DNA from: Alkalilimnicola ehrlichii MLHE-1
GTDB lineage: Bacteria; Pseudomonadota; Gammaproteobacteria; Nitrococcales; Halorhodospiraceae
Length of the DNA stretch: 32,000 bases
Direction of reading: 5' to 3'
Assembly: GCF_000014785.1 (NCBI RefSeq)
Contig: NC_008340.1
Location: forward strand, 300,001-332,000
Shown: in pieces, positions 1 through 32,000 of the stretch
Layout: each line of letters begins with the position of its first letter
Position numbering within the stretch: position 1 is the stretch's first letter
Program-made: the position numbers and the translations under genes
The notes under the pieces: model-generated
Seen by the model: only the letters and a program-made list of their open reading frames with translations
Database searches by the model: none
What the model was told of the DNA's origin: nothing

Positions 1-655
1 TCGGCACGGGTCAGGGTTTTCCACTGGCGGGCCTCGTCCCGGGCGTAGCCCGCGCGGTCGATCTCGGCCATGGCCTGGTAGCGCGGCAGGCGCGCGAGCA
101 GGTTCGCCGGCGGCTGCCAGAGCAGACGGCAGTGGTTGTGGCCGGCCAGTCCGGTGCCGGCGAAGGCCTCCAGTCGGGCATCGACGCCGTCGCGCTCCAC
201 GGGGGCGAGGCCGTTGACGGCGAGACGCCCCCCGGCGGTGTCGAGCCCGACGCCGCCGCCCAGCGCCACGGAGACGGCGGCATGGCCGTGGAGCACGGGC
301 TCGATGTGCAGGCAGTAGCGGCCGATGGAGCGGGCATCGGGGTGATCGGCATCAAGCCCGAAGGGGACGATGACCGGCTCCGCCTTGGAGGGGTCGGGCA
401 GCTGGATGGGCGCGAGGGCGATCTCGCCACGACCGAAATCGAAGGCGTGCTGGCCGCGCAATCGCAACACGACCGGCAAGCCGTGCTGCCCGCGGGCCAC
501 GGTGGCGGTGATGCCCAGCTCGTCGAAGGCAAGGCTGGGGGCCACGCTGACCGTCCGGCCGCCGGCGTTGCCCCCGGTGTCGATGCCGGCGGTGTCCTGG
601 TAGCGGGCGGTCAGGCCGATGCGGGCGCCGGTTCCGGGGGCCTCGGTCTCCGGCT
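1..655. repeat. Direct repeat copy A (partner 2676..3330, constant offset 2675 nt, no indels seen up to about 630)
   Basis: Aligned by eye: long runs are identical, e.g. ggtcagggttttccactggcgggcctcgtcccgggcgtagcccgcgcggtcgatctcggccatggcctggtagcgcggcaggcgcgcgagcaggttcgccggcggctgccagagcagacggcagtggttgtggccggccagtccggtgccggcgaaggcctccagtcgggcatcgacgccgtcgcgctccac. Scattered substitutions occur. Similarity decays right of about 630-700 and still holds at the left window edge. Confidence 0.9.
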
Positions 656-740
656 CGCTCTGCTCCTCCGACTCGGGCCGGCGGCAGCCCCGCCAGGAGC
701 GCCAACCAGTCAGGGTGGTGACCTGCCAAAACAGGAGCAT
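1..740 (-). CDS. 5'-truncated paralog of the central region of the 1100-aa protein (partial, runs off the left window edge)
   Basis: ATG at 740..738 lies 4 nt after the Sel1 gene stop. The frame stays open to position 1, so it has no stop in the window and is missing from the ORF track. My translation is MLLFWQVTTLTGWRSWRGCRRPESEEQSEPETEAPGTGARIGLTARYQDTAGIDTGGNAGGRTVSVAPSLAFDELGITATVARGQHGLPVVLRLRGQHAFDFGRGEIALAPIQLPDPSKAEPVIVPFGLDADHPDARSIGRYCLHIEPVLHGHAAVSVALGGG... It is collinear and in the same frame as about aa 597-815 of the 1817..5119 product. No obvious Shine-Dalgarno precedes the ATG. Confidence 0.55.
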   Translation of the reverse strand, partial: MLLFWQVTTLTGWRSWRGCRRPESEEQSEPETEAPGTGARIGLTARYQDTAGIDTGGNAGGRTVSVAPSLAFDELGITATVARGQHGLPVVLRLRGQHAFDFGRGEIALAPIQLPDPSKAEPVIVPFGLDADHPDARSIGRYCLHIEPVLHGHAAVSVALGGGVGLDTAGGRLAVNGLAPVERDGVDARLEAFAGTGLAGHNHCRLLWQPPANLLARLPRYQAMAEIDRAGYARDEARQWKTLTRA

Positions 741-744
741 TTCG

Positions 745-1758
745 CTACAGGCCGTACTTGGGCGGGAAGTAGGACAGTGGGGGCTCGCGGTTCAGCCAGT
801 CCTCGGCGAGTTCTTCGGCTTCGGCGATTTCTTCGTCGGATAGGCGCTCCCCGTATCGCTCCAGAAGGCTCTCGGCCGTGCTAGCTCGTGTTTCTTCATA
901 CAGCGCGTGCAATATGGCCCACCCTTTGACGGGATCGGGTTCGTCCGGGTAGCAGTAATCAATCAACTCCCCTGGGGCGAGGTGACAAAATCCGTAGGTA
1001 ATGCGCTTCCGAATATGCCCACGCTCCGAACCTTCAACGACCCAGTTCCACGCCGCTTCCATTTTTTCTTGCCGAATTAGATTCCCCACGAGGTTGTATA
1101 TGGCCGGGGCATAGCCCTGCTCGGCGGCCTTGCGGAACCAGGGCTCGGCGGCTTCGACGTCTTTCAGCTGCGGGGGCCATTCGCCGGAGCGTTCCTGGGT
1201 GATAGTTCCCAGCCAATCTTGGGCCTCCGGGTTTCCGGCCTCGGCGGCACGTTCCAGCCAGTCTAGGGCCGTGCGGGGTTCCCCGAGCATGTTGTAGACA
1301 TCAAATAGGGTCGACATGGCGATCGGGTCACCATGTTCGGCCTTGGGTAGTTCCTGCTCGAGAGCCTTGTCCACCCACGCTTCATATTTCTCGGGGCAAA
1401 TGTCAGCCAACTTGCAGATCATGCCGTGTTCGAGCCGGAGCATGGCATGGGGATCCCCGCCCTGCGCCGCGCGGTGGTACCAGTCGATGGCCTCGCGGGA
1501 CATGCCGCGATCCAGTAGCCGGTTCGCCTCGCCCAGGTAGTAGATGGCCTCGACATCACCGGCCCCGGCCGCTTCTTCCAGCGGCGGCTGCATGTCGATC
1601 CATTCATGCAGGCCCCACAGGCGCATTCCTTCTTCTTTAGCCTGTTGCTGCTCGGCATTGAGCTTCAGGGATGTTTTGTCTTCTCCATCGTTGGGTTGAG
1701 CCGTGCCGGCCCATAAGCCAACGATGAGGATGAACACTAGAATTTTTTTGCGGGGCAT
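745..1758 (-). CDS. Secreted Sel1-like repeat (SLR/TPR-family) protein, 337 aa; candidate immunity/partner protein
   Basis: The internal ATG at 1758 of track ORF 745..2169 gives MPRKKILVFILIVGLWAGTAQPNDG. That is a basic n-region, a hydrophobic core and an AxA-like site with no lipobox Cys. Repeated Sel1-type motifs are present (GDVEAIYYLGE...AIDWYHRAAQGGDPHAM; ALDWLERAAEAGNPEAQ; EPWFRKAAEQGYAPAIYNL). The longer 474-aa version would overlap the upstream gene by about 350 nt. Confidence 0.8.
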   Translation of the reverse strand: MPRKKILVFILIVGLWAGTAQPNDGEDKTSLKLNAEQQQAKEEGMRLWGLHEWIDMQPPLEEAAGAGDVEAIYYLGEANRLLDRGMSREAIDWYHRAAQGGDPHAMLRLEHGMICKLADICPEKYEAWVDKALEQELPKAEHGDPIAMSTLFDVYNMLGEPRTALDWLERAAEAGNPEAQDWLGTITQERSGEWPPQLKDVEAAEPWFRKAAEQGYAPAIYNLVGNLIRQEKMEAAWNWVVEGSERGHIRKRITYGFCHLAPGELIDYCYPDEPDPVKGWAILHALYEETRASTAESLLERYGERLSDEEIAEAEELAEDWLNREPPLSYFPPKYGL

Positions 1759-1816
1759 TGCCAAGACCTTTGTTAACCCTGAGCAAACTGGCTCTTGTCG
1801 CCGCACGCTTGCCTTT

Positions 1817-4800
1817 CTACTGAATGTGACGGGAAAGCCAGCCGGCATTCTGTCTGTATTTCCATTGACGGTCCTGTTGCTCCAGCTGTCCGCTGCCTGC
1901 TGACATGAAATTGTCCAGCCGCCCTCGGTTCTCGGCATACGCATCGGCCCTCGATTCGTCGGTAGGCTGTCCGTCTCGGGCCATGCGCACCACGGCCTTT
2001 TCAAACAGCTTCTGCGCCGGGTGCGGGTGCTCTGCGGAGAAGTCGCGTCGGGGGCCGTAGACGCCGGCCATGACGCCGGAGACGATCCATTGCAGGCAGT
2101 TGAGGATCGCCCGTTGGTGGAACACAAGAGCCTGTTCACGCCCGAACCGCTGTACTTGCTTCTGGCCATCCCGCTGAATCTCCACCTCGAACGCCTGCGG
2201 CCGACTGGTCAGGGTGTATAACAGCGGCCCCAGGGCCTCGGGCGGTAGCTGGCGCACCCAGGCGGCAATGGCGTCCCGTTGCGGGTCGTTGACGATGGTG
2301 TAGGCGATCCGGCTGGCCATGTCCCGGTCCCGGGTAAACCACTCGATCATCTGGCGCAGTCGGTGGGTGCCGCGCAGCAGGAGCAGGGCGGGTTCGACCA
2401 GGGTGATGGCGGCGAGATAGGCCAGGCGGCTCATCTCCTCGAAGGCGTCTTCGTCGATCCAGTCGACGCGCTCGTAGCCGACCTCCACCAGCGCCTGGTG
2501 CATCATGGCGAGCCAGAGGTCGAGGTGGCGGGGGTCAAGCGCCAGGCGCACGCTGCCCCCGCCGCCGACGCCGAGCACCAGGCGCAGGGAGGCGTGCAGC
2601 ACGAAGCGGCCGTTGTGCAGGCCGAGCCGGAAGGCGGCCTCGCCGCCGACGCCGACGCGCACCTCGGGGTTGATCTCGGCGGCGGTCAGGGTTTTCCACT
2701 GGCGGGCCTCGTCCCGGGCGTAGCCCGCGCGGTCGATCTCGGCCATGGCCTGGTAGCGCGGCAGGCGCGCGAGCAGGTTCGCCGGCGGCTGCCAGAGCAG
2801 ACGGCAGTGGTTGTGGCCGGCCAGTCCGGTGCCGGCGAAGGCCTCCAGTCGGGCATCGACGCCGTCGCGCTCCACGGGGGCGAGGCCGTTGACGGCGAGA
2901 CGGCCCCCGGCGGTGTCGAGCCCGACGCCGCCGCCCAGCGCCACGGACACGGCGGCATGGCCGTGGAGCACGGGCTCGATGTGCAGGCAGTAGCGGCCGA
3001 TGGAGCGGGCGTCCGGGTGATCCGCCTCCAGCCCGAACGGGACGATGACCGGCTCCGCCTTGGCGGGATCGGGCAGCTGGATGGGCGCGAGGGCGATCTC
3101 GCCACGGCCGAAGTCGAAGGCGTGCTGGCCGCGCAATCGCAACACGACCGGCGAGCCGTGCTGCCCGCGGGCCACGGTGGCGGTGATGCCCAGCTCGTCG
3201 AGAGCGAGGCTGGGGGCCACACTGACCGTCCGGCCGCCGGCGTTGCCCCCGGTGTCGATGCCGGCGGTGTCCTGGTAGCGGGCGGTCAGGCCGATGCGGG
3301 CGCCGTTTCCGGAAGCGGCTGTCTCCGGTTCGGCCTGCGCCACGGGTCCGGGCCGGCGCAGCCACAGGGGTGCCTCCCCGGACAGCGCCCGGTCGCGCCG
3401 GTCGGGCTCGGCGTATGCGCCGGCCAGCAGGCGCAGGAGCTGCGCCGGGCCACTGGCATCGAACAGGCGCATGGGGTGGTTGAGCGGGTCGGCGAACAGG
3501 ATCCGGCGCAGGCGCCGGCCCCACTCCTCCCGGGCGCTGTCGTCGGCAAGGCGGTCGATGACCAGGCCCTGGTGGTCGAGGTCGTGGAAGAAGCGTTCCG
3601 GCTCGAACAGCCCGAGCGGCTCGCTGTGCCAGTCGGGGTTCCAGTCGAGCCGCCGGCAGCCGCGTCGGGTGAGCCACCCGGTCAGTGCCGTGTCGGGCAG
3701 GGAGCGGGGCTCGGTGACCGTGCGGCTGTCGTGCGCGATGGCGGCATCGCGCTGGCGGGCGTAGTGGGGGCGGGTCTCGCCCAGCTGGTGCAGGCTCAGG
3801 TGATCGAGGGTGCGCTGCCGACCGGGGCCGCTGAACTCGCGCAGGGGGAAGTCGGCGCGCACCAGCCGGTGGATCGGGGGCGGGCGGTAGGGTTCGGGGT
3901 CGCGGATGTCGTCGGGGCCCAGGTCCCAGTGCAGGACGCGCCTCGGGCGCGTGCGGTCCACCCGGCGCCGGGCCGTGCGGTAGAGGCGGTCCATGCGCTC
4001 GCGCAGCCGGTCGAACCGCGCCTGCTCGTCGGTGAACAGGAAGATGGGCAGCGGGGTGGCCCGGCCCGTGCCCTGTTCCCACTCCCTGAGCCGCGTGTCC
4101 ACGTCCTCGCGCAAGGCGTCGAGTTCGTCCAGGGTCGCGAAGTAGCGGGCCACGTAGTCCACGCCGTCGGCGAAGCCGGCGTCCGGGTCCTCAGCCAGCG
4201 CCAGCTCGGGGGTGGCCACGCCCAGCCCGGCCAGCTCGATGAGACTGTCGATGTAGTGGCGGTAGTCCTGCTCCAGTTGCGGGATGTAGTGCTCGATCAC
4301 GGAGGCGATCTCGCAGCGTTCGACGGCCTCTGGTACCGGGTCCTGGTCGCAGAGCGCCACATGCCGGCGGTATTGCTCCAGGATCTTATGGAGCGGCCGC
4401 GTCGGTGGCAGGCCCTGACCCTGTTCCAGGTGGGACCGAGCACCCTGGAAAGCAAGCTCCCGCCGCCGGTGATAGCGCTGCAGCGCCTCGCGGATGCGCG
4501 CCTCGCTGTCGCCGTGGACCAGGGCGCTATCGACGACATAGCCGGCCTTCTCGGCCTTGTCCAGGCCGCGTTGATAAAGGGCCTGAAGTGCGTCGAGATG
4601 GTCGTTGCTCTCGTGGATGCGTGCCGGTTCCGGGCATTGGGTCGGTACGGCCGAAGGCATTGAATGGTCGCCGGACCAGGATTGCGAGGTGCTCACGCTG
4701 GTGGTGCCCTGGAAAGGCACGCCGTCCACCACCCGTTGCAGCAGCGTGTCCGGGGCCTCGTCCTGAAGGGCGGCGAGCTGCTGGAGGGTCTGCGCGAACC

Positions 4801-5119
4801 GTTGGCGGTCCGCTTCCCCCAGGAAACTGACCGGATGCGCGGGCAGGAAGCTGTCCAGCACGCCCGCCTCCTCGGACAGCCGCCGGTTGCGCTCGTCGCG
4901 GTCGTCCACGGCGGCGATGTCGGCCAGCTTGTCGGCCGCGTGGTGCATCGCGGCGGCGGCTGTGGCGTTGAGCAGCCAGAACTCGCCGGAGCCGGTGAGA
5001 TAGACGATGTCCGCCCACAGGAACGTTGCGCACAGGGGGCGCGGGTCTTCGTGGAAGAGGTCGTCGTCGCGGCCGCGCGGTCCCGCGGGCCAGACCTGGG
5101 GGGCGATGGAGTCGGTCAT
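1817..5119 (-). CDS. Large hypothetical protein, 1100 aa, no recognisable family; candidate effector/toxin
   Basis: Uninterrupted 3.3-kb ORF with strong GC3 bias in this frame. The 794-aa plus-strand ORF 2279..4663 has the G/V/A/Q/H-rich look of an antisense shadow. No N-terminal signal peptide (MTDSIAPQVWPAGPRGRDDDLFHEDP). The central part is Gly-rich with an alternating, beta-like pattern. The C-terminal part is helical-looking with hydrophobic stretches (LAYLAAITLVEPALLLL, AILNCLQWIVSGVMAGVYG). Confidence 0.85.
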   Translation of the reverse strand: MTDSIAPQVWPAGPRGRDDDLFHEDPRPLCATFLWADIVYLTGSGEFWLLNATAAAAMHHAADKLADIAAVDDRDERNRRLSEEAGVLDSFLPAHPVSFLGEADRQRFAQTLQQLAALQDEAPDTLLQRVVDGVPFQGTTSVSTSQSWSGDHSMPSAVPTQCPEPARIHESNDHLDALQALYQRGLDKAEKAGYVVDSALVHGDSEARIREALQRYHRRRELAFQGARSHLEQGQGLPPTRPLHKILEQYRRHVALCDQDPVPEAVERCEIASVIEHYIPQLEQDYRHYIDSLIELAGLGVATPELALAEDPDAGFADGVDYVARYFATLDELDALREDVDTRLREWEQGTGRATPLPIFLFTDEQARFDRLRERMDRLYRTARRRVDRTRPRRVLHWDLGPDDIRDPEPYRPPPIHRLVRADFPLREFSGPGRQRTLDHLSLHQLGETRPHYARQRDAAIAHDSRTVTEPRSLPDTALTGWLTRRGCRRLDWNPDWHSEPLGLFEPERFFHDLDHQGLVIDRLADDSAREEWGRRLRRILFADPLNHPMRLFDASGPAQLLRLLAGAYAEPDRRDRALSGEAPLWLRRPGPVAQAEPETAASGNGARIGLTARYQDTAGIDTGGNAGGRTVSVAPSLALDELGITATVARGQHGSPVVLRLRGQHAFDFGRGEIALAPIQLPDPAKAEPVIVPFGLEADHPDARSIGRYCLHIEPVLHGHAAVSVALGGGVGLDTAGGRLAVNGLAPVERDGVDARLEAFAGTGLAGHNHCRLLWQPPANLLARLPRYQAMAEIDRAGYARDEARQWKTLTAAEINPEVRVGVGGEAAFRLGLHNGRFVLHASLRLVLGVGGGGSVRLALDPRHLDLWLAMMHQALVEVGYERVDWIDEDAFEEMSRLAYLAAITLVEPALLLLRGTHRLRQMIEWFTRDRDMASRIAYTIVNDPQRDAIAAWVRQLPPEALGPLLYTLTSRPQAFEVEIQRDGQKQVQRFGREQALVFHQRAILNCLQWIVSGVMAGVYGPRRDFSAEHPHPAQKLFEKAVVRMARDGQPTDESRADAYAENRGRLDNFMSAGSGQLEQQDRQWKYRQNAGWLSRHIQ
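2676..3330. repeat. Direct repeat copy B (partner 1..655), inside the 1100-aa CDS
   Basis: See copy A. It corresponds to about aa 597-815 of the large protein. Confidence 0.9.
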
Positions 5120-5271
5120 GCACGGGGCTCCCGGGCCGCCTCGCGCAGGCGTCGCTGATGGTGCAGCAGCGTCAGCCAGTTGTGGGCATCGACGCGCAGG
5201 CCGATCCGAGTGGGTGGCGCCTCAGCGCCTGCGCGCGGCAGGGGAAAGTACAGTCCGTTGTCTTGTTGCAT
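5116..5271 (-). CDS. Possible 51-aa leader/partner ORF, translationally coupled (ATGA overlap) to the 1100-aa gene
   Basis: Below the track size cutoff. My translation is MQQDNGLYFPLPRAGAEAPPTRIGLRVDAHNWLTLLHHQRRLREAARPRA-like (ends ...EPRA). GGAG lies 5 nt upstream of the ATG at 5271. Its TGA stop (5118..5116) overlaps the ATG (5119..5117) of the large gene. About three quarters of its codons end in G/C. Confidence 0.3.
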   Translation of the reverse strand: MQQDNGLYFPLPRAGAEAPPTRIGLRVDAHNWLTLLHHQRRLREAAREPRA

Positions 5272-5307
5272 GCCGGCTCCGTGGCATAAGTCCATGATTC
5301 CGTCTGC

Positions 5308-5336
5308 AGTCTATGGGGCCCGCGTCCCTTCATCAA
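5308..5336 (-). promoter_or_regulatory. Candidate sigma70-type promoter for the leader ORF / 1100-aa gene
   Basis: The minus strand reads TTGATG (5336..5331), a 17-nt spacer, then TAGACT (5313..5308). It lies in the relatively AT-richer gap between the rsmA stop and the leader ORF. This is a pattern match only. Confidence 0.3.
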
Positions 5337-5373
5337 GTCGACGCATTGTGAGGATAAGAGGGCATGGGGCGGC

Positions 5374-6198
5374 TCAAGGAGTATCTCTGCTTGCGTTCCG
5401 TTTTGTTCTGGTGTGGGCCTGGCTCAGGGCGGCAAACTGCTCCAAGGACAGATTCTCGGCCCGTTCTCGGGGGTCAATTCCGACTCCGATAATGGTGTCA
5501 GCGGACATTAACGGGCGCAGGGTGTTGCGTAGGGTCTTGCGGCGCTGGGAGAAGGCCTGGGTCACCAGCCGGGCGAATGCCTGCTCGTCGCCTACGTCCA
5601 CCGTGGGTTCGGCGTGCGGCACCAGCCGGACGAAGGCGGAGTCCACCTTGGGCGGCGGGCGGAAGGCGCCCGGCGGTAGCCGGAACAGGTTGGTGACCGC
5701 GCAGCGGTACTGCACCATTACCGACAGCCGCCCGTAGGTCTTGCTGCCGGGCGGTGCGGCCAGCCGCTCCACCACCTCCTTCTGCAGGGTGAAGTGCATG
5801 TCCTGGATGACATCGGCGCTCTCCAGAAGGTGGAAGAGCAGCGGGGTGGAGATGTTATAGGGTAGATTGCCCACCACCCGCAGCCGTGCTGGCGGTGCTG
5901 GGGCCAGCTGGCGGAAGTCGAAGCGCAGGGCATCGGCCTGGTGCACGGTCAATTCACCGGCGGTGCGGGCCCGCGCCTGCAGCGGGGCCACCAGGTCGCG
6001 GTCCAGCTCCACGGCGGTCAGCCGCCCGGCGGCGCGCAGCAGCGGCAGGGTGAGTGCCCCCTCGCCGGGGCCGATCTCCACCAGGGGGTCGCCGGGCCGG
6101 GGGCGGATGGCCTTGACCATGCGGGAGATCAGTGTGGGATCGTGCAGAAAGTTCTGCCCGAAGCGCTTGCGGGGGCGGTGGCGGCGGTGGTTGTTCAT
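5374..6198 (-). CDS. rsmA: 16S rRNA (adenine1518/1519-N6)-dimethyltransferase
   Basis: 274 aa. N-terminus [28 protein letters not shown] and [14 protein letters not shown] motif, typical of KsgA/RsmA. Confidence 0.95.
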
Positions 6199-6278
6199 GC
6201 CACGCAGTTTATCCGGCTGCGCCCGCTGCGGAAATGGGCGATGCTCGTATGCAACGTGGCAAGTCGGGAGACAGGCAG

Positions 6279-6920
6279 ATGATCAACACCACCGTGCGTC
6301 GGCTGGGCGGCACGTTCTTTAAGGGGTTGGCGGCAATCCTGCCCGCCGTGGTCACCGTTTATGTGTTGTGGTGGCTGGGCAGCACCGCCGAGGCCATCCT
6401 CGGCGGCCTCATCCAGTGGGTGTTGCCCACCAGCTTCTACATCCCCGGACTGGGTTTGATTGCGGGGGTCGGTCTGGTCTTCGCCCTGGGGGTGCTGCTC
6501 CAGGCCTACGTCTTTCGGCGCATCTGGGAGTGGGGCGAGGGGCTGATGACCCGCCTGCCGGTGATCAAGACCATCTACGGCGCGGTTCAGGACTTGATGG
6601 GCTTTTTCTCCGGCGACGCCACCCGCAAGATGCAGCAGGTGGTGGTGGTGGACCTGCCCGGCGTGCCCTTCCGCCTGCTCGGCATCGTCACCCGGGAGGA
6701 CTTCTCCCAATTGCCGGACGCGCTCGGCGGCGGGGACACCATCGCGGTCTATACCCCCATGAGCTACCAGATCGGGGGCTACACGCTGATGCTGCCCCGG
6801 GACTGCGTGCACCCCATCGATATGAGCGTGGAGGATGCCATGCGCTACGCGGTCACGGCCGGCATGTCGATAAAAAAACCCACGCCTGCTCCGGGCCCAT
6901 CACCCGGTGAGAATCATTGA
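6279..6920 (+). CDS. DUF502 family membrane protein
   Basis: Start chosen at the ATG 8 nt after GGGAG (6266..6270). Begins [33 protein letters not shown], has two hydrophobic helices, then [14 protein letters not shown], characteristic of DUF502. The start could instead be 6249. Confidence 0.8.
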
Positions 6921-7185
6921 CGGGTGCTGGCAAGACGGGTTTCGGGTAACTATGATGGTTTGCGGACCATAACGACGGGGTCATGCTGCGGCTCGGGAGC
7001 CCGGCCGGCATCACAATGAGAACAGCCGGTCTGGGTTTCGAGGCCTGGCCCCTAAACATAACGAAGCCGCCACCAGTCTCGGCTGACGCGGATACAGGGC
7101 CCAAAAGGCCCGGTATTTCGGGACCTCCGACTCCGGATCCCTGCCGCTGACGCCGCGCGCGTGGCTAAACCCAAGAGGTGAACCC

Positions 7186-9873
7186 ATGGCTGCAGTTGAA
7201 CCCCTCCCAGAGGGTGATGTTGATCCGCTCGAGACCCGGGAGTGGCTCGAGGCACTCGAGGCCGTTATCGAGGAGGAGGGCCCCGAGCGCGCCCAGTACC
7301 TGCTGGAGCAACTGGTCGAGAAAACCCGCCGACGCGGCGGCGTGGCCCCCTTCAAGGCCACCACTGCGTACGAGAACACCATCCCCCGCCACCTTGAGGC
7401 CCGCTCCCCCGGAGACCACCAACTGGAGTGGCGCCTGCGTTCGATCATGCGCTGGAACGCCATGGCGATGGTGGTGCAGGCCAACAAGGAGCATGACGGT
7501 ATCGGGGGGCACATCGCCTCCTACGCCTCGGCGGCGACGCTCTACGAGACCGGTTTCAACCACTTCTGGCATGCGCCGTCGGACGAGCACGGCGGCGACA
7601 TGGTCTTCATCCAGGGCCATTCGGCGCCCGGTATCTATGCCCGGGCATTCCTCGAGGGCCGCCTCACCGAGGATCAACTGCACAATTTCCGCCAGGATGT
7701 CGGAGGTGAAGGCGTTACCTCCTATCCTCACCCCTGGCTGATGCCGGAGTTCTGGCAGTTTCCCACCGTCTCCATGGGGCTGGGGCCGATCATGGCCATC
7801 TACCAGGCCCGGTTCATGAAGTACATGCATGACCGCGAGGTCATCGACACCGAGGGCCGCAAGGTGTGGGCCTTCATGGGCGACGGTGAGATGGACGAGC
7901 CGGAGTCCTTGGGGGCGATCGGCTTGGCCGCCCGCGAGAAGCTGGACAACTTGGTGTTCGTGGTCAACTGCAACCTGCAGCGGCTGGACGGCCCGGTCCG
8001 CGGTAACGCCAAGATTATCCAGGAGCTGGAGGGCGAGTTCCGCGGCGCCGGCTGGAATGTCATCAAGCTGATCTGGGGCTCCGGCTGGGACGCGCTGCTG
8101 GAGCGCGACCGCACTGGGCTGCTGCGCAAGCGCATGGAAGAGTGCGTGGACGGCGAGTACCAGAACTTCAAGGCCAAGGGCGGTGCCTACACCCGCGAGC
8201 ACTTCTTCGGCAAGTACCCGGAGCTCAAGGACATGGTGGCCCACATGTCCGACGAGGAGATTGCCCGGCTCAACCGCGGCGGCCACGATCCGCACAAGGT
8301 CTACGCCGCCTACCACGCGGCGGCCAACCACAAGGGCCAGCCCACCGTCATCCTGGTGAAGACGGTGAAGGGCTACGGCATGGGCGAGGCCGGCGAGGGC
8401 CAGAACATCACCCACCAGCAGAAGAAGATGGGTGAGGCGGCGCTCAAGGCCTTCCGCGATCGGTTCGATATCCCGATCCCGGACGATAAGATCGCCGAGG
8501 CGCCCTTCTACAAGCCGGACGATGACAGTCCGGAGATCAAGTACCTGCACGAGCGCCGCCAGGCGTTGGGTGGCTACCTGCCCAGTCGTCGCACCGAGGC
8601 GGCGCCGCTGAAGGCGCCGGCGCTGTCCGCCTTCGACGTGCTGCTGAAGGACAGCGGCGACCGCGAGATGTCCACCACCATGGCCTTCGTGCGGGCGCTG
8701 ACCATCCTCACCCGCGACAAGGACCTGAAAAAGCACATAGTACCCATCGTGCCGGACGAGGCGCGCACCTTCGGCATGGAGGGGCTGTTCCGCCAGCTGG
8801 GCATCTACTCCTCCGTCGGTCAGCTCTACACCCCGCAGGATGCGGATCAGCTGATGTATTACAAGGAGGACAAGAAGGGGCAGATCCTGCAGGAGGGGAT
8901 CAACGAGGCCGGTGCCTTCTCCTCCTGGATTGCGGCGGGCACCAGCTACAGCAACCATGGCGTGAACATGGTGCCCTTCTACGCCTACTACTCCATGTTC
9001 GGCTTCCAGCGCATCGGGGACCTGGCCTGGGCCGCCGGCGACATGCAGGCGCGCGGCTTCCTGATGGGCGGTACCGCCGGCCGCACCACCCTGAACGGCG
9101 AGGGGTTGCAGCACGAGGATGGCCACAGCCACCTGCTGGCCTCGACCATCCCCAACTGTCGGGCCTATGACCCCACCTTTGCCTACGAGATGGCGGTGCT
9201 CATCCAGGACGGGCTGCGGCGGATGTACGTGGATCAGGAGAACTGCTTCTACTACATCACCATGCTCAACGAGAACTACCGGCAGCCGGCCATGCCCAAG
9301 GGTGCCGAGGAGGGCATCGTCAAGGGCATGTACCTGTTCCGCGAGGGCAAGAAGAGCTCTGGGAGGAAGAAGGCCCCGCGGGTGCAGCTCATGGGCTCCG
9401 GTTCCATCCTGCGCGAGGTGATTGAGGCGGCCGACCTGTTGCAGCAGGACTTCGGCGTGGAGGCGGACATCTGGAGCGTTACCTCCTTCACCGAGGTGCG
9501 CCGTGAGGGCATGTCCGCCGAGCGCTATAACACGCTGAATCCGGAGACGAAGAAGCCCCGGGTGCCCTACCTGCAGGAATGCCTGAAGGGGCGCGCGGGG
9601 CCGGCGATTGCGGCGACCGACTACATGCGCACCTTCGCCGACCAGATCCGTCCTTGGATGGATCGCACCTACCGGGTGCTGGGCACGGACGGCTATGGCC
9701 GTTCGGATACCCGCGAGAAGCTCCGCCAGTTCTTCGAGGTGGACCGCTACCACGTGGCGGTGGCCGCACTGAAGGCACTGGCCGATGACGGCGTCGTGCC
9801 GGTGGCTAAGGTCTCCGAGGCCATCCGTAAGTACGGCGTGGACCCGGAGCGGCCCGACCCCTGGACGGCCTAG
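7186..9873 (+). CDS. aceE: Pyruvate dehydrogenase E1 component (homodimeric type)
   Basis: 895 aa. DVDPLETREWLEALEAVIEEEGPERAQYLLEQL N-terminus, GHSAPGIYARAFLEGRL and GDGEMDEPES ThDP-binding motif. Confidence 0.97.
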   Translation: MAAVEPLPEGDVDPLETREWLEALEAVIEEEGPERAQYLLEQLVEKTRRRGGVAPFKATTAYENTIPRHLEARSPGDHQLEWRLRSIMRWNAMAMVVQANKEHDGIGGHIASYASAATLYETGFNHFWHAPSDEHGGDMVFIQGHSAPGIYARAFLEGRLTEDQLHNFRQDVGGEGVTSYPHPWLMPEFWQFPTVSMGLGPIMAIYQARFMKYMHDREVIDTEGRKVWAFMGDGEMDEPESLGAIGLAAREKLDNLVFVVNCNLQRLDGPVRGNAKIIQELEGEFRGAGWNVIKLIWGSGWDALLERDRTGLLRKRMEECVDGEYQNFKAKGGAYTREHFFGKYPELKDMVAHMSDEEIARLNRGGHDPHKVYAAYHAAANHKGQPTVILVKTVKGYGMGEAGEGQNITHQQKKMGEAALKAFRDRFDIPIPDDKIAEAPFYKPDDDSPEIKYLHERRQALGGYLPSRRTEAAPLKAPALSAFDVLLKDSGDREMSTTMAFVRALTILTRDKDLKKHIVPIVPDEARTFGMEGLFRQLGIYSSVGQLYTPQDADQLMYYKEDKKGQILQEGINEAGAFSSWIAAGTSYSNHGVNMVPFYAYYSMFGFQRIGDLAWAAGDMQARGFLMGGTAGRTTLNGEGLQHEDGHSHLLASTIPNCRAYDPTFAYEMAVLIQDGLRRMYVDQENCFYYITMLNENYRQPAMPKGAEEGIVKGMYLFREGKKSSGRKKAPRVQLMGSGSILREVIEAADLLQQDFGVEADIWSVTSFTEVRREGMSAERYNTLNPETKKPRVPYLQECLKGRAGPAIAATDYMRTFADQIRPWMDRTYRVLGTDGYGRSDTREKLRQFFEVDRYHVAVAALKALADDGVVPVAKVSEAIRKYGVDPERPDPWTA

Positions 9874-9951
9874 ACCCTCCAGAACCGGCCCGGGGCGGTG
9901 TGTCCCGGGCCCTGTCGAGTCGCAAGCCCAGCAGCCGGAAGGAAGAACAAC

Positions 9952-11649
9952 ATGGCAGACGTCAAAGAAGTCCGCGTCCCCGATATCGGTGATTTCGCCG
10001 AGGTGGACGTGATTGAGGTGCTGGTCGCCCCCGGCGACCGGATCGAGAAGGAGCAATCGCTGATCACCCTGGAGTCGGACAAGGCCTCCATGGAGGTGCC
10101 CTCCAGTGAGGCCGGGGTGGTCAAAGAGGTCAAAATCAAGGTGGGCGACAAGGTCTCCGAGGGGGACGTGGTCGTCTTGGTGGAGGCCGAGGAGGGCGGT
10201 GATTCGCCCGCCGAGGCCCCGACGGGCAGCGACGCCGGGGCGTCCGCCCCAGCCGCCGGCGGTTCCGATGCCCCAGCCGCCGGGGGCGGTGAGGCCGTCC
10301 AGGTGAAGGTTCCGGACATTGGTGATTTCGCCGAGGTGGATGTCATTGAGGTGCTGGTCAGCCCCGGTGACACGGTGGAGCAGGAGCAGTCGCTGATCAC
10401 CCTGGAGTCGGACAAGGCCTCAATGGAGGTGCCTTCGAGCCACGCGGGCGTGGTCAAGGAGGTCAAGGTCAAGGTGGGCGACAAGGTCTCCGAAGGGGAT
10501 ACGGTCGCCGTGCTGGAGAGCCAGGGTGCCGGTGGGGGTGCCACGGCCTCCGCGCCAGCCAAGGAGGCAGGGGAGGCGGCAAAGCCGTCCCAGGAGCCGG
10601 CCGAGACCTACGCCGCTGACAGCCAGCGCGAGGCCGCGGCGCCGGAGAGCTACAAGGCGAACGCCTACCTGCTCACCGACTCCCGTCCGCCCCAGGCACC
10701 GCCGCCCATCGACCGCGAGGCCCATCGCCGCGCCCACGCCAGCCCGGCGGTCCGCCGCTTCGCCCGTGAGCTGGGCGTGGATCTGGGCCAGTTGCAGGGC
10801 AGGGGCTCGGGCCGCAAGGGGCGCATCCTCAAGGAGGACGTCCAGGCCTACGTCAAGCAGGCCCTGGCGGGGGGCGGAGCGGCCGCGGCACCGGCCGGGC
10901 AGGCCGGTGGCGCCGGCATCCCGCCCATCCCCGAGGTGGACTTCAGCAAGTTCGGCGAGGTGGAGCGCCAGCCGCTCTCGCGCATCCAGAAGCTCTCCGG
11001 GCCGCACCTGCAGCGCTCCTGGCTCAATGTGCCCCACGTCACCCAGTTTGACGAGGCGGACATCACCGAACTGGAGGCCTTCCGCAAGTCGATGAAGACC
11101 GAGGCGGAAAAGGCCGGGGTCAAGCTGACCCCGCTGGCCTTCATGGTGAAGGCCTCCGCGGCGGCGCTGCGGGCCTTCCCGCGCTTCAACAGCAGCCTGG
11201 CGCCGGCCGGTGATGAGCTGATCCTCAAGAAGTACGTGAACATTGGCGTGGCGGTGGATACCCCCAATGGCCTGGTGGTACCGGTGATCCGCGATGCCGA
11301 CCGGAAGAGCGTCTACCAGATCGCCGAGGACCTGGGCACGCTCTCTGCCAAGGCGCGTGACGGCAAGCTGGGGCCGTCGGACATGCAGGGCGGTTGCTTC
11401 ACCATTTCCAGCCTGGGCGGCATCGGCGGTACCGCCTTCACGCCCATCGTCAATGCGCCCGAGGTGGCCATCCTCGGGGTCTCCCGCTCGTCCATGAAGC
11501 CGGTCTGGAACGGCAGCGAGTTCGAGCCGCGGTTGATGCTGCCACTGTCGCTGTCCTACGACCACCGGGTGATTGACGGCGCCGCCGGCGCCCGGTTCAC
11601 CGCCTGGCTGGCTCAGGCCCTGGGCGACATTCGCCGGCTGTTGCTGTAA
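9952..11649 (+). CDS. aceF: Dihydrolipoyllysine-residue acetyltransferase (PDH E2), two lipoyl domains
   Basis: ATG at 9952 after GGAAGGAAG. Two lipoyl domains ([15 protein letters not shown] twice), an E3-binding domain ([16 protein letters not shown]) and a catalytic domain ending in the [12 protein letters not shown] active-site motif. Confidence 0.95.
10383..10493. repeat. 111-nt stretch identical to 11767..11877 (aceF lipoyl domain 2 versus lpd lipoyl domain)
   Basis: Base-by-base comparison: ggagcagtcgctgatcaccctggagtcggacaaggcctcaatggaggtgccttcgagccacgcgggcgtggtcaaggaggtcaaggtcaaggtgggcgacaaggtctccga is identical in both places. aceF lipoyl domain 1 (about 10050..10170) has several mismatches to both. 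Confidence 0.9.
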
Positions 11650-11668
11650 CCGACGGGGGATACCCGAG

Positions 11669-13450
11669 ATGGCAGATTTGGTAGAAGTGAAGGTTCCGGA
11701 CATCGGCGACTTCGACGCGGTGGACGTCATCGAGGTGCTGGTCAGCCCGGGTGACGAGATCGAGGTGGAGCAGTCGCTGATCACCCTGGAGTCGGACAAG
11801 GCCTCAATGGAGGTGCCTTCGAGCCACGCGGGCGTGGTCAAGGAGGTCAAGGTCAAGGTGGGCGACAAGGTCTCCGAGGGGGATGTGGTCTGCACCCTCG
11901 AGGCGGCTGAAGCCACGGCCGGGGGCGAGGCCCCCGCCACCGGCGGCGGCAGGGCGGAAAAGCCCGCCGAGCCGGAACCGCCGGCCGCGGCCACCAGGCC
12001 CGCCCCGGCGGCCGCCCCGCAGGGGGATGCCCCGGTGGACGCCGACTGCGACGTGCTGGTACTGGGCGCCGGCCCGGGCGGCTACACCGCCGCCTTCCGG
12101 GCGGCGGACCTGGGCCTGAAGACGGTGCTGGTGGAGCGCTACCCGACCCTGGGGGGCGTTTGCCTGAACGTGGGCTGCATTCCCTCCAAGGCTTTGCTGC
12201 ACGCGGCCAAGGTGATCGACGAGGCGGAGCAGTTCGCTGACCACGGCATCACCTTCGGTAAGCCCAAGATCGACATCCGCAAGCTGGCCGACTGGAAATC
12301 CAGCGTGGTCAAGAAGTTGACCGGCGGACTGGCCGGTCTGGCCAAACAGCGCAAGGTGGAGGTGGTGACCGGCAAGGGGGCCTTCAAGGACGCCTACCAC
12401 CTGGAGGTGGACGGTAAGGAGGGCAAGCGCACCATCAGTTTTCGGCACTGCATCATCGCCGCCGGCTCCCGGCCGGTGGTCCCGCCCCCGCTGGCGGTGG
12501 ACGACCCCCGGGTTATGGACTCCACCGGCGCGCTGGAGCTGGAGGAGGTGCCGGAGCGGCTGCTGGTGGTCGGCGGTGGCATCATCGGCCTGGAGATGGC
12601 CTGTGTGTACGACGCGTTGGGCAGCAAGGTGACGGTGGTGGAGCTGGCGGACCGGCTGATGCCGGGCGCGGACGCCGATTTGGTGAAGGTGCTGCGCAAG
12701 CGCATCGATAAGCGCTATGACGCCATCCACCTGAACACCCTGGTCAAGGAGCTGAAGCCCAACAAGAAGAGCATCACGGTGAAGTTCGAGGGCAAGGACG
12801 CGCCGGAGAGCGACCGGTTCGACCGGGTGCTGCTGTCGGTGGGGCGCCGGCCGAACACCGACCTGATCGGCCTGGAGGCCACCGGGCTCAAGCCCAATGA
12901 TCAGGGTTACATCGACGTCGATGAGTATATGCGCACCGGTGTGTCGCACATCCATGCCATTGGTGACATCGTCGGCCAGCCGATGCTGGCACACAAGGCG
13001 TCGCACGAGGGCAAGGTGGCGGCGGAGGTTATCGCGGGCGAGAAAAGCGCCTGGGATGCCCGGGCGATTCCATCGGTGGCCTACACGGACCCGGAGGTGG
13101 CCTGGGTGGGCATCACCGAGGAGGAGGCGAAGGCGCAGGGGATTGCGTACGAGAAGGGCGCCTTCCCCTGGGCCGCCAACGGACGGTCGCTGTCGCTCAA
13201 TTACCAGGACGGGATCAGCAAGCTGTTGTTCGACGAGCAGTCGGGGCAGCTGATTGGCGCCGGCATCGTCGGCCCCAACGCCGGTGACCTGATCGCCGAG
13301 GCGGCCCTGGCCCTCGAGATGGGCGCGGAGGCGGCGGACATCGGCCTGACGGTGCACCCGCACCCAACCCTGTCCGAGACCGTGGCCATGGCCGCCGAGG
13401 CGGCGGAGGGGACGCTGACCGATCTCTATATCCCCAAGAAGAAGAAATAG
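11669..13450 (+). CDS. lpdA: Dihydrolipoyl dehydrogenase (E3) with N-terminal lipoyl domain
   Basis: ATG at 11669 gives [15 protein letters not shown]..., a lipoyl domain with SDKASMEV. An Ala/Pro linker follows, then DVLVLGAGPGGY FAD fold, the redox-active GGVCLNVGCIPSK and C-terminal HPHPTLSE. Confidence 0.93.
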   Translation: MADLVEVKVPDIGDFDAVDVIEVLVSPGDEIEVEQSLITLESDKASMEVPSSHAGVVKEVKVKVGDKVSEGDVVCTLEAAEATAGGEAPATGGGRAEKPAEPEPPAAATRPAPAAAPQGDAPVDADCDVLVLGAGPGGYTAAFRAADLGLKTVLVERYPTLGGVCLNVGCIPSKALLHAAKVIDEAEQFADHGITFGKPKIDIRKLADWKSSVVKKLTGGLAGLAKQRKVEVVTGKGAFKDAYHLEVDGKEGKRTISFRHCIIAAGSRPVVPPPLAVDDPRVMDSTGALELEEVPERLLVVGGGIIGLEMACVYDALGSKVTVVELADRLMPGADADLVKVLRKRIDKRYDAIHLNTLVKELKPNKKSITVKFEGKDAPESDRFDRVLLSVGRRPNTDLIGLEATGLKPNDQGYIDVDEYMRTGVSHIHAIGDIVGQPMLAHKASHEGKVAAEVIAGEKSAWDARAIPSVAYTDPEVAWVGITEEEAKAQGIAYEKGAFPWAANGRSLSLNYQDGISKLLFDEQSGQLIGAGIVGPNAGDLIAEAALALEMGAEAADIGLTVHPHPTLSETVAMAAEAAEGTLTDLYIPKKKK

Positions 13451-13757
13451 CAGCGCCGCGGGGTGCCTTGCGCCCTCGCTTATCGTGGCCGTCGGGGTTT
13501 AGGCTCTGGCGGCCTTTTTGTAGCTGGATAAGTCGTGATCGTCCGTGGTGGTTCGTGGGTCCGTGGGCTTGCGGTGACCCGCCCCACCAACGGCCTCCGG
13601 GGGGGTTCTTGGTCAGCGGGGCTTGCGGCGGCGTCACGGAGACCAATGCGGCCCGCGGGCAGTACCTCGGGATCAATCGGGGCGCACAGGGGCGCACTGG
13701 GGCAGCCAGGGTGGCACGAGAGCAGCCTTCCGCGAGCCAGTACCCTTTCAATCGACA

Positions 13758-13865
13758 GGGGCGAGGCGGGGGTTCGGATGCGAATCGTAGGCAGCAGGGA
13801 TGCTGCCTACGAGCCCCCATGGATGGGTTTACGGCGTATTCGCATCCGAACCCCCGCCTCGCCCC
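13758..13865. repeat. Nested perfect palindrome (28-bp outer arms plus inner 11-bp hairpin with GGGA loop)
   Basis: ggggcgaggcgggggttcggatgcgaat (13758..13785) is the exact reverse complement of attcgcatccgaacccccgcctcgcccc (13838..13865). Immediately inside, cgtaggcagca (13786..13796) pairs with tgctgcctacg (13801..13811) around GGGA. It lies in a 510-nt non-coding gap between convergent lpd and prmC. Confidence 0.85.
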
Positions 13866-13962
13866 GTTCCGCGGCTTCCCGCAGCCACCGGGCCTAAGGC
13901 CTCTTCAGCCTTCTCCCTACCCCCGACATCCAACCGCCGACACACCCCGTCCAGGCGCGCTG

Positions 13963-14850
13963 TCAGTCCAGCCGCCCGACCGTCACCCGCTCATGCCCGG
14001 CCAGGTCCCGCAAGGTCTCCACCCCGCCGAACCCGGCCTCCAGGAACAGTCGGCGCACCGCCTCCCCCTGCTGAAAACCGTGCTCCACCATCAACCAACC
14101 GCCGGCCACCAGATGCCCCGGCGCCTCGCCGACGATCCGCCGCAGGTCACCCAGCCCGTCCCGTCCGGCCGCCAGCGCCGACCGCGGCTCGAAGCGCACA
14201 TCGCCCTCATACAGCTCAGGCTCGTGGACGCCCACATAGGGCGGATTGCTCACCACCAGATCAAAACGCTCACCGGCCAGTGGGCCGAACCAGGACCCCG
14301 CCACCACCTGCACCCGATCCGCCAGCCCTAACCGGCGGGCGTTCTCCCGGGCCACCACCAGGGCCCCGGCGCTGGCCTCCACCGCCGTCACCCGCCACGC
14401 CGGACACTCATCCGCCAGCGCCAGCGCAATGGCCCCGGTGCCCGTGCCCAGGTCCGCCACCCGGAGCTGCCGGTCGCCGTCAACCCGGGCCAGCGCCGCC
14501 TCAACCAGCAGCTCCGTCTCCGGGCGGGGGATCAGCGTCTCGGCCGTCACCTTCAGCTCCAGCGACCAGAAACCGCGGCGGCCCGTCAGGTGCGCCACCG
14601 GCTCGCCGGCCAAACGGCGGGCAAGGAGTTGCCGGAAGCGGGCCAGGCTGGATGCCGGCGGACGGTGCTCGGGATGGGCCAGGAAAAAAGCGCGATCGCG
14701 CCCCAGCGCGTGCGCCAGCAGGGCATCGGCGTCCGCGGCCGGCGAGTCGCTGCCCGCCGCCTCCAGTCGGGTGCGGGCGGACCGGCGCAGCTCGGCCAGG
14801 GTGGGCTGCGGCGGGGTGGAGCCCGTGGCGGGGTGCGCTTCCCGGGTCAC
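13963..14850 (-). CDS. prmC: Peptide chain release factor N5-glutamine methyltransferase
   Basis: 295 aa. GEPVAHLTGRRGFWSLEL, LIPRPETE, DLGTGTGAIALALA SAM motif and VVSNPPYV catalytic motif, collinear with E. coli PrmC/HemK. GTG start at 14850 overlaps the upstream stop (GTGA). Confidence 0.92.
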   Translation of the reverse strand: MTREAHPATGSTPPQPTLAELRRSARTRLEAAGSDSPAADADALLAHALGRDRAFFLAHPEHRPPASSLARFRQLLARRLAGEPVAHLTGRRGFWSLELKVTAETLIPRPETELLVEAALARVDGDRQLRVADLGTGTGAIALALADECPAWRVTAVEASAGALVVARENARRLGLADRVQVVAGSWFGPLAGERFDLVVSNPPYVGVHEPELYEGDVRFEPRSALAAGRDGLGDLRRIVGEAPGHLVAGGWLMVEHGFQQGEAVRRLFLEAGFGGVETLRDLAGHERVTVGRLD

Positions 14851-15122
14851 GCCTCGGTGGTCGGCCGGGCGGCGGAGGCCGGGATGGCGCGCTCCTCCAG
14901 CATGATCGGGATGCCGTCCTCCACCGGATAGATGCGCTGATCGTTCTCCGTGATCAGGGCCTCACGCAGCGGCGTCTCCACCGGGCTGTCGTCCATATGC
15001 CGCACCTCGCCCTGCTCGATCCGCTGGTTGAGTCGCTTCAGGGCATCCGCCTCCAGCAGGCGCACCGGCTGCTTGGTCACCGGGCAGCACAGTATGTCCA
15101 GCAATTTCTTGTCCAGGCTCAT
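14847..15122 (-). CDS. Trm112/YcaR (UPF0434) family protein, 91 aa with a central insertion
   Basis: MSLDKKLLDILCCPVTKQPV ... RIYPVEDGIPIMLEERAI matches the N- and C-terminal halves of the Trm112-like fold as in E. coli YcaR. About 30 extra residues lie between them. Confidence 0.8.
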   Translation of the reverse strand: MSLDKKLLDILCCPVTKQPVRLLEADALKRLNQRIEQGEVRHMDDSPVETPLREALITENDQRIYPVEDGIPIMLEERAIPASAARPTTEA

Positions 15123-15306
15123 CGTTGCGGGCTCGACTGCAAAAAGTGGGTCTCCAGTATAGCACCGGGCACCGCCAGCCCGGTTCCGGTAAGGGCAAGC
15201 CTTGCCGCCCGGCGATGCCGCTCAAGACCTGGCGGCGTCTGCCGTTTATTGGCCCAGGACACAACGGTTCGCCAACGGGCGGATTTCAGGCATTGGGGGG
15301 ATACCC

Positions 15307-16554
15307 ATGGTGGAACACGAGCCTCAACACCAGGCAAGGGGTGAGCACCGACAGGACCACGCGCACTGCTCCTTCTGTGGGCGCCCCGAGGACCAGACTG
15401 GGCCGCTCATCGCCGGGGCGGAGGCGTGGATCTGTGAAGACTGCGTGGCCGAGTCCAAGGCGCGGCTGGACAGCGAATTCACCGGATCACTGACCGACCA
15501 GCTGGCCGGTCTGTCCACCCCGAGGCAGCTGCACGCCCACCTGGACGGCTACGTGATCGGACAGGAACGGGCCAAGCGCCAGTTGGCGGTGGCCGTCTAC
15601 AACCACTATAAGCGACTGATCTGGCGCGGTGCCCGCCGGCCCGGTGAGGTGGCCAAGAGCAATATCCTCATGGTCGGGCCCACCGGCAGTGGCAAGACCC
15701 TGCTGTTGGAGAGCCTGGCCCGCCACCTGGAGGTGCCCTTCGTCACCGCGGACGCCTCCACCTTCACCGCCGCCGGTTATGCCGGGGCCGATGTGGATGA
15801 CATCGCCGTCCGGTTGCTGGAGGCCGCCGGTGGTGATCCTGCCGCCGCGCGTCGGGGCATGGTCTTTCTGGACGAAGTGGACAAGCTGGCATGCCGCGCA
15901 CCGGGCGGCAGCGGTAACGGTCGCGACTTCTCCGGTGAGGGGGTGCAGCAGGCGCTGCTGCGTCTGCTCGAGGGGCGGGTGGTTAACGTGCCGCGCCGGG
16001 GCCGCGGGGGCGGCGTCCACAGCGTGGACACCCGCGACGTGCTGTTTGTCTGCGGCGGCGCATTCCAGGGGCTGCGTCAGCAGATGGCCGGGCGTCGCGC
16101 CGGCGGTGGCGTGGGCTTCGGGGCCCGCCTGGCCGAGACCGCCGAACCGCCGGCAGTCCCGGATGCGGACGACCTGGTGCACTACGGACTGATCCCCGAG
16201 CTGGTGGGACGGCTGCCGGTGGTCACCACCCTGGAGGCATTGAGCGAGGCACAGCTACTGGAGGTCATCAGTCGGCCGCGCAACGCCCTGCTGCGCCAGT
16301 ACCAGGCACTGTTCCGGCAGGACGGCTGTGAGCTGCACTTCACCGCCGGCGCCCTCGAGGCCCTGGCCCGGCGCGCCGCCGAGCGCGGCACCGGTGCCCG
16401 TGGTCTGCGCGCGGAGCTGGAGCGCCTGTTGCTGGAACCCATGTACCACGTTCCGGCCCGGGGCGATGTCGAGGCCGTGGTGGTTACGACCGAGTCAGTG
16501 GCTGGGGCACCTGTGCGCTACTGCAGAAGCCAGGCCTTGCGGCAGGTGGGTTAG
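15307..16554 (+). CDS. ClpX-like AAA+ unfoldase paralog (divergent pore loops)
   Basis: 415 aa from the ATG at 15307. C4 zinc-binding domain CSFCGRPEDQTGPLIAGAEAWICEDC, Walker A GPTGSGKT, Walker B MVFLDEVDK, sensor-2 GARGLR. It is collinear with E. coli ClpX but has GYAG for GYVG, VGF for IGF and a shortened region without R-K-H. It is not next to clpP or lon. Confidence 0.85.
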   Translation: MVEHEPQHQARGEHRQDHAHCSFCGRPEDQTGPLIAGAEAWICEDCVAESKARLDSEFTGSLTDQLAGLSTPRQLHAHLDGYVIGQERAKRQLAVAVYNHYKRLIWRGARRPGEVAKSNILMVGPTGSGKTLLLESLARHLEVPFVTADASTFTAAGYAGADVDDIAVRLLEAAGGDPAAARRGMVFLDEVDKLACRAPGGSGNGRDFSGEGVQQALLRLLEGRVVNVPRRGRGGGVHSVDTRDVLFVCGGAFQGLRQQMAGRRAGGGVGFGARLAETAEPPAVPDADDLVHYGLIPELVGRLPVVTTLEALSEAQLLEVISRPRNALLRQYQALFRQDGCELHFTAGALEALARRAAERGTGARGLRAELERLLLEPMYHVPARGDVEAVVVTTESVAGAPVRYCRSQALRQVG

Positions 16555-16673
16555 GCAGCCGGTGCCCGCCTTGCGTAACAGTAAGTTTGGCGGTAAGGGG
16601 CTGGAGCGGCTAATATGTCGCCCTTGTGTCCAACTAGTCGGCCCTTGTAGTGGCCGGGAGCACCGAACCGCCT

Positions 16674-17750
16674 ATGTCTGATCGTACTGTGGACGACCTG
16701 AACGTCGAGAAGATCGAGCACCTCCCCACCCCCGCCGAGATCAAGGCCCAGCTGCCGCTCAGCGAGCAAGCCCGCCGTCTGGTGGTCGAGGGTCGGGAGA
16801 CCGTTCGCAACATCCTGGATGGCAAGGATCACCGGCTGTTGGTGGTGGTGGGGCCCTGTTCCATCCACGACCCCAAAGCGGCGCTGGACTATGCCAAGCA
16901 ACTGAAAGCGCTGAGTGATCAGGTGGGCGACAGTCTGTTCATCGTCATGCGGGTCTATTTTGAGAAGCCGCGCACGGTGACCGGGTGGAAGGGGCTGATC
17001 AACGACCCCGACATGGACGACTCCTTCCGGATCGACAATGGCCTGTTCCAGGCGCGCAAACTGCTGCTGGACCTGGCTGAGATGGGACTGCCCACAGCCA
17101 CCGAAGCGCTCGACCCGATCATCCCGCAGTACCTGCAGGACCTGATCACCTGGACGGCCATTGGTGCCCGCACCACCGAATCGCAGACCCACCGCGAGAT
17201 GGCCAGCGGCCTCTCCACGCCGGTCGGATTCAAGAATGGCACCGACGGCAGCCTGGACGTGGCCATCAACGCCATGAAGTCCGCCGCCCATCCGCACAGC
17301 TTCCTGGGCATCAACTCCCGCGGCGAGTGCAGTATCATCCGGACCCGCGGCAACAGCTACGGCCACGTGGTGCTGCGCGGCGGCCATGGCCAGCCCAATT
17401 ACGACAGCGTGCACATTGCCCTGTGCGAGCAGGAGCTGGAAAAGGCGGGGCTGCCCGCGCGGATCGTGGTCGACTGCAGCCACGCCAACTCCAACAAGGA
17501 CCCGGCGCTGCAGCCCATGGTGCTGAAGGACCTGGTGCACCAGATCCTGGAGGGCAACCAGTCGCTGGTGGGCGTCATGCTGGAGAGCAACCTGGGCTGG
17601 GGCAACCAGAAGCTGGGGGCCGATCCCGCTGCCCTCGACTACGGGGTCTCCATCACCGATGCCTGTATCGACTGGCCGACCACCGAGCAGGGTCTGCTGG
17701 AGGCGGCGGAAAAGCTGCGCGAGGTGTTGCCCCGGCGGGCCGCGGCCTGA
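16674..17750 (+). CDS. aroG: 3-deoxy-7-phosphoheptulonate (DAHP) synthase, class I
   Basis: DDLNVEKIEHLPTPAEIKAQLP...DHRLLVVVGPCSIHDP aligns with the E. coli AroG N-terminus. KPRT and GxxxESN-type motifs are present. Isozyme (feedback specificity) cannot be told from sequence. The start may instead be the GTG at 16650. Confidence 0.9.
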   Translation: MSDRTVDDLNVEKIEHLPTPAEIKAQLPLSEQARRLVVEGRETVRNILDGKDHRLLVVVGPCSIHDPKAALDYAKQLKALSDQVGDSLFIVMRVYFEKPRTVTGWKGLINDPDMDDSFRIDNGLFQARKLLLDLAEMGLPTATEALDPIIPQYLQDLITWTAIGARTTESQTHREMASGLSTPVGFKNGTDGSLDVAINAMKSAAHPHSFLGINSRGECSIIRTRGNSYGHVVLRGGHGQPNYDSVHIALCEQELEKAGLPARIVVDCSHANSNKDPALQPMVLKDLVHQILEGNQSLVGVMLESNLGWGNQKLGADPAALDYGVSITDACIDWPTTEQGLLEAAEKLREVLPRRAAA

Positions 17751-17883
17751 AGGGTCGACGTCGTGAACTGAATCAATAATAATGTAAAGAACGTGCCAAA
17801 ACCCGACAAAGGGTTGGCATACAGGCGGCGGGCGCTGACGCCGTTTCCGGCGCGGCGCGGCTGTGACCATGGAGGACACCATC

Positions 17884-18315
17884 ATGGCTGACAAACGCAG
17901 GCTTCCCGTGCACGGCATTGAGCCGTACCAGCCGGAGGAAGGCGAGGAGTACATGAGCGAGGCGCAGCTGGAGCACTTCCGCCAGTTGCTGCTGGCCTGG
18001 AAGCGCGAGCTGCAGGAGGAGGTGGAGCGCACCGTGCACCACATGCGCGATGACGCGAACAACTTCGCCGATCCCAACGACCGCGCAACCCAGGAGGAGG
18101 AGTTCGCCCTGGAGCTGCGAACCCGGGATCGTGAGCGGAAGCTCATCCGCAAGATCGACCAGACCCTGGAGAAGATCCGCAAGGATGATTACGGCTACTG
18201 CGATCAGTGCGGTATCGAGATCGGGCTGCGGCGGCTGGAGGCCCGGCCCACGGCCACGCTGTGTATCGACTGCAAGACGCTCGAGGAGATCCGCGAGCGT
18301 CAACGGGTGGCCTGA
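17884..18315 (+). CDS. dksA: RNA polymerase-binding transcription factor DksA
   Basis: GIEPYQPEEGEEYMSEAQLEHFRQLL..., DPNDRATQEEEFALELRTRDRERKLI coiled-coil tip and CDQCGIEIGLRRLEARPTATLCIDC zinc finger. ATG at 17884 sits 7 nt after GGAGGA. Confidence 0.95.
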   Translation: MADKRRLPVHGIEPYQPEEGEEYMSEAQLEHFRQLLLAWKRELQEEVERTVHHMRDDANNFADPNDRATQEEEFALELRTRDRERKLIRKIDQTLEKIRKDDYGYCDQCGIEIGLRRLEARPTATLCIDCKTLEEIRERQRVA

Positions 18316-18340
18316 CCCCGCCAGCGCTGAGCTGAACCTG

Positions 18341-18383
18341 AGGCCCACCCCGGCGCTGCCGGGGTGGGCCTTGTCATTTTCTC
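18341..18383 (+). terminator. Rho-independent terminator after dksA
   Basis: 13-bp perfect stem aggcccaccccgg / ccggggtgggcct with loop cgctg, followed by tgtcattttctc. Confidence 0.75.
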
Positions 18384-18436
18384 AAGGGCTGCGCCCCGGC
18401 CCGTGGCGTGGCTGATCACCCCTGCAGGTTGCCCCC

Positions 18437-19192
18437 ATGCACGCACAACGGCTGGTGCAGATCACCGACTGCCACCTCAGTGCCGCCCCCGGCAAGCGGG
18501 TTCGTGGCATGGATCCCTGGCGCAGCCTGGATGCGGTGCTGGCGGCCATCGGCCGCGGTCCCCGCCCCGATCTGCTGCTGGTCTCCGGCGATCTGACCCA
18601 GGACCTGGGCAAACCCGTGCTGGCGCGGTTGCGTGAGCGGTTGGTACCGTTGGCCGACCGGGTACTGGCCCTGCCTGGCAACCACGATGACCCGGAAGCG
18701 TTGGCACGGGTCTTCCCCGGCAGCCCCGTGGATACCGGTGCCACCAGCCATTCGCTGGGCGAATGGCAATTGCTACTGATGGACACCTCGCGCCCCGGGC
18801 GCGTTGAGGGCGAGATGGGGGTACAGCGCCTGGAGGCGCTGGAGTTCCTGCTGCACGAGGGCCCGGCCCTCTGCGCGGGCCACCATCCCCCGCTGGCCTG
18901 CGGTTCGGCCTGGCTCGACGCCATTGGGCTGGAGGATGGTGCCACCCTGCTGGCCTGGCTGAAGCGCCACCCGCAGGTGCGTGGGATGCTCTTCGGCCAC
19001 ATCCACCAGGCCCTGGACCGGCGCCAGGGCGCACTGCGCCTGCTCGGCACGCCCGCCACCAGCTTTCAGTTCCGTCCGGGGCGGGCCCGCTTTGCCTTGG
19101 ATACGCGGCTGCCCGGTTATCGCACGGTCAAGCTCTGGCCCAACGGTCGCCTGACCAGCCGGGTGTCGCGGGTGGCGGTGCCCGGCACCTGA
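18437..19192 (+). CDS. cpdA: 3',5'-cyclic-nucleotide phosphodiesterase (metallophosphoesterase)
   Basis: 251 aa. QITDCHL, SGDLTQD, LPGNHD, GHHPP and FGHIHQ motifs in the order found in E. coli CpdA, with C-terminal PGYRTVKLWPNGRL similarity. Confidence 0.85.
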   Translation: MHAQRLVQITDCHLSAAPGKRVRGMDPWRSLDAVLAAIGRGPRPDLLLVSGDLTQDLGKPVLARLRERLVPLADRVLALPGNHDDPEALARVFPGSPVDTGATSHSLGEWQLLLMDTSRPGRVEGEMGVQRLEALEFLLHEGPALCAGHHPPLACGSAWLDAIGLEDGATLLAWLKRHPQVRGMLFGHIHQALDRRQGALRLLGTPATSFQFRPGRARFALDTRLPGYRTVKLWPNGRLTSRVSRVAVPGT

Positions 19193-19198
19193 GCCGGG

Positions 19199-20284
19199 TC
19201 AGTCCCCGGCGAGGGCGGCCAGTTGGTCCGCCTGGTGCTCGGTGCGCAGCGGTTCCACCAATTGATCGAGATCGCCCTGCAGGATCTCCTCCAGCCGGTA
19301 GAGGGTGAGGTTGATGCGGTGGTCGGTGATCCGGCCCTGGGGGAAATTGTAAGTGCGGATCCGCTCGGAGCGGTCGCCGCTGCCCACCAGTTGCCGGCGC
19401 TGCTCGGTCTGTTGGGCGCTCTGCTCGGCCTGCTGTGCGTTCTTCAGCCGGGCCTGCAGCAGCGCCAGGGCCTGGGCCCGGTTTTTGTGCTGTGAGCGCT
19501 CGCTCTGGCACTCCACCACCACCCCCGTGGGCAAGTGGGTGATGCGGATGGCGGAGTCGGTCTTGTTGACGTGCTGGCCGCCGGCCCCAGAGGCGCGGAA
19601 GGTGTCCACGCGCAATTCCGCGGGGTTGATGGTGATGTCCTCGACGGCGTCGGGCTCCGGCAGCACCGCCACGGTGCAGGCCGAGGTGTGGATACGCCCC
19701 TGGGACTCGGTCTCCGGCACCCGCTGGACCCGGTGGGCCCCGGACTCGAACTTGAGCCGCGACCAGGCCCCCTCGCCGCTGATGCGGGTGATCACCTCCT
19801 TGTAGCCGCCCTGTTCGCCCTCGCTGGCGCTGATCTCCTCCAGGCGCCAGCCGTGGCGCTCCGCGTAGCGGGCGTACATCCGCAGCAGGTCGCCGGCGAA
19901 CAGCGCCGCCTCGTCGCCGCCGGTGCCGGCGCGGATCTCCAGGTAGAGGTTGCGGCCGTCGTTGGGGTCGGGGGGCAGCAGCAGGACTTGCAACTCGGCC
20001 TCCAGGGCCTCGAGTCGCGCCTGGGCCTGGCTGATCTCCTCCTCGGCCATCTCGCGGATCTCCAGGTCGTCGTCCCGGGCCATTTCCCGCGCCGAGGCCA
20101 GCGCCTGCTCGGTTTCCTGGTAGTGATTCAGCTCGGCGATGACCGGCTCAAGCTGGGCGTACTCGCGTGACAGGGCAGCAAAGCGCTTCTGATCAGAGGC
20201 GGTGTCCGGCTCAGCCAGTAGAGCGCTGATCTCCTCGTGCCGCTCCCTGAGTCGTTCCAGTTTGTTCCTTATCGACGCTTTCAC
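19199..20284 (-). CDS. prfA: Peptide chain release factor 1
   Basis: 361 aa. [24 protein letters not shown]-terminus, PET tripeptide ([13 protein letters not shown]) and [19 protein letters not shown] motif. Confidence 0.97.
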
Positions 20285-21551
20285 GGGTGTCCTCGTTGGC
20301 GTTTTCGATCTGCAACAGGGTGCGTGCCAGCTCGATGCGCTCGCGGTCGCCGGCCTCAGCCGCCTCGCGCAGGCCCACGGTGGGGGCGTGCAGCAACCGG
20401 TTGGTGAGCGTGTGGCTCAGCCAGGCCAGCACCCGCTCCGGGGGCTCGCCGCAGCGCAGACGGCGGTTGGCCCGTTGCAGCAGCTCGCGCGCGTGGGCGT
20501 GGCCGCGCTCGCGAAAATCACAAATGCTGGCCACCGCCTGTTGGGCGCGCCGCCAGCTCAGAAATTGATCCACCTGGCGTTGGACGATCTCCTCGGCCTG
20601 GTGCGCGGCCTCCTCCCGCGAGCGTCGGTTCTCGGCAATCACCTCGCGCAGGTCGTCCACCGTGTACAGGTAGACATCGTCCAGGTTGCCGGCCTCCGGC
20701 TCGATATCCCGCGGCACGGCCAGGTCCAGCATGAACATGGGCCGGTGCCGGCGCTTGCGTACTGCCCGCTCCACCGTGCCCTTGCCCAGGATGGGTAGCG
20801 GGCTGGCGGTGGAGGCGACCAATACGTCCGCCTCCGGGAGCCGGGTGGGGATCTCGCTCAAGGGGATGGCCTCGCCGCCCTCCAGCTCCACCAATTGGCG
20901 GGCGCGCTCCAAGTTGCGGTTGGCGACGATGAGGTTCTTCAGCCCCTGCTCGCGCAGATGGCGCGCCACCAGTTCAATGGTCTCGCCGGCGCCGATGAGC
21001 AGTGCGGTGCGGTTTTGGAAGTCGTCGAAGATCTGTCGTGCCAGGGTCACGGCGGCGAAGGCCACCGAGACCGGATTGGCGCCGATGCCGGTGTCGGTCC
21101 GGACCTGTTTGGCCACCGAAAAGGCGTGCTGGAAGAGCCGGTCCAGCACGCGGCCCATGGTGCCGGCGTCGATGGCGCCCTGATAGGCGATCTTGGCCTG
21201 GCCGAGGATTTGCGGCTCGCCCAGCACCAGGGAGTCGAGGCCAGCCGAGACGCGCATCAGGTGGCGGACCGCGCCGGCACCCTCGTGCAGGTAGAGATAG
21301 TCGCGCAGCCATTCCGGGTCCAACCGGTGGTAGCGTGCCAGCCACTCGCCCAGCATCTCCGGTGCCCGGTCGTCCATCCGCACGTAAAGTTCGGTGCGGT
21401 TGCAGGTGGACAGGATGGCCGCCTCGCGCGCGGTGGTGTGAGCGCGCAAATGCTGCAGTGCCGCCGTAACCGCGTCCGGCGCGAAGACGATCTGCTCCCG
21501 GATGTTCACGGGGGCGCTCTTGTGGTTAAGGCCCAAGGCGAAAAGAGACAT
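20211..21551 (-). CDS. hemA: Glutamyl-tRNA reductase
   Basis: 446 aa. [30 protein letters not shown] active-site Cys and [16 protein letters not shown] fold. The 3' end overlaps prfA by 74 nt in another frame. Confidence 0.93.
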
Positions 21552-21691
21552 GAATGGCTACGTGTCAGCGGCGTAATTCGCGCCGGTGGCTTGTCAAAAC
21601 GGCCGGCACCCGGTCCCCCGGCTGGTGTTGCACAGGTGCATCGGGCATCATCGCTATGGTAACGCTTTAAATCCCCGAGGGCAGCATTGGA

Positions 21692-23446
21692 ATGCAGAAA
21701 GACCGCCTGACACCATGGCGCCGGCTTGGTATCGGCCACCGGCTGCTCCTGTCGCTCACCGCTTTGGCGGTGCTGGCCGGCTGCGCGTCCGTCGCCCCCG
21801 ACTCCGCGCCCACCCCCGTTGAGCCGCCCGTCGCGGTGGTCAGCGACTTGCCCCCCTGGGAGGACGACCCCAAGGCGCGGCTGCTCTACACCATGATGGT
21901 GGCCGAGATGGCGCGCCACCGCGGCGACGCCGACCAGGCCCTGGCCGCCTATCTGGAGGCCATGCATCTTACCCGGGATACCCGGCCGGCTGAACAGGCC
22001 GCGCAGCTGGCGATCATCCAGGGGCGGCTCGACGATGCCCTGGCGGCGCTGCAGCGCTGGGATGCCCTGGATGACGACAACGCCGAGGTGGATCGGCTGC
22101 TGGGGTTGTTGCACCTGCGCGCCGGCGAGCCCGATCGTGCTTACCACCACCTGTCGCGCTACCTGGAGACGTTGGACGGCGAGGTGCGCCAGGCCTTTCA
22201 AGGGCTGGGTGAGCTGATGGGCCGTGAGGCGCGGGCGGACGACGTACTCCAGGTGCTGGAGCGGTTGGCGGATGAGTACGCCGGCCACGCCAGCGCGCAG
22301 GTGGCGTTGGCCCGGGCGGCCATGCAACTGGGGCGCCTGGAGACTGCCCTGGAGGCGTCCCGCCGAGCCGCCGAGCTGGACCCGGACTGGCAGGCGCCGC
22401 GGATGCTGGAGGTGCAAGCGCTGGTCAACCTAGACCGGCCCGAGGCCGCCCTGGACGTGGTGGAGGCGCTGCTGGCCCAGGATGCCGAGGACCGCAGCCT
22501 GCGGATGCTGCACGCCCGTCTGCTGGTCAACATGGGGCATCGCGAGCGCGCCCTGGAGGAGTTCGAGGTGTTGATGGCGCAGCGCCCCGATGACCTGGAG
22601 GTGGCCTATGCGGCAGCCCTTCTCGCCACCGACCTGCGCCGCTGGGACCAGGCCCGAGAATACTGGCAGTTCATTGCCAAGCGGGCCTATCAGCGTGCCG
22701 AGGCCTTTTACCGTCTGGGCCGCATCGCCGAGCAGGAGGGTAACCGGGAGGAGGCGCGTGCCTGGTACGAGCGGGTGCCCGGTGAGTATTGGACCGACGC
22801 GCAACTGGCGCTGGCGCGCATGGAGATGGACGACGGCCGCGAAACGCAGGCCCGGGAGCGGCTGGCGGCGGTGCGCGAGCAACGCCCGGCGGAGCGCACC
22901 CGGGCCTGGACCCAGGAGGCCCATCTGTTGTCCGGTCAGGGCCGGGCCGGAGAGGCGGTGGCGTTGCTCGATGACGCCCTGGAGGCGGAGCCGGGGGACC
23001 ACAGCCTGCTCTACGCCCGTGCCCTGGCGCGGGTGGAGACGGGGGATCTGGCCGGGGCGGAGGCGGACCTGCGCGCCATTCTGGCCGATGAACCGGACGA
23101 CGCCCACGCCCTGAACGCCCTGGGGTATACCCTGGCCGATGCCGGTGAGCGCCTGGAGGAGGCCCGCGAGCTCATCGCCCGTGCGCTGGCACAGGAGCCC
23201 GACCATCCGGCGATTCTCGATAGCAAGGGCTGGGTGCTCTACCGTCTGGGCAAGCCGGAGGCTGCGCTCGACTATCTGGAGCGGGCCTGGGCCCGGCAGC
23301 CGGATCCGGAGATTGGCGCCCACCTGGGCGAGGTGCTCTGGGTGCTGGGCCGCCGAGAGGAGGCGCGCGCCATCTGGGAGGCCGCCGAGGAACTGGAAGC
23401 CGACCACCCGGTACTGCGGGAGACCCTGGAGCGGCTGCGGCCATGA
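21692..23446 (+). CDS. TPR-repeat lipoprotein (conserved gene upstream of lolB)
   Basis: 584 aa. The signal sequence ends in the lipobox LAGC (LLLSLTALAVLAGCAS), followed by many TPR-like helical repeats. Its stop overlaps the lolB ATG (ATGA). Confidence 0.8.
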   Translation: MQKDRLTPWRRLGIGHRLLLSLTALAVLAGCASVAPDSAPTPVEPPVAVVSDLPPWEDDPKARLLYTMMVAEMARHRGDADQALAAYLEAMHLTRDTRPAEQAAQLAIIQGRLDDALAALQRWDALDDDNAEVDRLLGLLHLRAGEPDRAYHHLSRYLETLDGEVRQAFQGLGELMGREARADDVLQVLERLADEYAGHASAQVALARAAMQLGRLETALEASRRAAELDPDWQAPRMLEVQALVNLDRPEAALDVVEALLAQDAEDRSLRMLHARLLVNMGHRERALEEFEVLMAQRPDDLEVAYAAALLATDLRRWDQAREYWQFIAKRAYQRAEAFYRLGRIAEQEGNREEARAWYERVPGEYWTDAQLALARMEMDDGRETQARERLAAVREQRPAERTRAWTQEAHLLSGQGRAGEAVALLDDALEAEPGDHSLLYARALARVETGDLAGAEADLRAILADEPDDAHALNALGYTLADAGERLEEARELIARALAQEPDHPAILDSKGWVLYRLGKPEAALDYLERAWARQPDPEIGAHLGEVLWVLGRREEARAIWEAAEELEADHPVLRETLERLRP

Positions 23447-24045
23447 GGCGCGGGCGTCTGCTTATTGCCGGCCTGGCGGCGCTGGTGCTGTCCGCCTGCG
23501 CCACCCTCCCCGAGCCGGTGGACGACCCAAAGGCCCGCTACCAGGAGGCGGTCGAGCGACTGCGGGCGCAGACCGACTGGGACGCGAGCGGGCGTGCCGC
23601 CCTGCGCACTGCGGACGATGCCGGCAGCCTGTCGTTGGAATGGCGCCAGCGCGGAGAGACCTACCAAGTGGACCTGCGCGCCCCCCTGGGTGCCGGCAGC
23701 GCGCGGCTGGAGGGCGGGCCGGAGGGGGTCTGGCTGACCACCTCGGCCGGTGACCGCGAGTACGCCCCGGACCCCGAGACCCTGGTGGCCTGGTTCACCG
23801 GCTACCAGGTGCCCGTCAGCGCCCTGCGCTACTGGCTGCGTGGCCTCGACGCCCCGGGGCCTGAGGTGGAGCGGCTGGACCTCGACCCGGCCGGGCGACC
23901 GGAGCGGCTGCATCAGGCCGGCTGGGAGGTGGTCTACCGGGACTGGAGCCAGACCAACGGCCTGCCACTGCCCCGGCGGTTGGACATCTCCCGCGGCGAG
24001 GACAGCGTGCGGGTGGTGATCCGCGATTGGAGCCTGGCACCATGA
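23443..24045 (+). CDS. lolB: Outer-membrane lipoprotein insertion protein LolB
   Basis: 200 aa. Lipobox LSAC (MRRGRLLIAGLAALVLSACA), with size and position (between the TPR gene and ispE) as in other gammaproteobacteria. Contains YWLRG and WEVVYRDW segments. Confidence 0.8.
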   Translation: MRRGRLLIAGLAALVLSACATLPEPVDDPKARYQEAVERLRAQTDWDASGRAALRTADDAGSLSLEWRQRGETYQVDLRAPLGAGSARLEGGPEGVWLTTSAGDREYAPDPETLVAWFTGYQVPVSALRYWLRGLDAPGPEVERLDLDPAGRPERLHQAGWEVVYRDWSQTNGLPLPRRLDISRGEDSVRVVIRDWSLAP

Positions 24046-24917
24046 GCTGGTCCCGCCACTGGCCGGCCCCGGCCAAGATTAACCTTTTCCTGCACATCCT
24101 CGGCCGCCGCCCCGACGGCTATCATCGGCTGCAGACCGCCTTCCAGATCCTGGACCGGGGTGACGAACTGGCGTTCCGGGTCCGCCCCGACGGTGAGCTG
24201 CGGCGCCGGGGCGGACTGGATCACGTGCCGCCGGACCAGGACCTGACCGTGCGTGCCGCCCGCCTGCTGCAACAGACCACCGGTTGCCGGCTCGGCGCGG
24301 ACATCGTGCTGGACAAACGCCTGCCCGATGGCGGCGGCCTGGGCGGCGGCAGCTCCAACGCCGCCACCGTGCTGCAAGCCTTGAACCGGCTCTGGGGCAC
24401 CGGCCTGTCGACCCTGGAGCTGGCTGGCCTGGGTCTGCGGCTGGGCGCCGATGTGCCGGTCTTCGTGCATGGCCGAACCGCCTGGGCGGAGGGGGTGGGC
24501 GAGCGGCTTACCCCCATTGAGACCCCGTCGCGCTGGTTTCTGGTGGTGCATCCCGGGTGCCGCGTGTCCACCGCCGAGGTCTTCGCCGCGGAGGGTTTGA
24601 CAAGGGACAGCGCGCCGAGCACAATATCGGCCCTTCGCGCCGGGAGGGTCCGCAATGACTGCGAGCCCTGGGTGCGTGCCCACTACCGCGCCGTGGACGA
24701 GGCCCTGGGTTGGCTGTCGCGGTTTGCGCCGGCACGCATGACCGGCACGGGGGCCTGCGTGTTCGCGCCCTTCGAGCGCGAGGCGCAGGCCCGGGCCGCG
24801 CTGGACAGGCTGCCGGCCGCCTGGCAGGGTTTCGTGGCGCAAGGCGTTGCGTGCTCCTCCTTGCTTGGGCGGTTGCGTGGTGAGCAGGACAGCGCCGACA
24901 GGGATGGCCCGACATAG
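24042..24917 (+). CDS. ispE: 4-diphosphocytidyl-2-C-methyl-D-erythritol kinase
   Basis: ATG at 24042 overlaps the lolB stop (ATGA). WPAPAKINLFLHILGRRPDGYH and the GHMP kinase motif PDGGGLGGGSSNAA. Confidence 0.93.
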   Translation: MSWSRHWPAPAKINLFLHILGRRPDGYHRLQTAFQILDRGDELAFRVRPDGELRRRGGLDHVPPDQDLTVRAARLLQQTTGCRLGADIVLDKRLPDGGGLGGGSSNAATVLQALNRLWGTGLSTLELAGLGLRLGADVPVFVHGRTAWAEGVGERLTPIETPSRWFLVVHPGCRVSTAEVFAAEGLTRDSAPSTISALRAGRVRNDCEPWVRAHYRAVDEALGWLSRFAPARMTGTGACVFAPFEREAQARAALDRLPAAWQGFVAQGVACSSLLGRLRGEQDSADRDGPT

Positions 24918-24944
24918 CCGACGGTGTCGGCACCGATCAACAAC

Positions 24945-25019
24945 TGGGGCGTCGCCAAGCGGTAAGGCACGGGTTTTTGGTACCCGCATTCCCAGGTTCG
25001 AATCCTGGCGCCCCAGCCA
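24945..25019 (+). tRNA. tRNA-Gln (anticodon UUG), CCA encoded
   Basis: TGGGGCGTCGCCAAGCGGTAAGGCACGGGTTTTTGGTACCCGCATTCCCAGGTTCGAATCCTGGCGCCCCAGCCA folds as a cloverleaf: 7-bp acceptor, anticodon stem CGGGT/ACCCG, loop TTTTGGT, T-arm CCAGG-TTCGAAT-CCTGG. It is nearly identical to E. coli tRNA-Gln in the D-arm and T-arm. Confidence 0.95.
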
Positions 25020-25096
25020 TTTCCCTTCCCGCGAGCAGCCGGCTCAACCGGACCGCAACCGCAACGGGGTAGTGCGCTGTGAATGACAACGGACGC

Positions 25097-26035
25097 ATGA
25101 TGGTGTTTGCGGGTAACTCTAACCCGCAACTGGCCGAGTCCATTGCCGAGCATCTCAAGACCCGCCTGGGCCACGCCGTGGTCGGTCGCTTCAGCGACGG
25201 CGAGATCATGGTGGAGGTCAACGAACACGTGCGCGGCAAGGACGTCTTCGTGGTCCAGTCCACCTGCGCACCCAGCAACGACAACCTCATGGAGTTGCTG
25301 GTCATCATCGATGCCCTGCGCCGGTCCTCCGCCGCCCGCATCACCGCGGTCATCCCCTACTTCGGCTATGCCCGTCAGGACCGCCGCCCGCGCTCCCAGC
25401 GCGTGCCCATCTCGGCGCGGCTGGTGGCGAACATGCTGGAGGCGGCCGGGGTCAACCGCGTGCTCACGGTGGACCTGCACGCCGACCAGATCCAGGGCTT
25501 TTTCAACATCCCGGTGGACAACGTCTACGCCTCGCCCATGCTGCTGGGCGATATCTGGCGCCAGCTCTATCCGCGCAAGATCGTCGTCTCGCCGGACGTG
25601 GGCGGCGTGGTGCGCGCCCGGGCCATTGCCAAGAGACTGGACGACGCCGACCTGGCCATTATCGACAAGCGCCGGCCGCGGGCCAACGAGTCCAAGGTCA
25701 TGAACATCATCGGCGATGTGCAGGACAAGACCTGCATCATCGTCGACGACATGGTGGATACCGCCGGCACCCTCTGTGAGGCGGCCAAGGTGCTCAAGGA
25801 CAAGGGCGCCTTCAAGGTGGTGGCCTACATTACCCACCCGGTGTTGTCGGGCAATGCCATCAACCGGATCAGCGAGTCCCACCTGGATGAGCTGGTGGTG
25901 AGCAATACGATCCCGCTGAGCAGCGAGGCCCAGTCCTGCGATAAGATCCGCCAGCTGTCCATTGCGGACATCCTGGCCGAGACCATGCGGCGCGTCAGCC
26001 AGGACGAGTCGGTCAGCGAGCTGTTCGTGGAGTAA
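25097..26035 (+). CDS. prs: Ribose-phosphate pyrophosphokinase
   Basis: [20 protein letters not shown]..., [31 protein letters not shown] and [15 protein letters not shown] motif. The start is uncertain: ATG 25097 or 25100, or GTG 25079 as in the track. Confidence 0.93.
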
Positions 26036-26053
26036 GACCCGATTTCAAACGCG

Positions 26054-26079
26054 GGGCCGTCCGCCGGGCGGCCCTTTAT
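26054..26079 (+). terminator. Possible weak intrinsic terminator/attenuator after prs
   Basis: GC-rich hairpin gggccgtcc-gcc-gggcggccc (one G-U pair) followed by tttat. The U-tract is short. Confidence 0.35.
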
Positions 26080-26134
26080 CACAAGCCGCCGAACCTGGTC
26101 GCGGGGGAGGCGGTGTTTTGTATGGAGAGGACCC

Positions 26135-26779
26135 ATGTCTGCCATTGAAATGAAACTCGACGCCGAGCTGCGCACGGAGACAGGGAGAGGTGCGAGCCGC
26201 CGCCTGCGCCGTGCCAAGCGCGTGCCCGCCATCATGTACGGCGGTCACCAGGAGCCCCAGGCCATCACCCTAAACCTGCTGCAGCTGGACCGACTGATGC
26301 AGGAAGAGGCCTTCTACTCCCAGATCCTCACCGTCAACCTGGACGGTAAGAGTGAGCAGGTCATCGTCAAGGACTTGCAGCGCCACCCCTTCAAGCCGCT
26401 GGTCGAGCATGTGGACCTGCAGCGGGTGGTGGCGGGCGAGAAGGTGCATACCTCGGTGCCGGTTCACTTTGTCAACGAGGACAAGGCCCCGGGCATCAAG
26501 GCCGGCGGTATCATCCACCACGATCTCAACGAGATCGAGATCGCCTGCCTGCCTAAGGACCTGCCCGAGTACCTGGAGGTGGACGTCTCCGCGCTGGAGC
26601 TGGGCAGCGCCATCCACCTCTCCGACGTGCCGCTGCCGGCCGGGGTGGAGATCCCGGAGCTCGTTCAGGGTGCGGACCACGACCACCCGGTGGTGTCCAT
26701 TCACGCCAGCCGCAAGGCCAAGGCCGACGAGGACGAGGCGGCCGAGGGTGAGGAAGGCGAGGAGGGCGCCGAGGACTGA
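26135..26779 (+). CDS. rplY: 50S ribosomal protein L25 / general stress protein Ctc (long form)
   Basis: 214 aa. LDAELRTETGRGASRRLRRAKRVPAIMYG N-terminus, an L25 beta-barrel plus the Ctc C-terminal domain, and an acidic tail. GGAGAGG sits upstream of the ATG. Confidence 0.92.
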   Translation: MSAIEMKLDAELRTETGRGASRRLRRAKRVPAIMYGGHQEPQAITLNLLQLDRLMQEEAFYSQILTVNLDGKSEQVIVKDLQRHPFKPLVEHVDLQRVVAGEKVHTSVPVHFVNEDKAPGIKAGGIIHHDLNEIEIACLPKDLPEYLEVDVSALELGSAIHLSDVPLPAGVEIPELVQGADHDHPVVSIHASRKAKADEDEAAEGEEGEEGAED

Positions 26780-26811
26780 GTGCCTCGCCGCCGGCCTGAA
26801 CGGGGGTGCCC

Positions 26812-27405
26812 ATGACTGACAGCCCTCAGCCCATTCAGCTGATCGTCGGCCTGGGCAACCCCGGCGATCGTTACGCGGGAACCCGGCACAATGCCGGGTT
26901 CTGGCTGTTGGACGAGCTGTTGCGCCGCCACGGCGGGGCGCTGCGGCCCGAGCGCCGCTACCACGCCGATCTGGCGACCCTTCACCTGGGGCCGCATCAG
27001 TGCCGACTGATGCGGCCGCAGACCTACATGAACCGCAGCGGCCAGGCGGTGGGGCCTTACGCCCAGTTCTTCCGGCTGCCACCGGAGTCGATCCTGGTGG
27101 TCCACGACGAGATCGACCTGCCGCCAGGTCAGGTCAAGCTGAAACAGGGCGGCGGGCATGGGGGCCACAATGGCCTTCGCGATATTATCCGGGCCCTCGG
27201 CAACGAGCGGGGCTTTTGCCGTGCCCGGATCGGCGTCGGCCATCCCGGTCATCGCGACGGTGTGGTGCCCTACGTGCTGTCGCGGCCCGCGCCCGACGAG
27301 CGACGGGCCATCGCCGACGCCGTGGAGGAGCTGGCCGACTGCGTGGAATGGCTGCTCGCCGGCGACTGGGGGCGTGCCTGCCAGCGCCTGCACTCCCGGT
27401 CCTGA
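26812..27405 (+). CDS. pth: Peptidyl-tRNA hydrolase
   Basis: [27 protein letters not shown] and [12 protein letters not shown] motifs. The ATG at 26812 is preferred over the GTG at 26806. Confidence 0.95.
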
Positions 27406-27416
27406 CGGAGAGAGTT

Positions 27417-28508
27417 ATGGGTTTCAAATGCGGAATCGTGGGGCTGCCCAACGTGGGCAAGTCCACGCTGTTCAATGCCCTCACCCAGGCGGAGATCCCC
27501 GCCGAGAACTACCCCTTCTGCACCATCGACCCCAACGTGGGGGTGGTGCCGGTGCCCGATCCGCGGCTGGACCGGCTGGCGGAGATCGTCAAACCCGAGA
27601 AGGTCATCCCCACCACCATGGAGTTCGTGGACATCGCCGGCCTGGTGGCCGGGGCGAGCAAGGGCGAGGGCCTGGGCAACCAGTTCCTGGCCCATATCCG
27701 CGAGACCGATGCCGTAGCCCAGGTGCTGCGCTGTTTCGAGGACGACGACGTCCACCATGTGGACGGCCGGGTGGACCCGATCTCCGACGCCGAAACCATC
27801 AACACCGAGCTGGCCCTGGCGGACCTGGAGACGGTGGAGAAGGCCCTCAGCCGGGTGGAGCGCCAGACCAAGAGCGGTGACAAGGAGGCGGTGGCCAAAC
27901 GCGATGTGCTGCTGCGGGTGCGCGACGGGCTGGGCGAGGGCCACTCGGTGCGGAGCCTGGCGCTGGACGAGGCCGCACGGGCGCTGATCGCCGATCTGCA
28001 CCTCATCACCATCAAGCCGTTGATGTACATCGCCAACGTCGCCGAGGACGGTTTCGAGGACAACCCCCTCCTCGATCAGGTCCGCGAACTGGCCCGGGCC
28101 GAGGCCGCCGAGGTGGTGCCGGTGTGCGCCGCCATTGAGGCGGAACTGGCCGCGCTGGACGACGAGGACAAGGCGGAGTTTCTGGCCGAGTACGGGCTGG
28201 AGGAGCCGGGGCTGAACCGGGTGATCCGCTGCGGCTACCGCCTGCTTGGGCTGCAGACCTTCTTCACCGCCGGCAAGAAGGAGGTGCGGGCCTGGACCGT
28301 CCGCCGGGGTGCGACGGCGCCTGAGGGGGCCGGCCGCATCCATACCGACTTCCAGCGTGGTTTTATCCGCGCCGAGGTGGTCAGCTATGATGACTTCGTC
28401 GCCTGCAATGGCGAGCAGGGGGCCAAGGAGGCCGGCAAACTGCGCCTGGAGGGCAAGGACTACGTCCTGGCCGAGGGCGACGTGGTGCACTTCCGGTTCA
28501 ACGTCTAA
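27417..28508 (+). CDS. ychF: Redox-regulated ribosome-binding ATPase YchF
   Basis: 363 aa from the ATG at 27417 (GGAGAGAG upstream). [23 protein letters not shown] is identical to the E. coli YchF N-terminus, and it is collinear to the end ([10 protein letters not shown]). The 502-aa track ORF is an upstream extension overlapping pth. Confidence 0.96.
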
Positions 28509-29368
28509 CCGCCCTTGCCCCGCTCCCCGTCGGCCCGTTCCGGCCGCGCGTTGATGGGATAGCTGTGGGTCGGGCCGCGGAAGGGCTGGATCAGCAGCTG
28601 GTCCAGGCGCAGGTCGCGGGCGTCGCGAAAGAGATTGATGCCGATGGTCATGCCCAGGTGCCCGTCCCGCGGCTGGGCCCGGTAGGTGCCCAGCAGCCGG
28701 TCCCACCAGGGCAGGTTGAAGCCGAAGTTGGAATTGGTCTCGTTGGGGTGCCAGGAGTGGTGGACGCGGTGCATCTCCGGGGTCACCACCAGCCAGCGCA
28801 GGACCCGGTCCACCCGCGCCGGCAGCCGGACGTTGCCGTGGTTGAACAGGGAGGTGGCGTTGAGCAGCACCTCGAACAACAGGACCGCCACCGCAGGCGC
28901 CCCCAGCATGACGATTACCCCGGCCTTGATCACCATGGAGAGCAGGATCTCCAGCGGGTGGAAGCGCAGGCCGGTGGTGACGTCGAACTCCAGGTCGGTG
29001 TGGTGCATCCGGTGCAGCCGCCAGAGTGCCGGCACCGCGTGAAACATGACATGCTGGGCCCAGATGGCGAAATCCAGCAGAATGACGCTGAGCAGCACCA
29101 CCAGCCAGAAGGGCCAGTCCAGCAGGTGGAACAGCCCCCAGCCATGGGCCTCGGCGAACAGGGCCACGCCCACCGCGGCGGCCGGAAAAACCAGACGCAC
29201 GGCCAGGCTGTCCACAATGACGATCGCCAGGTTGTGGGGCCAGCGCTGGCGGCGGCCGAACTGCTGCCGGCGGCGTGGGGCCAGCAACTCCCAGGCGGCC
29301 ATGGCCGCAAAGATGCCGGCGAAGGCCGCCAGGCGTACCAGCGGTTCCTGGGCTAGCAACCACTCCAT
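28505..29368 (-). CDS. Fatty acid hydroxylase / sterol desaturase family membrane protein
   Basis: 287 aa from the ATG at 29368 (GGAGG 5 nt upstream). Several hydrophobic helices and three histidine boxes: HVMFH, HRMHH, HRVHH. Confidence 0.85.
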
Positions 29369-29453
29369 GGGGACCTCCGGTACTGGTGGTCGGTGAGATT
29401 CAATGGTATGCGGGGGGCGGTGGCAAGACCAGCGCCCGGAGAGGGAGGGGCCA

Positions 29454-29687
29454 ATGAGTAACCGGGGCACTGTGAGCGCGGAGCACCTGTTCCGCCTGGA
29501 GGAGAAACTGGCCCACCAGGAGCACACTATCGGTGAGCTGGACGGTGTCATCTACCGTCAGCAACGCCAGCTCGATGAGCTGACGGCGCGCTACCGGCAG
29601 CTGGAGGCGCTGGTGGAACGGATGGTGCGCCGGAGCGAGGACGGTGGCGGGGGCGAGCCGCAGCAGGAGCGGCCCCCGCACTATTAA
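29454..29687 (+). CDS. slyX: SlyX family protein
   Basis: 77 aa. Coiled-coil LEEKLAHQEHTIGELDGVIYRQQRQLDELTARYRQLE and the C-terminal PPHY typical of SlyX. GAGGGAGGGG sits upstream of the ATG at 29454. Confidence 0.85.
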   Translation: MSNRGTVSAEHLFRLEEKLAHQEHTIGELDGVIYRQQRQLDELTARYRQLEALVERMVRRSEDGGGGEPQQERPPHY

Positions 29688-29891
29688 CCCGGCTGACACC
29701 CTGCCGGGTTACCCTGTCCGCGGGACGCGGTACGGGCGCGCTCCCGGTCAGGGCCGCGAAGCCTGGGGCTGCATGAGACCGGGTTCGCGCTAGAATGTAC
29801 CGCTAGTGACGGTCTATAACACTTGGAACTCAGTACGCGCTGAGGGAACAGCGGCCCGCCGCGCCGCGAACAGCAAGCAATTGGGGACGAC

Positions 29892-31235
29892 ATGAAGATC
29901 ACCATCTTTGGTACCGGCTACGTGGGTCTGGTTACCGGCACCTGCTTTGCCGAGGCCGGCAACGATGTGCTCTGTGTGGACATCGACGAGGAGCGTATCG
30001 AGCAGCTCAATGACGGCGAGGTGCCGATCTACGAGCCGGGCCTGGAGGACATGCTCGCCTGCAACATGGATGAGGGCCGGCTGCGCTTCACCACGGACGC
30101 CGCCGAGGGCGTGGCTCACGGTCAGTTCCAGTTCATCGCCGTGGGCACGCCCCCGGACGAGGACGGGTCGGCGGATCTCAGCCACGTACTGGCAGTGGCC
30201 CGCACCATCGGCGAGCACATCGACGACTACCGGGTGGTGGTGGACAAGTCCACGGTCCCGGTGGGCACGGCCGACCGGGTCCATGCCGCCATCCTCGAGG
30301 CAATGGAGGCGCGCGGCGTGGATGTGGCCTTCGATGTGGTTTCCAACCCGGAGTTCCTCAAGGAGGGGGCCGCCATTGAGGACTTCATGAAGCCGGATCG
30401 CATCATCGTCGGGGCCGAGAACCCGGCGGCGGTTGCCCTGATGCGGGACCTCTACGCCCCGTTCAACCGCAACCACGACCGGCTGATCTTCATGGACGTG
30501 CGCTCGGCGGAGCTGACCAAATATGCCTCCAACGCCATGCTGGCCACCAAGATCAGCTTCATGAACGAGCTGTCCAACCTGGCCGAGCGTCTGGGAGCGG
30601 ACATCGAGGAGGTGCGCCGGGGCATGGGCTCTGATCCGCGCATCGGTTACCACTTCATCTATCCCGGCTGTGGCTACGGCGGCTCCTGTTTCCCGAAGGA
30701 CGTGCAGGCGCTGGCCCGCACCGCGCGCCAGGCGCACTACGAGCCGGAGCTGCTGGATGCGGTGGAGGCGGTGAACCACCGCCAGAAGCGCCATTTGGTG
30801 CGCCGTATCCGCCACTATTTCGAGGACAACCTGGAGCGGCGCACCTTTGCCCTCTGGGGCCTGGCCTTCAAGCCCAACACCGACGATATGCGCGAGGCGC
30901 CCTCGCGGGTGATCATGGAGGCGCTCTGGGATGCCGGTGCCCGGGTCCGCGCCTACGACCCCGAGGCGCAGGACGAGGCCGCCAGACTCTACCCCGATGA
31001 GGCCGGGCTGGAGCTCTGCGGCAGCCCCTATGATGCCCTGGAGGGGGCGGATGCATTGATCATCTGCACCGAGTGGCAGGTTTTCCGCAGCCCCGATTTC
31101 GACCGTATGCGGCGGCTGCTAAGCGAGCCGGTGATCTTTGACGGCCGTAATCTCTACGACCCGGAGAAGATGCTGGCCGCAGGCTTCGTCTACTATGGTA
31201 TCGGCCGGGGCGAGAGCGTCGATACGCTCATCTGA
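29892..31235 (+). CDS. ugd: UDP-glucose 6-dehydrogenase
   Basis: 447 aa. [20 protein letters not shown] Rossmann N-terminus, [14 protein letters not shown], the [10 protein letters not shown] catalytic Cys motif and [14 protein letters not shown]. Confidence 0.92.
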
Positions 31236-31242
31236 GGCGGGT

Positions 31243-32000
31243 ATGAGCGACAGTGCGGTACCGCGACTGACCGAGTCCGCCGCCTGGCAGGCGCTCGGGG
31301 CACGGGCCGGTGATCTGCGTGGCTGGCGGCCGCCGCTGAAGGGCACGCAGGGCGAGCAGCGTTTCCGTCGTTTCAGCCTGCAGTTGGACGGGCTGTTTTT
31401 CGACTACGCCCGCCAGCCGGTGGATGAGACCACCCGCGATCTGCTGTTGGAGCTGGCCCGCGAGCGGCGGCTTCCGGAGCGGATCCGGGCCCTGTTCGCG
31501 GGGGAGCCGGTGAATGCCACCGAGGGCCGGCCGGCGCTGCACACCCTGCTGCGCGCGCCTGAGGGGTCGGCCTTCCCGGTACACGGGGCCGATGCCCGGG
31601 CGGCGGTGCGCACCGAGCTGGCGCGCATGACCCGTTTCGTCGACCGTGTGCACCGGGGTCTGGTCCACGGCTGGGACGACCGGCCCTTCACCGATGTGGT
31701 CAACCTGGGTATCGGCGGCTCGGAGCTTGGCGCGGCGATGGCGGTCCAGGCGCTGTCGCGGTTCCATCAGCGCGAGGCGCCGCGGATGCATTTCGCCTCC
31801 GGCTCCGACGGGGTGCAGCTGGAGGATCTGATCCGGCGGCTCGACCCGGCCACCACGCTTTTCATCGTGGCCTCCAAGTCCTTCACCACCAGCGAGACCC
31901 TGCTCAATGCCCGGGCGGCCCTGCACTGGCTGGAGGCCTGCGCACCGGAGGGGGCGCACCTGGCCCGCCACTGGGTGGGGGTGTCGGCCAATGAGGAGGG
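31243..32000 (+). CDS. pgi: Glucose-6-phosphate isomerase (5' partial, runs off the right edge)
   Basis: Not in the track because there is no stop in the window. My translation from the ATG at 31243 is MSDSAVPRLTESAAWQALGARAGDL...RFRRFSLQLDGLFFDYARQPVDETTRDLLLELARERRLPERIRALFAGEPVNATEGRPALHTLLR...VVNLGIGGSELG...FIVASKSFTTSETLLNA. These are classic PGI motifs. Confidence 0.9.
   Translation, partial: MSDSAVPRLTESAAWQALGARAGDLRGWRPPLKGTQGEQRFRRFSLQLDGLFFDYARQPVDETTRDLLLELARERRLPERIRALFAGEPVNATEGRPALHTLLRAPEGSAFPVHGADARAAVRTELARMTRFVDRVHRGLVHGWDDRPFTDVVNLGIGGSELGAAMAVQALSRFHQREAPRMHFASGSDGVQLEDLIRRLDPATTLFIVASKSFTTSETLLNARAALHWLEACAPEGAHLARHWVGVSANEE

Follow-up and report, generated by a model that had tools for sequence, protein, structure and literature searches.

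The closest described systems include the BTH_I2691 family (VasX of V. cholerae, Tke5 of P. putida, and Ptx2 of P. aeruginosa), whose members of 996–1086 aa are VgrG cargo dependent on a DUF4123 (Tap/Tec) adaptor; their genes lie directly after vgrG and the adaptor gene and are followed by an immunity gene, some members have an N-terminal LysM domain, and the N-terminal region binds the adaptor and the C-terminal part kills from the periplasmic side. Arrays of Sel1-like genes after VgrG-associated toxins are also known: Tle5b/PldB of P. aeruginosa has three tandem Sel1-like immunity proteins (PA5086–PA5088), and in K. pneumoniae a Sel1 gene array lies downstream of VgrG4 (Sel1E antitoxin). In Rhs/CdiA loci, a full-length gene and its immunity gene are followed by promoterless, 5'-truncated copies, which carry a homology tract and have an immunity gene of their own. 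Here we describe a locus in a 32,000-nt stretch of the Alkalilimnicola ehrlichii MLHE-1 genome (hereafter, the window), which we interpret, with a probability of about 85%, as an antibacterial T6SS effector-immunity locus with an orphan cassette.

On the minus strand (Table 1), an ORF of 1100 aa is followed after a 58-nt gap by a Sel1 ORF of 337 aa, which starts MPRKKILVFILIVGLWAGTAQP, and 4 nt later by a 5'-truncated, in-frame copy of the large gene; these ORFs and spacings, as given in an earlier sequence-only reading of this DNA, were all reproduced. The truncated copy opens with the ATG at 740, just past the Sel1 TAG, with no ribosome-binding site apparent, and leaves the window at its left end. 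Elsewhere the window carries core housekeeping genes, as had been claimed: rsmA, DUF502, pyruvate dehydrogenase E1/E2/E3, prmC, a ClpX-like protein, DAHP synthase, prfA, hemA, ychF, and UDP-glucose dehydrogenase. The 51-codon ORF that the earlier reading coupled to the large ORF does exist, with its ATGA overlap, and is called as a gene in two genome records (L001 and the re-sequenced MLHE-1 genome, L031). It lies outside the duplicated module, since homology to the VgrG-linked locus described below starts at ~5139; BLASTP comparison with DUF4123 adaptors gave nothing significant (best E 0.017, over 16 aa), and the ORF is probably not part of the effector system. The promoter-like site of that reading could not be recovered: a sigma-70 scan of window positions 1–5600 found none, and inspection by eye gave only an 8/12 match (TTGATG-17-TAGACT).

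Table 1. Features of the locus, in window positions
Feature	Position	Strand	Basis or remark
Putative effector gene, full length	1817..5119	-	ORF, 1100 aa; ABI55621.1 / WP_011628017.1, annotated 'hypothetical protein' in A. ehrlichii MLHE-1
Effector N-terminal half, aa 1-587	3359..5119	-	AlphaFold model, conserved residues, paralogue homology
Linker, aa 588-657, predicted disordered, poorly conserved	3149..3358	-	pLDDT <50 over aa 590-657
Presumed C-terminal toxin module, aa 658-1100	1820..3148	-	Kept in orphan copies; shared with LysM-fused Vibrionaceae effectors
Putative cognate immunity gene, Sel1-like-repeat protein, 337 aa, ABI55620.1	745..1758	-	Pfam Sel1, PDB matches, context
Orphan cassette, 5'-truncated effector copy, 543 aa in full, ABI55619.1	1..740	-	Runs past left window end
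Homology tract in main gene, paired with window 1-690	2676..3365	-	Direct repeat, same orientation
51-codon ORF overlapping effector start by ATGA	5116..5271	-	ORF between rsmA and duplicated module

For the 1100-aa protein, profile searches found no Pfam, NCBIfam, or PADLOC family, and in particular no hydrolase, lipase, or peptidase family. The NF041559, VasX_N, and MIX models gave no match, and motif searches detected no MIX, GxSxG, HxKxxxxD, or HExxH motif, no Rhs/YD repeats, no PAAR, and no VENN- or DPxGL-type demarcation motifs, in agreement with the absence of PAAR, Rhs/YD, MIX-like, GxSxG, and HxKxxxxD motifs that had been noted by eye. The AlphaFold models are confident, and a Foldseek search against PDB found no structural neighbor of them; there was likewise no PDB relative of the family, and no housekeeping or structural homologue emerged from Pfam, NCBIfam, or PDB/Foldseek.

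The family, which comprises 422 representatives of 50%-identity clusters, is unnamed yet widespread, and is probably a new T6SS effector family of an established type. In Halomonadaceae, Thioalkalivibrio-like metagenomes, and Pseudomonas, VgrG-DUF4123 precedes full-length homologues, and homologues with 71–72% identity likewise follow VgrG-DUF4123. Of 17 loci in other genomes, all of them species genomes, 16 have VgrG and/or DUF4123 ahead of the effector and 1 to 7 Sel1 paralogues after it. The shared gene order is (Hcp)-VgrG-DUF4123-effector-Sel1, often beside T6SS core genes; for example, Halomonas homologues with 33–36% identity over the full length have the order Hcp-VgrG-DUF4123-effector-Sel1 and adjoin vipA/vipB/tssE/F/G. 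Truncated effector copies are also found repeatedly, in Alkalilimnicola, Halomonas sp. I1, and Onishia, and each is followed by another Sel1 paralogue. The effector gene is variably present, among free-living halophiles and alkaliphiles, rather than being a single-copy core gene conserved across the family. The vgrG-DUF4123 context, the Sel1 arrays, and the recurring truncated copies support the proposal of the sequence-only reading that the locus encodes an effector, a periplasmic Sel1 immunity protein, and an orphan module of an undescribed family.

The same species carries a canonical form of the locus. In strain CP184336, the order is VgrG(710)-DUF4123(263)-effector(1095)-Sel1-orphan(541)-Sel1-orphan(457)-Sel1, and at a second locus of MLHE-1 the DUF4123 gene Mlg_1144 lies immediately upstream of an effector paralogue, Mlg_1143. 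A contig with the same DUF4123 gene ends in ATGA plus the identical first 25 nt of the window effector gene. The window effector, which can be distinguished by its KYRQNAGWLSRHIQ tail, is 93.5–95.6% identical to its VgrG-linked paralogue, N-terminal half included (95%), with neither vgrG nor an adaptor gene as a neighbor. Homology to the Mlg_1143 locus starts just ~20 nt upstream of the ATG, and therefore the window copy is a detached copy that would need spike and adaptor in trans. The window locus is thus a detached paralogue of the canonical vgrG-DUF4123-effector-Sel1-orphan array in the same genome, and its effector presumably uses the adaptor and spike of the other locus. No T6SS core genes (tssA-M, hcp) were found within 10 kb of either A. 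ehrlichii VgrG locus.

The two halves of the effector appear to differ in role. The N-terminal half, for which the AlphaFold model is confident over aa 31–570 and mostly helical, has four residues each conserved in at least 95%, namely C30, E305 (in G-x-A-x-P-E), E428 (in P-L-R-E), and R563. This half is absent from every orphan copy, and its portion of aa ~30–587 may be a loading domain that is recognized by the DUF4123 adaptor and loaded onto VgrG. The C-terminal half consists of a Gly-rich beta region (658–860) and a helical region (863–1100); when modeled separately it reached pLDDT 81.7 and pTM 0.82, and Foldseek gave no PDB neighbor. Orphan copies keep only aa ~588/671–1100, and distant LysM-fused effectors of Vibrio, Photobacterium, and Motilimonas have just the C-half in common with the window effector. 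These Vibrionaceae-type effectors sit in Hcp-VgrG-DUF4123-effector-X-PAAR loci, in which X is homologous to the Sel1 immunity protein (hhalign probability 92%, E 5e-7, 249 columns). Because the C-half is what both the orphans and the distant effectors with homologous immunity genes retain, we infer that aa ~658–1100 form the toxin module.

Concerning the 337-aa partner, the claim of a signal-peptide-bearing Sel1-repeat protein was confirmed: Pfam Sel1 scored 35.6 bits against a cut-off of 30.7, the protein matches the solved Sel1-repeat proteins 6ok3 and 4bwr, and it has an N-terminal signal sequence and four Cys. All Sel1 paralogues have a hydrophobic N-terminus of signal or lipoprotein type and at least four Cys, and a Sel1 gene is always directly downstream of the effector. 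GC over the window Sel1 gene drops to 0.60, against ~0.68 for the genome. From this genomic context, the Sel1 protein is probably a periplasmic immunity protein to the effector. The toxin would then act in the periplasm, because the immunity paralogues have signal or lipoprotein N-termini and many effectors of the family carry an N-terminal LysM domain.

Within the window, positions 1–640 and 2676–3315 share 96.4% ungapped DNA identity, including mismatch-free runs of 180 nt, and similarity fades over 640–690; this is a genuine repeat, well outside what chance would give. Within its opening ~25 codons the orphan retains a remnant of main-gene codons 479–501, and therefore the copy is a 5' truncation with an internal deletion as well; homology of the 541–543-aa orphan copies begins at aa 588 of the main protein, in the linker. 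Extension to the left through the re-sequenced genome of the same strain gave an orphan of 543 aa, which matches the 246 aa encoded within the window at 100% identity and is followed outside the window by a second Sel1 paralogue of 275–288 aa. This paralogue has lost ~50 residues and is 49% identical to the first by BLASTP (64% over aligned columns of a local alignment). BLASTP aligns the orphan to aa 588–1100 of the main protein at 84% identity (88% when only aligned columns of a local alignment are counted), with differences in a loop at aa ~940–960 and in the last ~35 aa. The truncated copy accordingly ends in a different C-terminal tail and has its own distinct Sel1 gene, and is not an identical duplicate without a partner.

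Mosaic recombination tracts are shown among the cassettes. All 10 differences between two MLHE-1 genome records fall at 2948–3160, and at 7 of these the main copy takes the orphan base. The window-locus orphan and the second orphan of the other locus share a 1209-nt tract with 99.2% identity, flanked by sequences with ~89%. Two types of C-terminal tail occur, shuffled across the main and orphan copies. The direct repeat could fuse the N-terminal part of the main gene to the orphan C-terminus, with deletion of the intervening 2675 nt.

In the mechanism that we propose from gene content and context, the 1100-aa protein would be a cargo effector whose N-half (aa ~30–587) is bound by the DUF4123 adaptor and loaded on the VgrG spike. 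The disordered linker would join this half to the ~440-aa toxin module, which would act in the periplasm of the target cell. The secreted Sel1-repeat protein would bind the toxin and neutralize it in producing cells and their kin. The truncated copy and the second Sel1 gene would serve as an orphan cassette, not loadable alone, and recombination over the 640-nt tract could put the orphan behind the main N-terminal part and change the toxin/immunity allele.

As to how the toxin acts, our tentative guess, held with rather less than even confidence, is a non-enzymatic attack on the envelope, for example by membrane insertion or pore formation, or by binding an envelope component. It is based on a profile alignment of 147 C-halves, in which every column conserved at 90% or more holds G, P, W, L, F, or A, polar positions reach 81–83% at best, and no catalytic-type residue is conserved, and on the lack of GxSxG, HxKxxxxD, and HExxH. 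Against a pore-former, there is only one borderline hydrophobic stretch (aa 897–917, Kyte-Doolittle 1.6), and the immunity protein looks soluble, whereas published immunity proteins of the pore-forming VasX/Tke5-family effectors are inner-membrane proteins. The toxin of the T6SS effector-immunity system could instead be an enzyme of unrecognized fold directed against the cell wall or another periplasmic substrate, with a center in the N-half or spanning both halves; the near-invariant C30, E305, E428, and R563 could be catalytic and immunity is periplasmic. The LysM peptidoglycan-binding domain of many members fits this as well, since A. baumannii LysM effectors are peptidoglycan hydrolases (published study) and a survey of vgrG loci linked LysM mainly to lysozyme-like, NlpD, and NlpC/P60 toxins, mostly peptidoglycan hydrolases; but the same survey found that LysM can assist loading of T6SS effectors onto VgrG rather than serve catalysis (PMC10673891). 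We consider the enzyme rather unlikely, as what the orphans and the distant Vibrionaceae branch have alongside an immunity gene is the C-half and not the N-half, no polar position of the C-half reaches 90% conservation, and neither did profiles point to a hydrolase, lipase, or peptidase family nor Foldseek to a similar fold.

A different doubt concerns whether the window locus works at all, because it might be a decaying duplicate or reservoir of the vgrG-linked array, neither expressed nor delivered, with Sel1 genes retained for kin protection. The missing vgrG and DUF4123, the homology that starts so close to the ATG, the missing promoter-like site, and the shortened second Sel1 paralogue would suit such decay, and elsewhere (L020 and L022) effectors decay and immunity genes persist. 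However, three A. ehrlichii genome records (two of strain MLHE-1) all have the intact 1100-codon ORF, and the presumed adaptor-binding N-half shares 95% identity with that of the VgrG-linked paralogue; therefore loading in trans is plausible. The 543-codon orphan is intact too. The gene follows rsmA in the same orientation at a distance of 254 nt, so that read-through or an unrecognized promoter could drive expression, and we regard decay as unlikely. Very improbable, in our view, is that the large protein is not a toxin and is an accessory or structural T6SS component or a eukaryote-directed effector, with the Sel1 proteins as co-secreted partners or chaperones. Sel1-repeat proteins are mentioned in the literature as acting in host interaction in some bacteria, and no toxic domain is recognizable; but the arrangement bears the signature of antibacterial effector-immunity pairs and not of structural genes, with variable presence behind vgrG and adaptor, up to seven diverged signal-peptide paralogues in tandem, and orphan C-terminal fragments each with its own partner, and the hosts are free-living.

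The proposed effector-immunity family with orphan cassettes shares with the BTH_I2691 family a similar protein size, the presumed adaptor-dependent loading onto VgrG, the gene order, the LysM domain of some members, and the proposed division between an adaptor-binding N-terminal region and a killing C-terminal part. The window effector differs in having no match to NF041559, VasX_N, or MIX, no transmembrane-helix run, no significant PDB neighbor of any kind by Foldseek, and another domain order (beta-rich and then helical at the C-terminus), and in its soluble periplasmic Sel1 immunity protein, in place of an inner-membrane one. With Tle5b/PldB and VgrG4 it has in common the tandem Sel1 array, which here counts 1 to 7 paralogues, but not the phospholipase D (HxKxxxxD) or lipase (GxSxG) motif or domain; the effector is not a C-terminal extension of VgrG, and the Sel1 proteins, with a conserved W-L-N-x-E-P-P-L-S-x-F-P-P-x-Y-G tail, are a family of their own, distinct from PA5086–PA5088 and Sel1E. 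The Rhs/CdiA loci have the same orphan-module layout with cassette recombination, and in this respect the polymorphic-toxin-like arrangement proposed by the sequence-only reading stands, in its order of effector, immunity gene, and promoterless orphan. The classic polymorphic toxin with a hypervariable C-terminus was rejected: Rhs/YD repeats, PAAR, and VENN- or DPxGL-type motifs are missing, divergence of the N-half parallels that of the C-half throughout the family, and the main and orphan C-terminal domains, 82–94% identical, are alleles of one toxin domain rather than unrelated toxins.

The minus-strand layout at the left end of the window (see table) was reproduced largely as the sequence-only reading had described it, with the same ORFs and spacings and with a truncated left copy, which we call the orphan. 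Positions 2676–3315 match positions 1–640 at 96.4% identity, ungapped and with long mismatch-free runs, and because of this repeat the left ORF is a copy of the 1100-aa main protein (hereafter the effector) from about aa 588 on. The opening ~25 codons of the orphan retain a remnant of main-gene codons 479–501, and the orphan therefore arose by 5' truncation and internal deletion. The gene calls bore out that housekeeping genes fill the remainder of the window; a promoter-like site reported in the minus-strand region was not reproduced.

Minus-strand ORFs of the effector locus (window positions)
Feature	Position	Strand	Remark
51-codon ORF	5271..5116	-	ATGA overlap with the start of the effector ORF
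Effector ORF, 1100 codons	5119..1817	-	followed by a 58-nt gap, then the Sel1 ORF
Sel1 ORF, 337 codons	1758..745	-	58 nt 3' of the effector ORF
Truncated effector copy (orphan)	ATG at 740, 4 nt past the Sel1 ORF	-	continues beyond the left end of the window

No tRNA was found in the 21.6-kb locus, and no integrase or transposase was found when mobile-element signatures were sought among the called genes of the window locus and of its counterpart in the strain's re-sequenced genome (CP183314.1). An anti-phage defence system was considered and rejected, as PADLOC gave no match. Two side observations concern the window itself. The G+C content is ~0.60 in the Sel1 gene (745–1758), 0.69–0.75 in the effector gene and ~0.68 in the rest of the window. 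Amid well-annotated housekeeping genes, two long overlapping minus-strand ORFs (23934–24989 and 24683–25882) have no Pfam match, and it is likely that at most one of the two is a real gene.

Searches of the 1100-aa protein against Pfam, NCBIfam, PADLOC and PDB sequences gave no match, and a word-indexed search with it gave six relatives only. The full profile search gave representatives of 422 clusters at 50% identity, including 66 below 1e-30; where the sources label these 422 at all, the label is 'hypothetical' or 'LysM domain-containing'. The family ranges over Halomonadaceae, Ectothiorhodospiraceae, Pseudomonas, Marinobacter, Vibrionaceae and Motilimonas, and Halomonas, Larsenimonas, Vibrio, Photobacterium and Enterovibrio are among its genera. 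Its genomic context is highly regular. In two Halomonas genomes, VgrG, a DUF4123 adaptor gene, the homologue and a Sel1 gene follow one another, and in one of these Hcp lies upstream and vipA/vipB/tssE/F/G lie downstream of the module; 71–72% identical homologues (metagenome, Thioalkalivibrio-type contigs) likewise stand directly after VgrG-DUF4123. The order (Hcp)-VgrG-DUF4123-effector-Sel1 was found in 16 of the 17 loci from a species-genome scan (ORF/BLASTP table), and each locus had between 1 and 7 Sel1 paralogues in tandem; upstream vgrG and DUF4123 genes were also present at the compared loci L002–L005, at the Vibrio loci and at the paralogous locus of A. ehrlichii, MLHE-1 included. A Sel1 gene is invariably present downstream of the effector in related loci, T6SS core genes adjoin the module in Halomonas sp. 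I1 and H. getboli, and Halomonas sp. I1, Onishia niordana, H. koreensis and a metagenome contig all carry truncated C-terminal effector copies, each with additional Sel1 genes behind it. Such a layout typically marks a VgrG-loaded antibacterial cargo effector with predicted periplasmic immunity and orphan cassettes, and it is the genomic context that settles the predicted role.

Several individual loci deserve comment. In Halomonas salifodinae IM328 (L018) and at two other loci (L009, L010), four to seven tandem Sel1 paralogues follow a single effector gene, and in these arrays immunity genes against non-kin alleles seem to have accumulated. In Halomonas olivaria (L020) and H. sulfidaeris ATCC BAA-803 (L022), the effector is broken into several ORFs; in the latter the VgrG and DUF4123 genes are also split and at least one full-length Sel1 paralogue persists, and in the former only Sel1 fragments persist. 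This pattern fits effector decay with immunity genes outlasting the effector. Three short-read assemblies (L023, 1063 bp; L026, 1463 bp; L027, 1248 bp) end a few tens to a few hundred bases into the effector gene, which lies directly behind the DUF4123 gene; such breaks are expected if the effector sequence is multi-copy per genome, and draft genomes may consequently under-represent the family or contain it in fragments. In Vibrio scophthalmi (L028, 13509–16958), an Hcp-VgrG-DUF4123-LysM effector-immunity-PAAR module lies between IS66-family and rve-type transposase genes, which suggests a mobile auxiliary T6SS module.

The window effector gene is preceded by rsmA and the 51-codon ORF, not by vgrG/DUF4123, and this copy is without its own spike or adaptor gene. 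VgrG and DUF4123 genes do occur in A. ehrlichii. By searching with the adaptor of the closest relative we found the MLHE-1 DUF4123 gene Mlg_1144, on a 1-kb contig that carries the VgrG C-terminus, the adaptor gene and then ATGA plus 25 nt identical to the window effector start; according to a cluster look-up, the effector paralogue Mlg_1143 adjoins this DUF4123 gene. For the paralogue the 2006 annotation gives 697 aa but the re-sequenced record of the strain 1095 aa, suggesting a frameshift or assembly problem in one of the two. In another strain (CP184336) the complete array reads VgrG(710)-DUF4123(263)-effector(1095)-Sel1(337)-orphan(541)-Sel1(326)-orphan(457)-Sel1(336)-phoU. Homology between this VgrG-linked array and the rsmA locus starts ~20–25 nt 5' of the effector ATG and continues at 95% along the gene; the window copy is a detached paralogue of the array. 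The N-half of the window protein (aa 1–587) is ~95% identical to that of the VgrG-linked paralogue, and on this basis loading of the window effector in trans by the other locus would be plausible. No tss core genes were found within 10 kb of either A. ehrlichii locus, a search with the VgrG C-terminal fragment for MLHE-1 VgrG or T6SS core genes returned Halomonas fragments only, and a literature search on Alkalilimnicola and T6SS gave nothing relevant.

Because the inter-locus homology starts only ~20 nt before the effector ATG, the 51-codon ORF is junction sequence outside the module. We also considered it (as a 51/59-codon ORF) as a remnant of a DUF4123 adaptor and rejected this as unsupported: MAFFT set its 'RRLREA' opposite the adaptor C-terminus, the best BLASTP hit covered 16 aa at E 0.017, and no consistent match came from blastn/tblastx.

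Exact look-ups identified the window proteins as ABI55619–ABI55622 of A. ehrlichii MLHE-1. The re-sequenced record differs from the window at 10 of 10,740 positions and adds sequence leftwards, in which the orphan, as the sequence-only reading had envisaged for an orphan module, ends in a different C-terminus and is followed by a distinct Sel1 paralogue. The complete orphan has 543 aa, with an identity to aa 588–1100 of the main protein of 84% in BLASTP and 88% when counted over aligned columns; its loop at ~940–960 is longer, its segment at ~985–995 is shorter and its last ~35 residues are unrelated. The second Sel1-type gene (275–288 aa) lies ~55–95 nt past the orphan; its product has lost ~50 residues and is 49% identical to the first by BLASTP, or 64% over aligned columns by local alignment.

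The C-halves (aa 658–1100) of main and orphan copies are 82–94% identical, and inter-cassette variation consists of the loop and the C-terminal tail, with two tail types shuffled among main and orphan copies. Recombination among cassettes is evident: this locus's orphan and the second orphan of the other locus share a 1209-nt tract that is 99.2% identical within flanks of ~89%. All 10 differences between the two MLHE-1 records fall at window 2948–3160, within the main effector gene's repeat, and at 7 of these positions the main copy has taken on the orphan's base; the cause is either inter-cassette gene conversion in laboratory lineages or a wrong assembly of the 4–5 paralogous copies. A correlation between the two effector tail types and the two Sel1 N-terminal types was also sought and rejected, since the pairings were mismatched, and we therefore make no claim on specificity determinants.

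Three lines of evidence point to the C-terminal half of the effector as the probable toxin. The orphans of every lineage keep aa ~588/671–1100 only. A distant branch in Vibrionaceae and Motilimonas shares the C-half alone, with 19–24% identity there against a noise-level 12–18% in the N-half. The loci of this branch read Hcp-VgrG-DUF4123-LysM-effector-X(-PAAR), where X is a 366–387-aa signal- or lipoprotein, of which V. ruber has an array of additional copies. By hhalign, X and the Sel1 immunity family are homologous (probability 92%, E 5e-7, 249 columns); because this branch shares only the C-half and yet carries a homologous X, the immunity gene travels with the C-half.

From its position directly 3' of the effector, the Sel1 gene is the putative cognate immunity gene. 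Its 337-aa product, with the N-terminus MPRKKILVFILIVGLWAGTAQP, scores 35.6 bits against Pfam PF08238 (Sel1; gathering cut-off 30.7) with three repeats, and matches the solved Sel1-repeat structures 6ok3 (E 1e-19) and 4bwr (E 1e-17), so that by Pfam score and PDB similarity it can be classed as a predicted Sel1-like repeat (SLR) protein. All immunity paralogues have a hydrophobic N-terminus and at least 4 Cys, features which would place the site of action of the toxin in the periplasm.

As for activity, the AlphaFold models are of reasonable confidence (full length, pLDDT 76, pTM 0.78; aa 655–1100, pLDDT 82, pTM 0.82), with a mostly helical N-half, a disordered linker (590–657), a Gly-rich beta region (658–860) and a helical C-terminal region. 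Foldseek found nothing meaningful with the full and C-half models against PDB or with the full model against BFVD, and on the point of a structural homologue the sequence-only reading is thus not refuted; the top matches (E 0.07–0.3, TM at most 0.16), mostly Hsp70 ATPase domains and designed helical repeats, were treated as noise. The family profile against PDB sequences matched LysM proteins only, via LysM-bearing members. Frequent LysM fusion in the family would suit a novel cell-wall enzyme, as would the near-invariant C30, E305, E428 and R563 of the N-half. In a profile alignment of 147 C-halves, columns conserved at 90% or more were Gly, Pro, Trp, Leu, Phe and Ala only, the top polar columns being E961, Q1001 and R1045 at 81–83%; lipase, PLD, metalloprotease, MIX, PAAR and Rhs motifs are absent from the effector, and it has one weakly hydrophobic helix only. 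Because polar conservation of 90% or more, a fold match and a known motif are all missing, we favour, with low confidence, a non-enzymatic, envelope-directed toxin over the enzyme.

A fuller version of the non-enzymatic reading, to which we give a probability of roughly one in four, is that the C-terminal ~440 aa represent a new class of periplasm-acting T6SS toxin with a fold not in PDB, no catalytic residues and an undescribed killing mechanism, neutralised by Sel1 proteins and diversified in arrays. The C-module would kill neither by pores nor by substrate hydrolysis but might, for instance, bind an envelope-biogenesis machine and jam it; dedicated cysteine-bridged Sel1 proteins would neutralise it; and cassette arrays would diversify allele specificity via the short variable loop (aa ~940–960) and the C-terminal tail.

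Taken together, the data support an unnamed, new T6SS effector-immunity family of a familiar type, of which the window has a second copy, devoid of a spike gene and accompanied by an orphan cassette. The effector-immunity-orphan interpretation first proposed from the raw sequence is supported by the VgrG-DUF4123 context, the Sel1 arrays and the recurring orphans, and we found no prior description of the family in the limited set of papers searched. Naming the T6SS effector and its immunity protein would annotate hundreds of loci, and the T6SS field would gain a toxin domain without recognisable fold or catalytic motif. The A. ehrlichii locus pair is a compact natural case of cassette shuffling among paralogous toxin-immunity modules, which may include a change between two sequencings of one strain, and its window copy is an effector separated from its spike and adaptor genes. 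The case also shows that reasoning on gene layout in raw sequence can correctly flag an effector-immunity island.

Among known systems, the family resembles VasX/Tke5-type effectors in size and loading, and membership of this group (BTH_I2691) was considered for its size and adaptor and rejected for want of a model or motif match: there was no NF041559 or VasX_N (MIX_II) match in the window protein (E up to 1) or in 8 diverse family members (E up to 0.1), and the hRxGhhYhh motif is absent. Those pore-forming effectors have several predicted TM helices and an inner-membrane immunity protein, whereas here we find a single borderline hydrophobic window and a signal-peptide Sel1 protein. A Tle lipase or PLD effector (Tle1–5), suggested by Sel1 immunity, was likewise rejected, as the effector has no GxSxG, no dual HxKxxxxD and no lipase/PLD domain; Sel1 immunity arrays are a feature that the locus has in common with PldB-Tli5b and K. 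pneumoniae VgrG4-Sel1E. With Rhs/CdiA the locus shares downstream orphan toxin fragments with their own immunity genes and a homology tract, and to this extent the polymorphic toxin layout first proposed holds. A hypervariable C-terminal toxin domain, the other part of that proposal, does not: N-half and C-half identities to the window protein run in step (ratio 0.85–1.25) across ~50 full-length homologues, so the halves diverge together, and Rhs/YD repeats, PAAR and the demarcation motifs VENN and PxxxxDPxGL were not found by Pfam and motif search. By their defining features, the locus falls outside the VasX/Tke5, PldB/VgrG4-Sel1E and Rhs/CdiA families. Of the features that mark a T6SS cargo effector loaded through a DUF4123 adaptor onto VgrG, directly upstream vgrG and DUF4123 genes are found in the homologues and not in the window copy, and a putative immunity gene directly downstream is found here as the Sel1 gene, 58 nt away. 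In operation the locus would resemble a DUF4123/VgrG cargo effector accompanied by an immunity array.

Follow-up and report, generated by a model that had tools for sequence, protein, structure and literature searches.

A 5'-truncated effector copy in Alkalilimnicola ehrlichii MLHE-1 as a probable orphan toxin-tip module of a predicted T6SS cargo effector

The left edge of a 32,000-nt stretch of the Alkalilimnicola ehrlichii MLHE-1 genome (NC_008340.1, positions 300,001 to 332,000; hereafter the window) cuts through a short ORF that repeats an internal part of a nearby 1100-aa ORF and lacks the beginning of that gene (Table 1). The question is whether this headless copy is a module that can exchange sequence with the large gene, a remnant that is merely carried along, or a paralogue that is expressed on its own. 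Judging from sequence and gene context, positions 1-740 probably hold the 5' portion of an orphan toxin-tip module that belongs to a polymorphic T6SS cargo effector. The layout of an orphan toxin tip followed by an immunity gene is already well known from Rhs, CdiA and Vibrio cholerae T6SS arrays; the effector family itself is uncharacterised.

Both copies are encoded on the minus strand, and the ATG of the short copy lies in the homologous frame of the large ORF, as a sequence-only reading of the window had proposed. That reading had also described an alignment at a constant offset without indels, and indeed positions 1-630 match 2676-3305 at 610 of 630 nucleotides in an ungapped comparison at offset 2675, a match that a repeat finder also lists. 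Identity drops to 40/60 over positions 631-690 and to background level past ~690. The 3-nt indel ascribed to the fading of homology at about 655-700 was not found; instead, the arm ends at the junction of a 297-nt (99-codon) in-frame deletion with microhomology (GCTGCCGCCGGC), through which it is joined to a relic of a more upstream part of the large gene. The protein alignment at the junction of relic and arm reads TTLTGWRSWRGC in one copy vs TALTGWLTRRGC in the other. Eighteen codons differ within positions 1-630, 13 of them synonymously, which bears out the earlier impression of largely synonymous change; the five non-synonymous codons comprise the four replacements already listed (F/L, L/S, S/A and D/E) and one that had been missed, R/A at codon 8-6 on the window edge. 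The short-copy ATG follows the TAG of the upstream Sel1 gene after a gap of 4 nt and is preceded by no Shine-Dalgarno-like sequence, both as first noticed. A read-through fusion of the Sel1 gene with the short ORF is excluded, since the frames differ and 7 nt lie between the first base of the stop codon and the ATG. The ORF upstream of the short copy is a separate 337-aa Sel1-repeat gene and does not belong to the large gene.

Table 1. Features of the effector locus in the window (positions count from the first nucleotide of the window)
Feature	Position	Strand	Basis and remarks
Putative orphan effector copy, first 246 codons	1..740	-	Translation; ATG at 740-738; leaves the window at its left edge
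Repeat arm	1..690	.	Fixed 2675-nt offset to 2676-3365, large-gene aa 588-814
Relic of large-gene aa 476-491	677..720	-	Local alignment; matches 3649-3692, 33/44 nt
Sel1-repeat protein, 337 aa	745..1758	-	Pfam Sel1, E=1e-8; signal-peptide-like N-terminus MPRKKILVFILIVGLWAGTAQ
Predicted full-length effector, 1100 aa	1817..5119	-	ORF; identical to Mlg_0267 / ABI55621 and P0010
Variable C-terminal tip, aa 941-1100	1820..2299	-	Alignments; differs between paralogues and orphans
Large-gene arm repeated in the orphan copy	2676..3365	-	Offset comparison and repeat finder
Tract with all 10 differences from re-sequenced MLHE-1	2948..3160	-	Comparison of window 1..9000
Upstream limit of homology with the VgrG-linked paralogous locus	5120..5139	-	Local alignment, L005 vs L004

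The remainder of the short copy can be read from a re-sequenced MLHE-1 genome (CP183314.1, locus L004) and from a sister strain (CP184336.1, locus L001). Window positions 1-740 are identical to L004 10001-10740, positions 1-9000 are identical to L004 except at 10 positions, and the first 246 codons of the short copy match the 543-aa ORF of L001 at 244/246. Rather than decaying beyond the window, an outcome that the sequence-only reading had taken to speak against an orphan module, the short copy is complete in L004 as an intact 543-aa ORF (the Mlg_0265-type protein P0013), which corresponds to large-gene aa 588-1100 and ends where the large gene ends. Over aa 588-940 the short and large proteins are ~95-97% identical (94.6% nucleotide identity over 1073 nt). 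This level is not kept through the C-terminus, as it might be after a simple recent tandem duplication, since there is sharp divergence at three islands: aa 941-955 (16 aa inserted), aa 980-998 (8 aa deleted) and the last 35 aa (aa 1066-1100), where dS is saturated. The gene that follows the orphan in L004 is its own, a second Sel1/TPR gene of 275 aa, and the sister strain has the same four-gene arrangement. The possession of a different downstream Sel1 gene, together with the visible recombination among copies described below, supports the reading of the short copy as an orphan module.

The large and short proteins fall in no family in Pfam and NCBIfam scans (E<=0.01), which also detected neither RHS/YD repeats nor CdiA-type features (haemagglutinin repeats with a VENN motif) in the effector. 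A regex search found no MIX motifs (hRxGhhYhh and flanking), a motif search found no lipase GxSxG or PLD HxKxxxxD motifs, and no PDB sequence was a significant hit in a profile search. AlphaFold2 models of aa 1-600 (pLDDT 76) and aa 561-1100 (pLDDT 71.6, confident from ~aa 770) had no Foldseek match in the PDB with E<0.01, all TM-scores being <=0.3, and both predicted halves of the effector are thus without a solved structural relative.

It is gene context that links the effector family to the T6SS. A scan of one genome per species yielded 35 loci, nearly all in Halomonadaceae, of which ~25 Halomonadaceae loci have the order VgrG-DUF4123-effector-Sel1 with one to six Sel1 genes; VgrG with a DUF4123 adaptor is described as an established signature of T6SS cargo-effector loci in PMC6833914. 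A paralogous locus of the same species (L005) consists of genes for VgrG, DUF4123, a 1095-aa effector, Sel1, an orphan and Sel1, to which the corresponding locus of the sister strain adds one further orphan-Sel1 pair, and a metagenomic relative has DUF4123 immediately upstream of the effector. In Halomonadaceae, orphan C-terminal parts sit within the Sel1 arrays of L006, L016 and L023. Together, these loci define an uncharacterised family of predicted T6SS effectors and Sel1 immunity proteins whose members come mainly from Halomonadaceae and Alkalilimnicola. By Pfam assignment of the neighbouring genes, vgrG and DUF4123 are both absent from the window locus: homology to the VgrG-linked locus begins 20 nt ahead of the large-gene ATG, and ksgA lies upstream. 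Presumably, the window effector depends on the adaptor and spike encoded at the other locus, because hardly any differences separate the two large genes in their first 950 aa.

The family has a constant core and a variable tip. Between the large genes of loci 1 and 2 of MLHE-1 there are 3-13 differences in the first 2850 nt and 139 in the final ~450 nt (columns 2851-3303). In the orphans of Onishia and Halomonas koreensis the pattern is the same: the core is near-identical to that of the full-length resident, and the three islands are again where the sequences diverge. Among A. ehrlichii genomes, no full-length gene with the complete tip of the window orphan was found; island 1 of the orphan type ('ELAAEEPPNLR.DPE...RVQQLR') is present in two full-length effectors of relatives, P0002 (1116 aa) and P0004, which indicates that orphan variants function in full-length effectors elsewhere.

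A Sel1 gene follows the large gene and each orphan, with mutual identities of 60-85%, and the position after the effector is kept in ~30 loci; in Halomonadaceae, up to six Sel1 genes stand behind one effector. The two Sel1 proteins of the window locus are 60% identical. The Sel1 gene behind the orphan lacks two in-frame segments that its paralogues have and is possibly degenerating, and the one within the window has a GC content of 60%, compared with 71-74% in neighbouring genes. The 337-aa protein is presumed to be a periplasmic immunity protein of the full-length effector; its signal-peptide-like N-terminus, together with an N-terminal LysM domain in more distant effector relatives, suggests that the toxin acts in the periplasm. 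In Pseudomonas, Tli5/PA5086-5088 are Sel1-repeat immunity proteins against PldB. As in that case and the one in Klebsiella, where Sel1E is described as a Sel1-repeat T6SS immunity protein against VgrG4 (PMC7108748), secreted Sel1-repeat proteins are encoded in A. ehrlichii directly after a putative T6SS toxin, often in tandem paralogous arrays; a difference is that the A. ehrlichii effector has no HxKxxxxD or GxSxG motif and no similarity to the phospholipase D or Tle families.

These features suggest a mechanism for the origin and use of the orphan. The effector would consist of a constant half (aa 1-590), presumably for VgrG loading through the DUF4123 chaperone, a conserved core (aa 590-940) and a variable tip (aa 941-1100), followed by the gene of a secreted Sel1 immunity protein. 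When a new effector-immunity unit is placed ahead of a resident one by C-terminal displacement, the resident copy would lose its first ~587 codons and retain ~1 kb of core, which would serve as a homology arm, along with a different tip and a Sel1 gene of its own. The product would be a non-delivered cassette without the N-terminal half common to chaperone-linked effectors; indeed, the short copy is most likely undelivered, since it has no N-terminal loading region, promoter-like site or Shine-Dalgarno sequence. As both donor and recipient, the orphan would undergo conversion or homologous recombination with full-length genes and other orphans; were the arms, 2675 nt apart, to cross over, the outcome would be a full-length gene with the orphan tip and the matching immunity gene behind it. 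We infer from sequence the toxicity of the effector, the immunity function of the Sel1 proteins, the silence of the short ORF and the selective value of the orphan as a reservoir. The truncation points of orphans vary (aa ~477 with the secondary 99-codon deletion, 553, 588, 671, 680 and 765), which fits repeated illegitimate displacement of resident effector 3' ends. The orphans at the two loci of A. ehrlichii (543 aa and 541 aa) have the same junction, relic and deletion, indicating that they derive from one event and that the block was later copied between loci. If correct, the reading as an orphan module gives a function to the "hypothetical" genes Mlg_0264-0267 and the Mlg_1143 locus, and makes them a clear case from nature of contact-dependent weapons being diversified by orphan toxin modules and gene conversion.

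Polymorphic toxins offer precedents in the orphan cdiA-CT/cdiI and rhs-CT/rhsI modules (Zhang 2012, PMC3482391), which the A. ehrlichii orphan resembles as a 5'-truncated toxin fragment downstream of a full-length gene, with a conserved homology arm, a different tip and its own immunity gene, and in that recombination with the main gene could swap tips. C-terminal displacement has been proposed for rhs (Jackson 2009, as cited in PMC5361080), and among Salmonella with an orphan Rhs, recombinants that deploy the orphan tip outcompete their parent (Koskiniemi 2014, PMC3967940); the tip-swap crossover envisaged for the window orphan would be analogous to the latter. Unlike Rhs and CdiA, the A. ehrlichii effector has none of the sequence hallmarks of either family in Pfam, its orphan arm is long (~350 aa) and its variable part short (~160 aa, in three islands), and it is predicted to be a VgrG/DUF4123 cargo rather than a PAAR-Rhs cage or two-partner-secretion filament. 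A closer parallel in gene order (vgrG, DUF4123-type adaptor, cargo effector, immunity) is found in the T6SS auxiliary clusters of V. cholerae, where incoming modules push the old effector 3' end and its immunity gene downstream by what has been modelled as homology-facilitated illegitimate recombination (Kirchberger 2017, PMC5361080). A. ehrlichii differs from V. cholerae in keeping half of the effector (457-543 aa) as an intact ORF, in the gene conversion demonstrable among its five or six copies, and in its effector and immunity families (a fold without known relative, and Sel1 repeats).

The effector copies of A. ehrlichii are mosaics that evolve in concert. Paralogues of one genome are more alike than orthologues across strains, and genome-specific residues are common to large and short copies (AFEEMS/EPALLL/WFTR in MLHE-1, AFEAMS/EPGLLL/WLTRERD in the sister strain). 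The orphans M1_short543 and M2_short538, ~1 Mb apart, differ at 2 sites over ~1100 middle alignment columns, at 86/293 sites at their 5' ends and at 68/148 at their 3' ends. The locus-2 orphan of MLHE-1 is a chimera with the 5' end of one sister-strain orphan and the 3' end of the other, and its locus is missing one Sel1 gene in comparison with the sister strain. Between strains, the flanking genes are 0-0.25% diverged (0/2688 differences in aceE, 0/627 in the DUF502 gene, 1/1014 in the first Sel1 gene, 2/828 in the second and 2/792 in the DUF4123 gene), whereas effector-derived DNA is 1.2-3.0% diverged (97/3303 in the large gene of locus 1, 28/1632 in the short copy and 40/3288 in the large gene of locus 2), a rate ~10 times that of the flanks. 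In the alignment of C-terminal halves, each of the 28 strain differences of the short copy and each of the 45 of the locus-1 large gene is matched in a further paralogue from that genome; neither copy has a private one. In the tract that distinguishes the two MLHE-1 assemblies, the re-sequenced copy agrees with the locus-2 large gene at 10/10 positions and with the orphan at 7/10, and the original annotation of Mlg_1143 (the locus-2 gene, 697 aa) has a frameshift at the same place, aa ~650. The differences in this tract may stem either from recent gene conversion that set laboratory stocks apart or from a five-copy repeat having been mis-assembled, and apparent conversion between assemblies could in part be an artefact of repeat mis-assembly or polishing.

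The pilE/pilS system and the MafB cassettes of Neisseria comprise promoter-less, N-terminally truncated copies that donate variable segments to an expressed gene by gene conversion. The truncated and apparently promoter-less copies of A. ehrlichii would resemble them in having conserved stretches in common with the expressed gene. In contrast to pilE/pilS, no dedicated conversion machinery or G4 element was identified for the A. ehrlichii copies, the predicted product is a toxin rather than a surface antigen, and there is an immunity gene for each cassette. It is possible, though on balance doubtful, that the five or six effector-derived copies of A. ehrlichii form a silent-cassette system of this kind, in which frequent conversion, with the orphan modules as donors, reshuffles the three tip islands of the toxin. 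If so, conversion would be fast enough to raise the divergence of near-identical strains to ~10 times background, and might explain the 10-nt conversion tract between MLHE-1 stocks.

The synonymous bias that had been read as purifying selection on the short copy is confirmed by dN/dS, which is 0.20 between the large and short copies over aa 603-814 (14 synonymous and 8 non-synonymous changes, Nei-Gojobori) and 0.19, equal to that of the full-length gene, between the orthologous orphans of the two strains (18 synonymous and 10 non-synonymous changes, P(neutral)=2e-5). As proof of selection on the short copy the bias does not stand, because variation is recycled among paralogues by gene conversion, and for the same reason a low dN/dS need not mean that the short ORF is translated. 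The variation comes from a paralogous allele pool that selection had filtered while its members were full-length effectors. As a methodological warning, where paralogues recycle variation, a low dN/dS of a fragment against its parent does not show that the fragment is expressed.

An alternative that we regard as unlikely is that the orphan is a passive relic, debris of displacement that is kept by the selected Sel1 gene behind it, which would protect against neighbours still firing that toxin tip, with conversion as an unselected by-product. Consistent with this, the prevailing arrangement in Halomonadaceae is an orphan immunity array that retains little or nothing of an effector, L002 holds a decayed 117-aa stub and L039 an orphan-like copy with an internal stop, and the Sel1 genes are almost invariant across strains. 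Long open frames also persist by chance in a genome with ~90% GC3, as illustrated by a 794-aa antisense ORF at 2279-4663. Against it, A. ehrlichii (three copies, three assemblies) and several Halomonadaceae retain intact ORFs of 340-543 aa, the dN/dS of orthologous orphans equals that of the full-length gene, and orphan-type islands are used by full-length genes elsewhere. This alternative differs from the preferred explanation solely in whether exchange has selective value.

It is improbable that the 543-aa ORF is an independently expressed paralogue, translated by coupling to the Sel1 gene and working alone, either as a stand-alone toxin domain with another loading route or as an intracellular partner of the immunity protein. 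In each of the three A. ehrlichii orphans, 4 nt separate the ATG from the stop before it, which would suit such coupling, but the motif that holds the ATG, 'TAGCG(G)AAATG', also follows terminal Sel1 genes with no orphan behind them, which argues that the start codon is incidental, part of the flank of the immunity cassette. Likewise, the Halomonadaceae orphans L006 and L016 both start with MVGMSYGDLK, but this start is an internal Met of the full-length homologue and homology runs on upstream of it. The intact ORFs, the significantly low dN/dS of orthologous orphans and the many public proteins of 200-500 aa that match only the C-terminal part favour expression; the dN/dS is accounted for by recycled variation, truncation points differ widely, the short ORF has no Shine-Dalgarno sequence, and aa 1-587, common to chaperone-linked effectors, are absent from it. 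A promoter and terminator scan of positions 1-5600 returned nothing anywhere and is uninformative; the signals of the large gene itself are weak too. Judging only from the missing Shine-Dalgarno and promoter-like sites, we infer that the short ORF is silent.

An assembly artefact or a simple recent tandem duplication is very hard to credit: the two MLHE-1 assemblies disagree exactly within the repeat, and the original assembly was frameshifted at the same place in the paralogous Mlg_1143, but the four-gene arrangement is found in three independent assemblies (the window, CP183314.1 and CP184336.1), 23 paralogue-specific sites common to both strains make the duplication older than the strain split, and divergence is strong in the tips and between the two Sel1 genes.

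Elsewhere in the window, the 543-aa ORF at 16551-18182 was considered as a relative of the orphan and rejected, since comparison gave no similarity; an inserted island at 13.5-19.2 kb was also rejected, the window being collinear with the sister strain.

The VgrG-linked locus of MLHE-1 (locus 2) contains a 538-aa orphan, an N-terminally truncated effector copy, which is a chimera of the two orphans found at the counterpart locus of the sister strain (coordinates of all three in the table), and one of the Sel1 genes present at that counterpart, encoding presumed immunity proteins, is missing alongside it. A module has therefore been lost or gained through orphan-orphan recombination. At the locus in the window, the adjoining ksgA gene has 1.33% divergence between the two strains, and slightly beyond it aceE and a DUF502 gene have none; the boundary of a recombination tract may lie at ksgA.

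Comparison of window positions 1 to 9000 with the re-sequenced MLHE-1 genome (CP183314.1) revealed 10 nucleotide differences, all of them within a single short tract of the large effector gene, and at every one of these positions the re-sequenced copy has the sequence of the paralogous large gene approximately 1 Mb distant. The tract is attributable either to a gene conversion event that recently set laboratory stocks apart or to mis-assembly or polishing of a repeat. The VgrG-linked paralogue, which lies outside the window, is intact in the re-sequenced genome (1095 aa), whereas in the original MLHE-1 genome (Mlg_1143) it is annotated at 697 aa because of a frameshift at approximately aa 650; the two versions differ further at aa 605 and 657.

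Features discussed and their coordinates (L003, sister-strain counterpart of locus 2; L004, re-sequenced MLHE-1 at the window locus; L005, MLHE-1 locus 2)
Feature	Sequence	Coordinates	Strand
Chimeric orphan	L005	14357-15973	
Sister-strain orphans	L003	14357-15982; 17148-18521	
VgrG-linked paralogue, intact	L005	10001-13288	
Tract of 10 differences	window	2948-3160	
ksgA	window	5374-6198	
Sel1 gene after large gene	window	745-1758	
Sel1 gene behind orphan, left of window	L004	11726-12553	
Longest antisense ORF	window	2279-4663	+
aceF/lpd repeats	window	9976-10525; 11687-11890	

The Sel1 immunity-like gene after the large gene has a GC content of 60% (GC3 71%), lower than that of the flanking effector sequences (71-74%, GC3 89-91%), which suggests that the gene differs from them in origin or in constraint. 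Compared with its five paralogues, the 275-aa Sel1 gene that follows the orphan at the window locus carries two deletions, of 8 aa and approximately 41 aa, both in frame, and may be degenerating. A 1935-nt contig of an actinobacterial assembly (Scrofimicrobium canadense) encodes a Halomonas-like effector C-terminal part and a Sel1 gene, and is probably contamination.

The long ORFs on the strand opposite the effector gene, the longest of them 794 aa, are a by-product expected at approximately 70% GC and no evidence of genes. Internal repeats of approximately 200 nt (84-92% identical), common to aceF and lpd, are ordinary lipoyl-domain repeats.

Follow-up and report, generated by a model that had tools for sequence, protein, structure and literature searches.

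Sel1-like immunity proteins that are soluble and periplasmic are best known from phospholipase effectors (Tle5/Tli5). The Tle5 enzymes of P. aeruginosa, PldA and PldB, are vgrG-linked T6SS phospholipase D effectors, and their periplasmic, Sel1-like Tli5 immunity proteins are encoded in tandem arrays. It is also well known that T6SS effectors can be encoded away from vgrG. The T6SS pore formers VasX, Tke5, Tse4, and Ssp6 have membrane-embedded immunity proteins (PMC13133200), and orphan toxin-tip/immunity cassettes have been described in the polymorphic toxin loci of Rhs and CdiA proteins (Zhang et al. 2012, PMC3482391). Here, we analyzed a 32,000-nucleotide stretch of the Alkalilimnicola ehrlichii MLHE-1 genome, hereafter the window, to which all nucleotide coordinates refer. 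According to our analysis, 1817-5119(-) encodes, with good confidence, an antibacterial T6SS cargo effector of a family that has neither a name nor a model in Pfam or NCBIfam; the family is new, while the secretion system is of a known kind. The features of the locus are reported in Table 1.

Table 1. Features of the predicted effector locus, with their positions in the window
Feature	Position	Strand	Basis
Orphan copy of the effector C-half, ATG at 740, cut by the window edge	1..740	(-)	tblastn, blastn, translation
Putative immunity gene for a 337-aa Sel1-repeat protein with a Sec-type signal peptide	745..1758	(-)	Pfam Sel1, 1.2e-8
Probable T6SS cargo-effector gene (unnamed family), 1100 aa	1817..5119	(-)	ORF and translation, ATG start
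Polymorphic tail, aa 941-1100	1820..2299	(-)	Paralog comparison
C-terminal helical domain, aa 861-1100	1820..2539	(-)	Model
Hydrophobic helix, aa 899-917, LAYLAAITLVEPALLLLRG	2369..2425	(-)	Hydropathy
Gly-rich amphipathic beta region, aa 659-860	2540..3145	(-)	Strands in model, hydropathy
Variable low-confidence linker, aa 575-658	3146..3397	(-)	pLDDT, alignment
Central helical region, aa 164-570, acidic, Arg-rich	3410..4630	(-)	DSSP on model, composition
N-terminal alpha/beta subdomain, aa 33-135	4715..5023	(-)	AlphaFold2 model
vgrG remnant, ribosome-binding region and about 16 codons (5225-5295)	5116..5295	(-)	Paralogous-island comparison

The effector/immunity reading follows from gene order. 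In 21 of 23 related loci, which belong to Halomonadaceae, Marinobacter, Pseudomonas, Vibrio, and a second A. ehrlichii locus, the genes are arranged as [hcp]-vgrG-DUF4123 adaptor-effector-Sel1 gene(s), which is the standard layout of a T6SS cargo effector with periplasmic immunity. Two of these loci adjoin T6SS core genes, namely, VipA/B and TssE/F/G in L002 and TssA and TssM in L023. A DUF4123 adaptor, used as a query, had no match in the PDB. In the window, the Sel1 gene lies 58 nt downstream of the effector gene, and its product starts with a cleavable signal peptide (MPRKKILVFILIVGLWAGTAQP) and matches solved Sel1 proteins, down to 1e-19. Sel1 homologs, in 1 to 6 tandem copies, directly follow the effector gene wherever downstream sequence is available; the Vibrio versions carry a single N-terminal anchor, and the V. 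ruber locus encodes a membrane-anchored homolog of the immunity protein (E 2e-9). Judging from sequence and position, the Sel1-repeat protein is most likely the antidote of the effector, and the numerous Sel1/TPR genes that these genomes carry in tandem thereby acquire a likely role as immunity arrays.

An exact database look-up showed the effector to be identical to ABI55621.1 / WP_011628017.1 of A. ehrlichii MLHE-1. A word-index homolog search with alignments returned six proteins only, and it was the exhaustive profile search that brought out the family, which is widespread and comprises 422 cluster representatives at E<=1e-3 (clusters at 50% identity) from Halomonadaceae, Marinobacter, Pseudomonas, Vibrio, and Alkalilimnicola with its relatives. 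The record names in 11 sampled clusters are "hypothetical," "LysM domain-containing," and, in one case, a murein endopeptidase/NlpD-type name. The original prediction had found no placeable motif in the 1100-aa protein, and this is borne out by the absence of matches to Pfam or NCBIfam, to PDB sequences (single-protein and profile searches), and, below E 0.18, to the PDB and BFVD structures searched with Foldseek. When 37 relatives were compared with Pfam and NCBIfam, LysM-type matches alone were obtained, and an N-terminal LysM peptidoglycan-binding domain is present in 11 of them. A literature search retrieved no published work specific to the family or to T6SS in Alkalilimnicola. The probable effector/immunity identity, which was missing from the earlier reading of the protein, adds a toxin family undetectable by current Pfam and NCBIfam models.

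The window locus is an island copy that has lost both vgrG and the adaptor gene by deletion. The vgrG remnant has become part of a 51-aa ORF (5116-5271), which shares 4 nt with the effector gene at its ATG. Positions 5295-5225 match the vgrG start region of the paralogous island L024 (7075-7148; 81%, E 1.6e-13), the remnant MQQDNGLYFPLPRAGAE aligns with the VgrG N-terminus MPIDNGLYLALSRPGAAE, and homology to the island picks up again only 20 nt before the effector ATG. We also considered the 51-aa ORF as a 3' remnant of a DUF4123 gene and discarded this assignment, since the similarity is marginal and the island comparison identifies the 5' end of the ORF as the vgrG remnant. The second locus of strain CP184336 keeps vgrG and the adaptor gene, and its effector is 95% identical to that of the window; MLHE-1 entries fall in the same protein cluster as this effector, and MLHE-1 probably carries the same vgrG/adaptor-bearing island.

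For the effector we used an AlphaFold2 model built on a 37-sequence alignment (mean pLDDT 68, pTM 0.61), while a model from a 7-sequence alignment (pLDDT 46) was left unused. Composition and model agree with the three parts originally proposed, that is, a helical N-half that is acidic and rich in Arg, a beta region rich in Gly, and a C-domain made of helices. Residues 1-587 have a net charge of -24, with 11.9% Arg and 0.7% Lys, and a polar N-terminus; as none of their 19-residue windows exceeds a KD hydropathy of 1.22, the predicted lack of a signal peptide and of transmembrane segments in this part holds. Long helices run across aa 164-570 in the model, and E305, E428, and R563 are invariant in the N-half, with D554 and S442 nearly so. 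The subdomain at aa 33-135 consists of a beta-hairpin and helices (pLDDT 72-91 as ten-residue block means), with C30, Y40, F47, W48, L49, R77, and F99 conserved, and it is weakly detected in LysM-class relatives too (profile positions 4-131). By analogy with Tke5-Tap3 (PMC13133200), the DUF4123 adaptor and VgrG may dock at this subdomain. The linker at aa 575-658 is poorly conserved in the alignment, pLDDT stays below 50 over aa 575-665, and homology to the orphan copy begins within it, at aa 586-588.

The Gly-rich part, previously placed at aa 600-860, does have beta character, but its true limits are different, with the linker up to aa 658 and the beta region from there on. Its strands are strongly amphipathic with Gly-rich turns, Gly and Ala make up 14.7% and 15.4% of aa 588-860, and 24 of the 25 windows of the family profile with the strongest period-2 hydrophobic alternation fall in aa 650-865, the remaining one being near aa 410. 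Model confidence is low here (block-mean pLDDT about 30-77); conserved residues across 84 sequences are G708, G720, F761, G763, W776, P779, G823, G825, G837, G850, G852, and G855. The C-terminal domain is modeled at block-mean pLDDT 71-94 as about 11 helices and one beta-hairpin (aa 977-992) within aa 863-1096. Of the two hydrophobic stretches noticed earlier in this domain, the one at aa 899-917 is the only hydrophobic helix conserved family-wide (KD 1.61 in the window protein, family mean 1.38, charged residues 6%), whereas that at aa 1004-1022 is hydrophobic in this lineage only (KD 1.37 in the window protein, against a family mean of 0.26 at aa 997-1015, the scored window nearest to it).

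In relatives, the helical domain always co-occurs with the beta region. The pair recurs in orphan cassettes and attached to unrelated N-termini; the LysM-class effector of Vibrio ruber, a distant relative, keeps both of them and the DUF4123 context. Wherever downstream sequence is available, the next gene is of the Sel1 type, and its product carries either a signal peptide or a membrane anchor. The notion of a functional tip tied to a downstream secreted protein is thus supported, with the refinement that the second and third parts, formerly treated separately, behave as a single unit, and we infer that aa ~659-1100 form one putative toxic module. No match to its fold was found in the solved-structure and viral predicted-structure libraries searched. 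The module positions conserved at >=75% in 84 diverse sequences hold Gly, Pro, Trp, Phe, Leu, Ala, Ile, or Met and, in one case, Gln, while His, Ser, Cys, Asp, Lys, and Glu are not conserved anywhere in the module. This pattern argues for a non-enzymatic, membrane-damaging toxin and against an enzyme; the amphipathic Gly-rich strands and the single conserved hydrophobic helix point in the same direction.

Paralog identity is 98.5-100% over aa 1-940, 84.6% over aa 941-1000, and 70% over aa 1001-1100. The sister-strain genome contains five copies of the C-half, 95-100% identical over aa 669-940, with variable patches at about aa 940-952, 978-1000, 1017-1019 (VMA versus AQN, read from the alignment), and 1070-1100 in mosaic combinations. 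A survey of which segment co-varies with the downstream gene had been suggested, and it singles out the last ~160 residues, which are 70-85% identical between copies whose paired immunity proteins are 62-74% identical to each other. Copies with different immunity genes are thus distinguished by their tails (aa ~940-1100), and the tail is a putative immunity-specificity region that the Sel1 protein may bind. In the orphan copy, window positions 1-689 match 2676-3363 (aa 586-815) at 94.8% nucleotide identity in blastn, and the translated copy matches aa 602-814 at 96.7% in tblastn. The duplication reported for the Gly-rich part is therefore real, but its apparent confinement to that part is an effect of the window edge. 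In the sister strain CP184336, the orphan copy encodes 543 aa matching about aa 588-1100, that is, the whole C-half, and another Sel1 gene lies downstream of it. Orphan C-halves with an immunity gene after each are found in loci L003, L024, L002, and L010. The five tail/immunity variants of the sister strain offer a compact natural system for studying how recombination rewires immunity specificity.

In the mechanism that we propose, the N-terminal alpha/beta subdomain would be held by a DUF4123 (Tap/Tec) adaptor and placed on a VgrG spike, as gene context and the Tke5-Tap3 precedent suggest. For the window copy, loading would occur in trans, via the adaptor and vgrG of the second island, which is plausible given that its N-terminal 135 residues are 99.3% identical to those of the paralog adjoining vgrG and the adaptor gene. 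The effector would act in the periplasm of target bacteria, as suggested by the signal-peptided or anchored Sel1 proteins and by the LysM domains of some family members. Toxicity would come from the beta region and helical domain, the Sel1 protein would confer immunity by binding the polymorphic tail, and orphan tail-plus-immunity cassettes would serve as a recombination reservoir able to change immunity specificity. That the module damages or permeabilizes the membrane without catalysis is a possibility to which we give somewhat less than an even chance. More tentative still is the full proposal that aa ~659-1100 are a new membrane-permeabilizing T6SS toxin domain, neutralized in the periplasm by a soluble Sel1 protein recognizing its mosaic tail, unlike all characterized T6SS pore formers. 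If true, pore-former-like toxicity, enzyme-style immunity, and Rhs-style cassette switching would be combined in one system, and a pore former neutralized by a soluble protein would follow an immunity logic new to T6SS toxins that target membranes.

The effector might instead be an enzyme acting on peptidoglycan or a membrane lipid, with an unrecognized catalytic site in the C-half or one in the conserved N-half and the Sel1 protein blocking it like Tli5. The soluble periplasmic Sel1-repeat immunity protein points towards an enzyme, and its genes form tandem arrays, as those for Tli5 do with Pseudomonas PldB. The LysM domains would also suit an enzyme, as would the invariant or nearly invariant residues of the N-half (E305, E428, R563, D554, and S442), of which E305 and E428 could be catalytic. 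However, LysM domains are likewise present in the BTH_I2691 pore formers (PMC13133200), the N-half is missing from the orphan cassettes, and the immunity-linked module is devoid of conserved residues of the six kinds listed above. Since, in addition, searches of Pfam, NCBIfam, and the PDB matched no hydrolase and the HKD, GxSxG, and HExxH motifs were not found in a motif search, we deem an enzyme unlikely. Even less probable is a place for the protein, as a divergent relative, within the pore-forming VasX/Tke5 (BTH_I2691) family. Its size, the DUF4123 dependence of its relatives, and the optional LysM domain would fit, and one distant relative, P0130, gave a faint match to NF041559 (E 0.07), yet 38 family proteins gave no match to NF041559 or Pfam VasX_N, and the central MIX motif hRxGhhYhh is present in 0 of 94 long members. 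Moreover, the effector has an extra C-domain of ~240 aa, one conserved hydrophobic helix is set against five predicted transmembrane segments in Tke5, and the immunity protein is soluble rather than a membrane protein. A Foldseek search of the PDB for likeness to Tke5/VasX gave nothing below E 0.18 and no match to a pore former, with a medium-confidence model as the query and a library that may or may not include the cryo-EM structure of Tke5 (cited in PMC13133200).

Whichever activity the toxin has, the window copy may be a stranded remnant that is no longer delivered, in a locus maintained chiefly for the immunity genes and as a source for recombination. The deletion of vgrG and the adaptor gene would fit this, as would the lack of promoter-like or terminator-like sites in window 1-6400 and the frequency of orphan copies and immunity arrays in the family. 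On the other hand, the 1100-codon frame is intact, and the 52 synonymous versus 31 non-synonymous codon changes between strains suggest purifying selection; the ribosome-binding region of vgrG is still present upstream, and the near-identity of the N-terminus with that of the adaptor-adjoining paralog makes trans-loading plausible. We therefore consider a stranded copy rather unlikely and retain the reading of a delivered antibacterial effector.

Among known systems, the family resembles BTH_I2691 in outline (VasX of V. cholerae, Tke5 of P. putida, and Ptx2 of P. aeruginosa; NF041559, VasX_N/MIX_II). Both consist of proteins of about 1000-1100 aa whose genes directly follow one for a DUF4123 adaptor, with LysM domains in some members and no catalytic motif; dependence on VgrG for delivery as cargo and antibacterial action from the periplasmic side are shared too, as proposed here for the window family. 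They differ in immunity, which is a small membrane protein in BTH_I2691 and a secreted Sel1-repeat protein in the window family, and in the helical C-domain with its polymorphic tail and the orphan tail/immunity cassettes, which are peculiar to the latter. With Tle5, the window family shares the vgrG link and periplasmic Sel1-like immunity in tandem paralogous arrays, but the effector has no HxKxxxxD motif, PLDc Pfam match, or sequence similarity to these phospholipases. As in Rhs and CdiA loci, a constant N-terminal body precedes a variable C-terminal end with its cognate immunity gene, and promoter-less C-terminal fragments with their own immunity genes lie downstream and recombine into mosaics. 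Unlike those loci, the window family has no Rhs/YD repeats, PAAR, filamentous hemagglutinin body, or VENN-type demarcation motif; its orphan copies also carry a nearly identical constant stretch of ~350 residues, and whereas Rhs and CdiA proteins swap unrelated toxin domains, its tails share 70-85% identity and are alleles of a single fold.

Judged from sequence, the effector belongs to an unnamed T6SS effector family with predicted Sel1 immunity and recombining tail cassettes. Its identity is decided by the gene order of its relatives: in 21 of 23 loci we find (hcp)-vgrG-DUF4123 gene-homolog-Sel1 gene(s), the standard layout of VgrG-dependent cargo, with a DUF4123 Tap/Tec adaptor and the immunity gene downstream. 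The hosts are Halomonas, Billgrantia, Vreelandella, Onishia, Halovibrio, and Marinobacter, together with a Pseudomonas MAG, Vibrio ruber, and a 71%-identical metagenome relative, and T6SS core genes adjoin two of these loci. The scan of the genome collection gave no Alkalilimnicola locus, although the MLHE-1 window fits the search pattern; perhaps the collection represents the species by another assembly or has its genome masked. In Halomonas olivaria AP019416 (L019) and H. sulfidaeris AP019514 (L021) the effector is split over several frames, as are the immunity genes of both and vgrG in L021, which reflects either pseudogenization or frameshift errors in both assemblies.

By exact look-up, the protein and ABI55621.1 of Alkalilimnicola ehrlichii MLHE-1 are identical. 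A word-index search returned only six relatives, and an exhaustive profile search raised this to 422 cluster representatives at E ≤ 1e-3 (66 of them below 1e-30); the source names in 11 sampled clusters are "hypothetical," "LysM domain-containing," and, once, murein endopeptidase/NlpD-type. About 50 family representatives contain all three parts of the protein, and the beta-plus-helical module (amino acids [aa] ~659-1100) also occurs behind other N-termini, e.g., in proteins of 1200 to 1390 aa beginning with LysM, a domain that 11 of 37 full-length members carry.

The effector gene is real and intact. The three-part architecture of the original prediction is borne out in all its parts by the open reading frame, and its statement that no motif could be placed agrees with our searches of Pfam, NCBIfam, and PDB sequences, where the effector has no match. 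Foldseek with the effector model, an AlphaFold2 prediction from an alignment of 37 family members (mean pLDDT 68, pTM 0.61), likewise gave no match below E 0.18 in PDB or BFVD. Residues 1 to 587 have a net charge of -24, 11.9% Arg, and almost no Lys, and the hydropathy scan detected no hydrophobic segment in them. Residues 588 to 860 contain 14.7% Gly and 15.4% Ala, with seven GxxxG motifs in the 273 residues of this Gly-rich region. In the family profile, hydrophobic and polar residues alternate most strongly at aa 650-865, which holds 24 of the top 25 windows; the other lies near aa 410. The two hydrophobic stretches noted in the C-terminal 240 residues are present (899-917 and 1004-1022), but only the former is conserved as hydrophobic in the family.

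Coordinates of the effector, its modeled segments, and the adjacent genes
Feature	Position	Strand	Basis or remark
Effector ORF	1817-5119	-	1100 aa, translation
Small alpha/beta subdomain	aa 33-135		AlphaFold2 model
Long helices	aa 164-570		AlphaFold2 model
Low-confidence linker	aa 575-658		AlphaFold2 model
Beta strands	aa 659-860		AlphaFold2 model
About 11 helices and one hairpin	aa 863-1096		AlphaFold2 model
Downstream Sel1-repeat gene, 337 aa	745-1758	-	Sec-type signal peptide and Sel1 repeats
Orphan C-half ORF	begins at 740, 4 nt past the stop codon of the immunity gene	-	translation

The duplication ascribed to the Gly-rich part is real, since window positions 1-689 repeat 2676-3363 at 94.8% identity, but it reaches beyond that part: in the sister strain CP184336 the orphan has 543 aa matching effector aa 588-1099, and a second Sel1 gene comes after it. 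Halomonas and Onishia also have orphan C-halves, each with its own Sel1 gene. When we carried out the proposed survey of which segment covaries with the downstream gene, it pointed to the C-terminal ~160 residues. The two full-length paralogs are 98.5 to 100% identical over aa 1-940, 84.6% at aa 941-1000, and 70% at aa 1001-1100, and the window Sel1 protein shares 62 to 74% identity with the three second-locus Sel1 proteins. Five C-half copies, 95 to 100% identical over aa 669-940, differ in patches at ~940-952 (an indel cassette), 978-1000, ~1017-1019 (VMA versus AQN in the alignment), and 1070-1100, which are combined in mosaic fashion; Halomonas sp. I1 displays the same pattern of tail variation. 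At its start (window 690-740, VTTLTGWRSWRGCRR), the orphan ORF is similar to effector aa 477-490 (TALTGWLTRRGCRR), after which the similarity continues from aa 588; a longer fragment that underwent internal deletion between short CRR/RRP repeats may have given rise to it. GC3 is 0.71 in the immunity gene (745-1758) versus 0.90 to 0.93 in the N-terminal and beta parts of the effector and 0.85 to 0.90 in neighboring genes, with an intermediate 0.81 in the effector C-domain (1817-2539); these values are consistent with a foreign or recombinant source for a tail-plus-immunity cassette.

The window effector follows ksgA and has housekeeping genes all round. CP184336 carries a second locus, vgrG-DUF4123-effector (1095 aa)-Sel1-orphan-Sel1-orphan-Sel1, which MLHE-1 probably also has, since MLHE-1 entries share a 90% protein cluster with its effector. 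Identity between the window and this island is 96.6% from a point 20 nt ahead of the effector ATG onward, and, farther upstream, window 5225-5295 (71 nt) aligns with the ribosome-binding region and initial codons of vgrG (E 1.6e-13); a 51-aa ORF at 5116-5271 has the N-terminus MQQDNGLYFPLPRAGAE versus MPIDNGLYLALSRPGAAE in VgrG. On this nucleotide evidence, the remnant and the point at which homology resumes identify the window locus as a decayed duplicate, a copy of the vgrG island after deletion of vgrG and the adaptor gene. The window and second-locus effectors share 99.3% identity at aa 1-135, so the window effector could plausibly be loaded in trans.

Over its first 12 kb, the window shares 99.1% identity with its CP184336 counterpart (L003), and 88 of the 110 differences fall in 500-bp bins spanning 2001-5000. 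The effector gene has 52 synonymous and 31 non-synonymous codon changes, the latter all at aa 323-931 (window 2001-4500), while the immunity gene has one difference and positions 6001-12000, with most pyruvate dehydrogenase genes, have none. The divergent segment has the look of an allele that was imported or converted, not of drift by point mutation. Eleven of the other differences cluster at 5501-6000 (ksgA/rsmA), in a flank that is otherwise near-identical and beside its border with the degraded vgrG island.

Relatives have one to six tandem paralogs of the Sel1 gene; those of Vibrio ruber are distantly homologous (E 2e-9) and carry a membrane anchor at the N-terminus. Since the effector has no signal peptide and the Sel1 proteins have a signal peptide or anchor, we infer that the effector would act in the target-cell periplasm, where the Sel1 protein would neutralize it. 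In Halomonas/Billgrantia, four to six tandem Sel1 paralogs follow a single effector (L017, 9194-14895; L008, 9230-13646; L009, 9225-13178), and these large arrays have no matching orphan toxin fragments. The Vibrio ruber AP024905 locus (L022) encodes two LysM-class effectors of 1340 to 1345 aa. One (8001-12023) is followed by four anchored Sel1-like genes of ~380 aa (12027-19466), with a small reverse-strand ORF of 59 to 62 aa after three of the four, and the upstream one (1-3337) by one more Sel1-like gene and a 58-aa reverse-strand ORF; the recurring unit could represent a mobile or recombining cassette.

The module at aa ~659-1100, which is always accompanied by a Sel1 gene, is most likely the toxic part. 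Its amphipathic strands, Gly-rich turns, and one conserved hydrophobic helix lead us to favor, tentatively and at somewhat less than an even chance, a non-enzymatic, membrane-damaging toxin. In 84 diverse sequences, the module residues shared by at least 75% consist of Gly, Pro, Trp, Phe, Leu, Ala, Ile, and Met, with a single Gln, and a motif search of the family detected no HKD, GxSxG, or HExxH. A serious rival, though a less likely one, is an unrecognized enzyme; soluble Sel1-like immunity is typical of Tle5 phospholipases, and the immunity type is the main argument against membrane damage and hence for an enzyme. In characterized T6SS pore formers, the immunity protein is embedded in the membrane (PMC13133200).

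Among known systems, the BTH_I2691/VasX/Tke5 family comes nearest as an analogue but differs in having an immunity protein of another type. Membership in the BTH_I2691/VasX family was rejected on this ground and because NF041559 and VasX_N matched none of 38 family proteins and the MIX motif is absent from 94 long members. Tle5/Tli5 resembles the effector system in immunity type only, and Rhs/CdiA in orphan-cassette logic only.
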